Both the position numbers and the translations under genes were made by a program. Of a stretch of 64,000 nucleotides of DNA, positions 1 to 64,000 are shown one piece after another. Source of the stretch: Dehalococcoidia bacterium UBA5748 (lineage in GTDB: Bacteria; Chloroflexota; Dehalococcoidia; Dehalococcoidales; UBA5627). Location: NCBI GenBank assembly GCA_002419135.1, contig DIFM01000026.1, positions 5,381 to 69,380 on the forward strand. The letters are read 5' to 3'. A model generated the notes under the pieces. The model was not told the DNA's origin and made no database searches. It saw only the letters and a list, made by a program, of their open reading frames with translations. Each line of letters begins with the position of its first letter. Positions within the stretch are counted from its first letter, which is position 1.

Positions 1-134
1 TACTGTGGGGGCAGGGCTTTGCAGCCAACGGCGCCCGCAGATTTACCGAGGCTGAAGCTAAACGCACCGGTCTTTTTATTGAAGACGGGTATAACATAAT
101 GACTACCCTTGTGGAATAAGGTCTTTGGAATAAA

Positions 135-935
135 ATGAGAGATAGAGAAGACGAAGTAACTGTCAGCAGAGGTACCTTATATTGTGAGGTGCACGAACGT
201 TATTATAGGGTTGATACCGGCTGCGTGCTGTGCAGTCTGGTAAGGGGTGAAGTAAACCCGATCGACGCGGTAAAAGAAGCACCGGTTGAAAGCCCCCTGA
301 TACCGACAGATAAATGTCATTACTGCGGGAAAGACTCTCTTGCCTGGAATCCCGGTATTAATATGTTCGAATGCTGTAACCCTGAGTGTAAACGCAGGGT
401 TTCCCGTTTTACCAAGACCGGGTTGGGGGAACTGCTGAACGACTCTCCGGCGCCGAAGAGCCATACAGCGGTGACTGAGGACGATGCGCGTGCCGTCACA
501 CGTAATTTTGCCGTTGTTACCAAGAGACCGGGGCGCTTTATCGAAGAAGATGATTATGATAACGATATCGCCCTTCCCTGTGATGCAGAAATTGCCGGTT
601 ACTCAAAAAGCGGCAAGCGGGTGATGAACAAACAGCTGGCGACAATAAAAAGCACACTCATATTCCTGTCGTTTGTATGCTTTGGGCTGGCAATATGGGC
701 AGTTTCCCTGCTTGTAACGGCAGAAGTAAGCCCGGTCACCGGAATTATCCTTCTTGCGGTAGTATGCGGCATACTTGTATGGAGCGTTTACGGCATAATG
801 TCATTTAAAAAAATCGGTATCGGCTTTATAATTCTATTATTATTCATTATCACCGCCGGGTTTGTGCTTTCCGCGGCCGCCGGTATCGAGCCGTTTTCCG
901 GTATTGCCGACGATATTATCTGGTCGATGTCTTAA
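135..935 (+). CDS. hypothetical membrane protein with Cys-rich (zinc-ribbon-like) N-terminal half
   Basis: 266-aa ORF. The soluble N-half has paired Cys motifs (CEVH...CVLC, CHYC...CCNPEC) and the C-half has several hydrophobic helices. No family recognised. Confidence 0.55.
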   Translation: MRDREDEVTVSRGTLYCEVHERYYRVDTGCVLCSLVRGEVNPIDAVKEAPVESPLIPTDKCHYCGKDSLAWNPGINMFECCNPECKRRVSRFTKTGLGELLNDSPAPKSHTAVTEDDARAVTRNFAVVTKRPGRFIEEDDYDNDIALPCDAEIAGYSKSGKRVMNKQLATIKSTLIFLSFVCFGLAIWAVSLLVTAEVSPVTGIILLAVVCGILVWSVYGIMSFKKIGIGFIILLLFIITAGFVLSAAAGIEPFSGIADDIIWSMS

Positions 936-1042
936 TTGCGGCGGTTCCATTTTTCACTATTATGACTATTATGATACAATTCTTTTAACACTGGATAGAA
1001 TAGTTGCCCTGATAGAGAATATGCAGCCTTAGGGGATAGTAT

Positions 1043-2269
1043 ATGTCTATTGTAGTTCAAAAGTATGGCGGTTCTTCGGTAGCCGATGTAGAAAAAATCA
1101 AGAACGTTGCCAGACGCGTGGCCAAATCGAGAGACGAAGGCAACCAGGTAGTGGTGGTCGTTTCAGCTATGGGCGATACCACCGATGACCTGATAGCGCT
1201 GGCTAAAAAAGTGACGGCTCATCCTTCCGGGCGAGAATATGACCTGCTGCTATCTACCGGCGAACTGGTTTCCTGTACACTTTTAGCGATGGCACTTAAC
1301 ACCATCGGGTATCGGGCTGTCAGTTTAAGCGGTGCGCAGGCCGGTATTAAGACCGATACGGAATATAACCGTGCACATATCCTCGGCATCAGTCCGAAGA
1401 GAATTACTGAAGAATTGAACGAGGGGAATGTGGTTATTGTTGCCGGTTTTCAGGGCATTAACAAGGACAAGGACGTTACCACCCTGGGAAGGGGCGGTTC
1501 CGATACCACTGCCGTTGCTCTGGCAATCAGCCTGAAGGCTAAAGCCTGCCATATTTATACTGATGTGGACGGAGTTTTTACTGCCGACCCGCGTATGGTT
1601 CCGGAGGCTCACAGCATGCCGGAAATCGGTTATGAGGAAATGCTGGAAATGGCTACTTACGGGGCCAGGGTGATGCATTCGAGGGCGGTTGAGTTGGGGC
1701 AAATGTATAATATGCCGATACTGGTAGCCTGTAGTTTTAATGAAAATCCGGGCACATTGATTCACGGAGGAAAAGCTATGGAAATAAAAAATAAAGTAAC
1801 CGGAATTGCTCATGATATGGATATAGCCAAAATTATGGTGGTCGGAGTACCCGACCGGCCGGGCATTGCTTCGGCTATATTCGAGCCTCTGGCTACTGCC
1901 GGCATCAGCGTGGATACCATCGTGCAGAATGCCAGCATCGATAATATCACCGACCTGACTTTTACGGTGGCCGAAAGCGATATCGATAAAGCAATGAAAG
2001 TGGTAAAACCGATTGCCGAATCCATCAAAGCCCGTGAATGTATCAGCAATACAAAACTGGGAGAAATCAGCATTATCGGTACCGGTATGCAAAACGCGCC
2101 GGGTTATGCCGCCAAGATGTTTTCCGCACTCAGCGAGAGAAATATCAATATACACCTTATAACCACTTCGGAAATCCGTATAACCTGCATCGTTGACGAA
2201 GACAGAGTGGGTGAAGCGGTCAGGGCATTGCATCGTGCCTTCGAATTGGAAAAAGCCGATATCAGATAG
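1043..2269 (+). CDS. lysC: aspartate kinase
   Basis: 408 aa. N-terminus VQKYGGSSVADVEKIKNVA is typical of aspartokinase; TLGRGGSDTTA motif; two ACT-like C-terminal repeats. Confidence 0.93.
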   Translation: MSIVVQKYGGSSVADVEKIKNVARRVAKSRDEGNQVVVVVSAMGDTTDDLIALAKKVTAHPSGREYDLLLSTGELVSCTLLAMALNTIGYRAVSLSGAQAGIKTDTEYNRAHILGISPKRITEELNEGNVVIVAGFQGINKDKDVTTLGRGGSDTTAVALAISLKAKACHIYTDVDGVFTADPRMVPEAHSMPEIGYEEMLEMATYGARVMHSRAVELGQMYNMPILVACSFNENPGTLIHGGKAMEIKNKVTGIAHDMDIAKIMVVGVPDRPGIASAIFEPLATAGISVDTIVQNASIDNITDLTFTVAESDIDKAMKVVKPIAESIKARECISNTKLGEISIIGTGMQNAPGYAAKMFSALSERNINIHLITTSEIRITCIVDEDRVGEAVRALHRAFELEKADIR

Positions 2270-2290
2270 AAATAATCAATTCTTAAATAA

Positions 2291-2322
2291 AAAAGGGAAC
2301 CGAATTTTCGGTTCCCTTTCTA
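2291..2322. terminator. bidirectional rho-independent terminator between lysC and the NifU-like gene
   Basis: Perfect inverted repeat gggaaccgaa/ttcggttccc, flanked by an A-run on one side and a T-rich run on the other. It lies between convergent genes. Confidence 0.6.
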
Positions 2323-2340
2323 TTATCCGTAATTATAGTA

Positions 2341-2565
2341 CTAGTCTGCCTGAACGACTTCTTTTACTTCTGGTACTTCCTGCTTCAAGATTCTCTCAAT
2401 GCCGTTCTTTAAGGTCATTGTGGACATCGGACAGCCGGCACAGTGACCGGTAAGCCTCACTTTAACGATGCCTTCTTCCGTAACATCAACGAGTTCAACA
2501 TCACCACCATCAGCCTGCAGGCTGGGGCGAATCATTTCCAGAACTTCCTGGACTTTTTCCTTCAT
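2341..2565 (-). CDS. NifU C-terminal-like Fe-S cluster scaffold domain protein
   Basis: 74 aa. [17 protein letters not shown]...[11 protein letters not shown] matches the Nfu/NifU C-terminal domain with its CxxC. Confidence 0.85.
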
Positions 2566-2599
2566 TTATAACCTCTCTATTTTATTTTAAAAACAACTG

Positions 2600-2755
2600 C
2601 TACTTTTTTTCATCGTGGGGATGAGAGTGTTCTTCTTGATCGTCCTCATGGGTGTGAACGTGAACATGTTCGATGGTGGCACCTTCTTGAGGATGAGTAT
2701 GGGGATGGGTATGCTGTACCTTTTTCGGCTGACCGCATCCGCAATCTTTACACAT
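2600..2755 (-). CDS. small Cys/His-rich metal-binding peptide (HypB N-terminus-like motif)
   Basis: Internal ATG of the 2600..2815 ORF, preceded by GGAGGA. The 51-aa product begins MCKDCGCG and carries 11 His in HxH runs. Confidence 0.6.
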   Translation of the reverse strand: MCKDCGCGQPKKVQHTHPHTHPQEGATIEHVHVHTHEDDQEEHSHPHDEKK

Positions 2756-3000
2756 ATAAATTCCTCCTAAAAAACCGGAATGTTTTGCTAGACGGGAATA
2801 TAAAAAGCGTATCATAGCTCTGATACGTTGTCAATGTAACCGCCGGAAAACTATATAAAAAGGTGTTTTGGCTGTACGGATAGATGTAGGAATGCGAAAG
2901 ACAATACGCCAAATCCAAAGACATCATATTGCGTAATAATAAAATCCAAACTTTCAATTTTCAGCCGGTTTGGGTAAAATGAAACGCTGGAGATAATATA

Positions 3001-4335
3001 ATGGCAAAAGTTTGTGACAATAAATATAATACCAGGTCGAGATTTTCTGTTGTAATAGAAAATTTCCTGGCAAAAGAATCTCTGAGCGGTACTTTTTTGT
3101 TCGGCGCCGCTCTGATTGCAATGGTGTGGGCAAACTCATTTCTTGCCGGAGCCTACTTCGATTTGTGGAATACCCATATCAGCCTTGGCATCGGCAGTCA
3201 TGCTATCGATATGAGCCTGGGGCACTGGATAAACGACGGGTTGATGGCGCTCTTTTTCCTGCTCATCGGGCTTGAGATAAAACGCGAAATGATGGTCGGA
3301 GAGCTTTCATCTCTCAGGCAGGCGGCTTTCCCGGTGGTAGCAGCTATCGGCGGAGTAACCCTGCCGGCTATTTTTTATATACTGATTAACATGCAGCCGG
3401 GCGGGCAAATGTCCGGTTTTGCCATTCCGATGGCAACCGATATCGCCTTTGTGCTCGGTTTTTTATTAATACTGGGTAGCCGGGTCCCGCTGTCTTTAAA
3501 AATATTCATTACCTCCATTGCCGTGGTAGATGACCTGGTTGCTATTGCCGTGATTGCCATTTTTTATACCGGTTCCATTGACTTTACATCGCTGGGATAT
3601 GCGGCGATAGTGATTGCCGCTCTGGTGTTGATGAACCGTACCGGTATTAAAAAGCTGATGCCGTACCTGCTGTTGGGCATCGTGCTCTGGTTCTTCGTTG
3701 AATCCTCCGGTATTCACGCTACTATTGCCGGTGTGGCGCTGGCGTTGACGATTCCGGTTCGTTCCCGTATCAGCGGGAGTCAGTTCTTAAATGTGTGCAG
3801 TGTCGAGTTAGCTGATTTCAAACAGGAAGAAGATAATCGCAAAAGCATACTTCTAACTTCACGGCAGCAGGATGCCCTTGAAGAGGTTCAAGATGCCTAC
3901 GATGCGGTACAGAATCCTCTGGTGCGTCTGGAACACCAGTTGCACCCGTTTAGTGCTTTTATAGTAATGCCTATTTTTGCGCTGGCGAATGCCGGCGTTC
4001 AGATTTCGGGTGTGGAGTTTTCAATTTTGCAGCCGGTAACGCTGGGTATAATACTGGGGCTTGTTTTTGGGAAACCGCTGGGAATTATAGGTTTTACCTA
4101 TATCGCCTCCCGTTTTGGCTGGGTAAAAAAACCGGACACGCTCTCATGGCGGCATATAATCGGCGCCGGTTTGCTTTGCGGTGTCGGGTTTACAATGTCC
4201 ATATTTATCACAAACCTGGCCTTTGAGGATGCCGCTATGATTTCGCTTGCCAAACTCACCATCGTTGCCTGTTCTTTGCTTATGGGAATTATCGGGGTAC
4301 TCTATCTGCGGCGTGCCTGTAAAGAGAACAATTAG
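3001..4335 (+). CDS. nhaA: Na+/H+ antiporter NhaA
   Basis: 444 aa, collinear with E. coli NhaA (WINDGLMALFFLLIGLEIKRE, ATDIAF, VVDDL, HATIAGV). Confidence 0.92.
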   Translation: MAKVCDNKYNTRSRFSVVIENFLAKESLSGTFLFGAALIAMVWANSFLAGAYFDLWNTHISLGIGSHAIDMSLGHWINDGLMALFFLLIGLEIKREMMVGELSSLRQAAFPVVAAIGGVTLPAIFYILINMQPGGQMSGFAIPMATDIAFVLGFLLILGSRVPLSLKIFITSIAVVDDLVAIAVIAIFYTGSIDFTSLGYAAIVIAALVLMNRTGIKKLMPYLLLGIVLWFFVESSGIHATIAGVALALTIPVRSRISGSQFLNVCSVELADFKQEEDNRKSILLTSRQQDALEEVQDAYDAVQNPLVRLEHQLHPFSAFIVMPIFALANAGVQISGVEFSILQPVTLGIILGLVFGKPLGIIGFTYIASRFGWVKKPDTLSWRHIIGAGLLCGVGFTMSIFITNLAFEDAAMISLAKLTIVACSLLMGIIGVLYLRRACKENN

Positions 4336-4397
4336 CCATTAGTTGCTGCATAATCGGTCAAAACGTAGCGGCAGTCATATATTAGCGCAAAATGCTC

Positions 4398-4426
4398 TTG
4401 TTAAGTCTCTGATATTATGTTATTAT
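4398..4426 (+). promoter_or_regulatory. possible sigma-70 promoter of recA (TTGTTA-N17-TATTAT)
   Basis: Hexamers read by eye 16 nt upstream of the recA ATG. No SOS-box-like palindrome seen. Confidence 0.25.
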
Positions 4427-4441
4427 GGCGATAGGCGAATT

Positions 4442-5455
4442 ATGGTCACAGAAAAAGAAAAAGCACTGGAACTGGCTGTCGGTCAGATAGAAAAACAATT
4501 CGGCAAGGGCTCGATTATGAAGCTCGGCGAAGCTTTTAATAAGCCGGCAGTCGAAGCTATTCCCAGTGGTTCGCTGGCACTAGATATCGCTTTAGGTGTA
4601 GGGGGTATCCCCAGAGGAAGGATTACAGAGGTATTCGGTCCCGAGGGGTCTGGAAAAACCACACTGGGTCAGCATATAATTGCCCAGGCTCAACAACGCG
4701 GAGGTACTGCCGCATATATAGATGTCGAGCACGCGCTCGACCCTGCTTACGCAGCCAAATGCGGAGTAAATCTTGAAGATCTTTTAATTTCACAGCCTGA
4801 TACGGGTGAAGAAGCGCTTGAAATTTGTGAAGCGCTGGTAAGAAGCGGAGCTCTTGATGTAATCGTTATTGACAGCGTTGCCGCCCTGGTTCCGAGAGCG
4901 GAAATCGAGGGGGAAATGGGCGATGCTCACGTTGGATTACAGGCCAGATTAATGTCACAGGCGCTGCGAAAACTGACGGCGGCTATCGGCAGGTCGGGAA
5001 CCGCGGTAATCTTCATCAACCAGCTGCGAGAGAAAGTGGGCATTATATTCGGAAACCCGGAGGTAACACCGGGCGGGCGGGCTTTGAAGTTCTACAGCTC
5101 TGTCAGGATAGACCTGAGAAGAGTAGAAACAATCAAGCAGGGTAATACCGCTACCGGTACGCATGTTAAAGCTAAAGTGGTTAAGAACAAGGTTGCCCCT
5201 CCCTTTAGAGTAGCCGAATTCGACATTATGTTCGATTCGGGTATAAGCAAAGAGGGCAATATAGTTGATCTGGGTGTCGCGGCGGATATAATAAAGAAAT
5301 CCGGGGCTTTTTACTCATATGGTGACATTCGTCTGGGACAAGGTAGAGAGAGCGCCAAGAAATATCTGAAGGACAATCCCGAACCGGCTATCGAGATTGA
5401 ACAGAAGATAAGAGCCTCGGCCGTCACCGGATTCAATGTTTCTAACGATGATTGA
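4442..5455 (+). CDS. recA: recombinase RecA
   Basis: Start moved to Met34 of the ORF ([26 protein letters not shown]). Walker A is GPEGSGKTT, and the protein is RecA-like throughout. Confidence 0.95.
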
Positions 5456-5503
5456 CCCGTCATGATTTGATGAGTTAATAGAAATAAGATAACCGGGCGT
5501 GAT

Positions 5504-5530
5504 AGAGCTGAGGCAGGTTGCCTCGGCTCT
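5504..5530 (+). terminator. hairpin between recA and recX (possible attenuating terminator)
   Basis: agagctgaggc / gcctcggctct stem with one G-U pair, followed by gcttgttt. The T-run is weak. Confidence 0.35.
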
Positions 5531-5557
5531 GCTTGTTTATAAGGGGTAACCTGTTAA

Positions 5558-6232
5558 ATGAGTAAGATATCCGGTTTGATTAAAGGCTCCGGTCGCGGTA
5601 AAACAATCAGGTTGTTTTTAGACGGTAAGTTTGCCTTCAGCCTGCAGGAAGAGGTTGTTTTAAACGAAAGGCTCGAGGTGGGTACGGAGTTGTCCCAACT
5701 CCGCATCGAATCTTTGCGGGAGAACAACCGTTATCAAAAATGCCTCGATACAGCCTTACGGCTTCTCAGTTACAGGCCCCGTAGTGAACGCGAGATAACC
5801 ATGCGCTTGCAGCAGCGCGGCTTTTGCGAAAAAGATATTCAAGCCGCCTTATCCAATCTTAAGAAAATTGGCCTTATCAATGACAAGGATTTTGCCCGCT
5901 TCTGGAGGGATGACAGGCAATCTTTCAATCCGCGCAGCCGCAAAATGACGGAAAGGGAGCTCAGGCAAAAGGGAGTTTCGCTCGATATTATTGAAGATGA
6001 GGTAAGCTCTATTGATGATACTTCAAATGCTTACCGGGCGGCGCTTAAATATGCCCGCAATTTAAATACTGCTGATTACCCGGGCTTTCGCCGTCGTTTG
6101 GGGGAATACCTGAGACGGCGCGGCTTTGGTTATGATGTCATAAACGCTACTGTTACACGTTTATGGAATGAAAGAGAGAGGGGTGAGGCGGTTGACTTTT
6201 CTGAAGCTCAATCAAGAAGCGAAGGATATTAA
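5558..6232 (+). CDS. recX: recombination regulator RecX
   Basis: 224 aa directly downstream of recA. Repeated three-helix RecX modules (LSYRPRSEREI..., KDFARFW...). Confidence 0.85.
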   Translation: MSKISGLIKGSGRGKTIRLFLDGKFAFSLQEEVVLNERLEVGTELSQLRIESLRENNRYQKCLDTALRLLSYRPRSEREITMRLQQRGFCEKDIQAALSNLKKIGLINDKDFARFWRDDRQSFNPRSRKMTERELRQKGVSLDIIEDEVSSIDDTSNAYRAALKYARNLNTADYPGFRRRLGEYLRRRGFGYDVINATVTRLWNERERGEAVDFSEAQSRSEGY

Positions 6233-6281
6233 CCGTCCGTCGACACCCGGACCTAAAAATAATATAGGAGGAATATAATAA

Positions 6282-7820
6282 ATGGGTATTACAGAGATAT
6301 TAGCTATATTTTTTAGCTTTGTAATCGGTGTTATATTTGGCGGAATGGCTATGTTTCTCTCAAGAAGTATGCTAGCAAATCACCAGATTCGCATCGCCCA
6401 AAGAAAAGCAGCCAAGATACTGGCGGAAGCCAGAACTGAGGCAAAAGATATTCTGGATGAGAACAAGAAAGAAATAGACAAGCTTAAATTAATGAATGAA
6501 GCCGAATACAAGGAGAGAAGAGCGGAAATACAGAGACAGGAAAATCGGCTGACACAAAAGGAATCATCGCTCGAACACAAGCTGGAAGATGCCGTTGGGC
6601 GCGAACGCAATCTGATTGCAAAAGAGAAAGAACTGGAGTCTATTAAAGACAATCTGGCTGAGGTAAAAGAAAATCAGTTGAAACAACTCGAACTGATTTC
6701 AAGCCTGACCAGCGATGAAGCCAAGCAGATGCTTTTAGACAAAGTCGAGGTTGAAATCCAGGAAGAAGCGGGACGACGTCTTCGCGATTGGGAAATTAAA
6801 ATCAAAGAAGAAGCGGACGAGAAAGCGCGCGGCATTTTATCGCATGTAATACAGCGCAGCGCCTCGGAAATCGTATCCGAAACCACTGCCAGCGTTGTCA
6901 ACATACCCAATGATGAGATGAAAGGCAGGCTTATCGGCAGGGAAGGCCGCAATATCCGTGCTTTGGAACAGGCGACCGGTGTCGACCTTATAATCGACGA
7001 CACACCGGAAGCGGTAACCATATCGAGCTTCGACCCGGTACGCCGTGAAATTGCCTATCAAGCCCTTAGTAAACTGATTTTGGACGGACGTATCCATCCG
7101 GCGCGTATCGAAGAAATCGTTGCCAAGACCAAAGAGGAAGTTGAAACAGCTATGGTACAGGCCGGAGAGCAGGCTGCTTTGCAGGTCGGTGTTACCAGGC
7201 TGCACCCCGAGCTTATCAAGCTGCTGGGGAGGCTGAAATATAGAACCAGTTACGGTCAGAATGTGCTGGCTCACAGCATCGAGGTTGCCCACTTTTCGGG
7301 GATGATAGCAGCTGAACTGGGTGTAAATGTAGCCCTGGCAAAGCGTGCCGGGCTGTTGCACGATATCGGCAAGGCGGTCGACCGTGAAATAGAGGGTACG
7401 CATGCCGCTATCGGCGCTGACCTTGTGAAACAATGGGATAAATCCAAGGAAGTTGTCAAGGGTGTAGCCGAACACCATATGGAAACCGGCGATACCAGCA
7501 TCTGGGGCTTTATAGTCTCAGCGGCAGACGCTATTTCAAGTGCCAGGCCGGGTGCCAGGCGCGAATCCCTCGAGAACTATCTCAAACGTTTGAAATCTCT
7601 GGAAGAAATTGCCGATGGGTTCAAGGGTGTCGATAAATCGTATGCCATTCAGGCCGGACGCGAAGTGCGTATACTGGTCAAACCGGATGAGGTTGATGAT
7701 TTATCCGCAATGAGGCTTGCCCGTGATATCGTCAAGAAAATTGAGGACAGTCTCGAGTACCCGGGTCAAATCCGAGTGATTGTCCTGCGCGAAACCAGGG
7801 CTATTGATTACGCTAAATAG
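6282..7820 (+). CDS. rny: ribonuclease Y
   Basis: 512 aa with an N-terminal TM helix, a long coiled coil, a KH domain ([15 protein letters not shown]) and an HD domain (LLHDIGKA). Confidence 0.93.
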
Positions 7821-7833
7821 AGGTTAATATAAT

Positions 7834-7939
7834 TTATTCCCGTTACAATCCTTCGACAGGCACAGGACGAACGGGAATAAACAATTCGTGGTGAGAGGTT
7901 AATAAAATCGTTCGTGGTGAGCTTGTCGAACCATAACGG
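7834..7939. repeat. mosaic intergenic repeat block (hairpin plus inverted copy of the 57-nt ggttcgac...caccacgaacgg element)
   Basis: An 11-bp inverted repeat ttattcccgtt/aacgggaataa encloses ccttcgacaggcacaggacgaacggg. Positions 7884-7939 are the reverse complement of the elements at 11130-11188 and 20076-20132. Confidence 0.8.
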
Positions 7940-8040
7940 TTTGGATGCTAAATTGGGAAAATTTTGAGTCTAATATGAAATTTGAAATAATTGAGAGGTT
8001 TTAACAGGGGCATTAAGTATCAGTCCTGTTAAGAAAAGAA

Positions 8041-8811
8041 GTGTTAGTATTATCAATCGGAGATATAATCGGAAGACCCGGTAGGCAGGCGATTGAAAAA
8101 TTATTGCCCGACTTGAAAAAGGGGTATAAACCGGACCTGGTGATTGCCAACGGCGAAAATGTCGCCGGCGGTATCGGTTTGACAAAGCTGACCGCGGAAG
8201 ACCTGCTTAAAGCAGGTGTGGACGTTATTACCTCCGGCAACCATATCTGGGCACAGAAGGACATTCTACCCTGTCTCGACAGCGATATGCCGATAATCCG
8301 CCCTATGAACTATCCGCCCGGATTGCCCGGTAACGGGTACATCGTCTTCCAAAAAAAGGCGGTGGTGGTCAATCTGATCGGCAGAACCTTTATCGGCAAT
8401 TTCGATTGCCCATTCCGTGCTATGGATGACCTGCTGGAAAGACTTGCCGGACAGTATAAAATCATCATCATCGATTTTCATGCCGAAGCGACATCGGAAA
8501 AGATGGCTCTCGGGAGATATCTGGACGGGCGCGTCAGCGCCATACTGGGTACTCATACTCACGTCGGTACCATAGATTCCCAGATTCTGCCTCAGGGAAC
8601 GGCTTATGTTACCGATATCGGTATGACAGGGCCGGTAGATTCGGTCATCGGTGATGATGCCGATGCCGTTATAGAACGTTTCCTGAGCATGATTCCCAAG
8701 CGCCTTTCGGTCGGTAAGGGAAAGGTATTATTTACAGGTATTTTGACAGAGATAGATGATGCAACCGGAAAAGCTGTAAGCATCGAAAGAATTTCAGAGG
8801 AGATTATTTAA
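8041..8811 (+). CDS. ymdB: YmdB-like (TIGR00282-type) metallophosphoesterase
   Basis: 256 aa with a GTG start. Motifs GDIIGRPGR, ANGENVAGG and DFHAEATSEK; follows rny as in Bacillus. Confidence 0.88.
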   Translation: MLVLSIGDIIGRPGRQAIEKLLPDLKKGYKPDLVIANGENVAGGIGLTKLTAEDLLKAGVDVITSGNHIWAQKDILPCLDSDMPIIRPMNYPPGLPGNGYIVFQKKAVVVNLIGRTFIGNFDCPFRAMDDLLERLAGQYKIIIIDFHAEATSEKMALGRYLDGRVSAILGTHTHVGTIDSQILPQGTAYVTDIGMTGPVDSVIGDDADAVIERFLSMIPKRLSVGKGKVLFTGILTEIDDATGKAVSIERISEEII

Positions 8812-9644
8812 TGGGACAGGTAGACCTTCACGTTCATACGTCTGTTTCCGACGGCAAATACACTCCTGAAGAAATAGTCCGAAAAGCTGCCGACGTCGGG
8901 TTGAAATATCTGGCGATTTGCGACCACGATACGGTGGACGGGGTTGCTGCGGCAATCGAATCCGCCAAAAGTTATCCTCAGCTTACTGTCATCCCCGGAG
9001 TCGAGATGAGCACTCTGGCCGTTGGCAGCGAAGTGCATATGCTGGGTTATTTTGTGGACTACACTGACGTCGATTTTAAAAATATCCTTGCCGAGGTCAG
9101 CGACTCCCGTATCGGCAGAGCGCAGGCTATGGTAGACAAGCTCAATGAAATGGGTATGAAAATAGAATGGTCACGCGTACAGGAACTGGCAGGTGACGGC
9201 ACTATCGGACGCCCGCATATCGCAAATGCCATGCTGGAGAAGGGCTACGTTTCCACTTTCAAAGAAGCTTTCGATAAGTATATTGCGCAGGGCGGTCCGG
9301 CTTATGTCGAGCGTAGTAAGATAACTCCTGTTGAAGCAGTTAAAATAATAATAAAAGCCGGAGGATTACCGGTTTTGGCACACCCCTTAACCGTAAATGA
9401 GCGCGAGAAATTGATTGCCGAACTGAAAGAAGCCGGACTGGTCGGGATGGAGGTTTACTACGATAACTATTCCCCAGATGAAAGGAAAACGCTGGCAAAG
9501 CTGGCGGCAAAGTACAGTCTGATAGCTGCCGGCGGCAGTGATTACCACGGCATAGACGATGCAGTAGAAACGCTGCCGGGTGAATCCGAAACACCTTTAG
9601 AAGCGGCGGAGAAGTTGATAGCTCTATCCGGACAAAAAGTCTGA
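8811..9644 (+). CDS. PHP-domain phosphoesterase (TrpH/YciV-like)
   Basis: 277 aa. VDLHVHTSVSDG...ICDHDT is a PHP motif. The ATG overlaps the ymdB stop (TAATG). Confidence 0.85.
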   Translation: MGQVDLHVHTSVSDGKYTPEEIVRKAADVGLKYLAICDHDTVDGVAAAIESAKSYPQLTVIPGVEMSTLAVGSEVHMLGYFVDYTDVDFKNILAEVSDSRIGRAQAMVDKLNEMGMKIEWSRVQELAGDGTIGRPHIANAMLEKGYVSTFKEAFDKYIAQGGPAYVERSKITPVEAVKIIIKAGGLPVLAHPLTVNEREKLIAELKEAGLVGMEVYYDNYSPDERKTLAKLAAKYSLIAAGGSDYHGIDDAVETLPGESETPLEAAEKLIALSGQKV

Positions 9645-9677
9645 TCTGCATTCAAAATCCGGTAATACGGGGTATAT

Positions 9678-10358
9678 ATGGTCCTTGAGTTTATATTATT
9701 GCTGATTGCAGGTTATATTTTAGGCTCGATACACGCCGGATACCTGCTGTCGAAGTGGTTTTATCACATAGATATACGGGAGCACGGCACCGGAAAAATC
9801 GGCGCTTCAAACGTTATGCGCGTCACATCGAAGTGGCTGGCAATACCGGTAACGCTGTGCGATATAGGCAAAGGCGCTCTGGCAGTCTGGCTTGCTCAAC
9901 TGGTTGGTCTGGAAGGTTGGGCGCAGGTTACCGTCGGTCTTGCGGCCATTATCGGTCATAACTGGCCGGTTTTTCTTAATTTCAAGGGGGGGCGGGGTAT
10001 TTTTACCAGCCTGGGAGTGATTACAATGATATCCCCCATAATAGGACTTATCGTGCTGGTGGTAACATATCTGTTTGCGCCGGTTAAACAAGTGGCATTC
10101 GGTGTTTTCCTTGCGTTGTTCTCACTGCCCTTTTTAAGCTGGTTTTTATATCAGCCTTTCGGCGTGGAAGACAGGCTGGGTGTAACGCTGGGATTTGTTG
10201 CTCTAGCTTTAACTGCTTTTTTTACAAGGTTGGCTGTTCCAAGGACTGAGCTTGGTCGCGAAACACCGGTGGCAGAACTGTTTCTCAACCGCCTGTTTCT
10301 CGACCGGGATATCAGGGATGCCAAAGCCTGGCTCAACCGGAAAAAAGGAGATAATTAG
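9678..10358 (+). CDS. plsY: glycerol-3-phosphate acyltransferase PlsY
   Basis: 226 aa polytopic protein with GSIHAGYLL...GTGKIGASNV...HNWPVFLNFKGGRG motifs. Confidence 0.9.
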   Translation: MVLEFILLLIAGYILGSIHAGYLLSKWFYHIDIREHGTGKIGASNVMRVTSKWLAIPVTLCDIGKGALAVWLAQLVGLEGWAQVTVGLAAIIGHNWPVFLNFKGGRGIFTSLGVITMISPIIGLIVLVVTYLFAPVKQVAFGVFLALFSLPFLSWFLYQPFGVEDRLGVTLGFVALALTAFFTRLAVPRTELGRETPVAELFLNRLFLDRDIRDAKAWLNRKKGDN

Positions 10359-10366
10359 TACATAGC

Positions 10367-10867
10367 ATGGAAACTATGAGATGCGCCGAGCATCCGGATG
10401 TAGAAACCGGTCTGCGCTGCGGTAAATGCGATAAACCTATATGCCCCAAATGCATGGTGGAAACGCCCGTGGGCGCGCGTTGCCGCGAATGTGCGCGGGT
10501 AAACAAACTGCCCACCTATGATGTGAGTAACAGACAGATGTTAATATCATCCGGTGTCGGTCTTTTAATAGCTGTCGCTTACGGTTTTCTGTGGGGAATG
10601 GTGAGCCTGTTTGTCAATTTTATGTTCCTGAATCTGCTGTTGGGAGCCGGCGCCGGCTACGTAATCAGTGAGGGAATGAGCCGGGTTATAAACCGTAAAA
10701 GGGGAACAAAACTGACAGTAATTGCCGGCGCTTTGGTTTTAGTAAGCGGCTTTGCCAGCATTTTCACACCGTTAGGTATCATTTTTTCATCTTCCCCCCA
10801 GTTCATTCTGCTGGATATTCTGGCGGTCGGTATCGGTATTTACGTTGCCGTTAACCGTTTGAGGTAG
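10367..10867 (+). CDS. B-box/zinc-ribbon membrane protein
   Basis: 166 aa. N-terminal CAEHP..CGKCDKPICPKC...CRECA is followed by 3-4 TM helices. Confidence 0.65.
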   Translation: METMRCAEHPDVETGLRCGKCDKPICPKCMVETPVGARCRECARVNKLPTYDVSNRQMLISSGVGLLIAVAYGFLWGMVSLFVNFMFLNLLLGAGAGYVISEGMSRVINRKRGTKLTVIAGALVLVSGFASIFTPLGIIFSSSPQFILLDILAVGIGIYVAVNRLR

Positions 10868-10921
10868 GGTACTGATAATATAGGAAATCTGTTTTATATT
10901 TTATAGAAAAATTCGAGAATA

Positions 10922-11188
10922 CCCCTTAGCTTGCTAGGGGGATGAATCGAGGTGGAGTTGAGTGGTAACGTTCCTTCTCTCCCCTAAATGCCTCCCAGCT
11001 TGCTGGGGGGTTCTTTACTTAATCTATTCGCGTTCGTCCTCGTATCTTGTCGAAGGATGTGCCTTTTTGAAGGGATTTGCGAATTTGGGGAGACTTTTAA
11101 CTCCTTTAAGTTACTGGGTATATAAACGGCCGTTATGGTTCGACAGGCTCACCACGAACGGCTAATATTAAGGCTCACCACGAACGAC
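10922..11188. repeat. cluster of short intergenic repeats
   Basis: Two AGCTTGCT-centred hairpins (ccccttagcttgctaggggg, cctcccagcttgctgggggg). An inverted copy of the ccttcgacag...gacgaacg unit sits at 11027-11056, and the 57-nt element at 11130-11188. Confidence 0.8.
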
Positions 11189-11276
11189 TTCTTAATTTCC
11201 GTAAATACTGAGAGTGCTTCGTGATGAGAATGGAATAAGACTTAAATTATGCTGATTGGATTACTGCAATTATAGT

Positions 11277-12053
11277 CTACTTGTAAAACAACCTGTCTTT
11301 AACCTGGTGAGCTATGGCAGACATCGTCTCGCCTGCTTTGGCATGAACGACAATGCTGGCTTGTGCGTCGAAAGGAGTGGGCGTGAGGTTAATTATTACC
11401 AGTATTGAGCCGGAATCTACCGCATAAGCCGGCAGATACGAAGCAGGATACACAGTCAGCCCGGAGCCGATGACTATCATCAGGTCGCAGGTGCAGGCGC
11501 GCTTCATAGCCTCGTTTAAGGTGTCTTCCGGCAGCGGTTCCCCGAAAAAGACCACATCTGCTTTTAAGATGCCCCCGCATTCCTCGCAGTATGGCGGTTC
11601 AGTTCCCGTTGTCTTTTCCATAACCTGTTGAAACGGGTATCTTCTGCCGCAGCTTAAACAAACAAAGGATTGCATATTGCCGTGCAGCTCGAGGACACGC
11701 TTATACGGAACACCCGCTTTTTGGTGCAGATTGTCTATGTTCTGTGTTATCACGCAGTCCAGTTTTCCCAGATGATATAGTTCGGCTATCGCCAAGTGGG
11801 CTTTGTTGGGTTCGGCAGAAATACTGAGTTCCTTAAAAAGTGCCCATTGTCTGCGGCGGGCGTCGGGATTATTTAAAAATCTCTCGTAGGAAAAGTCCTC
11901 CGGGTCGAAACGCCCCCAGATACCGCCAGGACCGCGAAAATCGGGTATGCCGGATTCCGTGCTGATACCGGCGCCGGTAAAAAAGGTCAAGCGCCTCGAT
12001 TGTAGAATCAACTCTGCAATCTTGTCTACTTTAGGGTCGTGATATTGCTCCAT
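11277..12053 (-). CDS. cobB: NAD-dependent protein deacylase, Sir2 family
   Basis: 258 aa. Motifs GAGISTESGIPDFRG, QNIDNLH and a Zn site CLSCG...CEECGG. Confidence 0.9.
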   Translation of the reverse strand: MEQYHDPKVDKIAELILQSRRLTFFTGAGISTESGIPDFRGPGGIWGRFDPEDFSYERFLNNPDARRRQWALFKELSISAEPNKAHLAIAELYHLGKLDCVITQNIDNLHQKAGVPYKRVLELHGNMQSFVCLSCGRRYPFQQVMEKTTGTEPPYCEECGGILKADVVFFGEPLPEDTLNEAMKRACTCDLMIVIGSGLTVYPASYLPAYAVDSGSILVIINLTPTPFDAQASIVVHAKAGETMSAIAHQVKDRLFYK

Positions 12054-12618
12054 CTTTCTCTCTCATAATATCAGCGGGGATAAGTGAATACATAACCCCA
12101 TCCATAATTTGCCCGTGTTGATATATCATATTTCTTAAAACACCTTCGCGGACTGCTCCTATTTTTTCGGCTACCCGCTGGCTGGCAGTGTTATCTGTTG
12201 CAGCTTTGATTTCGATACGGTTAAAATGCAGCCTTTCGAAACCGAATCTTGCCAGTAACAGGGTAGCTGATGATGCCACTCCCAGATTACAATACTGCTT
12301 TCTTATCCAGTATCCCAGGTTGGCTGTCATATTCTGATAATCGATGCGATTCAAACCGCACCAACCCATAACATTCTCTGTAGCCGGGTGAATAATGGTA
12401 AAGTTGTATTCCATTCCCCTGCCCCAAATAGTTTCACAGGCTTTCAGCCAGGTGCGGCTGTCACCAATATCATAATCTTTGGTAGCCCATGGCAGCCACT
12501 TCTCAAGTTCGTCAATTGATTCACGGACTGCATTATAATGTTCCTGCGCGTCTTCCACGCTGCAGCAGCGCAATAGCACTTCCCCGTCGCTTAAAGTTAT
12601 GGTTTTTTCGATTTTCAT
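12031..12618 (-). CDS. GNAT family N-acetyltransferase (RimJ/RimL-like)
   Basis: Acetyltransferase fold motifs (LGYWIRKQYCNLGVAS, RIEIKAATDNTASQRVAEKIG). I chose the MKIEKT start, which abuts the upstream stop; the alternative start is 12633. Confidence 0.85.
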   Translation of the reverse strand: MKIEKTITLSDGEVLLRCCSVEDAQEHYNAVRESIDELEKWLPWATKDYDIGDSRTWLKACETIWGRGMEYNFTIIHPATENVMGWCGLNRIDYQNMTANLGYWIRKQYCNLGVASSATLLLARFGFERLHFNRIEIKAATDNTASQRVAEKIGAVREGVLRNMIYQHGQIMDGVMYSLIPADIMREKDGAISRP

Positions 12619-12619
12619 T

Positions 12620-13294
12620 CTAAATCTTACCACTATGACTGCAAATTTGGCTAAGGCAACAGCCGCCGCAAACGGGTTTTTTATTACAGGCTTCCTTGGC
12701 GTGTTTTACGATTAAAGCATGGTATTCATTAAATACGATCACATCGGTTGCTAAATTTGACATAAAAAGCTTCTGATAGTAGTTGTAACTATCATCTTCA
12801 TTTGTTAAGCCGATACGGGAAAAAATACGTTTGGTATATGCATCTATAACGAAAAGCGGTTTACCCAGTGCATATAAAAGAATAGAGTCCGCCGTCTCCG
12901 GCCCGATGCCATAGACAGCCAACAATTCCTCGCGCAGTTTGTTCGATTTCACTGCGGACATCTGCTCGATATCATCCGAATAATTTTCGCCTAACCAGTA
13001 TACCAGTGATTTCAGTTTGCGGGCTTTCACATTATAGTATCCGCTGGGCTTGATTAACCCCGACAATTCGGAAAAAGGCATATTTCTGATTGCGCCCGGT
13101 GAAAGGGCCTGCGCCTTTTTTAAATTAGTGATGGCTTTCTCTACGTTTGTCCATGCCGCCGATTGTGTCAGGACAGCACCTATCATAACCTCGAACGGTG
13201 TCTGGGCAGGCCACCAGTGCTGGGGACCGTAGGCATCCAAAAGCCTGTCGTAGATAGTATTAACCGATAATTGTTCGCTTTTATCATCTTTCAT
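12620..13294 (-). CDS. endonuclease III-related HhH-GPD protein with Fe-S loop
   Basis: 224 aa. Helix-hairpin-helix LLAVYGIGPETADSILLYA, plus a C-terminal CNKKPVCGGCCLSQIC cluster. Confidence 0.85.
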   Translation of the reverse strand: MKDDKSEQLSVNTIYDRLLDAYGPQHWWPAQTPFEVMIGAVLTQSAAWTNVEKAITNLKKAQALSPGAIRNMPFSELSGLIKPSGYYNVKARKLKSLVYWLGENYSDDIEQMSAVKSNKLREELLAVYGIGPETADSILLYALGKPLFVIDAYTKRIFSRIGLTNEDDSYNYYQKLFMSNLATDVIVFNEYHALIVKHAKEACNKKPVCGGCCLSQICSHSGKI

Positions 13295-13421
13295 AAATAA
13301 ACACCGGTATACAATCGAATATTATAGCACGGGACAATTTTATAGATTAATTAACGGGGTCGATTATTGAATACAACCCCGTTAATTATAAAACTTAAAT
13401 TAGTTTTATGCCCCGATATTT

Positions 13422-14660
13422 TTATTCCAGCGGAGTCAGGGTAAGCAACTTTTTAGCGATGTCGGGGTATGAAGCAATGAATTTGAGCTCATCCTCGGTA
13501 AGCGGTTTCTGCGCTTCGACGTTGGCAAACCTTACCAGTTCCAGTATTCTGTTGGCTTCATTCCTGTCATTAAAGGAAATCGACATATTCCCCATAATGT
13601 GGCTGAAACCCGAAATGCCGCTGTATTCGCCGGCACAGATTTCCCTGCCGGTTTCAACCAGTTCGGGGTCTCCCCTGCCCAGCTCCTCATAGCCATAGAG
13701 TTCATAGTTCTCCGGGTCTTTGAGCACACCGTCGGCATGAATGCCGGATTCATGTGCAAATGCATTGGCACCTACGCCTACCTGATTGATGGGAATGGGA
13801 ACTTCAAAGGCATAACTGGCGAACTTGGCAATCTTATATGCTTTGGAAAGGTCAATACCATTTCCCAGTTGATATTTTTCATTAAACCCTTTGGATTTGG
13901 TAATGGCAAGGATAGTAGCCACCAGGTCTGCATTTCCGCAGCGCTCGCCGATACCGTTAATGGTGGTGTTGATGTAAGCGTCCTGTCCGCCGTCGATAAC
14001 ACCCTTGGCTCCGGCAATCGAAGTTGCCACAGCCATTCCAAGGTCGCCGTGACAGTGGAGTTCTATCGGAAGCTCTACATTCTCCGCCAGCTCTTTTGCG
14101 GTTTCATAAATCGAGAAAGGGTTATCGTAACCCAGTGTATCGCAATATCTTAACCTTTCAGCGCCATGTTCTTTGGCTGCTTTCCCGAATTTAATCAGAT
14201 AATCTATGTCCGTTCTTGAAGCATCCTCGGCATTTACTCCGATGGTTTTGGTTCCGTGGGCTTTAGCTGCTTCAATTGCGGCTATCATATCGTTGATTAT
14301 ATCGTCGCGGTTTTTCCTACCCTGGAATTTTCCGTTAATCATCTGGTCGGAAGTGGAGATTGACAGGTTAAGATGCTCCAGACCGGGCACCATTTTATAG
14401 GCTAACTCGACATCGGCAATCATAGCCCTTATCCATCCCTCCAGCCTCATATGCTTTATAACACCGAGTTTAGCCAGCTCCAGATTGGCCTGTAAATAAT
14501 TGGATTCGTGTTTGGTAGTCGGGAAACCGAATTCCGATTGGAATACTCCCATTTCGTCCAGATAGATATTTATCATGGTCTTTTCCAGCTTGGAAAGACC
14601 TAACTTTGCTGTTTGAACACCATCCCTGTTGGTTACGTCAACTAAATAAATTTTTGGCAT
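13422..14660 (-). CDS. HMGL-like family synthase (2-isopropylmalate / homocitrate / citramalate synthase-type)
   Basis: Start moved to MPKIYLVDVTNRDGVQ (Met24 of the ORF). TIM-barrel motifs HCHGDLGMAVA and HESGIH are present. The substrate cannot be told from sequence alone. Confidence 0.85.
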   Translation of the reverse strand: MPKIYLVDVTNRDGVQTAKLGLSKLEKTMINIYLDEMGVFQSEFGFPTTKHESNYLQANLELAKLGVIKHMRLEGWIRAMIADVELAYKMVPGLEHLNLSISTSDQMINGKFQGRKNRDDIINDMIAAIEAAKAHGTKTIGVNAEDASRTDIDYLIKFGKAAKEHGAERLRYCDTLGYDNPFSIYETAKELAENVELPIELHCHGDLGMAVATSIAGAKGVIDGGQDAYINTTINGIGERCGNADLVATILAITKSKGFNEKYQLGNGIDLSKAYKIAKFASYAFEVPIPINQVGVGANAFAHESGIHADGVLKDPENYELYGYEELGRGDPELVETGREICAGEYSGISGFSHIMGNMSISFNDRNEANRILELVRFANVEAQKPLTEDELKFIASYPDIAKKLLTLTPLE

Positions 14661-14857
14661 ATTTCTACCTCTTTTTGTAAAATAAGAAACATTAACCCAT
14701 GATGAATGGTTAATAGATAATGGTAGCACAATATTCTTTCGGCGGCAATTATGTGCTAAAATTAAGCAGGGTTTTTAATCCTGCATTAGATAACTAAACA
14801 GCTATGTTAACTAAAAATAATTATATTGAATTAACGTTATAATCAGGGGGCAGCGGA

Positions 14858-15895
14858 ATGGAAAAGATAAAAGTTGGGATTGTGAATGTTACCGGCTATG
14901 CCGGCATAGAATTAGCCCGATTGCTGGTACGGCATCCGGCTGCCCGGCTTGTTTCGGTTACCGGCAGAAGCTCCGCCGGACAAAAGCTGGCCGATGTTTT
15001 TCCGCATATGACGGGCGCTGCCGACCTTATCATAGAATCCGAACTTTCTGATGTCGATTTCGCTTTTGTAGCCATGCCCCATAAGGAGAGCGCGCTGGAA
15101 GTGATGAAACTTATCGAACGCGGTATTAAAGTGGTGGATATCAGCGCCGATTTCCGTTTAAGCAACCCCGAGGATTATAACGAATGGTATGGTTTTACCC
15201 ATCCCTCACCGGAGCTGTTGGATAAGGCGGTTTACGGGCTGCCCGAGCTGTATCGTAAAGATATTGAATCGGCCAATCTGGTAGCCAATCCCGGCTGTTA
15301 TCCCACCGCCGCTATACTGGCTATGGCTCCGGCAGTCAAGCAAGGCATCATTTCTGAAGATATCATCATCGACAGCAAATCGGGGCTATCCGGCGCCGGC
15401 AGAACTCTGACTACCGTCAGCCACTATTCGGAAGCAAACGAAAACACCGCTGCTTATGCCTTGAAAGGGCATCGCCATCTGCCGGAAATCGTACAGGAAC
15501 TCACTTATCTTAATGGCGAAACGGTAAATGTAACCTTCGTTCCTCACATTGTTCCGATGACCCGCGGTATTTTATCCACCTGCTATGCTGCTTTAAGGGA
15601 GGAGTTTGTCGAGAAGGAAGATATTCAGGTAGAAATCAACGCTATCTACAAGGAATTTTATAAGGATGCGCCTTTTGTTAAGGTAGTCGATAATCCACCG
15701 CATACCAAGAATGTCTGGGGCAGTAATATGTGCCATATCTATCCGTTCGTCGATACGAGGACAGGCCGTCTTATAGTCATTAGCTGTATAGATAATCTGG
15801 TAAAGGGCGCGGCCGGACAGGCCATTCAGAATATGAATATCATGTCGGGTTTTGCCGAAACTGCCGGTCTGGAAGCCCCGCCTATATATCCGTAA
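14858..15895 (+). CDS. argC: N-acetyl-gamma-glutamyl-phosphate reductase
   Basis: 345 aa. N-terminal Rossmann motif VGIVNVTGYAGIEL and active-site NPGCYPTA. Confidence 0.93.
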   Translation: MEKIKVGIVNVTGYAGIELARLLVRHPAARLVSVTGRSSAGQKLADVFPHMTGAADLIIESELSDVDFAFVAMPHKESALEVMKLIERGIKVVDISADFRLSNPEDYNEWYGFTHPSPELLDKAVYGLPELYRKDIESANLVANPGCYPTAAILAMAPAVKQGIISEDIIIDSKSGLSGAGRTLTTVSHYSEANENTAAYALKGHRHLPEIVQELTYLNGETVNVTFVPHIVPMTRGILSTCYAALREEFVEKEDIQVEINAIYKEFYKDAPFVKVVDNPPHTKNVWGSNMCHIYPFVDTRTGRLIVISCIDNLVKGAAGQAIQNMNIMSGFAETAGLEAPPIYP

Positions 15896-15908
15896 AAACT
15901 CTTCTTAT

Positions 15909-16265
15909 ACCCTCATCCGTCATATAGATATGCCACCTTCCCCCGGGGGAAGGCATTTTTCGTAGGGGCGACCATTGGTCGTCCGCCCACCACCATCGAG
16001 ATTCAGTGTAACAATCACTCTTAAAAATAACATGTATTCAAATAAAAAATCGTATTAAATCCCCTCTGACTCCCCTTTCCCAAAGTGGAGGAAACGGTCA
16101 TATTCTATCAGGAAAGGAAGATGACAATCGGATTAATCCCTGCGTGGTTCGGCAAGTTCAATATAGTAAATGTCATTCTGAGGAAGTATTACGACCGAAG
16201 AATCTATACAGTTATCGTATGGTGAATAGATCCTTCACTGCGTTCAGGATGACATTTCTGTATTA
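15909..16265. repeat. non-coding region packed with at least four short repeat types
   Basis: accctcatccg...tgccaccttcccccgggggaaggca (also at 19937-20001). Also present: ggggcgaccattggtcgtccgcc, gtcattctgaggaag...cgaccgaagaatc and gatccttcactgcgttcaggatgaca. Confidence 0.75.
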
Positions 16266-16370
16266 CGTGTTACTTAATAAAAAACTGTTTTCTGGCGTTA
16301 TTCAAAAAAATATTAGTGCCACTTAATGGTCACAATGATAAAAAAACATATGCACCAGCACAGGTTCAAT

Positions 16371-16748
16371 TCAGGAATAGATATCTCTTTTTCTTAAAAG
16401 CTTTAGAGAAATGAATCCCAGTATGCCGGAAATAAGGTATGGAAAACTAAGTATGCTCCACATACCGATATTATCCCATGTACTACTATCAGAAAGCACC
16501 CATATGGCTGTTCCTGCAATTAACGAGTTGACAATGAAGAGCACACTGGAAGCCAACGGTCTCTTCCATGACAGGATGATGCCCGATAACCCGATTATTA
16601 TTATCACCAGCCCAAATATATGGATTGTCCCAAAGTCATGAGGCCACCTGTATCCCCCCAACAGAAATCCTGCTATCAGCCCCCAGCTGATTAATATTGT
16701 TACAAGTGATGTTAAAATGAGACCTATCCAAATCAAGGTCTTTGCCAT
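16371..16748 (-). CDS. small integral membrane protein
   Basis: 125 aa with four predicted hydrophobic helices. Last gene of the minus-strand trio 18523-16371. Confidence 0.55.
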   Translation of the reverse strand: MAKTLIWIGLILTSLVTILISWGLIAGFLLGGYRWPHDFGTIHIFGLVIIIIGLSGIILSWKRPLASSVLFIVNSLIAGTAIWVLSDSSTWDNIGMWSILSFPYLISGILGFISLKLLRKRDIYS

Positions 16749-16759
16749 GCATGTACCCC

Positions 16760-17665
16760 CTAAAATCCTTTTCTGGCATCGACGTATTGAATGAATATGG
16801 ATGGATTACCATCGAGTGTATCCAGATATTCCCCTTCAAAGACATATACAGGGTATACATAATCCTGGGCTTGTGTCATCGAATCCAGATAATATCCAAG
16901 CGATACTTCAGTTATCCTGACATCCCGGCCTTCTCCCATTCCCAGAGGCTGCAGCATCAGTCGATTATTAATGAGGTCCTGATAAGCCTGTTGTGCGGTC
17001 TTTAACGAAACAGCCATATCGGTTTTTTCATATTCCGCATGATACCAGTGAACCTGTACTACTTCGCCACCATCACCAATCCTGACACTCATTTTTTTAC
17101 CGATTACTGCTGCCGGGAAATCGCCGATATCATAATCAAAGACAACCGACAGATGGGCAACTCCATAGTAATAAGTGCCTCCTGCCACAACCTCCTTAAC
17201 CCGGATATCAGGAGTGAGCAGTCCCTTATCGGCCAGGAATTTTATTGCAATATCCTCCGCTGTTTTATCATCGGGAAGAGATGGCTTTTCAGCCGGATAC
17301 AGCTTTTTCATACTTGTATGGTACAAAATTGCTCCTGTTTCAGTTGCCATCTCAAGACCTTCATCGGTATATTTATTTTTTAGAAAATAGAGGTCAGAAC
17401 CATCGTTAAAGTCTACTGAAGGTTCGAAAACTCCAAACCAGTTACCAATATTCAGGGCGTACTCTTCGGTAACGTCAGGATGTTTTATCCGGTATACCGG
17501 CACAGTATCAGGCGTATCGGGCAGAGAGGTGTCAAGTTGGTAATTGTTGTTCATCCATCCCAATTGATTTGATACCATCTCCAATGGTTGTGAGCAGCCG
17601 CTTGTCCCTAACAAGCTGGCGGTCATTAATAAGGTAACTAATATTACAGTAATATATCTTTTCAT
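16760..17665 (-). CDS. lipoprotein, unknown function
   Basis: Start moved to MKRYITVILVTLLMTASLLGTSGC (signal peptide plus lipobox Cys), preceded by AGGAG. The rest has no recognised family. Confidence 0.65.
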   Translation of the reverse strand: MKRYITVILVTLLMTASLLGTSGCSQPLEMVSNQLGWMNNNYQLDTSLPDTPDTVPVYRIKHPDVTEEYALNIGNWFGVFEPSVDFNDGSDLYFLKNKYTDEGLEMATETGAILYHTSMKKLYPAEKPSLPDDKTAEDIAIKFLADKGLLTPDIRVKEVVAGGTYYYGVAHLSVVFDYDIGDFPAAVIGKKMSVRIGDGGEVVQVHWYHAEYEKTDMAVSLKTAQQAYQDLINNRLMLQPLGMGEGRDVRITEVSLGYYLDSMTQAQDYVYPVYVFEGEYLDTLDGNPSIFIQYVDARKGF

Positions 17666-17725
17666 GATTGTTACTCCTTGACAGATTGTTCTTTTTATCC
17701 TAACAGCATATATCATGTCTGATTA

Positions 17726-18523
17726 TTAGAGCGGATAATCTATGCTATAATAGTCCCCATCAGGTTCTAAATCAGCTTGGGTGTCCCCAAAGCCCCAAAT
17801 ACAATCATCAAAATAGCACTCTTCTTCAAAAATAATTCTTAAATTCGTTCCGGATGGTTGTGTCCAAGAACAGCCCCAAAACCATGCATCTGCAACACTC
17901 TCCCCAGAACACAAATACTCAGCGATTCGCGTTCCTGCTGTAGTATGTCCATACATTGAGGTAGACGCACCACAAATCATATGGACTCCATCTAAAGCCT
18001 GCGCAAACTTGCCGTTTGATTTTTGGTAGTTATCAGAGGCAGCGTTATCTCCCATCAATGTATTACAGGCAAATAGCATCACCCACTCTAAGTCGGTTTC
18101 TCCCCACTGTGCTTCCAGATAATCAACTGTATTACTGTTGCCCAAAGGATTTTGATCGTTTACAAGCGGTATATAATCTTCGCCGCCGTGACCGCAAAAG
18201 AAGAATAGATCGACCCCGTCGGCACTATCATTGTCATTGTCGACGAAAGGCCCCTCTTCATCAATATCATGGTGAATAAAATTCCGCTGCCACGGATAAT
18301 AATTATCCAGATAATTCACGAAACCAACGGTTACATCTTCGGTTATGGGGCGATCCCCCCAAGGAATACCTAGCCAGCATTGATAGTCCGCATTATAAAT
18401 ACCGCCAACTTCAATTAATCCATCATCATCCTCCACAGCTAGTGCCAATGCACTTTCACCTGCACCGATGGATAAAACGAGAGCCATGATTAGTGAAAGG
18501 ATTATCGTTCTTTTCTTATACAT
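17726..18523 (-). CDS. secreted protein with caspase-fold-like His/Cys dyad
   Basis: 265 aa with an N-terminal signal peptide. A hydrophobic strand plus GHGG (LFFFCGHGG) is followed, about 47 residues later, by a hydrophobic strand plus AC (VMLFACN). Confidence 0.6.
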   Translation of the reverse strand: MYKKRTIILSLIMALVLSIGAGESALALAVEDDDGLIEVGGIYNADYQCWLGIPWGDRPITEDVTVGFVNYLDNYYPWQRNFIHHDIDEEGPFVDNDNDSADGVDLFFFCGHGGEDYIPLVNDQNPLGNSNTVDYLEAQWGETDLEWVMLFACNTLMGDNAASDNYQKSNGKFAQALDGVHMICGASTSMYGHTTAGTRIAEYLCSGESVADAWFWGCSWTQPSGTNLRIIFEEECYFDDCIWGFGDTQADLEPDGDYYSIDYPL

Positions 18524-18727
18524 TCATCTTTTCCTCACTTGCCATACTCCATAAAGCCTGTTTGTTAATCTTCATAACTAGCCTTTCCTAATTACCTGTC
18601 TAATATGATAGACGGAATAGAGGAGTAAAAAGTTCCACTTTTCTTTGAAAACCTCTATTATTTGGATTGGGTAACAGGGTTTAATCTTAAAGTGTTACAA
18701 TAAAGACTATTAAAACAACATTTAGCT

Positions 18728-19288
18728 TTGGATAAAATGGACGATGTAGAAGAAAGTAAGCTAATTGGGCTAAGTCAGCAAGGAAGCGTAGATGCATTCA
18801 ACGCACTCATAGAATGCTACCAGAAAGAAGCCTTAAAGATAGCTTTTCGTATACTGGGCAATTTGTCGGATGCGGAAGATGTTTGCCAGACCGCATGGAT
18901 GTCTGCCTGGAAATCTATTAAAAATTTTCGAGGGGGCAGCTTTCGGGCATGGATATTCAGCATAGTAGCCAACGCTTGCCGGGATGAATTACGTAAACGT
19001 AAGCGAAAGCGAAACATGGAAACAAGTATTCCCGATTGTCCACTGCCGTCTACAGACGTTCTTACAGATGACATAGTTTTGACCCGAGAAAAGGTAGAAG
19101 CTGTTCAGAAAGCATTACTCCGGTTGCCTTACGAACAACGCCTGGCTGTGATTTTACGTGTATATGTAGACATGAATTATAAAGAAATATCCAAAGTGAT
19201 GAAATGTCCTTTAGGTACCGTCAGGTCGAGATTGAACCGGGGATTACATCGTTTAAGAGACCTTTTACGAGACGGAGAATGTTTGTAA
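18728..19288 (+). CDS. ECF-type RNA polymerase sigma factor
   Basis: 186 aa. Region 2 is AEDVCQTAWMSAW...FRAWIFSIVANACRD and region 4 is NYKEISKVMKCPLGTVRSRLNRG. TTG start; alternative ATG at 18737. Confidence 0.88.
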   Translation: MDKMDDVEESKLIGLSQQGSVDAFNALIECYQKEALKIAFRILGNLSDAEDVCQTAWMSAWKSIKNFRGGSFRAWIFSIVANACRDELRKRKRKRNMETSIPDCPLPSTDVLTDDIVLTREKVEAVQKALLRLPYEQRLAVILRVYVDMNYKEISKVMKCPLGTVRSRLNRGLHRLRDLLRDGECL

Positions 19289-19337
19289 AAAGACGGTTTT
19301 AAAATTATACTCGAAATATAAGTCGAGGATTTAAGGA

Positions 19338-19808
19338 ATGAAAACCTGGTTTAAACGCTTTTATAAAACAGAATGCTCGAGGACAAGAGAGCAGCTGACA
19401 TCGTATCTCGATGGCGAGCTTGGTGCAAAAGAGCTACAGGAATTGGAACTACATCTCAAGTCCTGCCGGACATGCCGTGAAGAATACGACTCACTCAGGC
19501 AGACGATAGGCCTTTTGCGGCAGATGCCGGAAGTAAGCTCCGAACGTACTTTTAGAATAGATGAAAAGAATGTTACGACGAAACCTGGCGATAGAAAGCT
19601 CTTAATTCTTTATAGGGCCGTAGCCGGGGTTGCCATTATTCTGGCATTGGTTTGTATCGGGGATTTCGGGCATTTATTTATGCCAACAGGGGAGTCGCCG
19701 TTAGGAGGCTATCCCTGGTTAGTAAGAGGAATTGAGCTAGGACTATTTGTTATTTTAGGCGCATTAGGGCTTCGCATTCTTATCCACCTGTTTAGACGAC
19801 GGAAGTAA
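19338..19808 (+). CDS. anti-sigma factor (zf-HC2 type), membrane anchored
   Basis: 156 aa. HLKSCRTCREEY is a putative zinc-finger motif, with two C-terminal TM helices. Lies immediately after the ECF sigma gene. Confidence 0.75.
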   Translation: MKTWFKRFYKTECSRTREQLTSYLDGELGAKELQELELHLKSCRTCREEYDSLRQTIGLLRQMPEVSSERTFRIDEKNVTTKPGDRKLLILYRAVAGVAIILALVCIGDFGHLFMPTGESPLGGYPWLVRGIELGLFVILGALGLRILIHLFRRRK

Positions 19809-19936
19809 CGGATTAAAATAGCGTACTTTCATTTCCTGTTAACAAGTGGCTGTGAAAATCAGGCTAATTCCCCCTATTTTGCTAACGGATGGCGAATAAT
19901 AAGGCAATACTATACAATAACAAAAATCATTCTTCA

Positions 19937-20132
19937 ACCCTCATCCGGCATCCCGAATTTTCGGTATGCCACCTTCCCCCGGGGGAAGGCGTTTTCGTGG
20001 GGAAGACCGGGAACATGAGTCCCGATTTATCGGGAAAGAGATTGTAGAGCGGGAATCATATTGATGATTTCGTCGCCGTTATGGTTCGACAGGCTCATCA
20101 CGAACGGCTAAAAAAAGCTCACCACGAACGGC
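19937..20132. repeat. intergenic repeat block
   Basis: Second copy of accctcatccg...ccaccttcccccgggggaaggc, a cccgatttatcggg hairpin, and a third copy of the 57-nt element (20076-20132). Confidence 0.8.
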
Positions 20133-20197
20133 TTTCGTGATTTTCTTTCCATAAACAATTGATTGGCCGCCTTCCTTCTGCTATGCTTTAGTCTGCA

Positions 20198-21478
20198 ATG
20201 ACACAGAAACAGGATAACCCGGGAATTACCCCCCGCTCTTTCGGCAAGTGGGATTATCTCAAAATCACCATACTGGTCTTTTCCACCACAGGCCTGTGGC
20301 AGTCGATGCACTCTCTCATCCTCCCCATCAGAATCCTCGATTTTGCCCCCGAAGCGGAAAAAAACACCTATCTCGGCTTAATGACCTTTGTCGGTCTGAT
20401 TATTGCCATGTTACTCCAGCCTGTCTTCGGAGCCATCAGCGACCGTTCGGGTTTCCGTATGGGAAAACGCCGACCCTTCATAATCATCGGCGCACTGTGT
20501 CTTTTACTGTTTTTGCCCGGTATCGGGCTTGCCGGCAGCTATGCGGTGATATTTGCCATCTACTGCGTGATGCAAATCTCCAGCAATGCCGTGCAGGGGG
20601 CGCACCAGGGCTTCATTCCCGACATGGTTCCCGAAGGTAAAAAAGGGCAGGCCTCCGGTATAAAGAGCTTTGTGGAGATGCTGGGCGGTGTTATCCTTAT
20701 CTACATCATCGGTAAATTGATGGATAACTACGCCGCCGGTGATGGAGACCAATGGCTATGGCTATCCCTTTTAATCCCGGGAATTATTTTATTTGTCTGT
20801 ATGCTGGTAACGGTCTTTACCGTGAAGGAGGACAGCGGAAATAAAAACTCCCCGTTTTCGATAAAAGATGTTATCCGCAACACCTTTAAAATCGATATCG
20901 GGATGAACCGCGGGTTTTTATGGTTTCTGGCTTCACGGCTGTTCTTTTTTGCCGGTCTGGGAATAATCCAGCAATTTTCATTGTATTTTTTAATGTACCT
21001 TGGGGTGCCCGACCCGGCATCCGCTGCGGCGAGATTCCTTATCCTGGCGGTAGTCGGTATGCTGATAGTCGTTTATCCGGCCGGTAGATTATCGGATAAA
21101 ATCGGTCGCAAACCGATTGCCATAACATCGGCTTTTATCGGGGCTTTCGGTGTACTTCTGATAATCTTAACCAAGGACTACAACATGATAATGGTCGCCG
21201 CCGGATTTATCGGGGTGGCGCTTGGAGGGTTTACCAGCACGAACTGGGCGATGGCTATCGATATGGTCCCTGCTGGTGAAGAAGCGCGCTATCTCGGAAT
21301 TGCCAATATGGCAACCGCCGGAGCGGGCGCGTTGGCACGCCTTATAGGTCCCGTTATCGACTTCTTTGAAAAACAGAGTTTGGGGCTTGGATACCAGGTA
21401 ATGCTGTTTACCTGCCTGGTCTTTTTTATAGTTGGCGGATTGATTCTGCTGCGTATTAAGGAGAAGATTACCCGATAA
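20198..21478 (+). CDS. MFS transporter
   Basis: 426 aa with about 12 TM helices and loop motifs SDRSGFRMGKRRPF and GRLSDKIGRKP. Confidence 0.88.
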   Translation: MTQKQDNPGITPRSFGKWDYLKITILVFSTTGLWQSMHSLILPIRILDFAPEAEKNTYLGLMTFVGLIIAMLLQPVFGAISDRSGFRMGKRRPFIIIGALCLLLFLPGIGLAGSYAVIFAIYCVMQISSNAVQGAHQGFIPDMVPEGKKGQASGIKSFVEMLGGVILIYIIGKLMDNYAAGDGDQWLWLSLLIPGIILFVCMLVTVFTVKEDSGNKNSPFSIKDVIRNTFKIDIGMNRGFLWFLASRLFFFAGLGIIQQFSLYFLMYLGVPDPASAAARFLILAVVGMLIVVYPAGRLSDKIGRKPIAITSAFIGAFGVLLIILTKDYNMIMVAAGFIGVALGGFTSTNWAMAIDMVPAGEEARYLGIANMATAGAGALARLIGPVIDFFEKQSLGLGYQVMLFTCLVFFIVGGLILLRIKEKITR

Positions 21479-22079
21479 AGTTGAGTAATGCTTCCCATCC
21501 CAGCGCACCGGTCCAGGCTACTGCCGTATAAAGAACGGTTCGCCCCAACCAGCAGGCGATGAAGAATTTCCACACCGGATAGCGTAGTGCCCCGGCTATA
21601 CAACCTACAACGTCGAATGCAAACGGAAAAACCGAGAGTAAAAAGATAGCGGGAGCTCCGTATTTGCGCAGCCACGCTTCCAGTTTAAGATACCAGCGAT
21701 TGTTTTTTGTGGTAACCAGGGCTTGCCCGCTATAGCCTGCCAGATAACCCGTAAGCTCTCCTATGGCGGCTCCGATACCGCCCGCCAGTCCTACCAGTGT
21801 AGCCGAAGGTAAAGCGGCGCCGAGAGCCGCTATCACCACGAAATTACCGACCGGCAGTACGACGGATGCGTTTAATATGACGCTTATAATAAACGAACCG
21901 AGGTAACCGTACCCCTTCAGTCCCTCTATCATATCGGGGTTATAATTATATGCCACAAAAATGCCCACCACTATTGCCACGATAAAAACGAGCATCGATA
22001 TGGGTAGAAGCCTTGTTTTGACCCAGGAAGGCTTGCACTGCGGAGGGGTTTCCTGCGATTCTTTGTCGGTATCGTTCAT
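21468..22079 (-). CDS. DedA/YqaA-like (VTT domain) membrane protein
   Basis: 203 aa polytopic protein with GYLGSFIISVILNASVVLPV and YGAPAIFLLSVFPFAFDVVG motifs. Its 3' end overlaps the MFS gene by 11 nt. Confidence 0.8.
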   Translation of the reverse strand: MNDTDKESQETPPQCKPSWVKTRLLPISMLVFIVAIVVGIFVAYNYNPDMIEGLKGYGYLGSFIISVILNASVVLPVGNFVVIAALGAALPSATLVGLAGGIGAAIGELTGYLAGYSGQALVTTKNNRWYLKLEAWLRKYGAPAIFLLSVFPFAFDVVGCIAGALRYPVWKFFIACWLGRTVLYTAVAWTGALGWEALLNFIG

Positions 22080-22374
22080 ATTGTTTGATATTCTATCATA
22101 ATGGGAATAAGATATTAAAAAGTACCTTATTCAATTGCTGTTGTCAATTATCGAATAGTTTAGGATACTCATTTTAACAGCCGTTGTCGTTTAATGGGTT
22201 TGCTACCGTCGATTGACAACTATGTTACATTTGTGTATTATTAGCTGGAATATAAATATGCTGTAAGCCAATGATATCCGATCTTTACGCCTCGTTCATC
22301 ATCACCATTCATAAAGGGTTAGATTATGCTTTGGCAATTCGTTACAGTTATTAAACTAAGGGGGTTTTAAAAAC

Positions 22375-22662
22375 ATGATAAAACCGGGTCCATTGGAAAT
22401 AGGGCTAGTTCTGGTAATCATTCTTATTGTTTTCGGTGTAGGAAAACTTCCGCAGGTAGGCGCCGCACTGGGTAAGAGTATCAACGCTTTCAAGAAGGGT
22501 ACAAAAGGCGAAGACGAAGAGGAACAGGCAGCGCAAGCTAAAACAAAGAAAAAGGCTAAGAAGAAAAAGGCTACAAATAAGAAAGCCTCTCAGGCGACTG
22601 AGGGCGCATCAGAAGGGGAAACTAAACCTGCAGCAGAAGAAACTCCTGCCAAGCAGGCATAG
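22375..22662 (+). CDS. tatA: twin-arginine translocase subunit TatA/E
   Basis: 95 aa. TM helix followed by FGVGKLPQVGAALGKSINAFKKG and a Lys/Glu-rich tail. Confidence 0.88.
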   Translation: MIKPGPLEIGLVLVIILIVFGVGKLPQVGAALGKSINAFKKGTKGEDEEEQAAQAKTKKKAKKKKATNKKASQATEGASEGETKPAAEETPAKQA

Positions 22663-22848
22663 CAGTTTTTTCCGGGAGCGACAGATATTTGTTGTCCTGA
22701 GCTGAATTCATTATTCCGGTAAGAATAGTTGTAAAATGTATCCCCTTCCGTTAGGTTTGCAGGAAGGGGATATTTTCAAGGGGTGATTAATCGGCTGCGT
22801 TCCCGCTTTGAGTATTTGATATCATAAAGTAACGGAGGTGAAGTACCG

Positions 22849-23001
22849 TTGCCGTTTAAAATCGGTCCTTTCGAAATAATAATCGTATTACTGGTTATCT
22901 TTATCATCTTCGGGGCTGGGAAATTGCCCCAACTCTTCGAAACGTTCGGTCAATGGAAACGTGATTTTAAAAAAAATAAACAGGCGATGTTGAAGAGTTA
23001 G
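22849..23001 (+). CDS. second TatA-like ORF (short, possibly frameshifted)
   Basis: Not in the ORF track (50 aa). GGAGGTG lies upstream of a TTG start. Product LPFKIGPFEIIIVLLVIFIIFGAGKLPQLFETFGQWKRDFKK; a TatA-like charged tail continues in another frame to 23054. Confidence 0.5.
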   Translation: MPFKIGPFEIIIVLLVIFIIFGAGKLPQLFETFGQWKRDFKKNKQAMLKS

Positions 23002-23205
23002 AGGAAACATCAACAAAGAAAGCAAGAAAGAAATCCAAAAAAAGCCGGGCATGATTATCAATCCACTTGCGACAATACGACCATCGGCAGCCGGCGCCGG
23101 CGTTTGCGTTCCTTTAGCGATGTTTATGTTGTGTCGGCAGGTTTTATTCCATTTAGATAAAACTCCATTTCCAATAAAAATCGAAGCTAAAAATGAGATA
23201 GAATA

Positions 23206-23892
23206 ATGGGTTTAGACCTTGGTTTTTTTGAAATACTGGTAATACTGGTAGTTACTCTTCTCGTGGTTGGTCCCGAGAAGCTGCCCGAGTATGCGCGCAA
23301 GTTCGGCAAGATAGTGCGCGACCTCAGGAAAATGACCAAAAATTTTACCGGAGAAGTGACCAGGTCGCTCGACCTGGAAGATGATTTCGATGATTTAAAG
23401 AACACCGCTCAGGGGCTTAAGGGTTCACTCGATGAAGAATCTTTGAAAATCAAGAATGCTCTCGATATGGAAGCGGAAGAAATCGCTAAAACAATAGATG
23501 ATGAAGTCAGCGGTGTCAAAAAGATAATGGATGACGGAACAGCTGAAATTGCGAATATGCTGGAAAAGGAATCACGTGAATTCGATACCACAGCCCGTGA
23601 GATAAAAAACCCGCTGGCGAGAGAAGCTCAGGAGGTGAGTTCTACGCTGAACGAGAGCGTTGATAAAATAAATAAATCCTTAAATATAGAAAATGCCTCT
23701 CCGGCTATCCCGTCTAAAAAAACTAAAAAGACGGGTGAAGAAAAGAAGGAGGCTAAAAAGACCCCCGACATTCCCGAAGACCGTTTCAATCCTTTTGATA
23801 GCAGACAGGCGCAGACTAATTTAACACCACCGGCTAATGCTGATACTACAGCCGCTGACAAAAAAACAGATACTGAGGAAACAGAGCAATAA
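23206..23892 (+). CDS. tatB: TatB-like twin-arginine translocase subunit
   Basis: 228 aa. N-terminus GFFEILVILVVTLLVVGPEKLPEYARKFGKIVRDLRK, then a long acidic/Lys-rich tail. Confidence 0.8.
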   Translation: MGLDLGFFEILVILVVTLLVVGPEKLPEYARKFGKIVRDLRKMTKNFTGEVTRSLDLEDDFDDLKNTAQGLKGSLDEESLKIKNALDMEAEEIAKTIDDEVSGVKKIMDDGTAEIANMLEKESREFDTTAREIKNPLAREAQEVSSTLNESVDKINKSLNIENASPAIPSKKTKKTGEEKKEAKKTPDIPEDRFNPFDSRQAQTNLTPPANADTTAADKKTDTEETEQ

Positions 23893-23893
23893 A

Positions 23894-24667
23894 GTGGTAA
23901 CTACAGAAATAAGACGAGACCCGATTACAGGCAAGAGGATGCCCATTAAAGGGCACCTGGTGGAATTGCGTGACCGTATCGCCAAGTCTGTTATAGCTAT
24001 GGTTATTACCACGGCCATATCGTTCATTTTTGCCAAAACCATGATACTGATTTTAAAAGCCCCTGCTAAAGGCATTGATTTTCAGGCCATCACTCCGACC
24101 GAAAACATAGCCGTGTATTTTAAGGTTGCGCTTGCCGGCGGTTTTATTATCGCTATGCCGTTTCTGGTTTACCAGGCGATTGCATTTATTGCTCCGGGGC
24201 TTACCTCTAAAGAGAGAAAAAACATATTACAACTTTTGCCTTTTGTAACCCTGTTATTCGCTACGGGGGTCGCGTTCTCATATTTTGTCGCCCTGCCGCC
24301 TGCTATGGCATTCCTGGGTGGTTTTCTTTCCGATGTTGCCGAAAATGTCTGGAGACTTACCGAATATATAAGTGTCGTTACACGTATGATTATCTATGTC
24401 GGTTTGGTGTTTGAAACTCCGCTTATTATCATGATACTGGCGCGAATGGGGTTGGTAACTCCGCAATGGCTGGCTGGTAAGCGTAAACTGTGGATTATTC
24501 TGGCATTTGTAATATCGGCTCTTATTACGCCCACTATGGATCCCATTAACCAGTCGATTATTGCTCTTCCGCTGATTATTTTACTCGAGTTGAGCATTAT
24601 CCTCTCCAGATTCGTCTATAAAAAGCGGGCAGTAAAACAATCTGAAGAAGCCGCTGAAAATATATAG
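23894..24667 (+). CDS. tatC: twin-arginine translocase subunit TatC
   Basis: HLVELRDRIAKSV followed by six TM helices. I chose the GTG 2 nt after the tatB stop; alternative ATG at 23939 (MPIKGHLVELR). Confidence 0.9.
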   Translation: MVTTEIRRDPITGKRMPIKGHLVELRDRIAKSVIAMVITTAISFIFAKTMILILKAPAKGIDFQAITPTENIAVYFKVALAGGFIIAMPFLVYQAIAFIAPGLTSKERKNILQLLPFVTLLFATGVAFSYFVALPPAMAFLGGFLSDVAENVWRLTEYISVVTRMIIYVGLVFETPLIIMILARMGLVTPQWLAGKRKLWIILAFVISALITPTMDPINQSIIALPLIILLELSIILSRFVYKKRAVKQSEEAAENI

Positions 24668-24765
24668 AGCCAATATTTGGATATCCCGTTATTCGGTAGT
24701 ATAATATTAATATAATTTTATTTAGCAGTTTTCGATGATATTTCGATAAACACAGAGGTTAGCAG

Positions 24766-25008
24766 ATGGTCAGTCAGTATTGTCTTTGTTTTTCTTGCGG
24801 ACGGGAAAAGGAATTCAGTCCCAACGAACCGGCCAGCGATGTGCTCGAAGGGTGGTTGATTGTGTCCGCTTTCAATGGTAACGGCTCTATTGTCAGATAT
24901 AATTTTTGTTCTTATGAGTGTCTTCAGGAATGGGTTGTTTCCCAGTCTTCGATGAGTCCCGAAATATTTATGAATTCTATAAACGAAGAGACCGGGAACA
25001 ATAACTAA
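24766..25008 (+). CDS. small Cys-containing hypothetical protein
   Basis: 80-aa ORF with CLCFSCG...CSYEC (possible zinc site). No family recognised. Confidence 0.45.
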   Translation: MVSQYCLCFSCGREKEFSPNEPASDVLEGWLIVSAFNGNGSIVRYNFCSYECLQEWVVSQSSMSPEIFMNSINEETGNNN

Positions 25009-25126
25009 TTTCAGGCAGGTCTGTACTCCGGCGGTTCAAGTCGCTTGTTACAAAAGACCTGCCATTCTCATTAAAAATAACGATATCGCTTTTTAATTAA
25101 TAATATCTGTAAGGAGAAATTGTAAG

Positions 25127-26191
25127 ATGAGCGAAATCCCCGAAATCGGTAAAATATCGGCTGATATCTTCAGCGAAATCATCTTCCCCAGGTTGGGAGC
25201 TAAGAACAAAGATGTTCTGGTCGGACCTATGCACGGGGTAGATGTCGGTATTTGTGAAATCGGGAACAAGGCGGTATCTTTTACCACCGACCCGGTATTT
25301 ATCGTGCCGGAATACGGATGGGAACGCGCAGCCTGGTTTGCCATCAACATACTGGCTTCGGATTCGGTAACCTGCGGTTTGCCTCCGCGCTACCTTTCGA
25401 TAGATATGAACCTCCCGATGTCGATGACCAAGCAGCAGATGGATATTACATGGAGAGTGATTCACTCGGAATGCGAGAGAATGGGTATCAATATCATTAC
25501 CGGTCACACCGGCCGTTATGAAAACTGCAACTACCCGATGGTTGGCGGCGGAACGGTAATCGGTGTCGGTGAGCTTACCGAGTATGTTACCCCCCGTTTC
25601 ATTACCGCCGGAGATAAAATCATTGTTACCAAAGGTCCCGCAATAGAGGCAACGGGTATCTTTGCCGCCATGCTGCCGCGCCTGCTGGAGGAAGAATTCG
25701 GCAAGGAATTCAGCATACGGGCGCAGGATATTTTTTATAAAATGTCGGTGGTGGATGACGCAATGGCTGCGGTAGGTGTCGGCGTCAGAGAGAACGGCGT
25801 TACTGCTATGCACGATGCTACCGAATGCGGTATCTGGGGAGGCCTTTACGAAGTGGCAGAGGCGGCCGGGCTGGGTGTAAGGGTAGAACAGGAAAAAATC
25901 GTTGCTACCGATTGTGTGCTGGATATCTGTCGTTTCTTCGATATAGACCCGTACGCGTCCATAAGTGAGGGCACTCTGATTATTGCCTGCAAGCCGCATA
26001 AAGCCGAAGAGGTAGTGAATTCTTTATCGCGTAAGGGTATAATTTCATCCGTAATCGGTGAGTTTACCGAAAAAGAAAGCGGTATGGTTCTTATAAAAGA
26101 AGGCAGAGAAACAGAATTGAAGCATCCCATTGTCGACCCGTTCTGGAATGCTTTTTACAGGGCGCTGGAAAAATATAAATCTTACCTTTAA
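25127..26191 (+). CDS. AIR synthase-related (PurM/HypE/ThiL superfamily) protein
   Basis: 354 aa with a GVDVG...TTDP N-domain and a GHTG...GG C-domain pattern. The specific function cannot be assigned. Confidence 0.8.
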
Positions 26192-26214
26192 GTCTGGAAG
26201 CAGAGGTTTATAAG

Positions 26215-27132
26215 TTGGAAAACGGACAAAAAGAGCTTGCACGGAGAATAGTTAAATTAAAAAAGGAAAGGAATGCCGTCATACTGGCGCATAATTATCA
26301 GCCCGCGGAAATCCAGGATCTGGCTGATTTTGTCGGCGATTCGCTGGAGCTTTCACAGAAAGCCGCGTTGACAGATGCCGATGTCATTGTCTTTTGCGGC
26401 GTTCATTTTATGGCGGAAACCGCTTACATACTCTCTCCCGATAAAAAAGTGCTGCTTCCCGAAGCCTCGGCGGGTTGCCCTATGGCGGATATGGTCACCG
26501 CCGAAAAACTGCTTGCGAAGAAAAAGGAACTGCCCGATGCGGCAGTGGTTACATATATCAATTCCACCGCAGCGGTAAAAGCCGAATCCGATATCTGCTG
26601 CACCTCGGCAAATGCGCCCAAAGTGGTTGCCAGTCTGCCCGACCGGGAAATTCTATTTGTTCCCGATATGTATCTGGGACAATATGTGGCATCACAGGTT
26701 CCGGATAAAAAGTATACTTTTTGGCCCGGTTTCTGCCCGGTCCACGAGGGGATAAAAGCCGATTCCGTCATGAGATTAAAAAATCAATATCCTCTGGCAA
26801 AAGTCGTAGTACATCCGGAGTGCCGTCCCGAGGTAATCGCGCTTGCCGACGAGGTCTTGAGCACCAGCGGAATGTGTCGCTATGCTGCCCGCCCGGATGT
26901 AAATCAGATGATTGTGGTTACCGAAATCGGTATTATTCATCGCATGCAGAAAGAGAATCCACAGAAACAGTTCATTCCGGTTTCTGAAAATGCAATATGT
27001 CACACTATGAAATCAATCACACTTGAAAAAGTGCTTCATTCTTTGGAAACCCTAACTCCTGAGGTAACAGTGCCCGAAGAAATCAGGCTAAAAGCTATCG
27101 GTGCAGTCAACAGAATGCTTGGCATTGTTTGA
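26215..27132 (+). CDS. nadA: quinolinate synthase
   Basis: 305 aa with a TTG start. Motifs [21 protein letters not shown] and VVHPEC. Confidence 0.92.
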
Positions 27133-27152
27133 TAGCTTGAAGGGAGGTTGCG

Positions 27153-27476
27153 ATGCCAAACTCCGAATACATAGTTATCTTCGTTACTACCGAAGCCGGC
27201 GAGGAATCCGCTCTTATCTCAAAGGTTTTGCTTGAACAGAGAAAAGCCGCCTGTGTCAGTATAGTCAAAGATGTTGATTCGATGTACTGGTGGAATGATA
27301 AGATTGATTCGGCAAGCGAGAACCTGCTGGTTATAAAAACCAGAGCCGCACTGTTAGAGGAAATTATTCAAATCGTTAAAGAGATTCACACCAACGATGT
27401 GCCAGAAATAATTGCACTTCCTATTATCGGCGGTAATCAGGACTATCTGGACTGGGTTGGTAAAGAAACGTTGTGA
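27153..27476 (+). CDS. cutA: divalent-cation tolerance protein CutA
   Basis: 107 aa. AACVSIV...YWW...E..L.IKT pattern and HTNDVPEIIALPI. Confidence 0.88.
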   Translation: MPNSEYIVIFVTTEAGEESALISKVLLEQRKAACVSIVKDVDSMYWWNDKIDSASENLLVIKTRAALLEEIIQIVKEIHTNDVPEIIALPIIGGNQDYLDWVGKETL

Positions 27477-27492
27477 GAGTATAATCTAGTAA

Positions 27493-28203
27493 ATGTGTAA
27501 GCGTATTGCAGAGGACATAAGGACGGTTTTTAAGGGAGACCCGGCAGCAAGAAGCGTGCTTGAGGTTTTAACATGTTATCCAGGCTTGCATGCTGTTTGG
27601 GCACACCGCATATCCCATTTTTTATGGAATCATCATATGCGCTATCTTGCCCGGCTGTTGTCACACTGGACGCGCTTCTTCACTGCTATCGAAATACATC
27701 CGGGGGCTACCCTCGGTCGCCGTTTCTTTATCGACCACGGCTCGGGTGTAGTGATCGGTGAAACGGCGGAAATCGGAGAAGACGTACTAATTTATCAGGG
27801 AGTTGTACTTGGAGGCACCAGCCTCAACAAAGGTAAACGCCATCCGACCATCGGTAATAAAGTAGTCATCGGAACCGGAGCGGTGGTCTTGGGCGCAATT
27901 ACTGTCGGCGAGGGGGCGAAAATAGGCTCCGGCTCGGTTGTAATTAAACCGGTTCCCCCCGGAGCAACCGTAGTGGGCATCCCCGGCAGGGTGGTAGATG
28001 AACACCATAAACCGCTTTTAGACCTGGAACACGGCAATCTGCCCGACCCGGTTGCTGATGTAATCAGGCTGGTGTTGAACGAACAAGCAAAGCTGGAGGA
28101 ACGACTCAATAAAGTGGAAACCAGCTCCGGTATAGAAGTCCCTCACGACGAATTAAAACAAAAAATAAGGGAAGTTATCAGGGAGTTCGAACAGGAAGGA
28201 TAA
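27493..28203 (+). CDS. cysE: serine O-acetyltransferase
   Basis: 236 aa. [34 protein letters not shown] and hexapeptide repeats. Confidence 0.9.
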
Positions 28204-28204
28204 A

Positions 28205-28435
28205 ATGGCTACTGTTAAGAAAAGAATAATATTCATAATTCCGGAGGAAATGCTGTTGGAGCCTATTCTTTACACTATTACTCAGCAATACGACTTAAAA
28301 GTAAGTATCTACAACTCCGATATCAGTGGAAACGAAGGCGTGATGAGGCTGGAGCTCGAGGGAGAAGAGAAACAAATCGAAGAAGGGCTTACCTGGGCGA
28401 TGTCAAGAGGCATCCGTGTCGAAGCCGTCGGTTAA
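28205..28435 (+). CDS. stand-alone NIL-domain (ferredoxin-fold, MetN C-terminal-like) protein
   Basis: 76 aa. EPILYTITQQYDLKVSIYNSDISGNEGVMRLELEG pattern. The start is 1 nt after the cysE stop. Confidence 0.65.
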   Translation: MATVKKRIIFIIPEEMLLEPILYTITQQYDLKVSIYNSDISGNEGVMRLELEGEEKQIEEGLTWAMSRGIRVEAVG

Positions 28436-28525
28436 AAACTTTTAAATTATGATAAAAATCACTTTAAACGGGTTTCTTTCTTGTTTATAATTGATATGTA
28501 AATAAAAAACGGGGGGGACAATGTT

Positions 28526-28789
28526 ATGAGCGTAGAAAAGCATTTTACTGCGCAGGAAGCCAAAGAAATAGGTGAAGAACTGGGAATCGATTGGACAAAA
28601 TTCGATGTTGAGCAGTTCAGGATGGGGCTGGATGTAGAGTTGGAGCATGGTCTGGTGGACCCGCAAACCAATGTTACCGATGACGACCCCATTTTAACGG
28701 GGAAAATCACGCTTGCCCATTTAAATGAATTCTCCGATTATTACACACGCCTTTATGAGATGGAAGAAGAAGCCGAAAGCGAGTTGTAG
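28526..28789 (+). CDS. small conserved hypothetical protein (DUF5661-like by memory)
   Basis: 87 aa. F..G..VELEHG...TNVTDDD....KI.LAHL.E..DYY..L..ME pattern. The family name is recalled, not searched. Confidence 0.55.
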   Translation: MSVEKHFTAQEAKEIGEELGIDWTKFDVEQFRMGLDVELEHGLVDPQTNVTDDDPILTGKITLAHLNEFSDYYTRLYEMEEEAESEL

Positions 28790-28810
28790 GAGGGGTGTCT
28801 AAATCTCCCC

Positions 28811-29335
28811 TCACACCTTCCGGGCTATAATTCCGGCAACCGCTTTTCGATTGTCGATTATTCCTTCATAATAGCGCAGGCAGCGGAAATCGCGAAACAT
28901 CTCTAAAAGTTCATTGTATTCGAGTAAAAAATCCTTATTCGAGGGTTTCCCGAACCTTGCCTGGTCTATGGTGTAAGTTTGATATACTACCATACCGCCT
29001 GCTTTCAAACCCTCCTTTATTCGAGGCATCAACGGGCGGTGCAGGTAGTTGAAACAGATAATAACATCATAGGCGTTTTTCCCTATTCCATAATTACCTG
29101 ATTCGATATCGGCAACATAAGCATTTATATTTGCGCCAACCGATTTTGCTCTTTCCAAAGCAGTCTTAACCGCTTCTTCGGAAACATCTATCCCTTCTGC
29201 ATCGAAACCCACCTTTGCCAGATAGATTGTATTACGTCCGTTTCCCATAGCGATATCCAGCGCCCTGCCCTTTGGCAGCAAGCTGATATTCTCAACCAGA
29301 AACGGAGATGCTTCGGACTCGTCATATGAATGCAT
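28811..29335 (-). CDS. class I SAM-dependent methyltransferase (TehB/TPMT-like)
   Basis: 174 aa. SAM motif I is ALDIAMGNGRN, with an acidic loop GIDVSEEAV. Confidence 0.85.
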   Translation of the reverse strand: MHSYDESEASPFLVENISLLPKGRALDIAMGNGRNTIYLAKVGFDAEGIDVSEEAVKTALERAKSVGANINAYVADIESGNYGIGKNAYDVIICFNYLHRPLMPRIKEGLKAGGMVVYQTYTIDQARFGKPSNKDFLLEYNELLEMFRDFRCLRYYEGIIDNRKAVAGIIARKV

Positions 29336-29598
29336 TAATATTCCAATTCCCTCCGGCTGAGCTCGAAGACCACCGGGTTATCCGGGTCCGGACAGGCAAC
29401 CGTTGTTTTGGAGGGGTCTTTTTCCCAGGGCAAACTGCCGCCGAACTGCAGTACCTCGGCAAAAGGGAAAAGGGTATAAAACGCCCATGAACACATACAG
29501 TTGGGAGTACTCTGCCCGATGACGAATTCATCCCCTACCCTGTGCCCGGCTTCACAGGTACCTTTTTGCGAGATTATTTTTGCTACTATCGTATGCAT
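29335..29598 (-). CDS. TIGR04076-like small Cys-rich protein
   Basis: 87 aa. GTCEAGHRVGDEF......CSWAF..LFP....L.FGG..PWE pattern. Its stop overlaps the methyltransferase start. Confidence 0.7.
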   Translation of the reverse strand: MHTIVAKIISQKGTCEAGHRVGDEFVIGQSTPNCMCSWAFYTLFPFAEVLQFGGSLPWEKDPSKTTVACPDPDNPVVFELSRRELEY

Positions 29599-29628
29599 TT
29601 TTAACCTCCTCGCGGTAAATATAATTTG

Positions 29629-30636
29629 CTATATTTTAAATACAAATATCAATATTATATATGTCACAAAAAATATCAAGCCGAAACATAGCGTGTACCA
29701 GTTCAGTTTATTAAAGCGGATACACAGGTAAAGCACGAACGAGATTATAGTGGTGGCTATAACACTGAGTAAGATATGGATATCGTATGACCATGAAATT
29801 AAAAACAGCGCCAGCGCCGGGTAGAAAGTGGAATAAAGGATTTTCTCTCCCACCAGCGAACCGAGGCTGAGGGTGTCCCTGCCTTTGAATCCCCATATCA
29901 GGGCGGTTGAGGTTTCCGGTATGGCGGTGGCTGCCGGTACGATGATTAAAGCCAGCGCCAGTGCGCTGAGTCCTATTCCTTGCGAAAGCGCCTGTACCGT
30001 GCCGACCATTTTTTCCGAGCCGATATAAAGAAGCCCGATTGCTACCAGCAATTGCAGAACCGCTAAAGCCATCCTTCCCTTGGATGCTTTGGGAATTATA
30101 CGGCAAAAATAGGGAACTTCGGCGTTTTCTATCTGCTCGGCGTTCTTTCTTTTGTACATCGTCCATATGTAGTAAACGAATGCACCCAGAAAAATGGCGG
30201 CAAAAATATAATTGACGATTACGCTATCGGTAAAAGCCGGCACCAGCGTCAGCGGAAAGAGAATGGTTACTAAAAGAAAAGGGGTTGCCAGGGACTTATC
30301 GACATTCATATGGCCGCTGGTTCTCTTTTTAAGCAACAACCCCAGCAGTATGGCAACACCTACCAGCCCGTATGAGAGGCTGGATGCCATAAACGGCTGC
30401 CCGTAAATGGTGCCGACACCGATTTCATGTCCCATCCCGTCGCTGAAGGCAAATATGGCAACCAGAAAGACCACCATCTCCGGTATCGATGTAAAAAGCG
30501 GTGCGATAATAGAGCCGATAAAAGAACAGCCGAGCCGCAGCTGGCTGGCTACCCATTCGATGGCGTTGGTAAAAATCAATGCCGCTATAAAAACCAGAAC
30601 CATTGTCCCAAGTAGTGTCAGTATCGTTTCTGTCAT
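29629..30636 (-). CDS. Ca2+/cation antiporter (CaCA, YrbG-like)
   Basis: 335 aa with two alpha-repeat motifs (GSIIAPLFTSIPEM and VPAATAIPETSTAL) and about 10 TM helices. Confidence 0.85.
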   Translation of the reverse strand: MTETILTLLGTMVLVFIAALIFTNAIEWVASQLRLGCSFIGSIIAPLFTSIPEMVVFLVAIFAFSDGMGHEIGVGTIYGQPFMASSLSYGLVGVAILLGLLLKKRTSGHMNVDKSLATPFLLVTILFPLTLVPAFTDSVIVNYIFAAIFLGAFVYYIWTMYKRKNAEQIENAEVPYFCRIIPKASKGRMALAVLQLLVAIGLLYIGSEKMVGTVQALSQGIGLSALALALIIVPAATAIPETSTALIWGFKGRDTLSLGSLVGEKILYSTFYPALALFLISWSYDIHILLSVIATTIISFVLYLCIRFNKLNWYTLCFGLIFFVTYIILIFVFKI

Positions 30637-30750
30637 TTAATTCCTGCTTTAATAAGTATTCTTGTTATTTCATATTATTATGATACAAATTATATATTAT
30701 GGCTAAACTTTTGGTCAGTAGCAATTATACTGGATTGTTTTATTTCTGCC

Positions 30751-30788
30751 AAAAAAAGAACCGTCCCGCACAAAAAGCAGGACGGTTC
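30751..30788 (-). terminator. rho-independent terminator of the NSS transporter operon
   Basis: gaaccgtcc/ggacggttc 9-bp stem, followed on the minus strand by a T7 run. It lies 28 nt after the small ORF stop. Confidence 0.65.
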
Positions 30789-30815
30789 GGTTAACCGGAT
30801 AAATAATGTTTTTAG

Positions 30816-30923
30816 TTAGTCTTCCCAGCCGCCGCCTCTACCTATACGGGTAAAACAGAAAACAAGGCCGCCGATGAGGAGTGCCCATACAACTACTGTC
30901 GCAATTATTGCACCGACTTCCAT
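30816..30923 (-). CDS. MetS-like small subunit of NSS transporter (35 aa, one TM helix)
   Basis: Below the ORF-track cutoff. Its ATG overlaps the transporter stop (TAATG), with AAGGAGGAAGAA upstream. Product MEVGAIIATVVVWALLIGGLVFCFTRIGRGGGWED. Confidence 0.6.
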   Translation of the reverse strand: MEVGAIIATVVVWALLIGGLVFCFTRIGRGGGWED

Positions 30924-32437
30924 TATTCTTCCTCCTTAGGACCTTTGGTTTTCATACGGCCCAGTGCAAAACTCAAAATGAGGGTTATACCCAGTATGAG
31001 CCATAAAATGTGTGAGCCGTTAAAAGGACCGATTTGATATCCGCCATAGGCTTCCGAAATATCTTCCATAAAACCGCCGTAGATAACGACAAAGGTCATA
31101 GCTATAGGTATTACCAGCTTGATTACCCAGTCCCACCAGGCGCCGAATTTGAAATCCGAAGTTTCATTGAGATATTCCCTGAGTTTCTTGGCTCCGAAAA
31201 CCCAGCCTACCAGAATACAGGAAATGATACCGGTAATCAGCAGTCCGTAGAAGGATACGGCTCTGTCAACAATATCCAGCCAGTAGAGACCGGCCTGGCT
31301 TGTAAACAATATTCCCAGCAGGAACCCGGCGATACAGACAACCAGTGTTGATTTTTTCAGGCTCCAGCCGAATTTATCCCTGAGCGGAGCGGCAACGCCG
31401 CCGTGTGCCAGGAAGAATGCTGAATCCAATCCCAAGAAGAACAGACAGAAGAAGAAGACTAGACCGATTAAGCCGTTTAGCGCCGGCATCATAGATATAG
31501 CCGCCGGGAAGGTTATAAATGCCAGCCCCAGACCGGAAGCGGCAACATCGGTAGCGGAGACTGATAATGCATGCATTAAAAATCCGACTACGCTGAAAAC
31601 GGCAAAACCGGCGAAGAATGCTGTGGCGCTATCAGCAAAGGTAGTGATAGCGGCATTGTTGTTGACATCCGATTTCTTAGCCATGAAACTGCCGTAGGCA
31701 TACATACCGGCCATACCTACCGACAATGAGAAGGCAACCTGGCTGAAGGCAGCAAACCATACGCCTCCGTCTGTTAATACGCTGAAATCTGTCGATAAAT
31801 AGTAGTTGAGCCCGTCGACTGCTCCGGGAAGGGTAATGCCGCGGATGAAAAGAATGACCAGCAGGACCCACGGAATTGCCACCGTCCATACCACTACTTT
31901 ACCGATAACTCTGGCTCCCTTGAACATAATGAAGAACATTATTATCCATATTACGGCTAATAAGGCAAGAGTCAGCCAAACCTGTGGCCCAAAATCAGTG
32001 GGACCGGACGAAATCTGTAAAATGGTATCATAAAAATACCCGGTGGTACTTTCAGCCGCCTCCTGTCCTGTGCCCCATGCCATAGTAATCGAACCAATGG
32101 CATATCTTAACGACCATGCCATTATCACGGTATAATAGGCGACAATTAAAAAGGCCACAAAAACAGGCCACCAGCCTGCCCATTCCCACTTTTTGCCGAT
32201 ACCTGCAAATACTCCCGGTGCTCCCTTCTGGAAATACTTTCCCATACCGAATTCCATCATCAACCAGGGGATCCCCAGTATTATGAGGCCGATAATCCAG
32301 GCAAATAAGAAAGCGCCTCCGCCATATTCATACGTCATATAAGGAAAGCGCCAAACGTTACCCAGCCCTATGGCTGAGCCGATCGCTGCCATAATAAAGA
32401 GCGACCTACTACCCCATCTTTCTCTTTTTACTTCCAT
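30923..32437 (-). CDS. sodium-dependent transporter, NSS/SNF family
   Basis: 504 aa. AIGSAIGLGNVWRFPY signature and 11-12 TM helices. Confidence 0.92.
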   Translation of the reverse strand: MEVKRERWGSRSLFIMAAIGSAIGLGNVWRFPYMTYEYGGGAFLFAWIIGLIILGIPWLMMEFGMGKYFQKGAPGVFAGIGKKWEWAGWWPVFVAFLIVAYYTVIMAWSLRYAIGSITMAWGTGQEAAESTTGYFYDTILQISSGPTDFGPQVWLTLALLAVIWIIMFFIMFKGARVIGKVVVWTVAIPWVLLVILFIRGITLPGAVDGLNYYLSTDFSVLTDGGVWFAAFSQVAFSLSVGMAGMYAYGSFMAKKSDVNNNAAITTFADSATAFFAGFAVFSVVGFLMHALSVSATDVAASGLGLAFITFPAAISMMPALNGLIGLVFFFCLFFLGLDSAFFLAHGGVAAPLRDKFGWSLKKSTLVVCIAGFLLGILFTSQAGLYWLDIVDRAVSFYGLLITGIISCILVGWVFGAKKLREYLNETSDFKFGAWWDWVIKLVIPIAMTFVVIYGGFMEDISEAYGGYQIGPFNGSHILWLILGITLILSFALGRMKTKGPKEEE

Positions 32438-32684
32438 TGTTTGATCCTTTTCTACCTTCCTTCTAATAGATTTTTAAAACCAAGATAAAAAATGACTCTA
32501 ACTTATACCTCCTTTGTCACGGATTTTTATTAAAAAGCCCAGTTTAGCTTTACATATCCTAACTACCGGACCGGAGTAAACCGGAAATAAAATAAAAAGT
32601 AAATTAACCGCAATTTTAGTAGACTTCAAGCAAAGTGTCAATAGTTATTGGGTGGAAACAAAAGGTTTTTGTTTTAAAAAAGCG

Positions 32685-32717
32685 TTAGCAATCCGCTAGC
32701 AATCCGTTAGCAAAAAC
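32685..32717 (+). repeat. three tandem 11-bp repeats (ttagcaatccg / ctagcaatccg / ttagcaaaaac)
   Basis: Read directly in the AT-rich intergenic region at the left edge of the island. Confidence 0.7.
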
Positions 32718-32872
32718 ATAGTAATAATTCAGTATTAAAACATTAAATATTTTCGCAATCTTAAAACAATTTATTTTGAATAATGAAGATATCATTGTAA
32801 ACTGTGCTTTACAAGTGTAAAATAGCCACAACTAATCATCGTTTATACTTATTAAAGTATTGAGGGGTAAAA

Positions 32873-33133
32873 ATGCCGAGGCTTACCGAACAGGAACAAC
32901 AGGAAATAATCCGCTATCTGGAAACTGATAAACCCCTGCCCGATAAATACCGTTTTCTGCTTTTTGGTGATAAACGCGAAGTAGAGCTTGTCTGGAACGG
33001 CAAAACCAACGAAGTCTGCAATATCGTACTCCCCTTTCAGGTAATCGAGCAGGTCGATGAACCCCGCGCCGAAAAGGACACCCGCCTGCAGATGAGTATG
33101 TTCGATGAGTTGCATAATGGCATAAAAAAATGA
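32873..33133 (+). pseudogene. N-terminal stub (86 aa) of a type III Mod-like DNA methyltransferase
   Basis: KPLPDKYRFLLFGDKREVELVWNGKTNEVCNIVLPFQVIEQVDEPRAEK matches the N-terminus I recall for ~900-aa N6_N4 methylases. It stops before any catalytic motif. Composition switches to AT-rich at about 33120. Confidence 0.6.
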
Positions 33134-33221
33134 CGAATTGTTATTTCTCTTAAAAATAGACATAAATAGTTTAATACTATAGTATCAAAGAATATTATGT
33201 GGTAAAATCAGGCTGATTATC

Positions 33222-36200
33222 ATGCCAGATACAACATTTATCAGTAATGAAAGTAATAAGAAATTAAAGGATAGACTTACTGAACTCATTAAGCATAGTA
33301 AGGAATTAAAATTTCTTGTTGGTTTTTTCTATTTCTCCGGAATTAGAGAATTGTATGACTCTTTAAAGAATAATCCCGCTGTTCAGTTGGATATCCTTGT
33401 TGGTTTGAATGTAGACAGAAAATTAAATAGGCTTACTGAATACAGCGATACGACAAAAGGTTTATCCGATAAAGAAAAATTTGAGCGTTTTCTTACTTCT
33501 ATATCGAAATCAATTAACTCAGATGACTTTGATAATAAGGAATTTTATGAACAGTCTGCATTTTTTATTGAAGCTATTAAACAAGATAGGTTGAGAATCA
33601 GAAAAACATATGACCCGAACCATGCAAAGCTATATATTTTCAAACTGAAAGGCGATGCCGCCGTCGTTAAGAAATCGCTTTTTATTACAGGTAGCAGCAA
33701 TCTGACAAAAGCCGGCCTCTCTCTACAAAACGAATTTAATGTTGAAATCAGTGATTATGGAACTCAAGAAGCTGAAGATTATTTCGATACTTTATGGGAT
33801 GAAGCGGTAAAAATCACTGAGTATGCTGAATTCAAGAAACGTTTAACTGATTTTCTTGATAAGCAAATACTTACAACTGAAGTTACACCATACGAAGCAT
33901 TTGCATTGGTACTTAAAAACTATACTGAGTTGCAGGACCAAAAGCAGATTCAACAACGTTTACTCGATTTACTCGAAGAAAACGGATATAAAAGGTATCA
34001 ATATCAAATTGACGCTGTTACACAAGCTTTAGAGGTAATTAAAAATAATAATGGCGTCATCATTGCCGATGTTGTAGGATTGGGTAAAAGTATCATTGCT
34101 TCACTGGTTGCCAAAAGCCTTAGGGGGCGGGGTGTAATTATTTGTCCGCCGGACCTTATCGGGGATGACAATTACACTACTGGCTGGAAGAAATATAAAA
34201 ACGATTTTAAATTATACGATTGGGAAATTCGTTCATGCGGTTTGCTAACATTAAAAAACACACTTGAACTTGTCCGCAATAATAATGATTTCGAGGTTAT
34301 TATTATAGACGAAGCCCATCGGTTTAGAAACCAGGACACTGAAGCCTATGATGTATTGCGTAATATTTGCCGCGGGAAGACAGTAATCCTGCTTACGGCT
34401 ACTCCCTTTAATAATACACCTGCTGATATTTTATCGTTATTAAGTTTGTTTACAATCCCGGCAAAATCTAATATTACACTGGATGACGATTTAACAATCA
34501 GATTCAGGTCTTATTCTCAAATGTTCCGAAAGCTTTCAAATATAAAAAAGAATTATAATCATAGTAATTCTTCGAAAAAAAATCTGGCTATTGCAGATTA
34601 TCAAGCCCTTTTCGGAGATAAAAATGTCAATTTGAACAAGGTCACAGAAAGGACCAGATATTTATCCAGAAGTATACGTACCGCAATTTCGCCTATTACT
34701 ATCAGACGGAACAGGATAGATTTAAGAAAAGACCCTGTTTACTCGCAAGAAATATATGAACTATCCGATGTTAAAGACCCTTGCGAGATATTTTTTGAAC
34801 TCACTACTGAACAATCTATATTTTATGATAAGGTCTTGGATGAATATTTTGGCGAGAACGGCGAGTTCAGCGGTGCTATTTATCAACCGTTTATATATGA
34901 AAAGGGCCAGAACAGGCATAATGAACAATCAAGAAATGAGGAAGATAACCGCCAGGTAAATATACAGAAAAACCTGTATGATTTTATGAGACGTTTGCTT
35001 GTAAAAAGATTCGAAAGTTCCTTTGGGTCTTTTAGGCAGAGTATTATTAATTTCAAGTCTGTTACTGAAAAAGTGCAGCAGTTTATTAAGAACTCGAATG
35101 GTAAATATATTCTCGACCGCAATCTGCTTGAAAATATTTACGATTTAGATATCGATGAAATAGAAGATGCTTTAAAAGAATACGAAACACTTATCGGAAC
35201 TGGGATTTTCCCCAAAAACTACAAAATTTACGAAATAGACACATTTAAATCCAGGGATAAATTCCTAGCAGATATACAGTCCGATATAGAATTATTTGAC
35301 CGTATTTTAAGCGAATTGGATGCGCTTAAATTGGTCGATAATGACCCAAAGATAAAGAAATTAGCCGGTGAAGTAAAGAAGATAATTGCCAAAAAAGACG
35401 AGCTTGACGAACCGGAAAGAAAAGTCATTATTTTTACGGAATATGTCGATACTGCGAGATACCTGGGAACTTATTTCAACAATGTATTTTCCGATTGCTT
35501 TATCACTGTAAAAGGCGATTTGGATAAGAAAAAAACGGATGAAATATTAAGAAATTTCGACAGTACTCATATTAAGCCGGAAAACAATTACAAGATTCTC
35601 ATTACTACCGATAAAATGGCAGAAGGTTTTAACTTAAACCGGGCAGGTGCGGTGATTAACTACGATATACCTTGGAATCCTACCCGTGTTATTCAACGTG
35701 TCGGACGTATCAACCGCATCAGCAAACGGATATTTAAAAACCTGTACATATATAATTTCTTCCCGACTATCAAGGGCTCAACAGTAGTGAAAAGCCGTCA
35801 AATAGCCACCGAAAAGATGTTTTTAATCCATAACACACTTGGGGAGGATGCCAAAATCTTTGAAATCGATGAAGAACCCACTCCTTCCAGGCTTTTCCAG
35901 AAAATAATGGAAAATCCGGATGAAATGGAGGGTGAGAGCTTTCAGACAAAAGTAAGGCAAATGTATGCCGCTATTGTCAAAGAATCACCGGAGGTAATCG
36001 AGAGAATAAATGAATTGCCTTCAAGAATAAAAGTGGCTAAAGGTTTTAAGGATGACAATCTGGTAGTTTACATCAAAAAAGGAATCGGTTTATTTGCAAG
36101 GGGCTTTGTTAATGGCAGGGATAAACCCGAAGACCTCGTTTTTGAAGATACCTTATCGCTCATAGAATGCGGCAAGGAAGAAAAAGCATTGCAGCTCAGC

Positions 36201-36587
36201 GATTCTTTTTGGAAAAATTATATCAGCGTAAAAAGTTATAAGGATGTCCCGGCTATGCCTTTAGGCCCTGCAAGTATAGAAATTAAAGCCTTAAACAATG
36301 TTAATGCATTACTGGAAGCAAAAATACCGGAAATTGAAGGTTACCTGCCGTTATTGAGAGACCTTAGGGAAGATATGCTCGAATATAAAACGCTACCGGA
36401 TTACACGTTGCGCAGAATAGCTAATCTTAACGCTCAGAATAAAGGCAATGCAAAGCAGAAAAGTGTCAGGGAAGAGTTGGATAAGCTCAAAAAGGAACTC
36501 GGAGAGAATTATCTGGATAAAGTAAAAGCACGAGTAGGCACATTGGAAACCGAGGTTATTATAGCCATTGAAAACATCAAGGAATGA
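33222..36587 (+). CDS. PLD-family (HKD) nuclease domain fused to SNF2-family helicase
   Basis: 1121 aa. HKD motif NHAKLYIF...ITGSSNLTKAG in the first 200 aa. SNF2 motifs: ADVVGLGKS, IIIDEAHRFRN, LLTATPFNN, TTDKMAEGFNLN and DIPWNPTRVIQRVGRINRI. Confidence 0.9.
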   Translation: MPDTTFISNESNKKLKDRLTELIKHSKELKFLVGFFYFSGIRELYDSLKNNPAVQLDILVGLNVDRKLNRLTEYSDTTKGLSDKEKFERFLTSISKSINSDDFDNKEFYEQSAFFIEAIKQDRLRIRKTYDPNHAKLYIFKLKGDAAVVKKSLFITGSSNLTKAGLSLQNEFNVEISDYGTQEAEDYFDTLWDEAVKITEYAEFKKRLTDFLDKQILTTEVTPYEAFALVLKNYTELQDQKQIQQRLLDLLEENGYKRYQYQIDAVTQALEVIKNNNGVIIADVVGLGKSIIASLVAKSLRGRGVIICPPDLIGDDNYTTGWKKYKNDFKLYDWEIRSCGLLTLKNTLELVRNNNDFEVIIIDEAHRFRNQDTEAYDVLRNICRGKTVILLTATPFNNTPADILSLLSLFTIPAKSNITLDDDLTIRFRSYSQMFRKLSNIKKNYNHSNSSKKNLAIADYQALFGDKNVNLNKVTERTRYLSRSIRTAISPITIRRNRIDLRKDPVYSQEIYELSDVKDPCEIFFELTTEQSIFYDKVLDEYFGENGEFSGAIYQPFIYEKGQNRHNEQSRNEEDNRQVNIQKNLYDFMRRLLVKRFESSFGSFRQSIINFKSVTEKVQQFIKNSNGKYILDRNLLENIYDLDIDEIEDALKEYETLIGTGIFPKNYKIYEIDTFKSRDKFLADIQSDIELFDRILSELDALKLVDNDPKIKKLAGEVKKIIAKKDELDEPERKVIIFTEYVDTARYLGTYFNNVFSDCFITVKGDLDKKKTDEILRNFDSTHIKPENNYKILITTDKMAEGFNLNRAGAVINYDIPWNPTRVIQRVGRINRISKRIFKNLYIYNFFPTIKGSTVVKSRQIATEKMFLIHNTLGEDAKIFEIDEEPTPSRLFQKIMENPDEMEGESFQTKVRQMYAAIVKESPEVIERINELPSRIKVAKGFKDDNLVVYIKKGIGLFARGFVNGRDKPEDLVFEDTLSLIECGKEEKALQLSDSFWKNYISVKSYKDVPAMPLGPASIEIKALNNVNALLEAKIPEIEGYLPLLRDLREDMLEYKTLPDYTLRRIANLNAQNKGNAKQKSVREELDKLKKELGENYLDKVKARVGTLETEVIIAIENIKE

Positions 36588-39500
36588 ATATGAATGAAGA
36601 ACGCTTGACCAAACTGATTAACGATTTTAATCCTAAAAACCTCACCTTTTTTCTCCGTGATAAATGTATAAATTATGCCGAAATTCTCCAATTATTGCCC
36701 CAATACGATGATGAAAGGTTCAATGCCTTTCAAAAGCTTGGGGAAATTAAATTCGATAACAACGACAGGCTGGTTGTAGTAACCGCTAAGGTATGTGGTG
36801 ATTTAAGCGAACGCTCCGGTAAAAAAGCCCAGTATGATAAAGCTAAAAAGATACTTAAGGAATTATTGGTCTGCAATGCCGGCTTTTTTATCTATTACGA
36901 TAACAACGGGAATTTCCGTTTCAGCCTCGTTTATGCGCAATACGAAGGCACGAAAGTCAATTTTAACAACTTCCGGCGTTTTACCTACTTTATAGATAAG
37001 CAGCAGACGAATAATACCTTTAAAAAGAGAGTCGGCGAGTGTGATTTTATAAGCCTTGAAAAAATCAAGGATGCTTTCTCGGTCGAGAAGGTTAACAAGG
37101 AATTTTACGGTGAAATCGCCAAATACTATTACAGGCTGACCGATAAAACTCACAAAGAATTGGTATTGCCGTCAGTCGGCGAAAATGATGGAAGCAAATA
37201 TGAGGAATTTGCCGTAAGGCTTATCGGGCGTATTATTTTCTGCTGGTTTTTAAAACACAAATCATCGGCGAACAGAATACCTTTAATCCCGAAAGCTGTT
37301 TTATCATCAGATGCGGTAGATGTTAAAAAAGAATATTACCATTTAATCCTCGAAAAGCTGTTTTTTGAGGTAATGAATAAGCAGCAAGGCAAGAGAACGA
37401 ATGATATCGATTTATATATCCCGAATCACAAGCAAATCCCGTTTTTAAACGGTGGTCTCTTCGAAGCCCACAATAATGATTTTTACAAAGGTACTGTAAA
37501 TAATAATTTAAAGATATCTCCGCAATGGTTTAAGGAATTTTTCGTATTGTTGGAACGCTATAACTTTACAATCGATGAAAACTCGACGGTCGATGCCGAA
37601 GTATCCGTTGACCCGGAAATGCTGGGCAGAATCTTTGAGAACCTGCTGGCGGAAATAGTGCCGGAAACCGGAGAAACCGCCAGAAAGGCTACCGGTAGTT
37701 ACTATACTCCACGTGTTATTGTGGATTACATGGTCGAGCAGTCTTTAAAGCAATACTTGGTAACCAAAACAAGCCTGACTGAAGATATTATCGATTCTCT
37801 GCTTTCGTATGAGGTTGATACCGTAGATATAACCGATAGCGAAAAAACGGCTGTTGTGAAGGCATTGAAGGAAATTAAAGTTATCGACCCAGCCTGCGGT
37901 TCCGGGGCTTTCCCGATGGGTATTTTACATCGAATATTACTGGTTTTGGAGAAAGTAGACCCTAATCTCGAAATTTGGAGAAAGTTGTATCTTAGTACCT
38001 ATCATCCGGTAATGAGAAAAATAATTGAGGACAAACTAAGTAAAGGCAATGAGCAGTATATACGCAAGCTGACGATAATTCAGGATTCCATTTACGGAGT
38101 TGATATACAGCCGATTGCGGTAGAGATAGCTAAGTTAAGATGTTTCCTTTCGCTGGTTGTGGATGAACTGGTTTTTGATAATGAAGATAATCGTGGTATC
38201 GAAGCATTGCCCAATCTGGAGTTCAAATTTGTTGCGGCAAATACCCTTATTGGATTGCCACCAATCGCTAGCCAAAGTGCCTTTGGTGTTACGGATTTAG
38301 TTGAAAAACTTAAGGATTTAAGGGAAAGATACCTACGTAGCTTTGGTGAAGAAAAGTTACAAATCGAAAAGGAGTTCAAAGACACCCAGCAGAAACTCTA
38401 TAAAGAGAATGTTCAATGGGCTTTATCAAGTACTATAGCAAAACAGCTCAGTGATTGGGACCCGTTCTCTTACGAATCCTGTAGCTGGTTCGAGCCTGCG
38501 TGGATGTTTGGGAAAGATGGTTTTGATATTGTGATTGCCAACCCGCCGTATTTAGGGGAAAAAGGACATAAGGAAATATTCCAAAAGATAAAACAAGGTA
38601 CACTCAAAAAATATTATATAGGCAAGATGGATTTATTTTATTTCTTTTTCCATCTGGCTCTTAATCTGAGTGATATTAACTCTCAAATAGCTTTTATAAC
38701 TACGAATTACTACCCGACTGCATCCAGCGCCATTAAACTGCGTAAAGATTTTAAGGAGCGCTCTATAATTCGCAGATTAATCAACTTCAATGAGCTAAAG
38801 ATATTTGAGTCAGCTTTAGGGCAGCATAATATGGTGTCAATAATATCCAAAGGACAGGACGAAAACGCTAAAGTTGATACGTGTATTACTTGCAGAACAG
38901 GTGTAGCTAATATGAACATATTGCACGATATACTAGCTTGGGCGGATATCGAGACTACTTACTACAACTTAACACAAAATGATTTGTATGAAGGGGATGA
39001 ATGTTATATGCGGATTACGGGAAGTGCGGCTTCTGAAGCAACCCCTATACAACATATTCTCAACAAAGTTCAAACCCAAGGGCATAAACTTATCCTGTTT
39101 TGTAATATTAATCAAGGCATTGTTACTGGCGCAGATAAATTAAGCAACAGGCACATTATTAAATATGGAATTAAAGGAAATCGAGGGGATGGCATTTTCG
39201 TTTTAGATAGTGAAGAAATTGCTGACCTTAGAATTCCTTGTGCTGATAAAAAAATATTAAAACCTTGGTTTAAAAATTCGGATATCCTAAAATGGAAAAC
39301 CCAAAAAGAAACACACGAAAATGTGATCTACTTAGACCGACACAACAAAGAAATCTACGAAAACTATGAAAGGCACCTCACAAAATATAAAGCAGTACTT
39401 GCCCAAAGGAGAGAAGTTATTAATGGAGTAATTAACTGGTGGCAACTTCAATGGCCAAGAGATATTAATTTTTGTGGACCTAAAGTTGTTGTTCCCCAGC

Positions 39501-39916
39501 GTAGCTATAAGAATACTTTTGCTTACAATGATATTCCTTGGTATGCAAGTGCAGATGTCTATTTTATAACAGAAAAAGATGAGGGGACAAGCCTAAAATA
39601 TTGTTTAGCGTTATTGAATTCTAAACTGTATTATCTGTGGCTTTACCATAAAGGGAAGCGGAAAGGCGAAATGCTGGAACTATACCAAGTCCCTTTATCC
39701 GAAATTCCTATAAAAAAGATATCGAAAAATAATCAGGAACCTTTTATTGAATTAGTAGCCCAAATCCTCGATATCACTAAAGATGAAGATTACCTTTCTA
39801 ATCCTGCCAAGAAAGCCAAAGTAAAGGATTTGGAACGCGAAATCGACATATTAGTCTATGAGCTATATGAGCTAACACCGGAAGAGATTGCAATCGTCGA
39901 AGGTAATAATAAATGA
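36584..39916 (+). CDS. PglX/MmeI/Eco57I-like N6-adenine DNA methyltransferase with TaqI-C-type specificity region
   Basis: 1110 aa, with an ATGA overlap on the upstream gene. Motifs FLNGGLFE, GSYYTP, VIDPACGSGAFP, IYGVDIQPIAVEIAKLRCFLSL and IANPPY, plus a long C-terminal TRD-like part. Confidence 0.9.
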   Translation: MNMNEERLTKLINDFNPKNLTFFLRDKCINYAEILQLLPQYDDERFNAFQKLGEIKFDNNDRLVVVTAKVCGDLSERSGKKAQYDKAKKILKELLVCNAGFFIYYDNNGNFRFSLVYAQYEGTKVNFNNFRRFTYFIDKQQTNNTFKKRVGECDFISLEKIKDAFSVEKVNKEFYGEIAKYYYRLTDKTHKELVLPSVGENDGSKYEEFAVRLIGRIIFCWFLKHKSSANRIPLIPKAVLSSDAVDVKKEYYHLILEKLFFEVMNKQQGKRTNDIDLYIPNHKQIPFLNGGLFEAHNNDFYKGTVNNNLKISPQWFKEFFVLLERYNFTIDENSTVDAEVSVDPEMLGRIFENLLAEIVPETGETARKATGSYYTPRVIVDYMVEQSLKQYLVTKTSLTEDIIDSLLSYEVDTVDITDSEKTAVVKALKEIKVIDPACGSGAFPMGILHRILLVLEKVDPNLEIWRKLYLSTYHPVMRKIIEDKLSKGNEQYIRKLTIIQDSIYGVDIQPIAVEIAKLRCFLSLVVDELVFDNEDNRGIEALPNLEFKFVAANTLIGLPPIASQSAFGVTDLVEKLKDLRERYLRSFGEEKLQIEKEFKDTQQKLYKENVQWALSSTIAKQLSDWDPFSYESCSWFEPAWMFGKDGFDIVIANPPYLGEKGHKEIFQKIKQGTLKKYYIGKMDLFYFFFHLALNLSDINSQIAFITTNYYPTASSAIKLRKDFKERSIIRRLINFNELKIFESALGQHNMVSIISKGQDENAKVDTCITCRTGVANMNILHDILAWADIETTYYNLTQNDLYEGDECYMRITGSAASEATPIQHILNKVQTQGHKLILFCNINQGIVTGADKLSNRHIIKYGIKGNRGDGIFVLDSEEIADLRIPCADKKILKPWFKNSDILKWKTQKETHENVIYLDRHNKEIYENYERHLTKYKAVLAQRREVINGVINWWQLQWPRDINFCGPKVVVPQRSYKNTFAYNDIPWYASADVYFITEKDEGTSLKYCLALLNSKLYYLWLYHKGKRKGEMLELYQVPLSEIPIKKISKNNQEPFIELVAQILDITKDEDYLSNPAKKAKVKDLEREIDILVYELYELTPEEIAIVEGNNK

Positions 39917-39925
39917 GGAAATAAA

Positions 39926-40564
39926 ATGGCAGAGCAAAAAAATGAAACGATATACCAGTTAAAAATCACTCTTAAAGAAAGCAAACCCCCTATCTGGCGG
40001 CGGATACAGGTTCCCGCCAATATCACTCTCCATAAATTGCACGCGATTCTGCAGTGCGTAATGGGTTGGTATGACTACCATCTCTACGGGTTTCGTATCG
40101 CAGGCATCGAATACGGTATCCCCGACCCGGATGGTGACTTTGACGAGTTTGATTTAAAAGACTCTCGCAGGGCACGGCTAAACAAGGTTATATCCGGTGA
40201 GAAAGCAGTATTCACCTATGATTACGATTTCGGCGACGGCTGGGAACACCAAATTTTAGTCGAGAAAATATTGCCGGCAGAATCAGGCGTACAGTACCCG
40301 GTCTGCCTGACCGGTAAGCGCGCCTGCCCGCCGGAAGATTGCGGCGGTATCGGGGGTTATGAAGACCTGCTTAAAATAATCCGCAACCCGGCGCATGAAG
40401 AATACGAAGAAATGATGGAATGGCTAGGAGGCCCGTTCGACCCGGAGGAATTCGATATCGAAGACATTAACCCGTATCTGGCACGCTATTATAAGACAAC
40501 GAAACCCAAGCGCACCGATGTCCCCGAGGTTTTTCATAGGGCTTTTGAACCGAAAGACGAATAA
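39926..40564 (+). CDS. pRiA4b ORF-3-like (PF07929-type) protein
   Basis: 212 aa. IYQLKITLKESKPPIWRRIQVPANITLHKLHAILQCVMGWYDYHLYGF is the signature I recall for this family. It starts 9 nt after the methyltransferase stop. Confidence 0.85.
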   Translation: MAEQKNETIYQLKITLKESKPPIWRRIQVPANITLHKLHAILQCVMGWYDYHLYGFRIAGIEYGIPDPDGDFDEFDLKDSRRARLNKVISGEKAVFTYDYDFGDGWEHQILVEKILPAESGVQYPVCLTGKRACPPEDCGGIGGYEDLLKIIRNPAHEEYEEMMEWLGGPFDPEEFDIEDINPYLARYYKTTKPKRTDVPEVFHRAFEPKDE

Positions 40565-40581
40565 CTATATAGCAGAAACAG

Positions 40582-40618
40582 AAAAGCCCTTTAAGTTTTA
40601 AATACTTATGGGGCTTTT
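40582..40618 (+). terminator. possible terminator hairpin after the island genes
   Basis: aaaagccc/gggctttt stem with a large loop, followed by tta. Confidence 0.35.
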
Positions 40619-40631
40619 TAGCTTCAAAAAA

Positions 40632-40707
40632 TGGTACCCCTGGTGAGAGTCGAACTCACGACACGCGGTTTAGGAAACCGCTGCTCTATCCACTGAGCTA
40701 CAGGGGC
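40632..40707 (-). tRNA. tRNA-Arg (anticodon CCT)
   Basis: Hand-folded cloverleaf on the minus strand: GCCCCTG acceptor, TAGCTCAGTGGATAGAGC D-arm, anticodon stem GCGGT/ACCGC with loop TTCCTAA, GTTCGACTC T-loop, encoded CCA. Ends are +/-2 nt. Confidence 0.85.
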
Positions 40708-41018
40708 ACGTCGGAAAATATCAACAGCTTCCGGATAAATCTCGATGTCTTTAACAGAGAAATTGTAGCAATAAAGCACTTGTTTGGCAACTGGGAAACG
40801 ACTCTCGCTTGCCTATCAGGTTAATCCACTTTTATAGCCCCATAAACTTATAATAAACGGGATGAAGTGATTTGAGCGCTATTTAAAGCGTAATTATGGA
40901 TATTAACAGACATTTTTTTATAAATAACTATTGACATCAGGCATAAACCGTAGTAACTTCAAGTAAAGGTTCTTTATCTCTTCCCCTGTTATGTGAAAAA
41001 CGGGAGGATAAATAGCGA

Positions 41019-42788
41019 GTGAAAAAGCTATACTTTCTATTGTTTTGTCTTCTGCTTCTGTGCGCCTTCCTGTCCTCCGCCGTTTTATCGGCTGAAGAGT
41101 ACTTTGCCACTGAGAATCCGGTCACTGTCAGGGTCGGTATTTATGAAAACGCACCCAAAATATTCACCGATCAGGATGGTAATGCCTCCGGCTTCTGGGC
41201 TGAAATAACAGAGTACATCGCAAAAGAAGAGGGCTGGAAGATCGAATGGGTTCACGGCAACTGGCAGGAATGCCTGGAGATGCTTGAAAACGGGGAAATC
41301 GATATCATGCCCGATGTCGCCTATAGCGATGAAAGGGCACTGCTTTACGATTTTGCCAATGAAGTATTGGTTGTAAGCTGGTCCCGAATCTATACCGCTA
41401 AAGGGGTTCCCGTACAATCTATACTCGACCTCGACGGTAAAACAATTGCTGTTTTAAAGGGGAGCGTCAATGTCGAAGGGCCGGAAGGCATCAAGGCTCT
41501 GGCAAATTCATTTGATATCAAGTGCACTTTTATAGAGGAAGATAGCTATCTGGCTGTTTTTGAAACTTTAAATAACGGGAATGCCGATGCCGCTGTCGTC
41601 AGCAAGGATTTCGGTGATTTGCATGAGAACGATTACAACATCGAAAAAACCCGCATTATATTTGCCCCTTCAAAGCTGTTTTTTGCATTCACGAAGGGAG
41701 GCGCTTTAACTCCGTCTCTTATCGAAGCAGTTGATACTAACATTAGCCGGTTAAAATCCGATATGGATTCCGCCTATTACGATTTGCTGGGAAAGTGGTT
41801 CGGGGGTGTTGCAGAGAGGGAAGTCATTCCGGGATGGGTTTGGTGGACTGCCGGCGGATTGATGTTATCGATACTTCTGCTTGGCGGAGGGAGTTTTGTT
41901 TTGAGGTCTCAGGTCAATGCCTGCACGAGGGAGTTGACAGAGGAGGTTCTGAAGCGCAAACAGGCAGGGGAAGACTTGAGACAATCGTATGGAAAGCTGG
42001 AGGAACTGGTAAACCTGCGTACCCGCGAATTGAATGAGAAAAAGGATGCCTTGCAGGAAGCCAATGCTCATCTTCAGGAAGTGAACCGTCATAAATCGGT
42101 ATTTTTGGCTAATATGAGCCATGAACTCAGAACTCCGCTGAATTCAATAATCGGTTATACCAAGTTAATGTATGATGGGCTGGATGGAGAAATAAACGAG
42201 GAACAGAAGCAGGATTTACTGGCCGTTTACAATAACGGGAAAAACCTTCTGGAGATTATTAACGGTCTTTTGGACCTCTCCAAGATAGAAGCGGGAAAGA
42301 TTATAATGGCATATGAAGTATTTCCCATCTCCGGTTTGATAAATGAAATAATCACCACTATAGAGCCGTTAGCCAGAGAAAAAGGATTGACTCTGACATA
42401 CAATGTAGACCCGGTGATTGATAACCTTTATGCCGACCGTGCCAAAATACGGCAGGTGTTATTGAATATACTGGGGAATTCGGTTAAGTTCACCTCGAAG
42501 GGAGGCATCGAACTAAATATAACCGCTGATGAGGACAATTACATTTTTACAGTGACCGATACCGGTATCGGAATCGAAAAAGAGAACCTCGAAGTCATTT
42601 TCGACAGCTTTGTCCAGGTCGGTCCGGCGCAAATTGCCGGATATGCCGGTACCGGGCTGGGGTTGGCTGTCTGCAGACAGTTTATCGAGATGCAGGGCGG
42701 CAGGATATGGGCTGAAAGCGAGTTGGGAAAGGGAAGCAAGTTTATCTTTACACTGCCCATGAATAAAGAAATAATGCTGAATTGTTAA
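41019..42788 (+). CDS. sensor histidine kinase with periplasmic solute-binding (SBP_bac_3-like) domain
   Basis: 589 aa with a GTG start. Signal/TM, a type-3 SBP-like domain, a second TM, a coiled coil, an H-box (FLANMSHELRTPLNSI) and an ATPase with N, G1 and G2 boxes. Confidence 0.9.
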   Translation: MKKLYFLLFCLLLLCAFLSSAVLSAEEYFATENPVTVRVGIYENAPKIFTDQDGNASGFWAEITEYIAKEEGWKIEWVHGNWQECLEMLENGEIDIMPDVAYSDERALLYDFANEVLVVSWSRIYTAKGVPVQSILDLDGKTIAVLKGSVNVEGPEGIKALANSFDIKCTFIEEDSYLAVFETLNNGNADAAVVSKDFGDLHENDYNIEKTRIIFAPSKLFFAFTKGGALTPSLIEAVDTNISRLKSDMDSAYYDLLGKWFGGVAEREVIPGWVWWTAGGLMLSILLLGGGSFVLRSQVNACTRELTEEVLKRKQAGEDLRQSYGKLEELVNLRTRELNEKKDALQEANAHLQEVNRHKSVFLANMSHELRTPLNSIIGYTKLMYDGLDGEINEEQKQDLLAVYNNGKNLLEIINGLLDLSKIEAGKIIMAYEVFPISGLINEIITTIEPLAREKGLTLTYNVDPVIDNLYADRAKIRQVLLNILGNSVKFTSKGGIELNITADEDNYIFTVTDTGIGIEKENLEVIFDSFVQVGPAQIAGYAGTGLGLAVCRQFIEMQGGRIWAESELGKGSKFIFTLPMNKEIMLNC

Positions 42789-42801
42789 ATCGGGGGTATC
42801 T

Positions 42802-43191
42802 ATGGAATCTATTGAGAGAACAAGGAAAATAATGGTGGTCGACGATAATGACGACGGCAGGCGGTTGGTTTCAAAGGTGTTGAAAATGCACGGCTATCAG
42901 GTTACGGGAGCGGCTAAGGGAGAGGAAGCCGTTGTTAAAGCGCAATCCGAACTGCCGGACCTGATTCTGATGGACATCAGGCTGCCGGGGGGTATCGACG
43001 GGCTTGAGGCTACCAGGCGTATTAAAGCCGAACCCGAAACAGCTAAAATAACTATCCTGGCGTTAACCGCCAGTGTCAGGCCGGAGGATATGCAGTTGGC
43101 TCTGGACGCAGGTTGCAGCGGTTTTGCCCACAAGCCGATAGATATAGATGAACTGCCCAAACAGATAGCCGAATATATTGCACGCAAATAA
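42802..43191 (+). CDS. single-domain response regulator (CheY-like)
   Basis: 129 aa. VVDDND...LILMDIRLPGGIDG...ALTA...KP receiver motifs. Confidence 0.9.
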   Translation: MESIERTRKIMVVDDNDDGRRLVSKVLKMHGYQVTGAAKGEEAVVKAQSELPDLILMDIRLPGGIDGLEATRRIKAEPETAKITILALTASVRPEDMQLALDAGCSGFAHKPIDIDELPKQIAEYIARK

Positions 43192-43241
43192 TCGAAGTAG
43201 TGATTTTAATCGTTATGAACTCGGAACAGGGGGAAACTAAT

Positions 43242-46200
43242 ATGAAAATATTGATAGTCGAAGATAACGAAGACAGCCGCAACTTGTTATCGAAACAGCT
43301 GCGCTCTTACGGGCATGAAGTAATAACGGCAAATAACGGAATCGAAGCTTTGGAGCAGGCTCTCAAAGATGCCCCCGACATAGTGGTGAGCGATATCCAG
43401 ATGCCTGAAATGGACGGCTTTCAGCTATGCCGCCAGTGGAAGCAGAATGAAAAGCTTAAATACATACCAGTTGTTTTTTATACTGCTACCTATACATCCC
43501 AGGAAGATGAAAAATTTGCCTTGAATCTCGGCGTGAATGCCTTTGTAAGAAAACCGACCGATCCCGGTGTGTTGGCAAAAATCCTGTCCGAAATAATTGA
43601 ACAAGCCGGAGCCGGACTTTTACCTCCCCCGATAGTCGAGTCTCTTGGGCAAGATGAATATCTGGAAGAGTACAATAAACGCCTGGTTGCCAAATTGCAG
43701 AAAAAAATTGAAGATTTGAATCTGGAAATCAGCAGGCGTAAAAAAGCGGAATCGGATATCAGGAGAATCGGCCGCATGCTGAGAACTATCAGCGAATGCA
43801 ATCAGCTCCTTGTGCACGCCACCGATGAGAAGGAATTACTGGAGAGTATATGTGATTTGGTCGTCAGGTCGGAGGGTTTCCCGTTGGCATGGGCGGGTTT
43901 TGCCGAAAACGATGAAGATAAAACAGTTCGACCTGTTGCCTTTGCCGGAAGCGTCACGGAGTATCTGAATAACCTGAAAATCAGCTGGGCAGATAACGAA
44001 TTCGGCAAGGGGCCGACGGGTGTGGCTATCAGGACAGGCAAACACTGTATCGCCCGTTATGGCACTACCGATTCGGATTTTGCCCGCTGGCACGCTTCGG
44101 CGGCAAAATACGGATTCAATTCTTCGATTGCCCTGCCGCTTATTTCTGAAGGCATAACCATTGGCTCGCTCAATATATATTCAAAGGATGAAGACGCTTT
44201 TAATGAAGAACAGGTCAAATTGCTTGCCGAACTGGCGGATGACCTGGCATACGGTATTACCGCATTACGCAAGCGGCATGAACTGGATATTGCCACCGAA
44301 AATCTGGTGCGCTCCGAGAAAAAATACTCGACTCTTGTAGAATATAGTAGCGACGGCATAATCATCATACAGGACGGGCTAATCAAGTTTGCCAACCGGG
44401 AAACGACAAGAATGACGGGGTTTACTTTAAATGAAACAATCGGAAAAGCTCTGGCTGATTTTGTCAGTCCGCGTTATAAAGAGTTTGTTTCCGAAAGATA
44501 TACTAGAAGGATGGCAGGAGAAGATGTTCCCAGCCGGTACGAAGTTGAGATAAACAGAAAAAACGGTAAGGCTGTACCTGTAGAGATAAATGCCGGTATT
44601 ATTGAGTACGATGGGAAGCCGGCGGATATGGCGCTAATCCGCGATATAACCGAGCGCAAGGAAGCTGAGCAGCAGGTCCTGAGGCAACGAACTATATTGG
44701 AAGCTATCAACAGGGTATTCGAGGATACTCTCGAGTGTGAAACGGATGAAGAAGTAGCTCGAAGTTGCCTCTCCGTTGCCGAGCAGCTTACCGGCAGTGA
44801 GTTCGGCTGGATAGGCGAGATAAATAAAGCCGGGCTACTTGATACGCTGGCACAGAGCGACCCGGGCTGGCAGGCTTGCAGAATACCCGGCACTACGGCA
44901 ACCAAATGTATCAGGAATATGGATGTTCGGGGAGTTTGGGGAAGGGTATTAAAAAGCCGAAAAGCATTAATAACTAACGACCCGTCGACACATCCCGACA
45001 GCGTAGGAGTACCGGACGGGCATCCTTCTTTAACGTCCTTCCTCGGGGTGCCGTTAAAAGATGGCGCAAAGACATTCGGTATGATTGCACTGGCTAACAA
45101 GCCGGACGGCTATACATTATTGGAACAGGAAGCTGTTGAGAAGCTGTCCGTAGCCATGGTCGAACTGTTAAGACGCAAACGAGCGGATAACAGCGTAAGG
45201 TTACATGAGCGGCATCTGCAGGAATTAGTCGAACTTTATAAAATGACGGAAGACCGCCGAAAATCTATATCGGATTATGTAAGTTACACACTTGAGTCGG
45301 TTCAAAAGTCTTTGCAGAGCCGGATTGCCTTCATCGGCACGATGAATGAAGACGAATCGATATTTACGACTCTCGCATGGACAAAAGATACTATGAAGCA
45401 ATGTGCTATCGAGAAAAAACCGATGCGTTTTTCGATAGCAGAGTCCGGGTTGTGGGGTGAGGTGGTGAGACAGCGCCGCCCGATTGTCATTAACGACTAC
45501 GATGCTGCTGAAGAGTATAAGAAGGGGTATCCGGAGGGGCATATCCCCATAAAACGCTTCTTAAGCGTACCAATTTTCAGTTCAGACAGAATAGTAGCTG
45601 TGGCGGCTGTTGCCAACAGGGATTCGGAATACAATGATTCAGATGTCAATGTCCTGACTTCCCTGCTGCATGAGATGTGGAATTTGACCGAGCGTAAAAA
45701 GGATGAGGAAGCGCTTAAGGAAAGTGAAGCGAAATACCGCTTGCTGGTGGAAAACATACCGGTCGGAGTGGCAATTATGCGCGGCGGTAAAATTCTATTC
45801 ACAAACAGTCAGAACGAACAAATATCCGGTTATACAATCGAAGAACTCAAGTCCATTAATCCCTTTGATGCAATTTATGAAGAAGATCGTGCCAAAGTAA
45901 CCGAATATGCCGCTATGAGGGTACGGGGCGAATCTGTCCCCGGCAGTTATGATATAAGAATTATACATAAAGACGGGAGCCTACGCTGGTTGAATCGTAA
46001 TGTAGTACGGATTGACTGGCTGGGGGAGAAAGCTTTGCTAATAATAGATACCGATATCACCGAGCGCATTAAAGCAGAGCAAGCGGTTCAAGAAAGCGAG
46101 AAGAAATATCATTCACTCTTCACGCAATCTACCGAGGGGATTTATGTTCATGATTTAGACGGCAATATTGTTGATGTCAATGAGGTGGCTTGTATACAAA

Positions 46201-49200
46201 CAGAGTATACCCGGGAAGAACTTTTACAGTTAAATGTATTTGATTTGCATCCGGATTGTCAGCCTACTGCTAATAATCCGAAGCCTGAAATAATTGAACT
46301 TTGGAAAGGCTGGCAGACAGGGCAGAGGTTCTACTATGAAGGAGAACATCGACGCAAGAATGGAAATGTCTATCCAACCGAAATATCGACAGGTGTTATC
46401 GAATATGGAAACAATAAATACATTCTTGCTATTGTTAAAGATATCACTGAGCGTAAAGAAGCCGCCGAATCACTGAGGAAGGAAAGGGAAAGTGCCCGGA
46501 GAATACTGGATACGGCGCAGGCCATCATCCTTACGCTTGACAGTAAAGGTAAGATTGTACATTTCAATCCTTATACGACCGCTATTTCCGGCTATACAAT
46601 CGATGAGGTGAGAGGTAAAGACTGGTTTGAAACCTTTTTACCGCAACGGAATCGCCAACAAACCAGAGCGATGTTTAATAAAGCGCTGGAAACCGTAAAA
46701 CCGGCATCAAATGTAGATATTATTGTCACCAAGGCGGGGGAAGAGCGTTTCATCGATTGGTATTTCATCTCGATAAAAGATAACGGCGGGGAAACGCTCG
46801 GGGTGCTGTCCACAGGGCAGGATGTTACCGAACGCAGGAAAGCCGAGGAAGAGGTACTTGCTTCCGAAACCCGCTATCGCCGTCTCTTTGAAGCAGCCAA
46901 GGATGGAATCCTGATAGTCAATGCAGAGACGGGATTAATCTTCGACGTAAATCCGTTTTTAATTAACCTGCTGGGATTAACTAAAGAAGATTTTATTGGC
47001 AAGGAGTTATGGGAGATTGGGATATTTAAGGATATCGTAGCGAATAAAGCCAATTTTGAGGAGTTACGGCAAAAAGGGCGTATTCGTTATGAAGATTTGC
47101 CGTTAAGAACGCACGATGGCCGGCAGGTAGATGTGGAATTCGTCAGCAATGTATATGAGGTTGACCACAGTAAAGTAATCCAATGCAATATTCGTGATAT
47201 CACCGAGCGTAAGAAGGCGGAGGAAGCATTAAAAGATGAAGCCACCCGCAGGCGCATACTCCTCGAGCAGTCGAGGGATGGCATTGTCGTCCTCAATCAG
47301 GAAGGCGGAGTACATGAAGCTAACAAACGTTTTGCCGAGATGCTCGGTTATTCTAATGAGGAAGTGCTCAAACTTCATGCTTGGGATTGGGAATATATGG
47401 CATCGCAAGACCGGCTTGTCGAAATGTTACGCGATGTAGATGAAAAAGGTGACCAATTCGAAACGAAACACCGCCGCAAGGATGGCAGTATATATGATGT
47501 CGAAATAAGCACAAACGGCGCCATTTTTGCCGGGCAAAAGCTGATTTTCTGTGTTTGCCGCGATATTACCGAGCGTAAGAATGCACAAGAAGAATTGCGT
47601 GAATCACAGCATCTTTTCAGTACAGTTGCCAATACATCACCGGCATTGGTATGGATGTCGGGAACGGATAAGCTATGCAATTGGTTTAATGAGCCATGGC
47701 TGACCTTCACCGGGCGCACTATGGAACAGGAGATGGGTAATGGCTGGACAGATGGCGTACATCCCGATGATTTAGCCGGTTGTTTAAAAACTTATGTGCA
47801 AGCCTTCGATAGCAGACAAGAATTTTCTATGGAATACCGCCTGCGGCATCATGACGGAGAATACAGATGGATTATCGATAAGGGAACGCCCAGATTTGAT
47901 GCTAATGGCAATTTTATGGGTTATATCGGCTCCTGTCTTGATATCACCGAGCGTAAGAAAGCAGCGGAACAGATGCGGAAAAGCGAAGAGAAATACCGTA
48001 CGTTATTTGAAACCATGAGACAGGGTGTGATTTTCTGGAATGAAAACGGCAAACTGATTTCGGCTAATGCGGCTACAGAGGGTATACTGGGCTTATCCAT
48101 GGAACAAATGCTGGGGAAATCGCCTGCAGAAATCTTCCGGAAAGCTATTCATGAAAACGGCTCTGCTTTCCCGAAGAATAAGTATCCCTCCTGTATGGCG
48201 TTAAAGAGTGGAAACTCGGCAAAAGATATTATTATGGGGGTTTTCAACTTTAAGGAGGACAGATATCGCTGGATAGTTATCAATGCGATGCCTCTGTTTA
48301 AAGAGAACGAAAATAAACCACATCAGGTTTATACCACCTATAGCGATATTACTCAAATCAAGCAAATTGAGAGGGCATTAATCCAATCAGAAAACAATCT
48401 GCGCCAATTGCTGGACAGTTGGACAACGACCTTCAATTCTATAAATAACGGCATCTGCCTGCTGTCACTCGATGGCACTGTCATCCGTTGTAATCAAGCA
48501 ATGAATGATATATTGGGAAAAACCGATAAAGAGATCAACGGAGAAAAGTGTTTCAGGCTTGTTCACGGAACGGAAAGGCGTATAAAAGGATGCCCTCATT
48601 TAAAGATGATAAAAAGCGGGCACCGGGAAGCATTCGAATACATGGTAGGAGAGAAGTGGTTCTATACGGTGGTAGACCCGATATTCGACGGCAAGGGAAA
48701 TATTAGCGCGTCTGTTCACATAATGGAGGACATCACGGAACGCAAGAAGACGGCGGAAAGGATGATTGTGACAGACCGCCTGGCATCAATCGGCGAGCTT
48801 TCTTCGGGTATCGCTCACGAGCTTAATAATCCGCTCACCAGTGTCATAGGCCTTACGCAATTGCTTCTGGAGGGGGGGAATATTCCGGAAGACATTTCAA
48901 GAGATCTGCAACTGGTTAACAGCGAAGCTCGGAGGGCGGCTAAAGTAGTTAAAAACCTGCTCGTTTTTGCCCGCAGGCATCCTAATGAAATGCAATTGTC
49001 GGATGTTAATCAGGCTGTTGAGAAGGTGCTTGAATTACGGGAATACGAACAGAAAGTCAGTAATATAAGGGTTATCAGAAAACTCGACCCGCACCTCCCA
49101 CGGATATTGATGGACTACTTCCAGATTCAACAGGTATTTCTAAATATCGTCGTTAACGCAGAATTTGCCATGGTAGAGGCGCATAACAAAGGGACACTCA

Positions 49201-49478
49201 TTATAAAAAGTGAGAGAGCCGGAGAGATGGTCAGGGTATCTTTCACTGATGACGGTCCGGGTATATCCGGAGAGAATTTGAAGAAGCTATTCGACCCCTT
49301 TTTCACCACCAAGGAAGTGGGCAAGGGAACCGGTTTGGGCTTGAGTATTTGTCATGGTATAATTTCCCAGCACCGCGGGAACATCTATGCGGAAAGTGAA
49401 TTGGGGAAAGGCGCTACATTTGCAGTGGAGCTCCCCATAAATCTGTCTGAAGAAACCGAAGGGGAAAATAATGAATAA
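43242..49478 (+). CDS. giant hybrid sensor kinase: REC - GAF x3 - PAS x9 - HisKA - HATPase
   Basis: Start moved to MKILIVEDNED. Receiver domain, then GAF-like and PAS modules separated by nine DITERK-type linkers, an H-box (SSGIAHELNNPLTSV) and an ATPase (DDGPGI...GKGTGLGLSI). Confidence 0.9.
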   Translation: MKILIVEDNEDSRNLLSKQLRSYGHEVITANNGIEALEQALKDAPDIVVSDIQMPEMDGFQLCRQWKQNEKLKYIPVVFYTATYTSQEDEKFALNLGVNAFVRKPTDPGVLAKILSEIIEQAGAGLLPPPIVESLGQDEYLEEYNKRLVAKLQKKIEDLNLEISRRKKAESDIRRIGRMLRTISECNQLLVHATDEKELLESICDLVVRSEGFPLAWAGFAENDEDKTVRPVAFAGSVTEYLNNLKISWADNEFGKGPTGVAIRTGKHCIARYGTTDSDFARWHASAAKYGFNSSIALPLISEGITIGSLNIYSKDEDAFNEEQVKLLAELADDLAYGITALRKRHELDIATENLVRSEKKYSTLVEYSSDGIIIIQDGLIKFANRETTRMTGFTLNETIGKALADFVSPRYKEFVSERYTRRMAGEDVPSRYEVEINRKNGKAVPVEINAGIIEYDGKPADMALIRDITERKEAEQQVLRQRTILEAINRVFEDTLECETDEEVARSCLSVAEQLTGSEFGWIGEINKAGLLDTLAQSDPGWQACRIPGTTATKCIRNMDVRGVWGRVLKSRKALITNDPSTHPDSVGVPDGHPSLTSFLGVPLKDGAKTFGMIALANKPDGYTLLEQEAVEKLSVAMVELLRRKRADNSVRLHERHLQELVELYKMTEDRRKSISDYVSYTLESVQKSLQSRIAFIGTMNEDESIFTTLAWTKDTMKQCAIEKKPMRFSIAESGLWGEVVRQRRPIVINDYDAAEEYKKGYPEGHIPIKRFLSVPIFSSDRIVAVAAVANRDSEYNDSDVNVLTSLLHEMWNLTERKKDEEALKESEAKYRLLVENIPVGVAIMRGGKILFTNSQNEQISGYTIEELKSINPFDAIYEEDRAKVTEYAAMRVRGESVPGSYDIRIIHKDGSLRWLNRNVVRIDWLGEKALLIIDTDITERIKAEQAVQESEKKYHSLFTQSTEGIYVHDLDGNIVDVNEVACIQTEYTREELLQLNVFDLHPDCQPTANNPKPEIIELWKGWQTGQRFYYEGEHRRKNGNVYPTEISTGVIEYGNNKYILAIVKDITERKEAAESLRKERESARRILDTAQAIILTLDSKGKIVHFNPYTTAISGYTIDEVRGKDWFETFLPQRNRQQTRAMFNKALETVKPASNVDIIVTKAGEERFIDWYFISIKDNGGETLGVLSTGQDVTERRKAEEEVLASETRYRRLFEAAKDGILIVNAETGLIFDVNPFLINLLGLTKEDFIGKELWEIGIFKDIVANKANFEELRQKGRIRYEDLPLRTHDGRQVDVEFVSNVYEVDHSKVIQCNIRDITERKKAEEALKDEATRRRILLEQSRDGIVVLNQEGGVHEANKRFAEMLGYSNEEVLKLHAWDWEYMASQDRLVEMLRDVDEKGDQFETKHRRKDGSIYDVEISTNGAIFAGQKLIFCVCRDITERKNAQEELRESQHLFSTVANTSPALVWMSGTDKLCNWFNEPWLTFTGRTMEQEMGNGWTDGVHPDDLAGCLKTYVQAFDSRQEFSMEYRLRHHDGEYRWIIDKGTPRFDANGNFMGYIGSCLDITERKKAAEQMRKSEEKYRTLFETMRQGVIFWNENGKLISANAATEGILGLSMEQMLGKSPAEIFRKAIHENGSAFPKNKYPSCMALKSGNSAKDIIMGVFNFKEDRYRWIVINAMPLFKENENKPHQVYTTYSDITQIKQIERALIQSENNLRQLLDSWTTTFNSINNGICLLSLDGTVIRCNQAMNDILGKTDKEINGEKCFRLVHGTERRIKGCPHLKMIKSGHREAFEYMVGEKWFYTVVDPIFDGKGNISASVHIMEDITERKKTAERMIVTDRLASIGELSSGIAHELNNPLTSVIGLTQLLLEGGNIPEDISRDLQLVNSEARRAAKVVKNLLVFARRHPNEMQLSDVNQAVEKVLELREYEQKVSNIRVIRKLDPHLPRILMDYFQIQQVFLNIVVNAEFAMVEAHNKGTLIIKSERAGEMVRVSFTDDGPGISGENLKKLFDPFFTTKEVGKGTGLGLSICHGIISQHRGNIYAESELGKGATFAVELPINLSEETEGENNE

Positions 49479-50505
49479 AATCGATAACGGCGGCTGGACG
49501 ATACTTGTAGTTGACGATGAACCGGTTATCAGGCGTCTTCTGCGCCAGAAAATGATATCGCTGGGCTATGCCTGCTTTGAAGCTGATGGTTCACGGCAGG
49601 CTATGGAAAAGATGAATGAAAGCCCTGCTGATTTGGTGATTTTGGATATTATGATGCCGGGCGGTTCGGGAATGGAGCTGCTGCCGGAACTCAAAAAAGC
49701 CTATCCGGATGCTATAGTTATTATGGCGACTGCCGTCGGCGATGCGGATACAGCTATCAAGTGCGTCAGACTGGGCGCCTACGACTATTTCACCAAGCCG
49801 TATAATCTTGACGAAGTGGCATTGAGTGTAGAACGTGCACTGAATACGCGCCGGCTGGAACTGGAAGTGCTCGATTATCAGAATAATCTCGAAGAGAAGG
49901 TAAAAGTACAGGCAGACAAAATCCGCACCTCTTTTATGAATGCCGTTACAGCACTGGCTTTGGCGCTGGATGCCAAGGATGGATATACCAGCGGGCATTC
50001 GGGGCGTGTTTCGGAAATTTCCGTGGTTATCGCAAAAGAACTGGGCATGCCGGATGGCAGTATTGAAAATATCCGACTGGCAGGTCTGATTCACGATATC
50101 GGAAAAATCGGTGTGAAAGAAGAGGTGTTGAATAAACCGGGCTTGCTGACACCTCAGGAATTCGAGTATATCAAGACGCATCCTGCAATCGGTGAGCGTA
50201 TCTTAAAACCTATTGTGGAAGAACAGGAAATCCTCGATATAGTGCGCCTGCATCACGAGCGCTTTGACGGCAAAGGCTATCCCGATGGCTTAGCCGGTGA
50301 GCAGATTCCGACAGGTGCGGCTATTATGGCGCTGGCGGATGCCTATGACGCTATGACCAGCGACCGTCCATACCGCAAGTCGTTAGGGCATGCGGCAGCG
50401 GTTAGCGAGATTAAGAAGGGTTCCGGAACCCAGTTTTCTCCCGATGCGGTTGAAGCGTTTTTGAGGGTGGAAAATACTATTGCACCTAAAACAGTCAAAC
50501 CCTGA
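49471..50505 (+). CDS. response regulator with HD-GYP phosphodiesterase domain
   Basis: 344 aa. The receiver domain is followed by HSGRV...IHDIGKIGV...HHERFDGKGYPDGL. The start overlaps the kinase stop by 8 nt. Confidence 0.9.
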   Translation: MNKIDNGGWTILVVDDEPVIRRLLRQKMISLGYACFEADGSRQAMEKMNESPADLVILDIMMPGGSGMELLPELKKAYPDAIVIMATAVGDADTAIKCVRLGAYDYFTKPYNLDEVALSVERALNTRRLELEVLDYQNNLEEKVKVQADKIRTSFMNAVTALALALDAKDGYTSGHSGRVSEISVVIAKELGMPDGSIENIRLAGLIHDIGKIGVKEEVLNKPGLLTPQEFEYIKTHPAIGERILKPIVEEQEILDIVRLHHERFDGKGYPDGLAGEQIPTGAAIMALADAYDAMTSDRPYRKSLGHAAAVSEIKKGSGTQFSPDAVEAFLRVENTIAPKTVKP

Positions 50506-50582
50506 TTGGCACGTTTCACGCACGGATTATTGACATCGGGAACACATTTCCCCCAACCGGCTTTCAGAATGTATAATCTAGT

Positions 50583-52550
50583 ATGCTAAATATAAGTAAT
50601 CTCTCCAAATCATTCGGTCTGCGCACTCTTTTTTCGGGTTTGTCACTGAGCGTGGGCGGGCGCGACCGCGTCGCTGTGCTCGGTCCTAACGGCTGCGGCA
50701 AAACGACTCTTTTCGAAATTATAGCCGGCAACATCGCCCCCGATGAGGGTGTAATCACACGTCAAAGAGGAATGACCGTCGGGTATCTGAAACAGGATGT
50801 AGAGCCTTTTTCAAATAAACTGTTACTTGAAGAAATTATAGGCAGCTGTGAAAAAACCGGAGCGTTGAAGGCGCGCATAGATGCCATAGTTCTTAAACTG
50901 GAGGGTACACTCGATGAGGCTGAAAAATCCTCCCTGCTGGATGAACTGGGTGATCTGCAGCACCGCTTCGAATTGCTCGGCGGAAACGATATCGAGCATC
51001 ACGCAAAGGTAATACTGTGTGGCCTCGGTTTTTCCGAAAAAGATTTTTTACGCCCGTTGAACAGTTTAAGCGGCGGCTGGCTGATGCGCGCTTCTTTAGC
51101 CAGATTGCTTGCCATAAATCCCGACCTGCTGCTTTTGGATGAACCTACCAATCATCTCGACCTGGAATCATGTATCTGGTTCGAAAATTACCTGATGCGC
51201 TACGAGGGGGCGGTACTATTAACATCACATGACAGGTCATTTTTAAATAAGGTGACAAATAAAATACTGGCAATCGAAAACGGCAAGCCGGTGTGCTTTA
51301 ACGGCAATTATAACGGCTATATAGAAATGCGGCAGAAAGAAGCGGAAAAACTGGAGGCGGCTGCCCAGCGGCAGGAAAAGAAAATTGCCAAGGAAATGGA
51401 GTTTATTGAACGCTTTCGCTATAAGGCAACCAAGGCGCGGCAGGTGCAGAGTCGCCTAAAAATGCTGGCAAAGGTCGAGCGTATTGAAGTACCTCGTATG
51501 ACGAAAAAAGTGAACTTCAGCTTTGCCGAACCGCAACCGGGAGGACGCGAGGTAACTACCCTTAAAAACATTCATAAGTCATACGGAGAAACAGCTGTCT
51601 ATTCCGGAATCGAGCTGATAATCGAGCGCGGTGATAAGATTGCGTTGGTAGGTCCGAACGGAGCCGGTAAAACCACCCTGTTAAAAATTCTTGCCGGAGT
51701 GCTGCCTTTCGAAAGAGGCGAAAGGGTGTTGGGTTATAAAGTAGAAACAGCTTATTATGCGCAGCATCAGCTGGAGCTTTTAAATCCGGCTAATGATTTG
51801 TTGTCCGAGCTGAGGCGTGTATCTGCCGAGCCGTCCGACCGGCAGCTGCGCTCTCTTCTGGGAGCCTTCCTTTTTGTCGGTGACGATGTTTATAAAACTG
51901 TGTCTGTGCTTTCCGGCGGTGAAAAAGCGCGCCTTGCCATTGCCAAAATGCTGCTTAAACCGGCTAACTTCATACTGATGGATGAACCTACCAACCATCT
52001 CGATATCGCTTCGCGTGAAGTGCTTACCGATGCGCTGGAGGAATACAGTGGTACTTTGTGTTTCATTACACATGACCGCTTGTTGATTAACCAGGTAGCC
52101 AATAAGATAATCGAGGTTAAAAACGGCAATATCAAAATCTACCTGGGGGATTACGATTACTATACCGAAAAAAGGGCAGAAAACGAAGCAGCTCCCATCT
52201 TCTCTTCAGGCAGTAAACCAAAGTCTTCATCCGAAGATATAAAACAGCGTAAGCATAAGGAAGCAAGGTTGCGTAACGATTATTTCCGCAGGTCCAATCC
52301 TCTAAAAGACGAAATAGAAAAAACGGAGGAAGAAATATCGCGATTGGAAGAAGAGAAGGGTTACATCGAAGCGCTGTATGCCGATGAGACGAAATGTAAC
52401 GACGGAGCAGCCATGGTAGAGGTAACAACCAGGCATCAACAGGTACTTGGGCGCATTAAGGCTCTGGAGGCGCGCTGGGAGCAGTTGAGCATGCAGGATG
52501 AAAAAATGAGGCAGGAACTGGCAGAAGCCCTGCGCTCTCTGAATGATTAA
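50583..52550 (+). CDS. ABC-F family ATPase (Uup/YheS-like)
   Basis: 655 aa. Two ABC cassettes ([15 protein letters not shown]; [17 protein letters not shown]), no TM domain, and a coiled-coil C-terminus. Confidence 0.92.
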
Positions 52551-52691
52551 ACATATTTCTGACGTTATTATTTTTCGCCAATTTACTGAAACGACAATTT
52601 TTAGAATCGCCTATAATCTTCCTTGAAAAATATTTTTCTTGACGGGTATTGATTATCCGCAAGAGTTGTACTAATCTATTGTGTGAGAGAT

Positions 52692-53267
52692 ATGAGAAAG
52701 ATAGTTTTGGCGTCCTCCTCCCCGCGCAGAAAAGAGCTGCTCGAGAAGTTCGGGCTCAGTTTTACGGTGGATGCGGGCTCATTTCGGGAGGACTTCTCCC
52801 GGGGAATGGAGCCGCATAAGCTGGCGAGGGAAATTTCTCTCGGTAAAGCCGATGCGGTTGCCCGGAAACACCCAGATGCCTTGATTATCGGGGCAGATAC
52901 ATTTATCATTCTTGCTAACCGGATAATCGGTAAGCCGCAAACGGAAGAAGAAGCCCGTGAGATGCTTCAGAATATCAGCGATAATTCACATTTGGTAATA
53001 ACCGGTTTCACCGTTATCGATACGGCATCCGGCAGAATCGTATCCCATTCGGTCGAAACAAAAGTACACATCCGGGAAATATCTGCGGAGGAAATCGAAG
53101 CCTATATAAAAACCGGTGAACCGCTCGGGAAAGCGGGGGGCTACGCCATACAGGGTCTGGGAGCGTTATTTGTGGAAAAAATCGAGGGCGATTACTTCAA
53201 TGTGGTGGGTCTTCCGATGTATGCGCTTATGAATACTTTGAAGGAATTCGGTATTCAGGTATTATAA
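52692..53267 (+). CDS. maf: Maf-like nucleoside triphosphate pyrophosphatase
   Basis: VLASSSPRRKELL, GADT, GKP and YAIQG motifs. Start moved to the ATG at ORF codon 4. Confidence 0.9.
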   Translation: MRKIVLASSSPRRKELLEKFGLSFTVDAGSFREDFSRGMEPHKLAREISLGKADAVARKHPDALIIGADTFIILANRIIGKPQTEEEAREMLQNISDNSHLVITGFTVIDTASGRIVSHSVETKVHIREISAEEIEAYIKTGEPLGKAGGYAIQGLGALFVEKIEGDYFNVVGLPMYALMNTLKEFGIQVL

Positions 53268-53337
53268 AGTCGCTCATATTATCTTTTGCTTTGGTGTTTT
53301 ATACCCCGCCTCGGATTCTTCGTTTGTCCCTCACGAA

Positions 53338-53367
53338 CTCAGAATGGCAGTTTAAGAAGGACTTCCC
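53338..53367 (+). repeat. left copy of cagaatg(g/a)cagtt...ttccc repeat flanking fic
   Basis: ctcagaatggcagtttaagaaggacttccc, similar to 54655-54683 in the same orientation. Confidence 0.55.
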
Positions 53368-53386
53368 GCACTGGCAGGGGGAGAGA

Positions 53387-54520
53387 TTATCTGAACAGCT
53401 TCAAGTAGTCTTCGAAATTAAAGATACGATTGCGCTTGTCCCCCGTCATTTCAGTTAGAATCCCCACAGAAAGAAATGTCTGTGTCAGATCGTTGGATGC
53501 TTTTACGGAAAGACCTGTAATCTGCTGGACATCCTTCACTGTAATTACCGGTTTGGAAAAAAGCGCTCGCAACAGGATACCTGCCTGCTTTGCCCGTTTA
53601 CCCATAGCTAATATCTTGTCTTGTTCAATGCTATTTTTTAAATCGGTAATTTTATGAAGCGTCTCTATTCCGTTTTCGGCCGTTTGTATTACTCCTGTTA
53701 GAAAAAATTTTAGCCATTGTGCCATATCATTTTTTATACGTACCAGTTCTAATTTATCGTAATACAGGTTTTTATTCTTTTCAAAGAAATCCGACAGATA
53801 CAGGAGCGGTTTCTCCAAAACACCGGAACTGACCAAGTAAAGTGTAATCAATAATCGCCCCATTCTGCCGTTACCATCAAGAAACGGATGGATTGTTTCA
53901 AACTGATAGTGTGCTATGGCAATACGGATTAAATGGGGTATTTTTATATCGGTATTATGCAGGAATTTTTCAAGGTCTGCCAGTAATTCAGGAAGCTCTG
54001 TATGTACGGGCGGAACAAAAACAGCATCATCAAGGCTGGCTCCGCCAATCCAATTTTGAGACATTCTGAATTCTCCCGGTGTTTTATTTTCACCTCGCCC
54101 ACTGGAAAGTAATATTCGATGGGTATTTCTGATCAGGCGATTAGAAATGGGCAGCTTTGATAACTGCTCTATGGCATCATTCATAGCTAATATATAATTA
54201 TTGACCTCATGCCAGTCATCCCGCTTTTCGGGGGCAATTTCTCTTTCTTCGGCAATAGCTTCTTCTATATTGGTATGTGTGCCTTCTATACGGCTTGAAG
54301 TAACCGCTTCTTTTACGATATGCATCTTAATAAACATATCCGTATCTGGGACGAAGCGTGAAAATGAGTTTAATTCCCCGAGTTTCAGTGAAGCTTTTTC
54401 AAGCATCTCATTTATAATCTCATCTTTCCAGACAAATGAATGGTTGATTTTCTCAGGTAGAAAATACTTGTAACGATTACCTTGCCGCCAGATTCCTGCG
54501 CTAAATTCAGAAATATCCAT
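53387..54520 (-). CDS. fic: Fic family protein (AMPylase-type) with N-terminal inhibitory motif
   Basis: 377 aa. Fic motif HPFLDGNGRMGR, an upstream (S/T)xxxE(G/N) inhibitory helix candidate TSSRIEGT, and a C-terminal wHTH-like region. Confidence 0.9.
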   Translation of the reverse strand: MDISEFSAGIWRQGNRYKYFLPEKINHSFVWKDEIINEMLEKASLKLGELNSFSRFVPDTDMFIKMHIVKEAVTSSRIEGTHTNIEEAIAEEREIAPEKRDDWHEVNNYILAMNDAIEQLSKLPISNRLIRNTHRILLSSGRGENKTPGEFRMSQNWIGGASLDDAVFVPPVHTELPELLADLEKFLHNTDIKIPHLIRIAIAHYQFETIHPFLDGNGRMGRLLITLYLVSSGVLEKPLLYLSDFFEKNKNLYYDKLELVRIKNDMAQWLKFFLTGVIQTAENGIETLHKITDLKNSIEQDKILAMGKRAKQAGILLRALFSKPVITVKDVQQITGLSVKASNDLTQTFLSVGILTEMTGDKRNRIFNFEDYLKLFR

Positions 54521-54654
54521 TAATATCTTTCCCTACATTATGGTTTTCGCTAATTTACTATAAATAATTAAAGTAAATTATAAAGAAATGTAATTTACCT
54601 TGTCAAGAGGAGGAATCGCCGCATGGTTCGACCCAGACAAATCAAGAATCACTC

Positions 54655-54683
54655 TCCAGAATGACAGTTAAAGAGGGATTCCC
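54655..54683 (+). repeat. right copy of cagaatg(g/a)cagtt...ttccc repeat flanking fic
   Basis: tccagaatgacagttaaagagggattccc. Confidence 0.55.
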
Positions 54684-54825
54684 ATAAATATCGGTTTGTC
54701 CATAATCGTACTTTCAAAAAGTTTGTATACATCTATTGGCAAATGTATACAAACCGGCATACTTTGTACATTTATCTTGAAGTGATCTACTAAGTGATTA
54801 CACTATTACAGGAGCGCAATAACCT

Positions 54826-56157
54826 TCAAACAATTTCATTTACAAAAGAGGCGGCGCTTTCACCTGCCACATATCCCGTGGAGAAAGCGGCTTGCAAATT
54901 ATACCCGCCGGTCTCGGCATCGATATCCATCACCTCTCCGCAGAAATACAATCCTTTAATCAGTTTCGAACCCATCGTCCTGGGGTCTATTTCTTTCAAT
55001 GAAACTCCTCCGGCGGTTACCATTGCAGAGGAAAGCGGCAGGGTCGATTTTATATTAAAGCGCAGTGATTTTAACAGCATCAGCAGTCCTTCCTTTTCGG
55101 CAGCATTGATCTGGTTGCCGAATTTGTGCGGTTCGATATGCGACATTTTTACAAACGGCTCGATGAGCTTCTGCGGCAATAATTCTTTAAGAATATTGCG
55201 AAAGCTCCTTTTGCTGTAGGTATCGAAGTCGCGTTGCAGCCTTTCACCCAGTTCCTTGAAACTTAAAGCCGGTTTCAAATCTATCGCCACACTGACGGGA
55301 CCTTTTTCCAGTGCTTCGGCAACAGATAAGCTCATCAGCAGCGTGATAGGGCCGCCGATGCCGAAATGGGTCATCATCATATCTCCCATACGGCTTTCGA
55401 TAAGCGGCGGCTTGGGGCTTTTACCCGGAATGCCGCGCCCGCAGTCTTTTAGCGGTGCAGTCGATACGTCTATTTCCTGCGAAGCGCATTGATAAGCTGT
55501 CAGACGCACGTTTTTGAGCGTTACCCCCTGCATACTCTTTGCCAGCTCAATCTCTTCCACGACTAAAGGCACCAGCGCCGGCCGTAAGGGTATAATGGTA
55601 TGATTCAGGGCAGCTGCCAGTCGGTAGCCATCGCCGCTGGAACCGGTCGCGGGATAGGATGCCCCTCCGGCAGCAATAATAACCGCCTTTGCCGGATACA
55701 CTTGCATTTCTGTTTTTACTCCCGTTATTTGCCCGTCCACCGTGATAATTTCGGTTGCTTTAACGCCGGTTTGAATCTGAACCCCGTTTTTCGTAATATA
55801 TTTCATCAGTGCGTTTACGACATCCGCGGCATTATCGGATTGAGGGAAGATTCTGCCCCCGCGTTCAGTCTTGGTTTCCACTCCGTAACGTCTTAAGAGA
55901 GCCAGCAGGTCCTCTCTGAAAAATCTACTGAATGCATTGTAGAGGAATCTGCCGTTAGCTCCGAACATGGGGATAAACTCTTCAAGCTCTTTCGAATTGG
56001 ATACGTTGCAGCGTGTCTTACCGCTGATGAGGATTTTATTGCCGGGTGCGGCACTCTTTTCCAGTAAAAGAACATCTGCACCCGCTTCCGCCGCCCTGCC
56101 GGCTGCCAGCATACCGCCCGCTCCGGCGCCGATAACAATTATCCGGTTACTTTTCAT
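54826..56157 (-). CDS. NAD(P)/FAD-dependent oxidoreductase (HI0933/BaiN-like flavoprotein)
   Basis: 443 aa. Motifs VIGAGAGGMLAAGRAAEAGADVLLLEK and ISGKTRCNVSN, plus C-terminal GLYFCGEVMDIDAETGGYNLQ. Confidence 0.88.
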   Translation of the reverse strand: MKSNRIIVIGAGAGGMLAAGRAAEAGADVLLLEKSAAPGNKILISGKTRCNVSNSKELEEFIPMFGANGRFLYNAFSRFFREDLLALLRRYGVETKTERGGRIFPQSDNAADVVNALMKYITKNGVQIQTGVKATEIITVDGQITGVKTEMQVYPAKAVIIAAGGASYPATGSSGDGYRLAAALNHTIIPLRPALVPLVVEEIELAKSMQGVTLKNVRLTAYQCASQEIDVSTAPLKDCGRGIPGKSPKPPLIESRMGDMMMTHFGIGGPITLLMSLSVAEALEKGPVSVAIDLKPALSFKELGERLQRDFDTYSKRSFRNILKELLPQKLIEPFVKMSHIEPHKFGNQINAAEKEGLLMLLKSLRFNIKSTLPLSSAMVTAGGVSLKEIDPRTMGSKLIKGLYFCGEVMDIDAETGGYNLQAAFSTGYVAGESAASFVNEIV

Positions 56158-56378
56158 AGGTATATTAGTGTACAGATTTTTTATCTTTATAACAAGAATC
56201 GACTGCCGGTTTGTTTTTTTACCTGTTTTATATGTGGCTTTGTAATTATTATTGTATTAGTGTACAATTAAGGAAGTTTAAGTTGAAGTTATTACAGGAA
56301 TTCAGAATCATTGTATATTCTCATCCCCATTGGATGACTCAGACTCTGAACTAAAATATTAAGAGAGGAGGTCATTCA

Positions 56379-56675
56379 ATGAGTTTTCAGGACAAATCAA
56401 TCCAGTGTTCCGATTGCGGTGCTACATTCACTTTCAGCGCAGAAGACCAGGAATTTTTCCAGTCAAAGGGTTATACAAATGAGCCCAAGCGTTGTCCTTC
56501 ATGCCGTGCGGCAAGAAAGACCGAACGTAACGGAAACGGCGGCGGCTATTCTTCGTCACGCCAGATGTTCCCGGTCACATGCAGCAGTTGCGGCAGAGCT
56601 ACCGAGGTTCCTTTTCAACCGCGAGGCGACAAACCGGTCTATTGCAGCGATTGCTACAGAAAAGTAAGCCGCTAA
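56379..56675 (+). CDS. zinc-ribbon protein (CxxC-x17-CxxC repeat type)
   Basis: 98 aa. CSDCG...F.F...EQEFF..KG....P.RC..CR, and a second CSSCG...CSDCY unit. Confidence 0.75.
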   Translation: MSFQDKSIQCSDCGATFTFSAEDQEFFQSKGYTNEPKRCPSCRAARKTERNGNGGGYSSSRQMFPVTCSSCGRATEVPFQPRGDKPVYCSDCYRKVSR

Positions 56676-56700
56676 ACTTATCGGTTTAAAAAAGAACTTA

Positions 56701-56734
56701 AAGACGGGCTGTAAAACAGCCCGTCTTTCGTTTT
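56701..56734 (+). terminator. rho-independent terminator
   Basis: aagacgggctg/cagcccgtctt 11-bp stem with loop taaaa, then tcgtttt. Confidence 0.7.
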
Positions 56735-56765
56735 AAACGGCTAAAAGGTGACAAAAAGGAGCCCG

Positions 56766-57125
56766 ATGATGAGACGCAGATTAATGGATTCACCTCGCAG
56801 GTCAAACAGGATCAATTTATATGTGGGCAACCTGTCATCCACTGCTACCGAAATCGATTTGAAGCAGGTATTTTCGGCTTTCGGCCCGGTGATCGAGGTA
56901 AGCATAATGAACGATGAATATATAGGCAGCGGCCAATCTCGAAGATATGCCTATATAAAGATGGAAGAAAGAACCCAGGGAGAAGCCGCCATACTCAATC
57001 TCAACGGCAAATCGTTAAGTAATCGTGTTATCGGTGTTATCGAAGCCCTGCCGCTTTCTCCCGTCAATGTCACTCCTCCCTGTAATAAATACAGACACAG
57101 AAGCTGGAGGGATAAAAAAGAATAA
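56766..57125 (+). CDS. RNA-binding protein (RRM domain)
   Basis: RNP2 is LYVGNL and the RNP1-like motif is RRYAYIKM. I chose the ATG after AGGAG; the ORF opens at a GTG at 56748. Confidence 0.85.
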   Translation: MMRRRLMDSPRRSNRINLYVGNLSSTATEIDLKQVFSAFGPVIEVSIMNDEYIGSGQSRRYAYIKMEERTQGEAAILNLNGKSLSNRVIGVIEALPLSPVNVTPPCNKYRHRSWRDKKE

Positions 57126-57310
57126 TTTTTTATCCGGAAAAGTTCAGAAACATATTGGACTATTAGACCTGCTATCACTTTGTATAAGATAGTGTTATAA
57201 TACCTGCCAGAGGTGGTAATCATACGCTGTCTCTTAATTCAAAATCGAAAACGCTGACGATACACAAAGTAGACGAAAGCATCTTTGCGCCGCATTATTT
57301 TGCACGCTGT

Positions 57311-57784
57311 ATGGAGTACGACTGCAAGGATTGCTGCTGTGCTCACGGCTGTTCTGTCGATATCGCCGAGATAGACCGCATAATGTCATATAAAGACGAA
57401 CTGGAAAAGCGGCTGGGAATTAGTTCTTCCAAATGGTTTACCGGTAAAATCATCGCCGATGCCGATTATCCCTCGAAATACTACATGCGCACCAGGACCT
57501 ATCACGGGTTCTGTGTTTTTCACAATAATAATGTGCGCGGCTGCCTGCTGCATACGATGGCGCTGGAAAAGGGACTCGACCCGCATCTGATTAAACCGAT
57601 GGTCTGCTTTTTATTCCCGATAACCTGGGATAAGGATTACCTGCTGATAGCGGATTTCCTTGATGAGCTGCCCTGCAAACAAAACGGGGATTCCGTTATT
57701 GACTCAATCATGCCTGAAATCAGGTACTACCTGGGGGAAGAAATGGCTACGGAGATAGAAAACCTGAAAAATAGCCGCAAATAG
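57311..57784 (+). CDS. Cys-rich hypothetical protein (YkgJ/DUF3109-like)
   Basis: 157 aa. CKDCCCAHGC near the N-terminus and FCVFH...GCLLH. The family is recalled, not searched. Confidence 0.5.
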   Translation: MEYDCKDCCCAHGCSVDIAEIDRIMSYKDELEKRLGISSSKWFTGKIIADADYPSKYYMRTRTYHGFCVFHNNNVRGCLLHTMALEKGLDPHLIKPMVCFLFPITWDKDYLLIADFLDELPCKQNGDSVIDSIMPEIRYYLGEEMATEIENLKNSRK

Positions 57785-57824
57785 CCGCTGTCGGTTTGAT
57801 ATTTCTATTTTCCGCCTTATGTAT

Positions 57825-58163
57825 TTAAAGCGGAAAAATCGTCCTGATTAAAATCATATAGCACAGGGTGCCTCCGGCAATACTCCAGAAGATATTTTTT
57901 CTCCACAGGTGAACCACCACAACAACAGCAACGGAAATCAATTCCGCCAGCCCGAAGGGGAACTCGGTAAGGTCGATTGACCTCAAACAATAAATCACCA
58001 GTGTCGCCATAATAGCCCCGGGCAGAACTTTCCCCAAATAATTTATGAACCTAGGTAACTCTTTTTTATTGCCGAATACCATAAACGGCAGTGCCCTGGT
58101 TATCCATGTCATGATTGCAGTTACCGCGAATATGGCGACGGCATCCCACACCGGAATATTCAC
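57825..58163 (-). CDS. azlD: branched-chain amino acid exporter small subunit AzlD
   Basis: 112 aa with 3-4 TM helices. Overlaps the azlC stop by 4 nt. Confidence 0.85.
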   Translation of the reverse strand: MNIPVWDAVAIFAVTAIMTWITRALPFMVFGNKKELPRFINYLGKVLPGAIMATLVIYCLRSIDLTEFPFGLAELISVAVVVVVHLWRKNIFWSIAGGTLCYMILIRTIFPL

Positions 58164-58867
58164 GATGCGGACACCTCTTTTACTGTTTCAATTCTTCCTT
58201 TAAGTAATGCCAGTAACAGTACCGTAAAGCATAATGAAGGCATTATAAAATTATCGGGCCCCATTATAAGCAGGAATAGAATAGCTGAAATTAAGCCGAT
58301 TATAACCGGAGTAAATGCTTTGACCTGCTTGATATGGTTTATCAGGAGGATAACAAACAGTGCCGTCATACAGAAGTCTATTCCGGTTAAGTCGAAAGGA
58401 ATCAACGTGCCGATGAGCACTCCCAATACGGAGCCGCTAATCCACCAGCAGTGGTTGAACAACGATATATAAAAAGCCGCTTTATCGGGGTCTACTCCCT
58501 CAGGATACTTACATGTACTTAGCAAAACATAGGTTTCGTCAGTCAGAGACATTACCATATAGGGGTATTTCCAGCCCATCCGGCGGTACCGATCGATAAA
58601 CCCCAACCCATAGAAAATATGCCTTGAATTAATCAGAAGGGTCATAATGGCAACCGTTAAAAGCGAAGCGCCGGTAACCAGCAGGGGTACCATAAAATAC
58701 TGCATCGAACCTGCATATATGAAAAGACTGCCGAACAAAGCCCATAGGGCATTGTAGCCTGCTTCCTGAAGCATTATGCCGAACCCGATACCCAAAAACA
58801 GGTATCCGAATATTATCGGGATGGTCTTTTTAAAAGCAAATACTGCTGTCTTACTTATTTTACTCAC
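58160..58867 (-). CDS. azlC: AzlC family branched-chain amino acid exporter
   Basis: Polytopic protein. FKKTIPIIFGYLFLGIGFGIM is a typical AzlC N-terminus. The start is uncertain (GTG at 58867 chosen; the ORF opens at 58963). Confidence 0.8.
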   Translation of the reverse strand: MSKISKTAVFAFKKTIPIIFGYLFLGIGFGIMLQEAGYNALWALFGSLFIYAGSMQYFMVPLLVTGASLLTVAIMTLLINSRHIFYGLGFIDRYRRMGWKYPYMVMSLTDETYVLLSTCKYPEGVDPDKAAFYISLFNHCWWISGSVLGVLIGTLIPFDLTGIDFCMTALFVILLINHIKQVKAFTPVIIGLISAILFLLIMGPDNFIMPSLCFTVLLLALLKGRIETVKEVSAS

Positions 58868-59247
58868 CCCTAAAACTTTTACATTCACATTCTTATAAAA
58901 GTCGAATGCGCATACAAAGCCCTTATATGATAATAAGTAGTAATTATAACACCGAAAAGACAATCAGATAAACGATTACAAGAGAAAAGGGCACCTTGGA
59001 ATATATTATGGGAATTATGAACCGTTTTCTCCCTGCCGCCGGCTCCGCAAGTTCATTAAAAATATTGATAAAAGCAGTACCAAAGTTCTTTTTTTTATGC
59101 TAATATTTTAAGAAACCTCTGAAAAAGCCGGTATTGCTGTATAATTGAAAAATATTTTCTTTCAATTCAATTTATCTTACCGAACTTAATACCTCTGTCT
59201 AAAAGATGTAGGAATAACGAAGTTTGAAACAGGTTAATACCCCGGCC

Positions 59248-60981
59248 TTACGGTCGGGGGAAGTTTATTTCCACTATTTTGAACTGGGTAACATCTACCA
59301 ATCCTAAATCCGTCAGCCGTAGTTCAGGTATTACCGGCAATGCCATAAAAGAGAGAGTGGCAAAAGCATCCGGCAGCGTTGCTCCCAGTTTGCCGGCAAT
59401 TCTCTTCAGATTCTGCAGTTTCTCCGATACTGTTTCCAGTGGTTCTACAGACATCAAACCCCCGATAGATAATTGCAGGCTCCCCAACACCTTGCCGTCG
59501 GCAACTACCGTTAGCCCGCCCTGCAGTCTTTCTATCTCTTTAATAGCGGTGTAAATATCGTCATCGTTGGTTCCGGCGGCGATAACATTATGGGAATCAT
59601 GACCTACCGAAGTCGCTATAGCGCCCCTTTTCAACCCCAGCCCTTTAATAAGTCCTTTTCCGATATTTCCGCTGGCATGATGTCTCTCTATCACCACCAG
59701 TTTTAAAATATCACTTTCGGTATCGGGGCAAATATACCCGTCTTTAACTTGAACCTTTTCTGTTTTCTTTTTGGTAACGATTTGCCCGGGCACAATTTCG
59801 ATTACAAGGCCGGTATCGTCTTTAGCTTTAAGTTTAAGGTCTGTCGTCTCAAAAGGCTTAATCCTGACCGAATTTGTCGGGCGTTTAACCTCATACGGCT
59901 TGATATCGAACAATGCCTTTCCATTTTTGGCTACCGGTTTCCCTTTATAGAAAACCATATCTATATCGAAGTCAGCCAACTTATTAAACGTGATGAGGTT
60001 GGCCGTATATCCGGGTGCTATGGCTCCCATTCCCTTAAGCCCGAAGTATTCGGCGCTATTGATAGTTGCCAGTTGAATTGCCCTTACCGGCTCCAGTCCC
60101 AGTCTGATTGCCTTGCGTACCACGGCATCGATATCGCCGTCGTTTAAGAGGTCGGAACAACTGCGGTCATCGACTACGAACATACAGCGTTTATAAGTTT
60201 TATCGGTTACCAGGGGCAGCAGTTCTTTCAGGTTCTTTTCCGAAGAGCCCTCCCTTATCATTATATGCATCCCCTTCTTAAGCTTCTCGGCAGCTTCAGC
60301 TAAAGATACACACTCGTGGTCGGAGTAGATGCCGGCGGAAATATAGGCATTTAAATCCTTACCGGATAAGCCGGGGGAATGCCCGTCTGTTATCTTATCC
60401 CGGAATAGGTTAATCTTATCCAGAACGTTGCCATCCCTGTAAATAACACCCGGAAAGTTCATCATCTCGCCTAACCCGATAACATTCTTCAAGTTTTTAA
60501 TTTGGCGCAGTTCTATCGACGTGATATTGGCTCCGGAGGTTTCCATATTTGTTGCCGGAACACAGGACGGAGCCATAAGAAATAAATCCAGCGGCAGTTT
60601 CCTGACTCCGCCAAGAATGTAGCGGATAGCGTCCAATCCGCAGACGTTGGTGAGTTCATGCAAATCGGTAACAACCGCCGTCGTGCCTCTGGAAACAACA
60701 GCTTTGGCGTATTGTCCTATATCCAGCATAGAGCTTTCGATATGGGTATGTCCGTTGATTAAACCGGGTGCCAGGTACTTACCCTCTAAGTCTATTACCT
60801 TTTTAGCTTTGGTATAATCCTCGATGCCGGCTATCCTGCCTTTATAAACGGCAACATTACCGGATTCAATTTCACCCGAGAAAACGTTTACAATTTTTGC
60901 GTTGGCAAAAACCAAATCGGCAGGTTTATCACCTTTAGCTACCGATATTAAATCAACTATACTATCGGACATTAATCTCAC
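59248..60981 (-). CDS. ade: adenine deaminase
   Basis: 577 aa. GLINGHTHIESS metal site, and amidohydrolase plus Ade C-terminal domains. Confidence 0.92.
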   Translation of the reverse strand: MRLMSDSIVDLISVAKGDKPADLVFANAKIVNVFSGEIESGNVAVYKGRIAGIEDYTKAKKVIDLEGKYLAPGLINGHTHIESSMLDIGQYAKAVVSRGTTAVVTDLHELTNVCGLDAIRYILGGVRKLPLDLFLMAPSCVPATNMETSGANITSIELRQIKNLKNVIGLGEMMNFPGVIYRDGNVLDKINLFRDKITDGHSPGLSGKDLNAYISAGIYSDHECVSLAEAAEKLKKGMHIMIREGSSEKNLKELLPLVTDKTYKRCMFVVDDRSCSDLLNDGDIDAVVRKAIRLGLEPVRAIQLATINSAEYFGLKGMGAIAPGYTANLITFNKLADFDIDMVFYKGKPVAKNGKALFDIKPYEVKRPTNSVRIKPFETTDLKLKAKDDTGLVIEIVPGQIVTKKKTEKVQVKDGYICPDTESDILKLVVIERHHASGNIGKGLIKGLGLKRGAIATSVGHDSHNVIAAGTNDDDIYTAIKEIERLQGGLTVVADGKVLGSLQLSIGGLMSVEPLETVSEKLQNLKRIAGKLGATLPDAFATLSFMALPVIPELRLTDLGLVDVTQFKIVEINFPRP

Positions 60982-60987
60982 TCCCTT

Positions 60988-61521
60988 TTATTTATTTTCT
61001 TCCATAATGCAAATATCGGGAAGATTTCGAAATTGCTGATTATAATCCAATCCGTAACCGACGACGAATTTATCGGGAATATTAAAACCGAGATAATCAA
61101 TATCTACAGGCAAGGTATGTTGCGATGGTTTGCTGCTTAAGGCACAGACTTTTACAGAAGCTGCTTTTTTATCTTTTAATTTATCTTTAAGAAATTCAAT
61201 GGTCAATCCGCTGTCAACAATATCTTCGACTATCAGTACGTGCCTGTTTTCAACTTCAAAAATAATGTCCTGTATAACTTTAATTTTTCCCGAGCTTTTT
61301 GTACCCTTGCCATAACTGGAAAGCCTTACGAATTCTACCTCCAGCGGAAAGTCCAACTCACGAACCAAATCCGCCGTAAACATAAAAGACCCTTTAAGAA
61401 TAGATATAAGGAGCGGATTTTTATCTTTATAATCCCGGCTTATCTGCTGCGCTAAAAACTTGATTTTAGAGGCTATCTCATCACGGCTGTATAATACGCT
61501 CAATTTATCTGAAAATGTCAT
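60988..61521 (-). CDS. hpt: hypoxanthine phosphoribosyltransferase
   Basis: 177 aa. PRPP motif VLIVEDIVDSGLT and KVCALSSKP. Confidence 0.93.
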   Translation of the reverse strand: MTFSDKLSVLYSRDEIASKIKFLAQQISRDYKDKNPLLISILKGSFMFTADLVRELDFPLEVEFVRLSSYGKGTKSSGKIKVIQDIIFEVENRHVLIVEDIVDSGLTIEFLKDKLKDKKAASVKVCALSSKPSQHTLPVDIDYLGFNIPDKFVVGYGLDYNQQFRNLPDICIMEENK

Positions 61522-61763
61522 AATAACTGAGATTATAAACCCTGCCTCTTGAGTTGTCTACACTTAAACGGCAGCCCTATCCACCAGCCGTAAAACTTAA
61601 ACTGTGTAGAAAAGATTGGCATTTCTGTGTATAATATATACGGCTAAGTGTTCCTGATTGCATTTAGAAAAAACTGAAAAGGCAATATGCCCCGTTCCGC
61701 TATATAAAATATTCCAAATCATTCAGTTTAAGCCGACTACGATTTTAGAGAAAGAAGTGAGAA

Positions 61764-62525
61764 ATGAATAAACCGAGGTTAAATATAATCACTCCTCTCG
61801 AGGAGGAATTATCCCTGCTCCGTGATGGTATTGAAACACCTGTTCAGGAGGAATACGCGGGGATTATATTTGTTTCGGGTTTACTTTCCGGTGTGCCCGT
61901 TATAGTCGCCAAGAGCGGGGTGGGCAAGGTGAATGCTGCGCTTGCTGCGCAGATTATGATAGACCGCTTTGATGCGGATAGGCTTGTTCTGCTTGGAGTA
62001 GGCGGTATAATAAATAACAATTTGAGTATCGGAGATGTTGTTGTATCAAGGGATGTCAGATATCATGACGTCAATGCGGTGGGGCTAGGCTTCGCACCGG
62101 GGGAAGTCCCGTTTCTAGGTATTAATATATTTAATGCCAGTCAAACACTTATTGAAAAAGCCGAGCAGGCTTCCCGACAGGCTTTATCTAAACTGCAGGA
62201 TAGATATTTTGCAATTCACAGACCGAATAACCGCAAACCTAAGGTACTTGTTGGCACTATTCTTACCGGTGACCAGTTTATTTCAGGAGTTGAAAAAAAG
62301 AAACAACTTATCGAGTCTTTTGGCGGAGATTGCGTGGATATGGAGGGGGCGGCGGTAGCTCAGGTAGCACACCTTAACAACCGGCAGTTTGTTATTATTA
62401 GAGCGCTATCGGATGAATGTGGATATAATGCCGAGAACTATTTCTATGATTACTTGAATAAAATAGCTCCACAGTTATTATTCGAGATTGCCGTTAATTT
62501 AGCCGTCGGGTTGAATAATAATTAG
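61764..62525 (+). CDS. mtnN: 5'-methylthioadenosine/S-adenosylhomocysteine nucleosidase
   Basis: 253 aa. KSGVGKVNAA, TGDQF, VDMEGAAVAQV and IRALSD motifs. Confidence 0.9.
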   Translation: MNKPRLNIITPLEEELSLLRDGIETPVQEEYAGIIFVSGLLSGVPVIVAKSGVGKVNAALAAQIMIDRFDADRLVLLGVGGIINNNLSIGDVVVSRDVRYHDVNAVGLGFAPGEVPFLGINIFNASQTLIEKAEQASRQALSKLQDRYFAIHRPNNRKPKVLVGTILTGDQFISGVEKKKQLIESFGGDCVDMEGAAVAQVAHLNNRQFVIIRALSDECGYNAENYFYDYLNKIAPQLLFEIAVNLAVGLNNN

Positions 62526-62679
62526 CTTTAATAAATATAGAGCTGATCAAGCATCAGGATTTTCCCCGAACAGAGACAATTGAAAACCATAAAAGTGGCT
62601 AATAAACCATTCGTTGAAAAACTCATTCAGTTTATCGGAAATCTGAGAGAGATAACAGCTTGGGTCTCTTGTATCGAAT

Positions 62680-63432
62680 CTACATACAGACCGTCTTGAA
62701 ATCCAGATACTGTTTTAATATCATGGTGCCACCGCCTTCGGAAACGATTTTCTTGACACCCGAAGTATTCTTTATCAGCGACCCTGCCAGGTGAGTTACA
62801 GGGGTATCATTAAAAGCCGGTGGATACATCAGAGTTGAAGGACCCAGTACAATAACGGCTCGCGGATTGCCAAGCCCTGCTATCAAATCATTAAACGTAC
62901 CGGTGATGATGGAAGTGGCGGTGATAATCGCTACGCTGCACTCTGCCAGCTCTTTCCTTCCGTCCTCGGGAGAGATGGTTCCTGGTCTGTTGCTTTTAAG
63001 CTCAAGTATATCGAGTTTACATCCTGTCTGTTTTAGCTTGGGAATAACCGGACCGAAAAATCCCACCATTACTACTTTATCTTCTGCATTTACATCGACT
63101 ATATCAAAGGCATCCTTCTCGGCATACTTCCGGTCTGGGAGCCCGGCAACCAGTGCGTTGGCGGTTGCCAGCCCTATCGTGCGCGAGAGGGGTTTTTCAT
63201 CCCACTCAAGCATTTCCAGTAGCTCCGAAGCAGGGCTGCCTGCCAGTTTTCCGGCTCTGTTTTCGTGCGTGCAGCTGCCGGCATCGTTATTAGCCGTCCA
63301 GGCTACACCCATATTGTCGTTATCCAGTTGAACACAGGTATATCCGAGTCCTATTCGGACGTCAGCCACATTAACCCCTTCGGATGCCGGAATTAAATGA
63401 GATACTATCTTGCTTTGAATTGAATTATCCAT
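62680..63432 (-). CDS. DUF4213/DUF364-type protein (putative metal-chelation Rossmann-like)
   Basis: 250 aa. VRIGLGYTCVQL N-domain and VVMVGFFGP...AIITATSIITGT C-domain pattern, recalled from memory. Confidence 0.75.
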   Translation of the reverse strand: MDNSIQSKIVSHLIPASEGVNVADVRIGLGYTCVQLDNDNMGVAWTANNDAGSCTHENRAGKLAGSPASELLEMLEWDEKPLSRTIGLATANALVAGLPDRKYAEKDAFDIVDVNAEDKVVMVGFFGPVIPKLKQTGCKLDILELKSNRPGTISPEDGRKELAECSVAIITATSIITGTFNDLIAGLGNPRAVIVLGPSTLMYPPAFNDTPVTHLAGSLIKNTSGVKKIVSEGGGTMILKQYLDFKTVCM

Positions 63433-63566
63433 TAAAACTGCTACCTCTTGTCAAATACTGTTAAGATGTGAAACTGTGATAATTTATAACACTCACAGTA
63501 TATCCGTGTCAATATTACGGAAAGGTAATTATCAACCGGCTGTTTTATCACTATTCTTTGGATGAA

Positions 63567-64000
63567 CTATTTAAGATTTTCCAATCTTTTTTGCAGCCCG
63601 GTTGTTACAATTTCCATGTGGCGCGGTTTATCGATATCCATTCCGGCTTCGGCAAAGGGGCATATGACGGCTTTCCCTGTAACCTTCAAATTCTTTGATA
63701 TATTTCTCTCAGCTCTTTTCAATGTTAATTGACCTATTATATAAAGAAAAAGGGTGCCAAAGCCGATTAGTGCTGCCTGTTTTAGCGGGCTTTTACGGGC
63801 ATCTGCCAGTTTCTTGCGCATGCCTTTACTTCCTTCCAGTAAAATACGCAAACTGAATACGTGTAGATCGCTGCCGCAGAGCTTTATATCCTTGAACTTG
63901 ATGAATGTTCTGCAGGAGTTCGGAAATCTTTTCTCCATAACCTCGCGGGAGATTACATTATAAAACATATCTTTGTTTTCGCCGCCGGTGGCGTTTATTA
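63567..64000 (-). CDS. hypothetical protein, possibly MobA-like nucleotidyltransferase; 5' end outside window
   Basis: The reading frame stays open upstream of the tracked Met to the window edge (INATGGENKDMFYNV...). The C-terminal AEAGMDIDKPRHMEI pattern resembles the NTP_transf_3 family. Confidence 0.5.
   Translation of the reverse strand, partial: INATGGENKDMFYNVISREVMEKRFPNSCRTFIKFKDIKLCGSDLHVFSLRILLEGSKGMRKKLADARKSPLKQAALIGFGTLFLYIIGQLTLKRAERNISKNLKVTGKAVICPFAEAGMDIDKPRHMEIVTTGLQKRLENLK

Follow-up and report, generated by a model that had tools for sequence, protein, structure and literature searches.

The putative lipoprotein encoded beside an exported caspase-like protein in Dehalococcoidia bacterium UBA5748 is the cognate partner domain of that protein, and this pairing is the main new finding of our analysis of the window (the whole 64-kb stretch of DNA in which the genes lie). 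The exported protein belongs to DUF6345, an uncharacterized family that we predict to consist of caspase-fold cysteine peptidases. The linkage was counted over 78 genome loci from archaea, Chloroflexota, Actinomycetota, and Deinococcota, and in 74 of these the partner is tied to DUF6345: it is the next gene in 36, is fused to DUF6345 in 35, and forms part of a frameshift-split fusion in 3. We call this linkage obligate, and it backs the functional tie between lipoprotein and peptidase that had been proposed from the DNA alone. The original prediction, which joined a secreted protease and its lipoprotein and membrane partners to a sigma/anti-sigma pair, is partly supported: its interpretation was largely right, yet the trio with its sigma factor is lineage specific, and it is the peptidase-partner pair that is conserved as a unit.

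Organization of the locus

All five open reading frames of the block were found where they had been placed. The minus strand carries the genes for the secreted DUF6345 protein (positions 17726..18523; 265 amino acids [aa]), the partner lipoprotein (16760..17665; 301 aa), and a small membrane protein (16371..16748; 125 aa). Divergent from them, on the plus strand, are the genes for an ECF (group IV) sigma factor (18728..19288; 186 aa, or 183 aa from the ATG at 18737 that gene callers choose) and a zf-HC2 anti-sigma factor (19338..19808; 156 aa), the latter beginning 49 nucleotides (nt) past the sigma stop. Hydropathy analysis agreed with the membrane and export features first described: the exported protein has a single hydrophobic segment, at its N terminus, and so does the lipoprotein; the 125-aa protein has four such segments and the anti-sigma factor has two. 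The gaps within the minus-strand set had been given as 9 to 11 nt. The 11 nt between the lipoprotein and membrane protein genes stand, but the peptidase-to-lipoprotein gap is 60 nt when measured from the lipoprotein start at 17665, which has an AAGGAG Shine-Dalgarno sequence and is chosen by every gene caller; a gap of 9 nt arises only with an unlikely upstream ATG at 17716 as the start.

The repeat-rich flanks noticed on both sides of the block are real. A direct repeat of ~85 nt, comprising a perfect 18-nt palindrome and a T-run, stands at either end on the plus strand: the left copy (15894..15982) directly follows argC, and the right copy (19922..20010) lies ~115 nt after the anti-sigma gene. 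Each resembles a terminator hairpin, and the window has no copies beyond these two, where chance alone would give none.

The exported protein and its predicted fold

The 265-aa protein matches Pfam DUF6345 (PF19872) with 101.6 bits (E = 5.8e-29; gathering threshold, 26.9 bits), and the same family is matched by 56/56 of its aligned homologues. It carries a Sec-type signal peptide (KKR, a hydrophobic core, and ALA/VE), and an N-terminal hydrophobic segment is found in 44 of 56 short peptidases. The AF2 model, with 56 homologues in the alignment (pLDDT 90, pTM 0.84), predicts the alpha/beta/alpha sandwich and six-stranded sheet of the caspase-hemoglobinase (clan CD) fold, with a His112/Cys153 dyad. 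The best 50 PDB matches listed by Foldseek for this model all belong to clan CD (50/50) and include SAVED-CHAT, caspases 1/3/11, and gingipain R, with E values from 3e-5 to 8e-3 and TM-scores that are modest among the matches listed (0.31 to 0.51). Moreover, the top matches in the viral library BFVD were caspase, metacaspase, or clostripain proteins. The model and these matches bear out the caspase-like fold that had been suspected from two short motifs.

The translation contains both motifs, LFFFCGHGG (His112) and VMLFACN (Cys153), and the strands are predicted to run in the order beta1-alpha-beta2-beta3(His)-beta4(Cys)-beta5-alpha-alpha-beta6. H112 is located just past the predicted strand 106-110 (FFFCG-H112-G) and C153 just past the adjacent strand 147-151 (MLFA-C153), the two residues being separated by 41 positions and not by the ~47 originally estimated. 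As anticipated, they are conserved in homologues: among 154 diverse family sequences, H112 and C153 each reach 99% conservation, alongside G141 (100%), W147 (99%), and D105 (97%), and in 65 loci, each from another species, H112, C153, D102, D105, D144, E146, and W147 are invariant. The family comprises 743 clusters at 50% identity and is concentrated in archaea, where it is common in methanogens, and in Dehalococcoidia, Actinomycetota, and Deinococcota.

The modest TM-scores count against this reading, and so does the sequence evidence: neither the window protein nor any of the 56 homologues reached the curated threshold of any clan CD Pfam family. The window peptidase scores 12 bits against Peptidase_C25 (E = 0.12; cut-off, 23 bits), and matches among the 56 homologues were to Peptidase_C14 (6 members; best E = 1.7e-4), C25 (3 members; 0.11), and CHAT (2 members; 0.11). 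Membership in these three families was rejected and, since all the scores are subthreshold, we treat DUF6345 as a separate family. A profile search of PDB sequences with the peptidase family returned no match.

The partner domain

The partner consists of an N-terminal anchor followed by an extracytoplasmic alpha/beta domain of ~270 aa, and the hydrophobic anchor is present in 23/23 partner proteins examined. The window protein, with the lipobox LLGTSG/C (sequence MKRYITVILVTLLMTASLLGTSG/C), fits the bacterial lipoprotein pattern and is putatively lipidated. The lipobox Cys is retained in the Dehalococcoidales orthologues L008, L089, L090, and L091, and a plain membrane anchor takes the place of the lipobox in the archaeal homologues. 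The partner is the sole recurrent neighbor of the DUF6345 module. Its domain occurs in 52 of 81 long family representatives, on either side of DUF6345 in the fusions, and many relatives carry the DUF6345-partner unit inside surface proteins of 700 to 1800 aa with Ig, PKD, fn3, beta-helix, and GEVED domains.

Pfam holds no family model for this domain. The window partner matched neither YycI nor FTP, and the matches among the 23 members (YycI, 6/23; FTP, 5/23; DUF4901, 2/23) were weak, all falling below gathering scores. The best homologue scores were 24.6 bits for YycI (PF09648; threshold, 29.7; E = 2.3e-5 over 190 residues) and 20.6 bits for FTP (PF07504; threshold, 21), and assignment to either family was rejected on these thresholds. 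A PDB profile search with the partner was negative, and no internal repeat was detected in it.

Sigma factor, anti-sigma factor, and candidate promoter

The sigma factor is of the ECF (group IV) type, with the ~180-200-aa size of that group and with sigma2 and sigma4 regions only (Sigma70_r2, E = 1e-20; r4_2, E = 2e-13; TIGR02937 sigma70-ECF, E = 4e-30, 104.6 bits, cut-off 42.9). It fell far short of every named sigma equivalog, scoring 116 bits for SigW versus a cut-off of 209. The anti-sigma factor matches zf-HC2 (PF13490; E = 2.6e-10; 40.6 bits versus a cut-off of 22.2) and, being encoded directly downstream of the sigma factor and containing the motif H39-x3-C43-x2-C46, is a ZAS protein. 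Its hydrophobic segments span residues 86-118 and 127-153, leaving an external loop of roughly 10 residues or fewer.

A search of positions 18524-18727 for an ECF-type -35/-10 pair, as had been suggested, located GGAAC-N17-CGTC on the minus strand (18611..18636), facing the trio ~85 nt upstream of the peptidase start codon. The window contains this motif and one other match, with ~1.1 expected per 128 kb (both strands), and the chance of its falling in the 204-nt spacer on the minus strand is ~0.002. As a 29-nt stretch, it is retained in the relatives L007, L011, and L089; conservation does not single it out, because the entire spacer is ~85-90% conserved among the three. Its elements and spacing agree with the ECF pattern of GGAAC and CGT(C) set ~16-17 nt apart, and we regard it as a candidate promoter for the adjacent sigma factor. 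Upstream of the sigma gene, a housekeeping-type extended -10 (TGTTACAAT; 18693..18701, plus strand) was read from the sequence and is conserved in L007 and L011; it is tentative, because a consensus scan did not list the match. The region ahead of the sigma gene showed no second promoter of the ECF type. The sigma/anti-sigma switch probably drives the peptidase operon, and envelope stress may be the inducing signal.

Distribution of the module

Outside close relatives in the Dehalococcoidales, neither the sigma pair nor the four-segment membrane protein accompanies the module. No sigma gene lies within 6 kb at the distant Dehalococcoidia loci L012, L018, and L090 or at any archaeal locus, and most DUF6345 family members have no sigma factor nearby. 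The co-conservation of trio and sigma pair that was originally expected breaks down beyond this narrow clade. Adjacency of a sigma factor and DUF6345 recurs independently in Actinomycetota: in the Solirubrobacteraceae, ~8 loci have a fused partner-DUF6345 gene with an ECF sigma gene immediately upstream. In the syntenic relative L089, the sigma pair, the promoter, the partner, and the membrane protein gene are all present and the peptidase gene is absent from the locus, suggesting that the partner has an independent role or that the module is decaying there.

The 125-aa protein, first seen as a partner of the module, is likewise clade restricted. Homologues were confined to same-strain loci, to L089, and to L090, which carries two copies in tandem, and the protein is a lineage-specific accessory. 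It scored 21.1 bits against DUF7670 (PF24709; E = 4e-4), below the threshold of 29 bits. The homologue in L090 likewise has a DUF7670 match marked as weak.

Discussion

We consider it reasonably likely that the block is an ECF switch coupled to a divergent operon for a secreted DUF6345 peptidase, its tethered partner, and a four-helix membrane protein, in which the partner gates the peptidase. Once the sigma factor is freed from its membrane anti-sigma factor, the three-gene envelope operon would be transcribed from the GGAAC-N17-CGTC promoter. Its first product would be exported by Sec and secreted as a cysteine peptidase, its second would hold the partner domain lipid anchored on the outside of the membrane, and its third would be the small four-helix membrane protein of this lineage only. 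The secreted peptidase would dock onto the tethered partner, which would retain it at the cell surface and gate it in the manner of a prodomain or cap provided in trans; the peptidase would then cut cell-envelope or extracellular proteins. On a broader scale, there is an outside chance that DUF6345 and its partner form an unrecognized, ancient two-component extracytoplasmic caspase-fold system of archaea and several bacterial phyla, in which the partner, acting in trans or by fusion, serves as a regulatory cap while the enzyme matures or remodels surface proteins. Under this reading, the enzyme of ECF-wired lineages might even feed back on the short external loop of the anti-sigma factor as a site-1 protease.

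The evidence of fold and dyad would fit equally well a transpeptidase/sortase-like or self-processing enzyme that matures or attaches surface proteins, with the partner as its membrane adaptor. The clan CD members PorU, GPI8, and MARTX CPD (PMC4357240) have such roles, the embedding of DUF6345-partner units in large surface proteins is reminiscent of autoprocessing modules, and the taxonomic concentration of the family is also in keeping with this reading. We nevertheless find it unlikely: no candidate sorting-signal substrates lie near the module, where the partner alone recurs, and hydrolysis and transpeptidation are not told apart in silico. A caspase-fold domain devoid of catalysis, such as a pseudo-enzyme or binding module, is an extremely unlikely reading of the DUF6345 protein. 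Activity or biochemical data on DUF6345 members were not found in the searchable literature, but the dyad and its flanking Gly/Asp residues are near-invariant across the 743 clusters, as would be expected of an active site, and the protein is presumably catalytic.

The L089 locus, with an identical promoter and a precisely absent peptidase ORF, could also mean that the core of the operon is the lipoprotein and the four-helix protein, for instance as a YycI-like envelope sensor/regulator, with the peptidase as a dispensable accessory or partner maturase. Among its weak family matches, the partner fits YycI best, and YycI is an extracytoplasmic regulator anchored in the membrane. That match, however, is below the Pfam cut-off, the partner almost never stands apart from DUF6345 in the 78 loci, with 35 covalent fusions, and the L089 genome may hold a DUF6345 copy elsewhere, all of which makes this arrangement distinctly unlikely. 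It is improbable, too, that the sigma/anti-sigma pair adjoins the operon by coincidence and that this sigma factor does not control it. The sigma pair is missing at most DUF6345 loci, those of other Dehalococcoidia included, and chance alone would place about one GGAAC-N15-18-CGTC in a stretch as long as the window; yet here the motif sits in the expected intergenic spacer, on the proper strand, and at a plausible distance, is retained in three relatives, and finds a counterpart in the independent actinomycetotal adjacency. Finally, the 4-kb block between argC and the MFS gene might be a mobile islet, with the ~85-nt repeats as attachment-site remnants. The repeats flank exactly the five genes, 4036 nt apart, GC content falls to 0.36-0.39 at the left edge, and the distant modules L090 and L018 adjoin recombinase- or transposase-like ORFs. 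This is highly improbable, as no integrase or transposase lies within or beside the block, L089 has the same genes in the same place without the repeats, and the repeats fit terminators of a dispersed repeat family, since each is a hairpin with a T-run downstream of a plus-strand gene.

The preferred reading, a secreted peptidase gated by its partner, recalls the gingipains (MEROPS C25) and legumain (C13), which are likewise secreted or extracytoplasmic, with a His/Cys dyad in a caspase-hemoglobinase fold; gingipain R (1cvr and 4ief) is among the Foldseek matches. In those enzymes, a separate prodomain gates activity; gingipains have it at the N terminus and legumain at the C terminus (PMC4357240), and the DUF6345 partner similarly stands on either side in fusions. 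In contrast to them, DUF6345 has no above-threshold sequence similarity to Peptidase_C25, and its partner is unrelated in sequence to their prodomains and is usually a separate membrane-anchored protein, with a putative inhibitory function. PrtH (MEROPS C84) is a further cysteine peptidase secreted by a bacterium; its fold is predicted to be caspase-like, it is specific for Arg, and it has no structure (PMC4357240, PMC4404884), and a 536-aa, 60.4-kDa protein annotated as DUF6345 occurs in the outer-membrane vesicles of T. forsythia (PMC10682907).

The best structural matches of the peptidase are of the SAVED-CHAT and Craspase TPR-CHAT kind (8tl0, E = 3e-5; 7y8t; 7xsr). Defense CHAT/caspase proteases are cytoplasmic and nucleotide or RNA activated, whereas the DUF6345 protein has a signal peptide and no sensor domain, and none of the five proteins matched PADLOC; an anti-phage defense caspase/CHAT system was rejected on the signal peptide and the PADLOC result. 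The regulatory genes resemble the Bacillus SigW-RsiW type in their sigma2 and sigma4 regions, H-x3-C-x2-C membrane anti-sigma factor, and GGAAC...CGTC promoter before an envelope operon, but the window anti-sigma factor combines two membrane helices with hardly any external domain, and the sigma factor is far below the SigW cut-off. The partner shares with YycI and FTP/PepSY-type modules an N-terminal anchor and an extracytoplasmic domain, along with the weak, subthreshold matches; FTP is a propeptide motif of secreted M4/M36 peptidases.

Clan CD, which includes caspases, gingipains, legumain, separase, and CHAT proteases, contains major regulators and virulence factors, and a further family would offer a tractable prokaryotic model for the extracellular gating of caspase-fold enzymes. 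The partner domain merits a family model of its own, and the Dehalococcoidales locus provides a defined genetic switch (sigma factor, anti-sigma factor, and promoter) for tracing the inducing signal. As a lead only, FDF being of ~60 kDa, the DUF6345 protein of T. forsythia may be PrtH/FDF. Were PrtH of T. forsythia to prove a member of DUF6345, the link to the partner domain would bear on a periodontal virulence factor as well.

The exported DUF6345 protein and clan CD

On the strength of its modeled fold and of its His-Cys dyad, we place the exported protein (265 aa; 17726-18523, minus strand) in clan CD, as a family of its own. It carries a Sec-type signal peptide and matches the Pfam family DUF6345 well over threshold, together with a chance-level hint of Peptidase_C25. 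An AlphaFold2 (AF2) model built with only five close homologues was discarded (pLDDT 36); the one built with 56 diverse homologues is confident (pLDDT 90, pTM 0.84), and its order of strands and helices agrees with the caspase-hemoglobinase fold. In this model, strand 106-110 is followed by His112 and strand 147-151 by Cys153, a spacing of 41 residues rather than the approximately 47 originally estimated. The top 50 Foldseek matches listed from the PDB are all clan CD enzymes, among them SAVED-CHAT (E = 3e-5), caspases 1, 3, 6, 7, 8, 9, and 11, Craspase CHAT, and gingipain R; top matches in the viral library are caspases of giant viruses, metacaspases, and one clostripain. The caspase-like fold proposed in the original prediction is thus supported by structural modeling.

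The dyad is highly conserved. An exhaustive profile search (E ≤ 1e-3) recovered 743 DUF6345 clusters at 50% identity, and over the best 154 sequences, conservation reaches 100% for Gly141, 99% for His112, Cys153, and Trp147, 97% for Asp105, 94% for Asp102, 92% for Gly111, and 91% for His181. The His, the Cys, Asp102, Asp105, Asp144, Glu146, and Trp147 are invariant across an independent set that comprises 65 loci of different species.

The placement as a separate family follows from the modest TM-scores to clan CD structures (0.45 to 0.51), from the lack of any above-threshold match between the exported protein and clan CD families at the sequence level, and from the empty outcome of PDB chain searches by sequence and by profile. 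Subthreshold Pfam matches nevertheless recur among the 56 homologues (Peptidase_C14 in 6, C25 in 3, CHAT in 2). Alignment by hhalign of the family profile to human caspase-3 was not significant (probability 0.8%), with the His aligned and the Cys not; this result was left out of the evidence.

A five-gene block with a candidate ECF promoter

All five open reading frames (ORFs) expected in the block were found. On the minus strand, the DUF6345 gene is accompanied by those of a 301-aa protein (16760-17665), whose signal peptide ends in LLGTSG|C, and of a 125-aa protein with four hydrophobic segments (4-TM; 16371-16748). The gap of 11 nt between the latter two is as described, but the gaps are not uniformly of 9 to 11 nt: 60 nt separate the DUF6345 gene from its neighbor with the start at 17665, which is chosen by all gene callers and preceded by an AAGGAG ribosome-binding site. 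On the plus strand, both domain assignments of the sigma/anti-sigma pair hold, although the gene callers start the sigma gene (18728-19288) at the ATG at 18737. The sigma factor, with its Sigma70_r2 and r4_2 domains, fits TIGR02937, the generic ECF model, but reaches none of the named equivalog models. In the anti-sigma (19338-19808), the zf-HC2 domain bears the motif H39-x3-C43-x2-C46, and two hydrophobic segments lie only a very short stretch apart. The same sequence as the window occurs in contig DMVL01000074.1 (assembly GCA_003476065.1), and close relatives are annotated as Dehalococcoidales. A cluster of three TatA/B/E paralogues and TatC lies a few kilobases from the module, beyond ~22.3 kb (3919-6211, reversed, in the related locus L001); the DUF6345 protein itself lacks a twin-arginine motif.

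In the 204-nt divergent spacer (18524-18727), the strand that carries the peptidase operon contains the sequence GGAACTTTTTACTCCTCTATTCCGTCTAT (core 18611-18636), a candidate promoter of textbook ECF form, with GGAAC at -35, CGTC at -10, and a 17-nt spacing; the start codon follows ~85 nt downstream. A degenerate ECF pattern occurs twice in the window against approximately one occurrence expected by chance; for this spacer and strand, the chance expectation is ~0.002. The 29-nt motif is kept in L007 and L011, two loci with peptidases 79 to 82% identical, and in the syntenic relative L089, which adds only modest weight since the spacer as a whole is largely conserved. A second ECF-type promoter, for the sigma gene, was not found; upstream of this gene, only a housekeeping-like TGTTACAAT was read by eye, which is not among the elements listed by the consensus scan. 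In L007 (~2380-2445) and L011 (~4905-4970), the peptidase 5' untranslated region (5'UTR) carries a 64-nt insertion that includes a hairpin (AGGCCCTACCTTT...AAAGGTAGGGC) and is absent from the window, possibly a regulatory element or a repeat.

Repeat-rich DNA does bound the block. A direct repeat of ~85 nt, containing a perfect palindrome, CCTTCCCCCGGGGGAAGG, and a T-run, is present in the window only at 15894-15982 and 19922-20010. Two hairpin repeats bracketing the block so neatly might suggest that the five genes originated as a mobile islet, but this is unlikely, since synteny is unchanged in L089, where the repeats, and any exact copy of the palindrome, are absent. The AT-rich noncoding spacer between argC and the 4-TM gene (15896-16370; 476 nt, versus 64 nt in L089) contains an inverted repeat, AAATGTCATTCTGA/TCAGGATGACATTT (16168-16181 and 16244-16257), that resembles a small dispersed repeat element. 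The spacer preceding the MFS gene holds a 17-nt near-duplicate in tandem, GCTCA(T/C)CACGAACGGCT (20093-20133), which coincides in part with hairpins of terminator-like form on both strands (stems 20121-20141). An Rfam scan of 15800-20300 yielded no RNA family and one chance-level match.

A cognate partner domain

The 301-aa "lipoprotein" is the cognate partner of the DUF6345 peptidase. Across 78 genome loci recovered by the family motif, its homologue is the next gene downstream of DUF6345 in 36, forms the N-terminal part of a fusion with DUF6345 in 35, and belongs to a frameshifted fusion in 3; of the remaining 4, 3 lie at contig ends. These loci come from archaea (the methanogens Methanoculleus, Methanoregulaceae, Methanothrix, and Methanoperedens, and Thor- and Bathyarchaeota) and from bacteria (Dehalococcoidia, Solirubrobacteraceae, other Actinomycetota, Meiothermus, and Trueperaceae). 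Of 81 family representatives chosen without bias and no shorter than 400 aa, 52 have the partner domain in the same chain; both domain orders are seen among them, and some fusions are embedded in proteins of 1000 to 1800 aa that also contain Ig, PKD, fn3, beta-helix, or GEVED domains. Clustering of neighboring ORFs over 80 loci revealed no third conserved component beyond lineage-specific synteny. Tandem expansion has occurred in Methanoregulaceae UBA467 (L015, 349-8727), where three DUF6345 and four partner genes follow one another, and two partner genes are present at each of the loci L030 and L046.

The partner matches no Pfam family and no PDB chain by sequence or profile search. Below threshold, scattered homologues match YycI (over 190 residues, with a best E of 2.3e-5), DUF4901, and the propeptide motif FTP. 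Profile self-comparison (E = 0.03 to 0.8) gave no support for a PepSY-like structure of tandem repeats. An N-terminal hydrophobic anchor is present in 23 of 23 partners examined, with the lipobox Cys kept in Dehalococcoidales and a plain membrane helix instead in archaea.

Reach of the sigma-linked unit

Association of the module with the sigma pair is confined to a close clade (L001-L007, L011, and L089). No sigma gene lies within 6 kb of the distant Dehalococcoidia modules L012, L018, and L090 or of any archaeal module, and the 4-TM protein is restricted to the close clade and L090, where it is duplicated. The modules at L090 (1-3282) and L018 (3329-5329) adjoin ORFs that resemble serine recombinases and transposases, a hint that the module may have spread horizontally. 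In about eight mutually syntenic Solirubrobacteraceae loci (including L045, L060, L061, L067, L072, and L076; ~4100-6600), a fused signal-peptide/partner/DUF6345 gene is directly preceded, on its own strand, by an ECF sigma gene, with no recognizable zf-HC2 or other anti-sigma, and another actinomycete locus, L043, has a divergent sigma. This adjacency is independent of that in Dehalococcoidales.

Relation to known proteins and proposed mechanism

Because the FDF form of PrtH, a T. forsythia cysteine peptidase of MEROPS family C84, is ~60 kDa, DUF6345 may correspond to C84, a comparison by size. A word-indexed search for homologues yielded unnamed proteins only, and a cluster look-up gave only the name "DUF6345 domain-containing protein." In the literature searched, the sole mention of DUF6345 was in PMC10682907, which names it without comment for a 536-aa T. 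forsythia vesicle protein. Whether or not DUF6345 is C84, the predicted fold is not new in kind. Within this literature, three points are new: a partner domain that is nearly universal, its fusion in two orders, and explicit ECF wiring in the close Dehalococcoidales clade.

A role in defense was rejected, since the protein has a signal peptide and PADLOC found no defense-system match. Two other readings remain live. DUF6345 might be a transpeptidase or an autoprocessing enzyme, consistent with its embedding in giant surface proteins. Alternatively, the function may center on the partner: in L089, a 492-kb contig with synteny identical to that of the window (Tat genes, VTT, MFS, anti-sigma, sigma, partner, 4-TM gene, argC), the peptidase ORF is precisely absent (5839-6080), the sigma pair and 4-TM gene are kept, and the conserved ECF promoter and 5'UTR lead straight into the partner gene.

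The best-supported reading is that of an ECF-switched peptidase that is probably gated by its partner. Gating is suggested by the obligate linkage of the two, by the weak FTP/YycI similarity, and by fusion on either side, reminiscent of the prodomains of clan CD enzymes, which are N-terminal in gingipain and C-terminal in legumain (PMC4357240). The ECF switch would turn the operon on, and the exported peptidase would associate with the tethered partner, which would localize and probably gate it; envelope or extracellular proteins would be what the peptidase acts on.

What the first reader, a model, noticed from the sequence alone, without database searches (positions are those of the whole stretch)
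32600..40707. Mosaic, compositionally patchy island abutting tRNA-Arg(CCT)
Seen: everything between the NSS transporter promoter region and the tRNA is unrelated to the flanking housekeeping genes and changes composition abruptly. My hand counts of single 60-nt lines gave about 16/60 G+C at 33241-33300 (inside the helicase gene). The same count gave about 33/60 at 4561-4620 (recA), about 26/60 at 32941-33000 (Mod stub) and about 27/60 at 40021-40080 (pRiA4-like gene). So the two giant genes and the 32.45-32.87 kb leader are much more AT-rich than the stub, the third gene and the host. The island ends 67 nt from the 3' end of a tRNA gene, a classic integration hotspot. Inference: this is a defence hotspot in which an AT-rich two-gene cassette replaced most of an older type III-like system. 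I found no integrase and, by eye, no direct repeat of the tRNA 3' end at the left edge.
Basis: partly seen in the sequence, partly recalled or inferred. Interest (0 to 1): 0.6.

Follow-up and report, generated by a model that had tools for sequence, protein, structure and literature searches.

The report
Layered gene island beside a tRNA gene
This is a real but fairly ordinary patchwork of foreign DNA next to a tRNA gene in an uncultured Dehalococcoidales bacterium; it holds an intact two-gene restriction-modification-like defence cassette, the stump of an older methylase gene, and a small gene of unknown function.

Summary
The two large genes have GC 0.36 and 0.38, against 0.456 ± 0.018 for the rest of the window.

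Relatives hold different cargo between the same two flanking genes, a Na+/solute transporter and tRNA-Arg(CCT). One has a binding-protein gene. Four have an unannotatable pair of giant genes. One has only the pRiA4-like gene behind a copy of the tRNA 3' end.

The island has at least four blocks of separate origin:
- A leader plus the first 77 codons of a type III mod gene.
- A 77-nt filler.
- An AT-rich operon: a PLD/HKD-SNF2 helicase-nuclease plus an Eco57I-family adenine methyltransferase. The same operon occurs elsewhere in unrelated flanks.
- A pRiA4_ORF3 gene with a terminator. In a conspecific contig and in a sister species this gene is bracketed by direct repeats containing the tRNA 3' end.

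The window itself has no integrase and no tRNA repeat. "Defence hotspot" is only partly right, because the other cargoes are not recognisably defensive. That the cassette displaced a resident type III system is plausible but unproven. Overall this is a new member of a known kind and of modest interest.

The parts
30923..32437 (-). Na+/solute (SNF/NSS family) transporter gene; the conserved left flank
   Evidence: 504-aa ORF. PF00209 is listed for the identical protein. The gene is 92-95% identical in related Dehalococcoidales MAGs.
32613..32641 (-). Promoter-like site of the transporter. It is the last block conserved with relatives before the island begins.
   Evidence: TTGACA-17-TAAAAT, 11 of 12 matches. 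The 'GTGTCAATAG' block is invariant in 7 species. DNA homology to L012, L014 and L015 ends at 32648-32649, and to L016 at 32677.
32649..39925 (+). Block that the sister species L014 lacks. It comprises leader, mod stub, filler and the two-gene cassette, and stands where L014 has about 0.5 kb.
   Evidence: The left breakpoint is at 32648 against L012 and L014. The right breakpoint is exactly at the pRiA4 ATG against the conspecific contig L011, which is 99.74% identical over 39926-41070. L014 has 525 nt between the equivalent points.
32686..32724 (+). Tandem array of an 11-nt unit (TAGCAA-N5, three to four units). Possibly a vestigial att or arm-type recombinase site.
   Evidence: This is the only such array in 64 kb: 3 overlapping matches against 0.39 expected. 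In 914 kb of other loci it occurs only in L016, 46-70 nt beyond the tRNA-Arg(CCT) 3' end, and in L049, between a tyrosine integrase stop codon and tRNA-Arg(TCG). The expected count there is 0.05. Positions 32697-32718 match the tRNA-proximal end of the L016 island at 21 of 22 bases.
32700..32872 (+). Upstream leader belonging to the type III mod gene
   Evidence: It aligns with the region upstream of a 93%-identical mod allele in L105, from 'CAATCCGTTAGCAAA' to the ATG. None of 500 shuffles reached the score.
32873..33133 (+). Truncated type III mod gene. Homology to mod covers 32873-33105 (codons 1-77). The last 9 codons and the stop are junction-derived.
   Evidence: It is 73% identical over 85 aa to the N-terminus of a 705-aa N6_N4_Mtase Mod. 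That Mod is followed by an 895-aa ResIII helicase on an Aminobacter plasmid. DNA homology to eight other mod genes starts at the ATG or within a few bases of it and, where longest, ends at 33105. The alignment shows canonical Mod continuing in the homologues where the stub diverges.
33106..33182 (.). AT-rich filler of unknown origin between the stub and the cassette
   Evidence: It matches neither the mod genes nor the L044 cassette.
33183..39925 (+). Mobile AT-rich two-gene cassette (restriction-modification-like)
   Evidence: It is 80% identical in DNA to L044 over 33183-38553 and 39773-39914, in an unrelated flank next to a radical SAM gene. Cassette GC there is 0.36 in flanks of 0.49. The gene pair is conserved in L045 and L046, and in a Parabacteroides plasmid at 32% identity.
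33222..36587 (+). PLD/HKD nuclease fused to an SNF2-type helicase, 1121 aa
   Evidence: Pfam hits PLDc_2, SNF2-rel_dom, ResIII and Helicase_C. The best full-length PADLOC match is C3a139 'HKD+Snf2'. Motifs are intact: H134-x-K136, GSSN157, GLGKS286, DEAH363, TATP392, QRVGR825.
36584..39916 (+). Eco57I-family gamma-class N6-adenine methyltransferase with a TaqI_C-type target-recognition domain, 1110 aa. Its start overlaps the helicase stop by 4 nt.
   Evidence: Pfam hits Eco57I, MmeI_Mtase and TaqI_C. PADLOC matches REase_MTase_IIG. Motifs DPACGSGAF435 and NPPY653 are present. The closest solved relative is a site-specific adenine DNA methyltransferase, 7lni.
38553..39773 (+). Target-recognition part of the methyltransferase, swapped relative to the closest cassette
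   Evidence: This stretch cannot be aligned with L044 at DNA level. At protein level, aa 1-657 and 1059-1110 are close to 90% identical, while aa 658-1058 are only about a fifth identical, read by eye from the alignment.
39926..40564 (+). pRiA4_ORF3-family gene of unknown function; an older, separately acquired module
   Evidence: PF07929 scores 248.9 bits. PDB 2i1s, a 'hypothetical protein', matches at E = 2.7e-51. The gene is 90.7% identical in DNA to L014. In L011 and L014 it is preceded by a copy of the tRNA 3' end. It is absent from L012 and L016.
40575..40625 (.). Terminator-like hairpin between the pRiA4 gene and the tRNA. It forms part of the direct repeat seen in L011 and L014.
   Evidence: Inverted repeat I7. 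Folding energy is -19.4 kcal/mol with z = -3.0.
40596..40654 (.). Sequence that is duplicated as a direct repeat in the conspecific contig L011: hairpin arm, 12-nt spacer and 23-24 nt of the tRNA 3' end
   Evidence: L011 positions 1-59 are 100% identical to window 40596-40654. They match L011 976-1034 at 57 of 59 bases.
40632..40707 (-). tRNA-Arg(CCT); the right anchor of the island
   Evidence: Found by ARAGORN and by Rfam RF00005 at 67 bits.

Best explanation
The interval between the transporter promoter and tRNA-Arg(CCT) in this Dehalococcoidales lineage is a recurrent landing site for foreign DNA. The window shows a fixed, integrase-less, layered remnant of several acquisitions.

Layer 1 is a roughly 1-kb module carrying the pRiA4_ORF3 gene. 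It entered by site-specific recombination in the T-loop region of the tRNA and duplicated the tRNA 3' end plus the downstream terminator. That repeat survives in a conspecific contig and in a sister species but has been lost in the window.

Layer 2 is the left end of a horizontally spread type III restriction-modification element: its leader and the first 77 codons of mod.

Layer 3 is an AT-rich two-gene operon that abuts the truncated mod on one side and the pRiA4 start codon on the other.

The operon most likely works as an ATP-dependent restriction-modification system. The Eco57I-family methyltransferase, through its exchangeable target-recognition domain, marks host DNA at N6-adenine. The PLD/HKD-SNF2 protein translocates on unmarked DNA and cuts it.

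Shown here: the composition break, the block boundaries, the separate provenance of each block, the alternative cargo in relatives, the direct repeats in relatives, the intact catalytic motifs, and the swap of the target-recognition domain.

Inferred: the order of the layers, the recombination mechanism, and the defence function.
For: Composition.

Variable site:
- L012 has only a Peripla_BP_4 gene.
- L015, L016, L020 and L025 have a different giant gene pair.
- L014 has a tRNA 3' fragment followed by pRiA4.

Fixed in the species: every contig long enough to show both the identical transporter and the identical pRiA4 gene, from six or more samples, carries the same island. All 8 contigs with the identical methyltransferase run straight into pRiA4 where they are long enough.

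Direct repeats:
- L011 has a 59-nt repeat, 57 of 59 identical, that includes 23-24 nt of the tRNA 3' end. L011 is 99.74% identical to the window from the pRiA4 ATG onward.
- L014 has the same architecture.
- The L016 island is flanked by a 24-nt repeat (21 of 24) with a 15-nt exact core. None of 2000 shuffles reached 15.

Stub.

Cassette autonomy and low GC in another host.

Intact motifs. Swap of the target-recognition domain.

Architectural relatives: HKD-SNF2 helicase plus N6-methyltransferase are proposed to act in an RM-like way in BREX-related/Hma systems (PMC12839542).
Against: - The window has no integrase, no tRNA-fragment repeat and only chance-level words shared between its two edges. 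Site-specific integration is therefore inferred from relatives only.
- L011 begins inside the repeat, so what lies to its left is unknown. It could still carry the cassette further left.
- No res fragment and no relative with intact mod-res at this site were found.
- The dinucleotide signature and the synonymous-codon distance of the cassette are host-like.
- No experiment supports a defence function. The helicase scores far below the NCBIfam cut-offs for DrmD (153.8 against 610). The methyltransferase's N-terminal 160 residues have no assigned fold.
Confidence: 0.72

Rival explanations
1. The leader, mod stub, filler and cassette arrived together as one pre-assembled mosaic fragment. In the donor, the cassette had already disrupted a type III system. 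No intact type III system ever sat at this site.
For: The whole 32649-39925 block is what distinguishes the window from the sister species L014, and the conspecific contig L011 differs right up to the pRiA4 ATG. No relative shows mod-res next to this transporter. The closest intact-looking mod allele, L105, sits in a different flank.
Against: The closest cassette copies (L044, L045, L046) carry no mod stub, so the junction is not a general feature of the cassette. The stub has host-like GC while the cassette does not, which fits different residence times. This argument is weak, because the mod family may simply have that GC natively.
Confidence: 0.3
2. Cargo turnover at this site is driven by homologous recombination in the conserved flanks (transporter and tRNA/sensor kinase) after DNA uptake, not by site-specific integration. 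The short repeats are incidental.
For: The window island and the L016 island contain no recombinase. Breakpoints sit right at the edges of conserved flanking sequence. The right junction lies exactly at a start codon, as selection on a recombinant would favour.
Against: A 59-nt direct repeat ending inside the tRNA T-arm (L011, L014) is the classical footprint of tyrosine-integrase insertion into a tRNA gene. The L016 flanking repeat is significant. The TAGCAA array recurs next to a tyrosine integrase and a tRNA-Arg gene in L049.
Confidence: 0.25
3. The helicase-methyltransferase pair is not a defence system. It is an epigenetic or DNA-repair module: an orphan methyltransferase paired with an SNF2 remodeller.
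For: No experimental data exist. The N-terminal PLD domain has a single HKD motif. The PADLOC and NCBIfam matches to named defence proteins are partial and below the cut-offs.
Against: The pair is a tightly coupled operon conserved across phyla. It is patchily distributed and AT-rich in GC-richer hosts. The target-recognition domain is swapped between near-identical methyltransferases, which is typical of restriction-modification diversification. The HKD, Walker A, DEAH and NPPY motifs are intact. Related HKD-SNF2 plus N6-methyltransferase modules are proposed to be RM-like (PMC12839542).
Confidence: 0.15
4. The region is native core DNA, and its low GC only reflects the lysine/asparagine/isoleucine-rich composition of two large proteins.
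For: The dinucleotide signature and the synonymous-codon distance are within the host range. A few other genes in the window are equally AT-rich, for example 60988-61521 at GC 0.361.
Against: Close relatives lack these genes at this site and carry other cargo. The same cassette occurs at 80% DNA identity in an unrelated flank.
Confidence: 0.02

Closest known systems
tRNA-associated genomic islands inserted by tyrosine integrases (T-loop or 3'-end sublocation of tRNA genes)
   Same: The island sits next to the tRNA 3' end, has atypical composition, and is variably present among relatives. Direct repeats containing 23-25 nt of the tRNA 3' end occur in a conspecific contig and in a sister species.
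   Different: The window copy has neither an integrase nor the flanking repeat. The repeat also covers about 35-50 nt beyond the tRNA, including the terminator hairpin. The island is a stack of at least three unrelated layers.
Type III restriction-modification systems (Mod + Res)
   Same: The stub is the true N-terminus of a type III Mod. The cassette has the same logic as type III: a methyltransferase carrying the specificity domain, plus a helicase-nuclease.
   Different: The stub keeps only 77 of about 700 codons, and res is absent. In the cassette the methyltransferase is gamma-class Eco57I-type rather than N6_N4_Mtase. The nuclease is an N-terminal PLD/HKD rather than a C-terminal PD-(D/E)xK. 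The motor is SNF2-like, and the gene order is reversed.
BREX-related type 2 / Hma systems (HKD-SNF2 helicase + N6-methyltransferase + DUF499 ATPase + DUF3780; PMC12839542)
   Same: Both have an N-terminal HKD nuclease fused to a Swi2/Snf2 helicase next to a large N6-adenine methyltransferase. That paper proposes the same RM-like logic.
   Different: The island has no DUF499 ATPase and no DUF3780 gene, and neither do three other cassette contexts. The PADLOC HmaA match covers only the Helicase_C region (residues 677-836).
Class 1 DISARM (DrmA, DrmB, DrmC-PLD, DrmD-SNF2, DrmMI)
   Same: A PLD nuclease, an SNF2 helicase and an Eco57I-like adenine methyltransferase occur together. DrmD and DrmMI models give partial matches.
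   Different: The core genes DrmA and DrmB (DUF1998) are absent. PLD and SNF2 are fused in one protein. The NCBIfam DrmD score of 153.8 is far below the cut-off of 610.
Type IIG/IIL (Eco57I, MmeI) and Type ISP (LlaGI) single-polypeptide enzymes
   Same: The methyltransferase shares the Eco57I catalytic domain, a weak MmeI helical spacer and a TaqI_C specificity domain. As in Type ISP, an ATP motor, a nuclease, a methyltransferase and a specificity domain are combined.
   Different: The functions are split over two proteins. No N-terminal nuclease domain is detectable in the methyltransferase. The nuclease is of PLD type.

Membership tests
tRNA-associated integrative genomic island | Lies directly next to a tRNA gene, at its 3' end | tested here: met
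   The last island gene ends 67 nt from the 3' end of tRNA-Arg(CCT).
tRNA-associated integrative genomic island | Flanking direct repeat containing the tRNA 3' end | tested here: not met
   No copy exists in the window at up to 3 mismatches, and its two edges share only 8-mers. The feature is met in conspecific L011 (59 nt, 57 of 59) and in sister species L014.
tRNA-associated integrative genomic island | Encodes an integrase or recombinase | tested here: not met
   No recombinase domain is present in any island ORF.
tRNA-associated integrative genomic island | Atypical composition and variable presence among relatives | tested here: met
   GC is 0.36-0.38 against 0.456, and tetranucleotide z reaches 5-9.6. 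Four different contents occupy the same interval in relatives.
Type III restriction-modification (the stub) | Mod subunit with an N6_N4_Mtase catalytic domain | tested here: not met
   Only codons 1-77 remain. The catalytic domain starts near residue 123 in the full-length homologue. The stub has no Pfam hit.
Type III restriction-modification (the stub) | Adjacent Res helicase-nuclease | tested here: not met
   tblastn with the Aminobacter Res finds nothing in the window.
Type III restriction-modification (the cassette) | Two subunits: a methyltransferase with the specificity domain plus an SF2 helicase-nuclease | tested here: met
   Pfam architectures; overlapping genes.
Type III restriction-modification (the cassette) | Beta-class N6_N4_Mtase Mod, and Res with a C-terminal PD-(D/E)xK nuclease | tested here: not met
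   The methyltransferase is Eco57I/gamma-class. The nuclease is an N-terminal PLDc_2.
DISARM | Core genes drmA and drmB (DUF1998) | tested here: not met
   The island has only three intact genes, and none is DrmA or DrmB. The DrmD equivalog scores 153.8 against a cut-off of 610.
BREX | PglZ phosphatase and BrxC/PglY ATPase | tested here: not met
   Both are absent from the island. The PglX models score 36-83 against cut-offs of 400-900.
BREX-related type 2 / Hma | HKD-Swi2/Snf2 helicase next to an N6-methyltransferase | tested here: met
   The family is defined in PMC12839542.
BREX-related type 2 / Hma | DUF499 AAA+ ATPase and DUF3780 gene in the locus | tested here: not met
   Neither occurs in the window island nor in the cassette contexts L044-L046.
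Type IIG restriction-modification | Nuclease, methyltransferase and specificity domain in one polypeptide | tested here: inconclusive
   The methyltransferase and TaqI_C domains are present. The PADLOC REase_MTase_IIG match starts at residue 161. The N-terminal 357 aa give only sub-threshold MmeI_hel and DUF7814 hits and no nuclease domain.
PRiA4_ORF3 (PF07929) | Reaches the Pfam gathering score over the full domain | tested here: met
   248.9 bits against a cut-off of 26.6, covering residues 9-179 of the protein and positions 2-172 of the 173-position profile. PDB 2i1s matches at E = 2.7e-51.

The most novel reading that the evidence does not exclude
The PLD/HKD-SNF2 helicase plus Eco57I-type methyltransferase pair may be a self-sufficient two-gene ATP-dependent restriction-modification class. 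It would be a PLD-nuclease analogue of type III, or a split Type ISP, and a minimal form of the BREX-related/Hma and DISARM modules. It has thousands of relatives but has not been described experimentally. It also appears to move as a bare cassette into pre-existing islands without its own recombinase. In addition, the 11-nt TAGCAA arrays next to tRNA-Arg genes may mark a family of integrative elements in Dehalococcoidia that has not yet been described.
Probability: 0.35. Interest if true: 0.5.

Novelty: new member of a known kind. Interest (0 to 1): 0.33.

Why it matters
The locus is a clean, well-bounded example of how a tRNA-adjacent site in an uncultured Dehalococcoidales bacterium accumulates and overwrites cargo. 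Each layer can be traced to a separate source, and a conspecific contig together with a sister species preserves the earlier state of the pRiA4 end.

It also gives two practical leads:
- A compact, apparently intact two-gene helicase-nuclease/methyltransferase system. It has more than 7000 detectable helicase relatives and an exchangeable specificity domain, and it could be tested directly for phage defence.
- The same site in sister species holds a pair of 1173-aa and 1342-aa proteins with no detectable homology to any annotated family.

None of this changes current concepts. Defence cargo in decayed tRNA islands is expected.

Tried and rejected
- **tRNA 3'-end repeat in the window.** A search with up to 3 mismatches and a shared-word test between the two island edges found nothing beyond chance.
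- **Integrase or transposase in the island.** None was found.
- **Structured RNAs.** An Rfam scan of 31-42 kb found only the tRNA.
- **Compositional signatures beyond GC.** The dinucleotide relative-abundance signature and the synonymous-codon distance show no break. The anomaly is base composition and amino-acid usage.
- **An intact type III system at the same site.** Contexts of the closest stub homologues (P0003, P0014, P0020, P0037, P0044, P0002) lie in other genomic places, often with Mrr, HEPN or ResIII neighbours.
- **pRiA4 as part of a type III system.** Among 53 metagenome loci with pRiA4 homologues, only L058 has Mod-Res upstream. Other neighbours are AddAB, metabolic genes or TPR proteins. 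I rejected this as a general link.
- **pRiA4 as always tRNA-adjacent.** Only about 4 of the 53 loci fit.
- **The cassette on phages.** No relatives were found in viral contigs. On plasmids only distant relatives (at most 40% identity) were found.
- **The TAGCAA motif as a general phage att.** The viral-contig scan gave 43 hits, which by my own rough estimate is about chance level (no expectation was computed). None is within 400 nt of a tRNA gene.
- **A nuclease domain in the methyltransferase N-terminus.** It has no Pfam support.
- **The giant gene pair of L016.** It has no match in Pfam, NCBIfam, PADLOC or PDB sequences.
- **Why the top 120 stub homologues are all short.** This looked odd at first. 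The cause is a mix of contig-end partials, frameshifts and internally deleted mod genes.

Full report
**1. Checking the observation**

The window has one tRNA gene, tRNA-Arg(CCT), at 40632-40707 on the minus strand (Rfam 67 bits). Four ORFs lie on the plus strand between it and the SNF-family transporter gene (30923-32437, minus strand):
- an 86-codon ORF at 32873-33133;
- a 1121-aa ORF at 33222-36587;
- a 1110-aa ORF at 36584-39916;
- a 212-aa ORF at 39926-40564.

The two large genes have GC 0.361 and 0.378. Host 3.3-kb windows average 0.456 ± 0.018 with a minimum of 0.414. The stub (0.467) and the last gene (0.488) are host-like. The 2-kb profile has its minimum over 33-40 kb, and the tetranucleotide distance reaches z = 5 to 9.6.

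The anomaly is in base composition and amino-acid usage (GC1 0.44, GC2 0.29). The dinucleotide signature and a synonymous-codon distance are unremarkable. The last gene ends 67 nt from the tRNA 3' end. No integrase domain was found, and the tRNA 3' end is not repeated anywhere in the window.

**2. Accessory, not core**

The record titles of related contigs place the organism in Dehalococcoidales. Contigs from at least six other samples that carry the identical transporter, pRiA4 or methyltransferase proteins all have the same island.

More distant relatives differ:
- **L012** (transporter 95% identical) has only a 297-aa Peripla_BP_4 gene between transporter and tRNA.
- **L015, L016, L020 and L025** have a pair of 1173-aa and about 1340-aa genes. 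These have no Pfam, NCBIfam, PADLOC or PDB match. Their GC is 0.53 in a 0.46 host, and the first protein has a Tat-like signal.
- **L014** (95%) has a fragment of the tRNA followed by a pRiA4 homologue.

DNA homology to relatives stops at 32648 (32677 for L016). That point is just outside the transporter's promoter-like site, and homology resumes at 40570-40620. The interval is therefore a variable-cargo site. Only the window's cargo is recognisably defensive.

**3. The stub**

The first ~77 codons (32873-33105) are 73% identical to the N-terminus of a 705-aa N6_N4_Mtase protein. On an Aminobacter plasmid that protein is followed by an 895-aa ResIII helicase with a C-terminal TnsA-like nuclease, which is a canonical type III Mod-Res pair.

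DNA homology to eight other mod genes begins at the ATG or within a few bases of it and, where longest, ends at 33105. Beyond that point the homologues continue with '...DARGRQLKGWTNKLIWGDN...IYIDPPF', whereas the window reads 'ELHNGIKK*'. No res fragment is present.

A 576-nt contig, L105, carries a 93%-identical allele (217 of 233 nt) that continues past the breakpoint. Its upstream region, from 'CAATCCGTTAGCAAA' to the ATG, is homologous to window 32700-32872 (0 of 500 shuffles reach the score), but further left it differs. Leader and stub are therefore the left end of a transferable type III element.

This Mod N-terminus is unusually conserved across phyla. It often survives in truncated or internally deleted genes. 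That explains why all of the top homologues were short.

**4. The AT-rich cassette**

ORF1 combines an N-terminal PLD/HKD domain with an SNF2-type SF2 helicase. ORF2 is an Eco57I-family gamma-class adenine methyltransferase with a TaqI_C specificity domain. All catalytic motifs are intact, and the two genes overlap by 4 nt.

The helicase has more than 7000 detectable relatives. In three of three contexts examined (84%, 71% and 66% identity) it is followed by the same kind of methyltransferase, in unrelated flanks and without a mod stub or pRiA4 gene. The pair is still adjacent in a Parabacteroides plasmid at 32% identity.

Against L044, DNA homology runs over 33183-38553 and 39773-39914. That cassette also has GC 0.36 in flanks of 0.49. 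The unalignable part is the specificity domain. Read from the alignment, methyltransferase residues 1-657 and 1059-1110 are close to 90% identical, while 658-1058 are only about a fifth identical. Such a swap is typical of restriction-modification diversification.

**5. Classifying the cassette**

- PADLOC's best full-length match is 'C3a139 HKD+Snf2'. That cluster was first noted near type III CRISPR loci.
- The DrmD, BrxH, HmaA and PglX models match only partially and far below the curated cut-offs.
- The island lacks DrmA/DrmB, PglZ/BrxC, the DUF499 ATPase and DUF3780. It is therefore not DISARM, not BREX and not a BREX-related type 2/Hma system as defined in PMC12839542. It does share with the latter the HKD-SNF2 plus N6-methyltransferase core and the proposed RM-like logic.
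- No nuclease domain is detectable in the methyltransferase N-terminus.

I infer a two-component, ATP-dependent, type III-like restriction-modification mechanism. This has not been tested.

**6. The pRiA4 module and the tRNA**

The last gene is a clear PF07929 member (PDB 2i1s) of unknown function. It is 90.7% identical in DNA to the L014 copy, which is slightly more than the flanking core at 86-88%. It is absent from L012 and L016.

In L014 it is preceded by about 240 nt of gene remnant and by a copy of the terminator hairpin, a 12-nt spacer and 24-25 nt of the tRNA 3' end.

Contig L011 (1452 nt) is 99.74% identical to the window from the pRiA4 ATG (39926) to 41070. Upstream of the ATG it is L014-like. 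It begins with a 59-nt direct repeat (57 of 59) of the segment that ends inside the intact tRNA's T-arm.

The pRiA4 module is therefore bracketed by a tRNA-derived direct repeat in a conspecific haplotype and in a sister species. This is the classical footprint of integrase-mediated insertion into a tRNA gene. In the window the left repeat has been overwritten, and the cassette's last bases abut the pRiA4 ATG.

L011 starts inside the repeat, so what lies to its left is unknown. All eight contigs carrying the identical methyltransferase join it directly to pRiA4. Several window-type contigs break within the repeat.

**7. Other traces of site-specific recombination**

The L016 island is flanked by a 24-nt direct repeat (21 of 24, with a 15-nt exact core). 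None of 2000 shuffles reached 15. Its tRNA-proximal copy lies just beyond the terminator.

The window's left edge carries a unique tandem array of an 11-nt TAGCAA unit at 32686-32724. The array matches that L016 copy at 21 of 22 bases.

In 914 kb of unrelated loci the array occurs only in two places, against 0.05 expected:
- in L016;
- in L049, where it sits between the stop codon of a tyrosine integrase with an Arm-DNA-binding domain and a tRNA-Arg(TCG) gene.

L049 also carries a serine recombinase, and a pRiA4 homologue lies 7.7 kb from that array.

A scan of viral contigs gave 43 hits, roughly the number I would expect by chance, and none is near a tRNA. I treat the array as a possible vestigial att or arm site. 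This is suggestive, not proven.

**8. Verdict**

The island is real, accessory and mosaic, with at least four blocks of independent origin:
- 32700-33105, the left end of a type III element;
- 33106-33182, filler;
- 33183-39925, the cassette;
- 39926-40631, the pRiA4 module with its terminator.

Two points are not established.

First, 'defence hotspot' overstates the case, because the other cargoes at this site are not recognisably defensive.

Second, whether the cassette displaced a resident type III system or arrived already joined to the stub cannot be decided. One locus, L058, does show Mod-Res-pRiA4 in series, but pRiA4 neighbours are otherwise heterogeneous.

This is a new member of a known kind: a decayed tRNA-associated island with restriction-modification cargo. 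Interest is modest. The most useful leads are the untested two-gene system and the unannotatable giant gene pair that occupies the same site in sister species.

Noticed in passing
L016:1751-9324 (also L015, L020, L025): In four related species the same transporter-tRNA interval holds a pair of giant genes (1173 aa, with a Tat-like signal and a hydrophobic C-terminus, and about 1340 aa). They have no match in Pfam, NCBIfam, PADLOC or PDB sequences. Their GC is 0.53 in a 0.46 host, and in L016 they are flanked by a significant 24-nt direct repeat. L025 has a ResIII helicase just beyond them.
   Followed up: partly
window 7912-7935, 11129-11163, 20073-20109; also L044:8323-8346 and L105:24-60: A short dispersed repeat ('GCCGCTCGTGGTGAGCCTGTCGAACC...') occurs three times in the window. 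It also occurs in the contigs that hold the closest cassette copy (L044) and the closest mod allele (L105). This suggests those contigs come from related genomes.
   Followed up: no
L036-L041, L100-L102, clusters of P0002/P0004: The N-terminal ~78 aa of this type III Mod family is extremely conserved across phyla: 73% to an alphaproteobacterial plasmid, and clusters at 90% or more include Methanothrix, Pseudomonadota and Anaerolineae. It repeatedly survives in truncated or internally deleted genes, for example residues 1-87 fused to 372-701. These often sit next to Mrr, HEPN or AAA genes.
   Followed up: partly
L049:2177-10639: A 628-kb metagenome contig carries, in order: tRNA-Arg(TCG), the TAGCAA tandem array, a 385-aa tyrosine integrase with an Arm-DNA-binding domain, an integrase fragment, a 565-aa serine recombinase and a pRiA4 homologue (65% identical). 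This is a possible intact relative of the element type that seeded the window's island.
   Followed up: partly
L058:70-6081: One metagenome contig has Mod, a 164-aa ORF, a frameshifted Res and then a pRiA4 homologue in series. It is the only case among 53 pRiA4 loci that links this gene to the same type III family.
   Followed up: partly
window 60988-61521, 53387-54520, 16760-19288: Other genes in the window are also AT-rich (GC 0.36, 0.40 and 0.42-0.43; GC3 0.35-0.39). Low GC alone does not identify foreign DNA in this genome.
   Followed up: no
window 32724-32744 and 33165-33185: A 21-nt imperfect inverted repeat (76% complementary) brackets the stub region. One arm follows the TAGCAA array and the other sits at the cassette's left boundary. 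It is probably chance in AT-rich DNA.
   Followed up: no
L012:317-1210: The binding-protein gene that fills the site in L012 has no obvious signal peptide. It lies next to the conserved SBP_bac_3/HisKA sensor kinase on the far side of the tRNA, so it may be a sensory partner rather than a transport component.
   Followed up: no

Follow-up and report, generated by a model that had tools for sequence, protein, structure and literature searches.

A conserved PLD-Swi2/Snf2 gene and adenine methyltransferase gene as a predicted two-component restriction-modification system on a horizontally acquired island

What are two overlapping genes doing side by side in a Dehalococcoidia genome, when one appears to encode a nuclease fused to a DNA motor and the other a DNA methyltransferase? 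They lie on contig DIFM01000026.1 of bacterium UBA5748, within the stretch of 64,000 nucleotides analyzed here (the window). Annotation tools give a label to the methylase alone and none to its neighbor, ORF1. A first-pass annotation, made from the letters alone, took the pair for a candidate undescribed defense system like restriction-modification, with nuclease and motor on one polypeptide and methylase and specificity on the other. That division of labor is still the best reading, since the pair is conserved, ORF1 has an intact HKD and an intact motor, ORF2 lacks a conserved nuclease motif, and the parts of named systems are missing; the word "undescribed" overstated the case. I propose that the two genes probably constitute a two-component, ATP-dependent restriction-modification system carried by a 7.3-kb horizontally acquired island.

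Two genes and their products

ORF1 (33222-36587, plus strand, 1121 aa) and ORF2 (36584-39916, plus strand, 1110 aa) overlap by the four nucleotides ATGA at 36584-36587. The original observation of the two ORFs is confirmed: coordinates, lengths and overlap match exactly, every motif quoted for either protein lies where it was said to lie, and the domains of both have Pfam matches above gathering cut-offs. ORF2 may instead start at a second ATG, at 36590, which is better spaced from its Shine-Dalgarno sequence (AAGGA, 6 nt); gene callers chose this start on three of four contigs, and the protein is then 1108 aa long.

ORF1 joins a PLD (HKD) nuclease to a Swi2/Snf2 ATPase, as judged by Pfam, PADLOC and AF2, and is predicted to be the restriction and motor subunit. 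Its PLD-fold domain (aa 21-192, 33282-33797; PLDc_2, E 2e-9) has one HKD, with NHAKLYIF at aa 133-140 (His134 codon at 33621; H134 and K136 within 33621-33629) and GSSN at aa 157-160 (33690-33701). The ATPase core (aa 254-885, 33981-35876), whose lobes are separated by a long helical insertion, matches SNF2-rel_dom, ResIII and Helicase_C, like PLDc_2 above gathering cut-offs. GLGKS is found at 34077-34091 and DEAH at 34308-34319, and ORF1 also contains LLTATPFNN, TTDKMAEGFNLN and DIPWNPTRVIQRVGRINRI. The nuclease site and the motor seen in the first pass are both intact: H134, K136, G157-S-S-N160, K289, D363/E364 and R826/R829 are invariant across 78 ORF1 homologues, and the motifs GLGKS, DEAH, TATP and QRVGRINR are invariant among homologues as well. 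PADLOC model PDLC01075 ('HKD+Snf2') covers aa 9-885, and the homologues match RE_NgoFVII too. The best fold matches of the AF2 model (pLDDT 80) are true Swi2/Snf2 proteins, SMARCAD1, RapA, Chd1 and ISWI, with E about 1e-13.

The C-terminal alpha+beta/helical region of ORF1 (aa 886-1121, 35877-36584) has no match in Pfam. It is modeled confidently by AF2, the RapA alignment, a full-length fold match, spans it too, and its median identity to homologues is 39%, versus about 55% for the core. Since ORF1 has a single HKD, its active site should need a dimer, and by analogy with Nuc, BfiI and the cryo-EM structure of MtsD (discussed below) two copies would supply one site.

ORF2 combines a gamma-class N6-adenine methyltransferase and a specificity domain in one protein (Pfam, PADLOC, match to CamA) and is predicted to be the modification and target-recognition subunit. 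It is confirmed as an Eco57I/MmeI-type NPPY enzyme with a TaqI_C specificity domain, Pfam giving Eco57I (E 6e-30), MmeI_Mtase, N6_Mtase and TaqI_C (aa 944-1043) above gathering cut-offs; among PDB sequences CamA matches best (aa 633-1091). A helical linker (about aa 159-340, 37058-37603) is homologous to the helical spacer of MmeI (A2 profile against 5hr4 residues 124-266, E 2e-5), and homologues have precomputed Pfam matches to PF20465 and PF25120 (DUF7814). The catalytic domain (about aa 341-770, 37604-38893) follows, with GSYYTP (37694-37711), motif I DPACGSGAF (from 37886) and motif IV NPPY (38540-38551). ORF2 also contains FLNGGLFE and IYGVDIQPIAVEIAKLRCFLSL. NPPY and DPAxGSGAF are invariant or nearly so in 49 homologues. 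The target-recognition domain (about aa 771-1110, 38894-39913), which includes TaqI_C, is the fastest-diverging part of the protein, with a median identity to homologues of 19% versus 36-41% elsewhere in ORF2.

The island and the empty site

The pair sits on a horizontally acquired, mobile island of 7,274 bp (32649-39922) with a GC content of 0.35-0.38, against 0.46-0.49 in the flanks. In the closely related Dehalococcoidia contigs L086-L088 the SNF transporter gene is followed directly by PRiA4_ORF3, without the island; blastn against them shows synteny breaking at 32648 and 39923, and 523 bp stand in place of the island interval. One island-free syntenic relative shares its metagenome with an island-bearing contig. 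No terminal repeats of the island were found. PRiA4_ORF3 (39926-40564) had been entertained as a possible third member of the system. It is rejected as such: it occupies the empty site too and its GC is host-like, so it is a host gene.

Conservation of the pair

Full-length homologues of ORF1 number 80, at 46-59% identity, from many bacterial phyla. If the count is restricted to the 36 loci flanked by 5 kb or more on each side, then an ORF2-family methylase lies on the same strand within 5 kb of the ORF1 homologue in 35 of 36 (34 of 35 once the window's own contig is left out). Wherever a methylase was found, its strand is that of the ORF1 homologue; the methylase gene follows that homologue in 19 loci, precedes it in 16 and is directly adjacent in 18, and a 4-nt overlap recurs in 18. 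The reverse search, with ORF2 aa 1-358, retrieved three proteins, all three at loci of a present or former PLD-SNF2 gene (intact in two, an uncalled gap in the third). No other conserved partner was found among the 80 loci, the next commonest neighbor family occurring in only 12. The two families are thus conserved neighbors, as the first-pass annotation had asked to be checked, and the view that they form a functional pair is supported.

Counting against the reading, the well-flanked locus L020 shows no methylase gene within 10 kb. In a Dehalococcoides mccartyi locus (L005) a single deletion took the C-terminus of ORF1 and nearly all of the methylase, a decay that fits with the nuclease gene not staying intact without its methylase. 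Several other loci have a truncated or IS-disrupted methylase beside an apparently intact ORF1 homologue, which argues against strong toxicity of ORF1 without ORF2.

Defense genes are often inserted between the pair as hitchhikers; the inserted genes encode DarT/DarG, AbiEi/AbiEii, DUF1016/YhcG, a Schlafen-AlbA_2 ATPase or AAA_14-DUF4143, and in locus L016 an OLD-family ATPase gene lies immediately downstream of the methylase. Type I restriction-modification and BREX operons commonly carry such passengers, so in this respect the pair behaves like a restriction-modification operon.

The N-terminal domain of ORF2

Then there is the family-specific domain at the start of ORF2 (aa 1-140, 36584-37003). 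It is modeled by AF2 with pLDDT above 90 in the order alpha-beta-beta-beta-alpha-beta-beta-beta, a topology that to the eye is REase-like, and its position is that of the MmeI nuclease domain. Could ORF2 be a self-sufficient Type IIG/IIL enzyme with an unconventional N-terminal nuclease, and ORF1 a separate, stand-alone defense enzyme (e.g. a SauUSI-like Type IV enzyme or other helicase-nuclease), the two sharing a defense island and nothing more? The top PADLOC models for ORF2 are 'REase_MTase_IIG', lactococcal relatives are Type IIG in REBASE (as quoted in PMC6098607), and SauUSI exemplifies PLD-helicase fusions that work on their own. An unconventional catalytic site in the alpha-beta-beta-beta-alpha-beta core is possible, given its conserved acidic and basic residues (E54, E76, R77, K80, K81, D98, D106, R112, R132). 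However, a search of ORF2 for a conserved nuclease catalytic motif found none, the (D/E)xK-equivalent positions 67-69 are not conserved among homologues, and Foldseek of the domain against PDB gave no significant match, all in keeping with the original failure to recognize a nuclease in ORF2. Alignment to the best Type IIG profile does not begin until aa 161, and the MmeI match begins at aa 159, equivalent to MmeI residue 124, past the MmeI nuclease domain. ORF1, for its part, has no recognizable modified-base reader (no DUF3427, SRA or EVE match in Pfam), and SauUSI is absent from its top 50 fold matches.

Unrelated neighbors would not be expected to share a strand so regularly and overlap by 4 nt so often, or to evolve in step. 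The domain is confined to the ORF2 family (314 homologues in 1.84 billion cluster representatives, at the extreme N-terminus in every case), and its pairwise identity tracks that of the helicase with r=0.83, whereas r is 0.36 for the helical region, 0.27 for the MTase core and 0.19 for the TRD. Where the methylase is upstream, so that its N-terminal end is farthest from the helicase gene, r is 0.91. A Mantel test of the co-evolution gives p=0.002. I therefore consider independence quite unlikely and predict that aa 1-140 serve as a docking module for ORF1. The co-evolution is compatible with contact between the two proteins but does not prove it.

Relationship to known systems

The claim that the locus is neither DISARM nor BREX stands: the defining parts of these systems, and of MANTIS, are absent in the window and in the 80 related loci, and NCBIfam scores fall far under the cut-offs (DrmD, 154 bits vs 610; PglX, 83 vs 500). 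One could still imagine a degraded remnant of Class 1 DISARM, MANTIS/BR type-2 or BREX whose other genes are gone, ORF1 having partial matches to DrmD, BrxH and the 'HKD+Snf2' model and ORF2 to DrmMI and PglX. But across 80 loci from many phyla the pair normally stands as two genes with intact ORFs, and the lack there of any other conserved neighbor family means that no DrmA/DrmB, PglZ/BrxC or DUF499/DUF3780 gene recurs, and the island stops 6 nt beyond the ORF2 stop codon. A remnant is hardly credible.

The closest characterized relative of the pair is MANTIS (Gao_RL/BR type-2), which has an AAA+ loader, MtsA, and MtsB, both lacking here. Its PLD-helicase effector has been studied experimentally: MtsD forms PLD-SF2 dimers with one PLD site each, and restriction requires the MTase for targeting and the ATPase of MtsD (bioRxiv 10.64898/2026.09.23.753747). 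Nor is the architecture of ORF1 plus ORF2 wholly undescribed. It was mentioned in passing in 2018, with the same inference, for orf33/orf34 of L. lactis pLd8 (PMC6098607), and in 2023 for being subject to programmed inversions (PMC9881135). The searched literature contains no methylome, restriction or ATPase assay on the ORF1/ORF2 family and no name for this widespread pair.

A model for restriction

How might two such proteins restrict DNA? I infer that methylation would distinguish self from nonself, ORF2 marking its motif at host sites and recognizing unmodified sites on incoming DNA. Having only one specificity domain, ORF2 probably recognizes a short, asymmetric site and probably methylates just one strand. 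The N-terminal domain of ORF2 would recruit ORF1, the effector, in place of an MmeI-like nuclease, and two copies of ORF1 would pair via their single-HKD PLD domains to make one metal-independent nuclease site. Powered by its Swi2/Snf2 ATPase, ORF1 would translocate along double-stranded DNA away from the ORF2-bound site. Cleavage would ensue upon collision of translocating complexes or encounter with another occupied site, as modeled on Type ISP, Type III and MANTIS.

An alternative view is that ORF1 is guided by ORF2 but is no simple cutter, either needing extra host factors or acting as in BREX, by exclusion without double-strand cleavage (e.g. ATP-driven remodeling, nicking or replication block). 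In MANTIS, methylation and restriction require the AAA+ loader and a co-activator, MtsC depends on that loader, and the nuclease activity of MtsD could not be reconstituted in vitro (bioRxiv 10.64898/2026.09.23.753747). With the loader absent here, two proteins may be insufficient or may work differently. The motor of ORF1 is of the genuine remodeler type, with RapA, CSB and Mot1 among its top fold matches, and damaged methylases beside intact ORF1 homologues suggest low autotoxicity. Against this, the HKD residues do not vary in 78 homologues, a third conserved gene is absent across 80 loci, and a two-gene unit that moves among many phyla would not be expected to depend on lineage-specific host factors. 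I regard this alternative as unlikely.

On the restriction-modification reading, a DNA-cutting motor paired with a sequence-specific adenine methylase probably serves to restrict phages and plasmids. Might the pair instead have a housekeeping or epigenetic role, with ORF2 as a regulatory methylase subject to phase variation and ORF1 as a helicase for repair or remodeling? Programmed inversions do target ORF2 relatives, as in phasevarions; in lactococcal relatives an invertible TaqI_C cassette and an Mpi invertase switch the TRD. A TRD that diverges fastest and varies by phase in relatives also counts in favor of the restriction-modification reading. Yet such a role is very unlikely for a low-GC, strain-variable island whose homologous pairs are also found on plasmids and on a mobilizable element, are accompanied by toxin-antitoxin and abortive-infection passengers, and keep the nuclease residues of ORF1 invariant.

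A mobile pair of genes

The DNA comes from a metagenome-assembled genome of the Dehalococcoidia (Chloroflexota), and the genes that flank the pair, ORF1 (a fusion of a PLD nuclease with a Swi2/Snf2 motor) and ORF2 (an NPPY methylase), are housekeeping genes: a sodium:neurotransmitter symporter, NadA, histidine kinases. The GC content is 0.35-0.38 from 32438 to 39916 and 0.46-0.49 in the flanks. On three island-free contigs of close relatives (L086, L087 and L088) the gene order is kept but both ORFs are missing, and the gene PRiA4_ORF3 comes directly after the symporter gene. Compared by blastn with this empty site, synteny ends at window positions 32648 and 39923, so a segment of 7,274 bp stands in place of 523 bp of the empty site. 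Its right edge lies 6 nt past the stop codon of ORF2. No terminal repeats, direct or inverted, were found at the edges of the island, and no integrase or recombinase within it. The empty-site comparison proves the pair to be a mobile unit of two genes, and this evidence for its mobility is new here.

Both forms of the locus occur in one tailings-pond metagenome (3300002220), with the island on contig L003 and without it on L088, so the population is polymorphic for the defence island.

The first-pass annotation had proposed assays of the pair with and without a third gene, which here is PRiA4_ORF3 (MM3350-like; 39926-40564, plus strand), starting 9 nt after ORF2. The idea that this gene is part of the system has to be given up. 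Its GC content of 0.49 is host-like, the relatives have it at their empty site, and it is found in none of 80 related loci. It is a resident host gene, as judged by its GC content and its presence at the empty site. Its product is longer in the window (212 aa) than in the relatives without the island (194 aa).

Towards its left edge the island holds an ORF of 86 aa (32873-33133, plus strand) that shares 73-75% identity with the N-terminal end of a site-specific DNA methyltransferase of 705 aa encoded on an Aminobacter plasmid, where that gene precedes a DEAD/DEAH helicase in a Type III-like Mod/Res arrangement. By this similarity, the ORF is evidently what is left of another R-M gene, one of a Type III-like kind. 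Such a remnant in the island suggests that one cassette replaced another or that R-M genes recombined. No homologue of the 86-aa ORF was found beside other PLD-SNF2 loci.

Three lesser features of the region may be noted. A short dispersed repeat of 74 bp lies downstream of PRiA4_ORF3 in the window (40582-40655) and, at 88% identity, upstream of PRiA4_ORF3 in L086 (7683-7756), within the 523 bp of the empty site. A scan for promoters and terminators gave matches no commoner than in shuffled sequence. A 2092-aa hybrid sensor histidine kinase is encoded further downstream (43200-49478, plus strand); it combines a receiver domain with three GAF and about nine PAS domains, and seems to serve normal host signalling, unconnected with the pair.

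Features of the two genes

ORF calling returned the two genes on the same strand just where they had been placed, ORF1 at 33222-36587 (1121 aa) and ORF2 at 36584-39916 (1110 aa), with the ATGA at 36584-36587 common to both, and every motif that the first-pass annotation quoted was found in its position. The domain assignments also held when checked against Pfam, all matches scoring above the gathering threshold: PLDc_2 at aa 21-192 of ORF1, followed by SNF2-rel_dom, ResIII, and Helicase_C, and in ORF2 Eco57I (E 6e-30), MmeI_Mtase, N6_Mtase, and TaqI_C. An alternative ATG for ORF2 at 36590 is better spaced from an AAGGA Shine-Dalgarno sequence and is used in three of four gene calls; the two genes are tightly coupled whichever start applies. 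In the NCBI annotation ORF1 is a "helicase" and ORF2 a "hypothetical protein".

Across 78 homologues of ORF1, the residues of the HKD signature (H134, K136, and G157-S-S-N160) are invariant, as are the Walker A lysine K289, D363/E364, and R826/R829. Across 49 homologues of ORF2, NPPY never varies and DPAxGSGAF is almost invariant. Judged from these alignments, the features of the two proteins are real and evidently under selection.

The model of full-length ORF1 (AF2; pLDDT 80, pTM 0.75) finds its best fold matches, at E ~1e-13, among Swi2/Snf2 proteins: SMARCAD1, RapA, Chd1, ISWI, CSB, and Mot1. RapA aligns with the model over its whole length. SauUSI, a Type IV enzyme, is not among the top 50 matches.

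Conservation of the pair

When one genome per GTDB species was scanned with a profile, 80 loci proved to encode a full-length homologue of ORF1 (46-59% identity). They are distributed over many phyla, among them Patescibacteria, Chloroflexota, Planctomycetota, Nitrospirota, Bacteroidota, Desulfobacterota, Bacillota, and Spirochaetota. A search of 50,697 phage records turned up no full-length homologue. When ORFs were called in all loci and clustered into families, the sole other common family proved to be ORF2-type methylases of about 1,130 aa, present in 59 of 82 loci, the rest being mostly short contigs. Neither DUF499, DUF3780, DrmA/DrmB, PglZ, nor BrxC forms a recurring family among the 80 related loci.

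The suggestion that the two families be examined as conserved neighbours was borne out. A methylase lies within 5 kb of the ORF1 homologue in 35 of the 36 loci that have at least 5 kb on each side (34 of 35 if the window's own contig is set aside), an adjacency statistic that is new here. Wherever a methylase was found it is on the same strand as the ORF1 homologue, which it follows in 19 loci and precedes in 16, and the two are directly adjacent in 18; a 4-nt overlap like that in the window is seen in 18 loci. The association also appears from the opposite direction: of three proteins found with ORF2 aa 1-358, two are encoded next to a PLD-SNF2 gene, and the third lies downstream of an uncalled gap, in which the PLD-SNF2 gene has probably decayed.

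The one exception, L020, has no methylase within 10 kb. Its downstream ORF of 1305 aa was considered as an alternative methylase and rejected, Pfam giving only weak AAA_13 and coiled-coil-type matches.

The N-terminal domain of ORF2

ORF2 matches the PADLOC model REase_MTase_IIG (E 1e-76), and the best Type IIG profile starts at aa 161. In a profile of 70 ORF2 homologues, positions 159-295 match residues 124-266 of MmeI (5hr4), the helical spacer that comes after the nuclease domain of that enzyme, and the same profile search gives no match for aa 1-158. Since the alignments with MmeI and IIG enzymes begin past aa 158, the N-terminal domain of ORF2 stands at the position of the PD-(D/E)xK nuclease of MmeI. 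The first-pass annotation recognised no nuclease motif in ORF2, and none was found here.

Could the domain be a nuclease all the same? The model of ORF2 aa 1-358 (AF2; pLDDT 88.7) places the elements of aa 17-137 in the order alpha-beta-beta-beta-alpha-beta-beta-beta, a topology that, read by eye from the model, would suit a core like that of restriction endonucleases. On the third strand, the positions equivalent to (D/E)xK, aa 67-69, are T/A/S, variable, and K/E/Q, so that in 70 homologues of ORF2 the motif is not conserved there, and Foldseek gave no significant match in the PDB to the N-terminal model, hence none to a nuclease fold. The domain does conserve a number of charged residues (E54, E76, R77, K80, K81, D98, D106, R112, and R132), so that it might conceivably have an unconventional active site. 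It is a rare domain, with 314 matches in 1.84 billion cluster representatives, and all of them stand at the very start of a protein of about 1,000-1,250 aa or of a fragment of one.

What such a domain might do is indicated by its co-evolution with ORF1. Pairwise identities of the helicase-nuclease were compared with those of four regions of ORF2 in 49 loci with both genes intact. The correlation is r = 0.83 for the N-terminal domain (aa 1-140), 0.36 for the helical domain, 0.27 for the methyltransferase core, and 0.19 for the specificity domain, or TRD, which with a median identity of 19% is the fastest-evolving part of ORF2 (Mantel test, p=0.002). One might suppose that proximity of the genes produces the contrast amongst the regions, but the correlation of the N-terminal domain is highest even where that domain is farthest from the helicase gene: in 22 loci with the methylase upstream it is 0.91, as against 0.44 for the specificity domain that lies beside the helicase gene. 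Nor is the contrast a matter of the level of divergence, since the N-terminal domain and the methylase core have mean identities of 0.41 and 0.36.

My reading of these comparisons is that the N-terminal domain would be a system-specific adaptor between ORF1 and ORF2, and that methylase and specificity modules may be swapped behind it by recombination. A distant lactococcal clade, with a divergent helicase and a different methylase N-terminus, fits the same picture. Co-evolution thus singles out a domain of 140 aa as a candidate contact surface. That a rare domain at the position of the MmeI nuclease co-evolves with a helicase-nuclease is new here, and it leads to a concrete model of coupling.

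Relationship to known systems

The resemblance of ORF2 to Type IIG/IIL enzymes (MmeI, Eco57I, Cj0031) is plain: a helical spacer and a gamma-class N6-adenine methyltransferase of the NPPY type, with a C-terminal specificity domain fused in the same chain. Unlike those enzymes, it has an N-terminal domain that is unrelated to, or degenerate with respect to, a PD-(D/E)xK nuclease and that has no conserved catalytic motif, so that the chain holds no recognisably competent PD-(D/E)xK endonuclease; the nuclease is instead predicted to act in trans, with an ATP-dependent motor. Because no nuclease motif was found in the methylase chain, the protein is not a true Type IIG enzyme. PADLOC models and, for the lactococcal relatives, REBASE (PMC6098607) call the methylase Type IIG, and no annotation seen pairs it with the PLD-SNF2 gene or treats both genes as one system. 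The pair is widespread and uncharacterised, and loci of its kind across many phyla may be misclassified as to the location of their nuclease and their dependence on ATP.

Type ISP enzymes (LlaGI, LlaBIII) offer the same set of parts as the pair, a nuclease, a dsDNA translocase, a gamma-class N6-adenine methyltransferase, and a specificity domain, and the likeness would presumably extend to hemimethylated asymmetric sites and cleavage upon collision. They have these parts in one chain, with an Mrr-type PD-(D/E)xK nuclease and another SF2 motor. The pair is not Type ISP, because it consists of two ORFs separated by a stop codon, with a PLD nuclease and a SNF2 motor.

Class 1 DISARM likewise has a PLD protein (DrmC), a SNF2 helicase (DrmD), and an Eco57I-type N6A methylase (DrmMI), and there are partial matches of ORF1 to DrmD and of ORF2 to DrmMI. 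In the pair, unlike DISARM, PLD and SNF2 are fused in ORF1. DrmA (helicase and DUF1998) and DrmB (DUF1998) are absent near the locus, 80 related loci offer no conserved third family, and ORF1 scores 153.8 bits against DrmD NF038317 (cut-off 610), with only aa 578-883 aligned. Neither PglZ nor BrxC occurs at the locus, and ORF2 scores 82.8 bits against PglX NF033452 (cut-off 500). With the defining genes missing and the DrmD and PglX scores under their cut-offs, the locus belongs neither to DISARM nor to BREX, as the first-pass annotation maintained.

A PLD nuclease coupled to an SF2 ATPase is known from SauUSI (Type IV) and from CglI/NgoAVII (ATP-dependent Type II), in which there is one PLD site per dimer and cleavage depends on translocation. 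SauUSI differs from the pair in that it reads 5mC by a DUF3427 domain and works without a partner methylase. Pfam finds neither DUF3427 nor another modified-base reader in ORF1, and the partner methylase is conserved. In neither SauUSI nor CglI/NgoAVII does a Type IIG-like methylase recruit a Swi2/Snf2 motor, as is predicted for the pair.

Of the systems that have been characterised, MANTIS (also Gao_RL, Gao_29, or BR type-2) is the closest; it is centred on DUF499 and related to BREX. It consists of MtsA (DUF499 AAA+), MtsB (DUF3780), MtsC (an N6A methyltransferase), and MtsD (a PLD-SF2 dimer that builds one PLD active site), and it defends against unmodified DNA; licensing of the PLD-helicase effector by the methylase was not reconstituted in vitro by its authors (bioRxiv 10.64898/2026.09.23.753747). 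ORF1 has the architecture of MtsD, an N-terminal HKD/PLD domain followed by an SF2 ATPase of the Swi2/Snf2 type. The only PADLOC model to cover both PLD and motor of ORF1 is PDLC01075, 'HKD+Snf2' (aa 9-885, E 2e-33), a weak match of 114 bits to a model whose parent system was not confirmed. Unlike MtsC, ORF2 is not a BR/BREX-3-type methyltransferase but one of the Eco57I/MmeI type, with TaqI_C and a family-specific N-terminal domain. DUF499 and DUF3780 are found neither in the island nor in its flanks, nor as a conserved third family in the 80 related loci. Because MtsA and MtsB are absent and the methylase is of a different family, the pair is not a member of MANTIS. It is the simplest known relative of the MANTIS/BR systems, with two proteins rather than four and no AAA+ loader, and it could serve as a tractable model for the licensing of a PLD-helicase effector by a methylase.

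A model for restriction by two proteins

ORF1 carries a single HKD motif, so two copies of it would have to come together to form an active PLD site. I infer such a dimer from what is known of Nuc and BfiI and from the structure of the MtsD dimer.

I propose a mechanism that, taken as a whole, is probable. ORF2 would methylate the sites of the host and would recognise unmodified sites on incoming DNA. There it would recruit ORF1 through its N-terminal domain, and the ORF1 dimer would then move along dsDNA, driven by ATP. Upon stalling or collision with another complex, the single PLD site would cut both strands in sequence. With one specificity domain, as in MmeI, ORF2 would methylate one strand of an asymmetric site. 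Type ISP, Type III, and MANTIS systems hemimethylate in this manner, and they spare new host DNA by needing or favouring inverted pairs of unmodified sites. The same requirement or preference is predicted for the pair.

It is quite possible, if not quite probable, that the pair represents a type absent from R-M nomenclature: a minimal, self-sufficient, two-protein, ATP-dependent restriction enzyme, in which an MmeI-like methylase has exchanged its nuclease for a docking domain that licenses a dimeric PLD-Swi2/Snf2 motor-nuclease. If this is true, then effectors of the MANTIS type can be targeted without an AAA+ loader, and many loci annotated as 'Type IIG' are ATP-dependent enzymes of two subunits. 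Nucleases that are sequence-specific, metal-independent, and motor-coupled, and whose specificity domains can be swapped, may also find use as reagents.

Lactococcal and thermophilic relatives

The pair had been put forward as an undescribed R-M-like system. The functional part of that interpretation is well supported by comparison, apart from the third gene, but its novelty was overstated: the architecture is not strictly undescribed, having been noticed in 2018 and 2023. Van Mastrigt et al. (2018) described on L. lactis plasmid pLd8 an orf33 with PLD, SNF2, and Helicase_C domains together with orf34, proposed that the nuclease resides in orf33, and remarked on the resemblance to Class 1 DISARM (PMC6098607). 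Milman et al. (2023) list Cj0031-like Type II R-M genes with an adjacent gene for PLD (cd09178) and SNF helicase among the targets of programmed inversion (PMC9881135). No name, census, mechanism, or experiment concerning the pair was found in the literature.

The 'putative type IIG' operon of pLd8, also on pJM1F, has the same architecture, a PLDc_2, SNF2, and Helicase_C gene overlapping that of an Eco57I and TaqI_C methylase. The clade is distant: its helicase is 26% identical to ORF1 and its methylase 29% identical to ORF2 from aa 163 on, and the N-terminal domain of the methylase differs from that of ORF2. On Lactococcus cremoris pJM1F (L095, 1683-10176), a stand-alone TaqI_C cassette in inverted orientation lies directly downstream, together with a master DNA invertase of the Mpi family. 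This arrangement of genes points to phase-variable switching of restriction specificity, in agreement with PMC9881135.

A Thermales variant, on Allomeiothermus silvanus pMESIL02 (L092, 2831-10372), is 40% identical to ORF1. There a 787-aa Eco57I-type methylase and a separate 327-aa protein precede the helicase-nuclease, and a Dam-type methylase is nearby. The shorter methylase and separate protein may mean that specificity is on a subunit of its own.

Decayed loci and passengers

Decayed copies of the pair are common. In Dehalococcoides mccartyi JAEMVJ010000017.1 (L005, 2759-5956), a homologue of ORF1 (73% identity) breaks off at about aa 990 and continues in frame into the last ~67 codons of an ORF2-type methylase. 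A single deletion took out the methylase and the C-terminus of the helicase. Genes of the MJECL33/MJECL32 families and one for an AAA_15 ATPase lie beside it. The methylase gene is split by an rve-family IS on a Dehalogenimonas contig (L090, 9001-13470). In Mucilaginibacter gossypii (L089, 5715-10563), a truncated methylase of 520 aa comes after an intact PLD-SNF2 gene on a mobilisable element with integrase, MobC, and relaxase. A further D. mccartyi locus (L091, 5048-12578) has a split methylase, an uncalled gap at the position of the helicase, and an adjoining Piwi (pAgo) gene.

One apparent case was set aside. On the JGI contig Draft_10015027 (L002, 11363-14700), ORF2 is in four pieces and ORF1 is 100% identical to that of the window. 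Because the adjoining symporter gene is fragmented too, the frameshifts are most likely errors of sequencing or assembly rather than loss of the methylase.

Where the two genes are not adjacent, the gap is usually filled with other defence genes. The defence and toxin-antitoxin genes repeatedly inserted between them include DarT/DarG, AbiEi/AbiEii, DUF1016/YhcG, an ATPase with Schlafen-AlbA_2 and HATPase_c_4, and AAA_14 with DUF4143. Type I R-M and BREX operons usually carry genes of these kinds, OLD-family ATPases among them, as passengers. The operon of the pair seems to offer further defence genes a docking site. Loci that carry insertions or passengers include L010, L016, L027, L034, L035, L050, L062, and L074; in L016 an OLD-family ATPase with a UvrD-like gene lies directly past the methylase.
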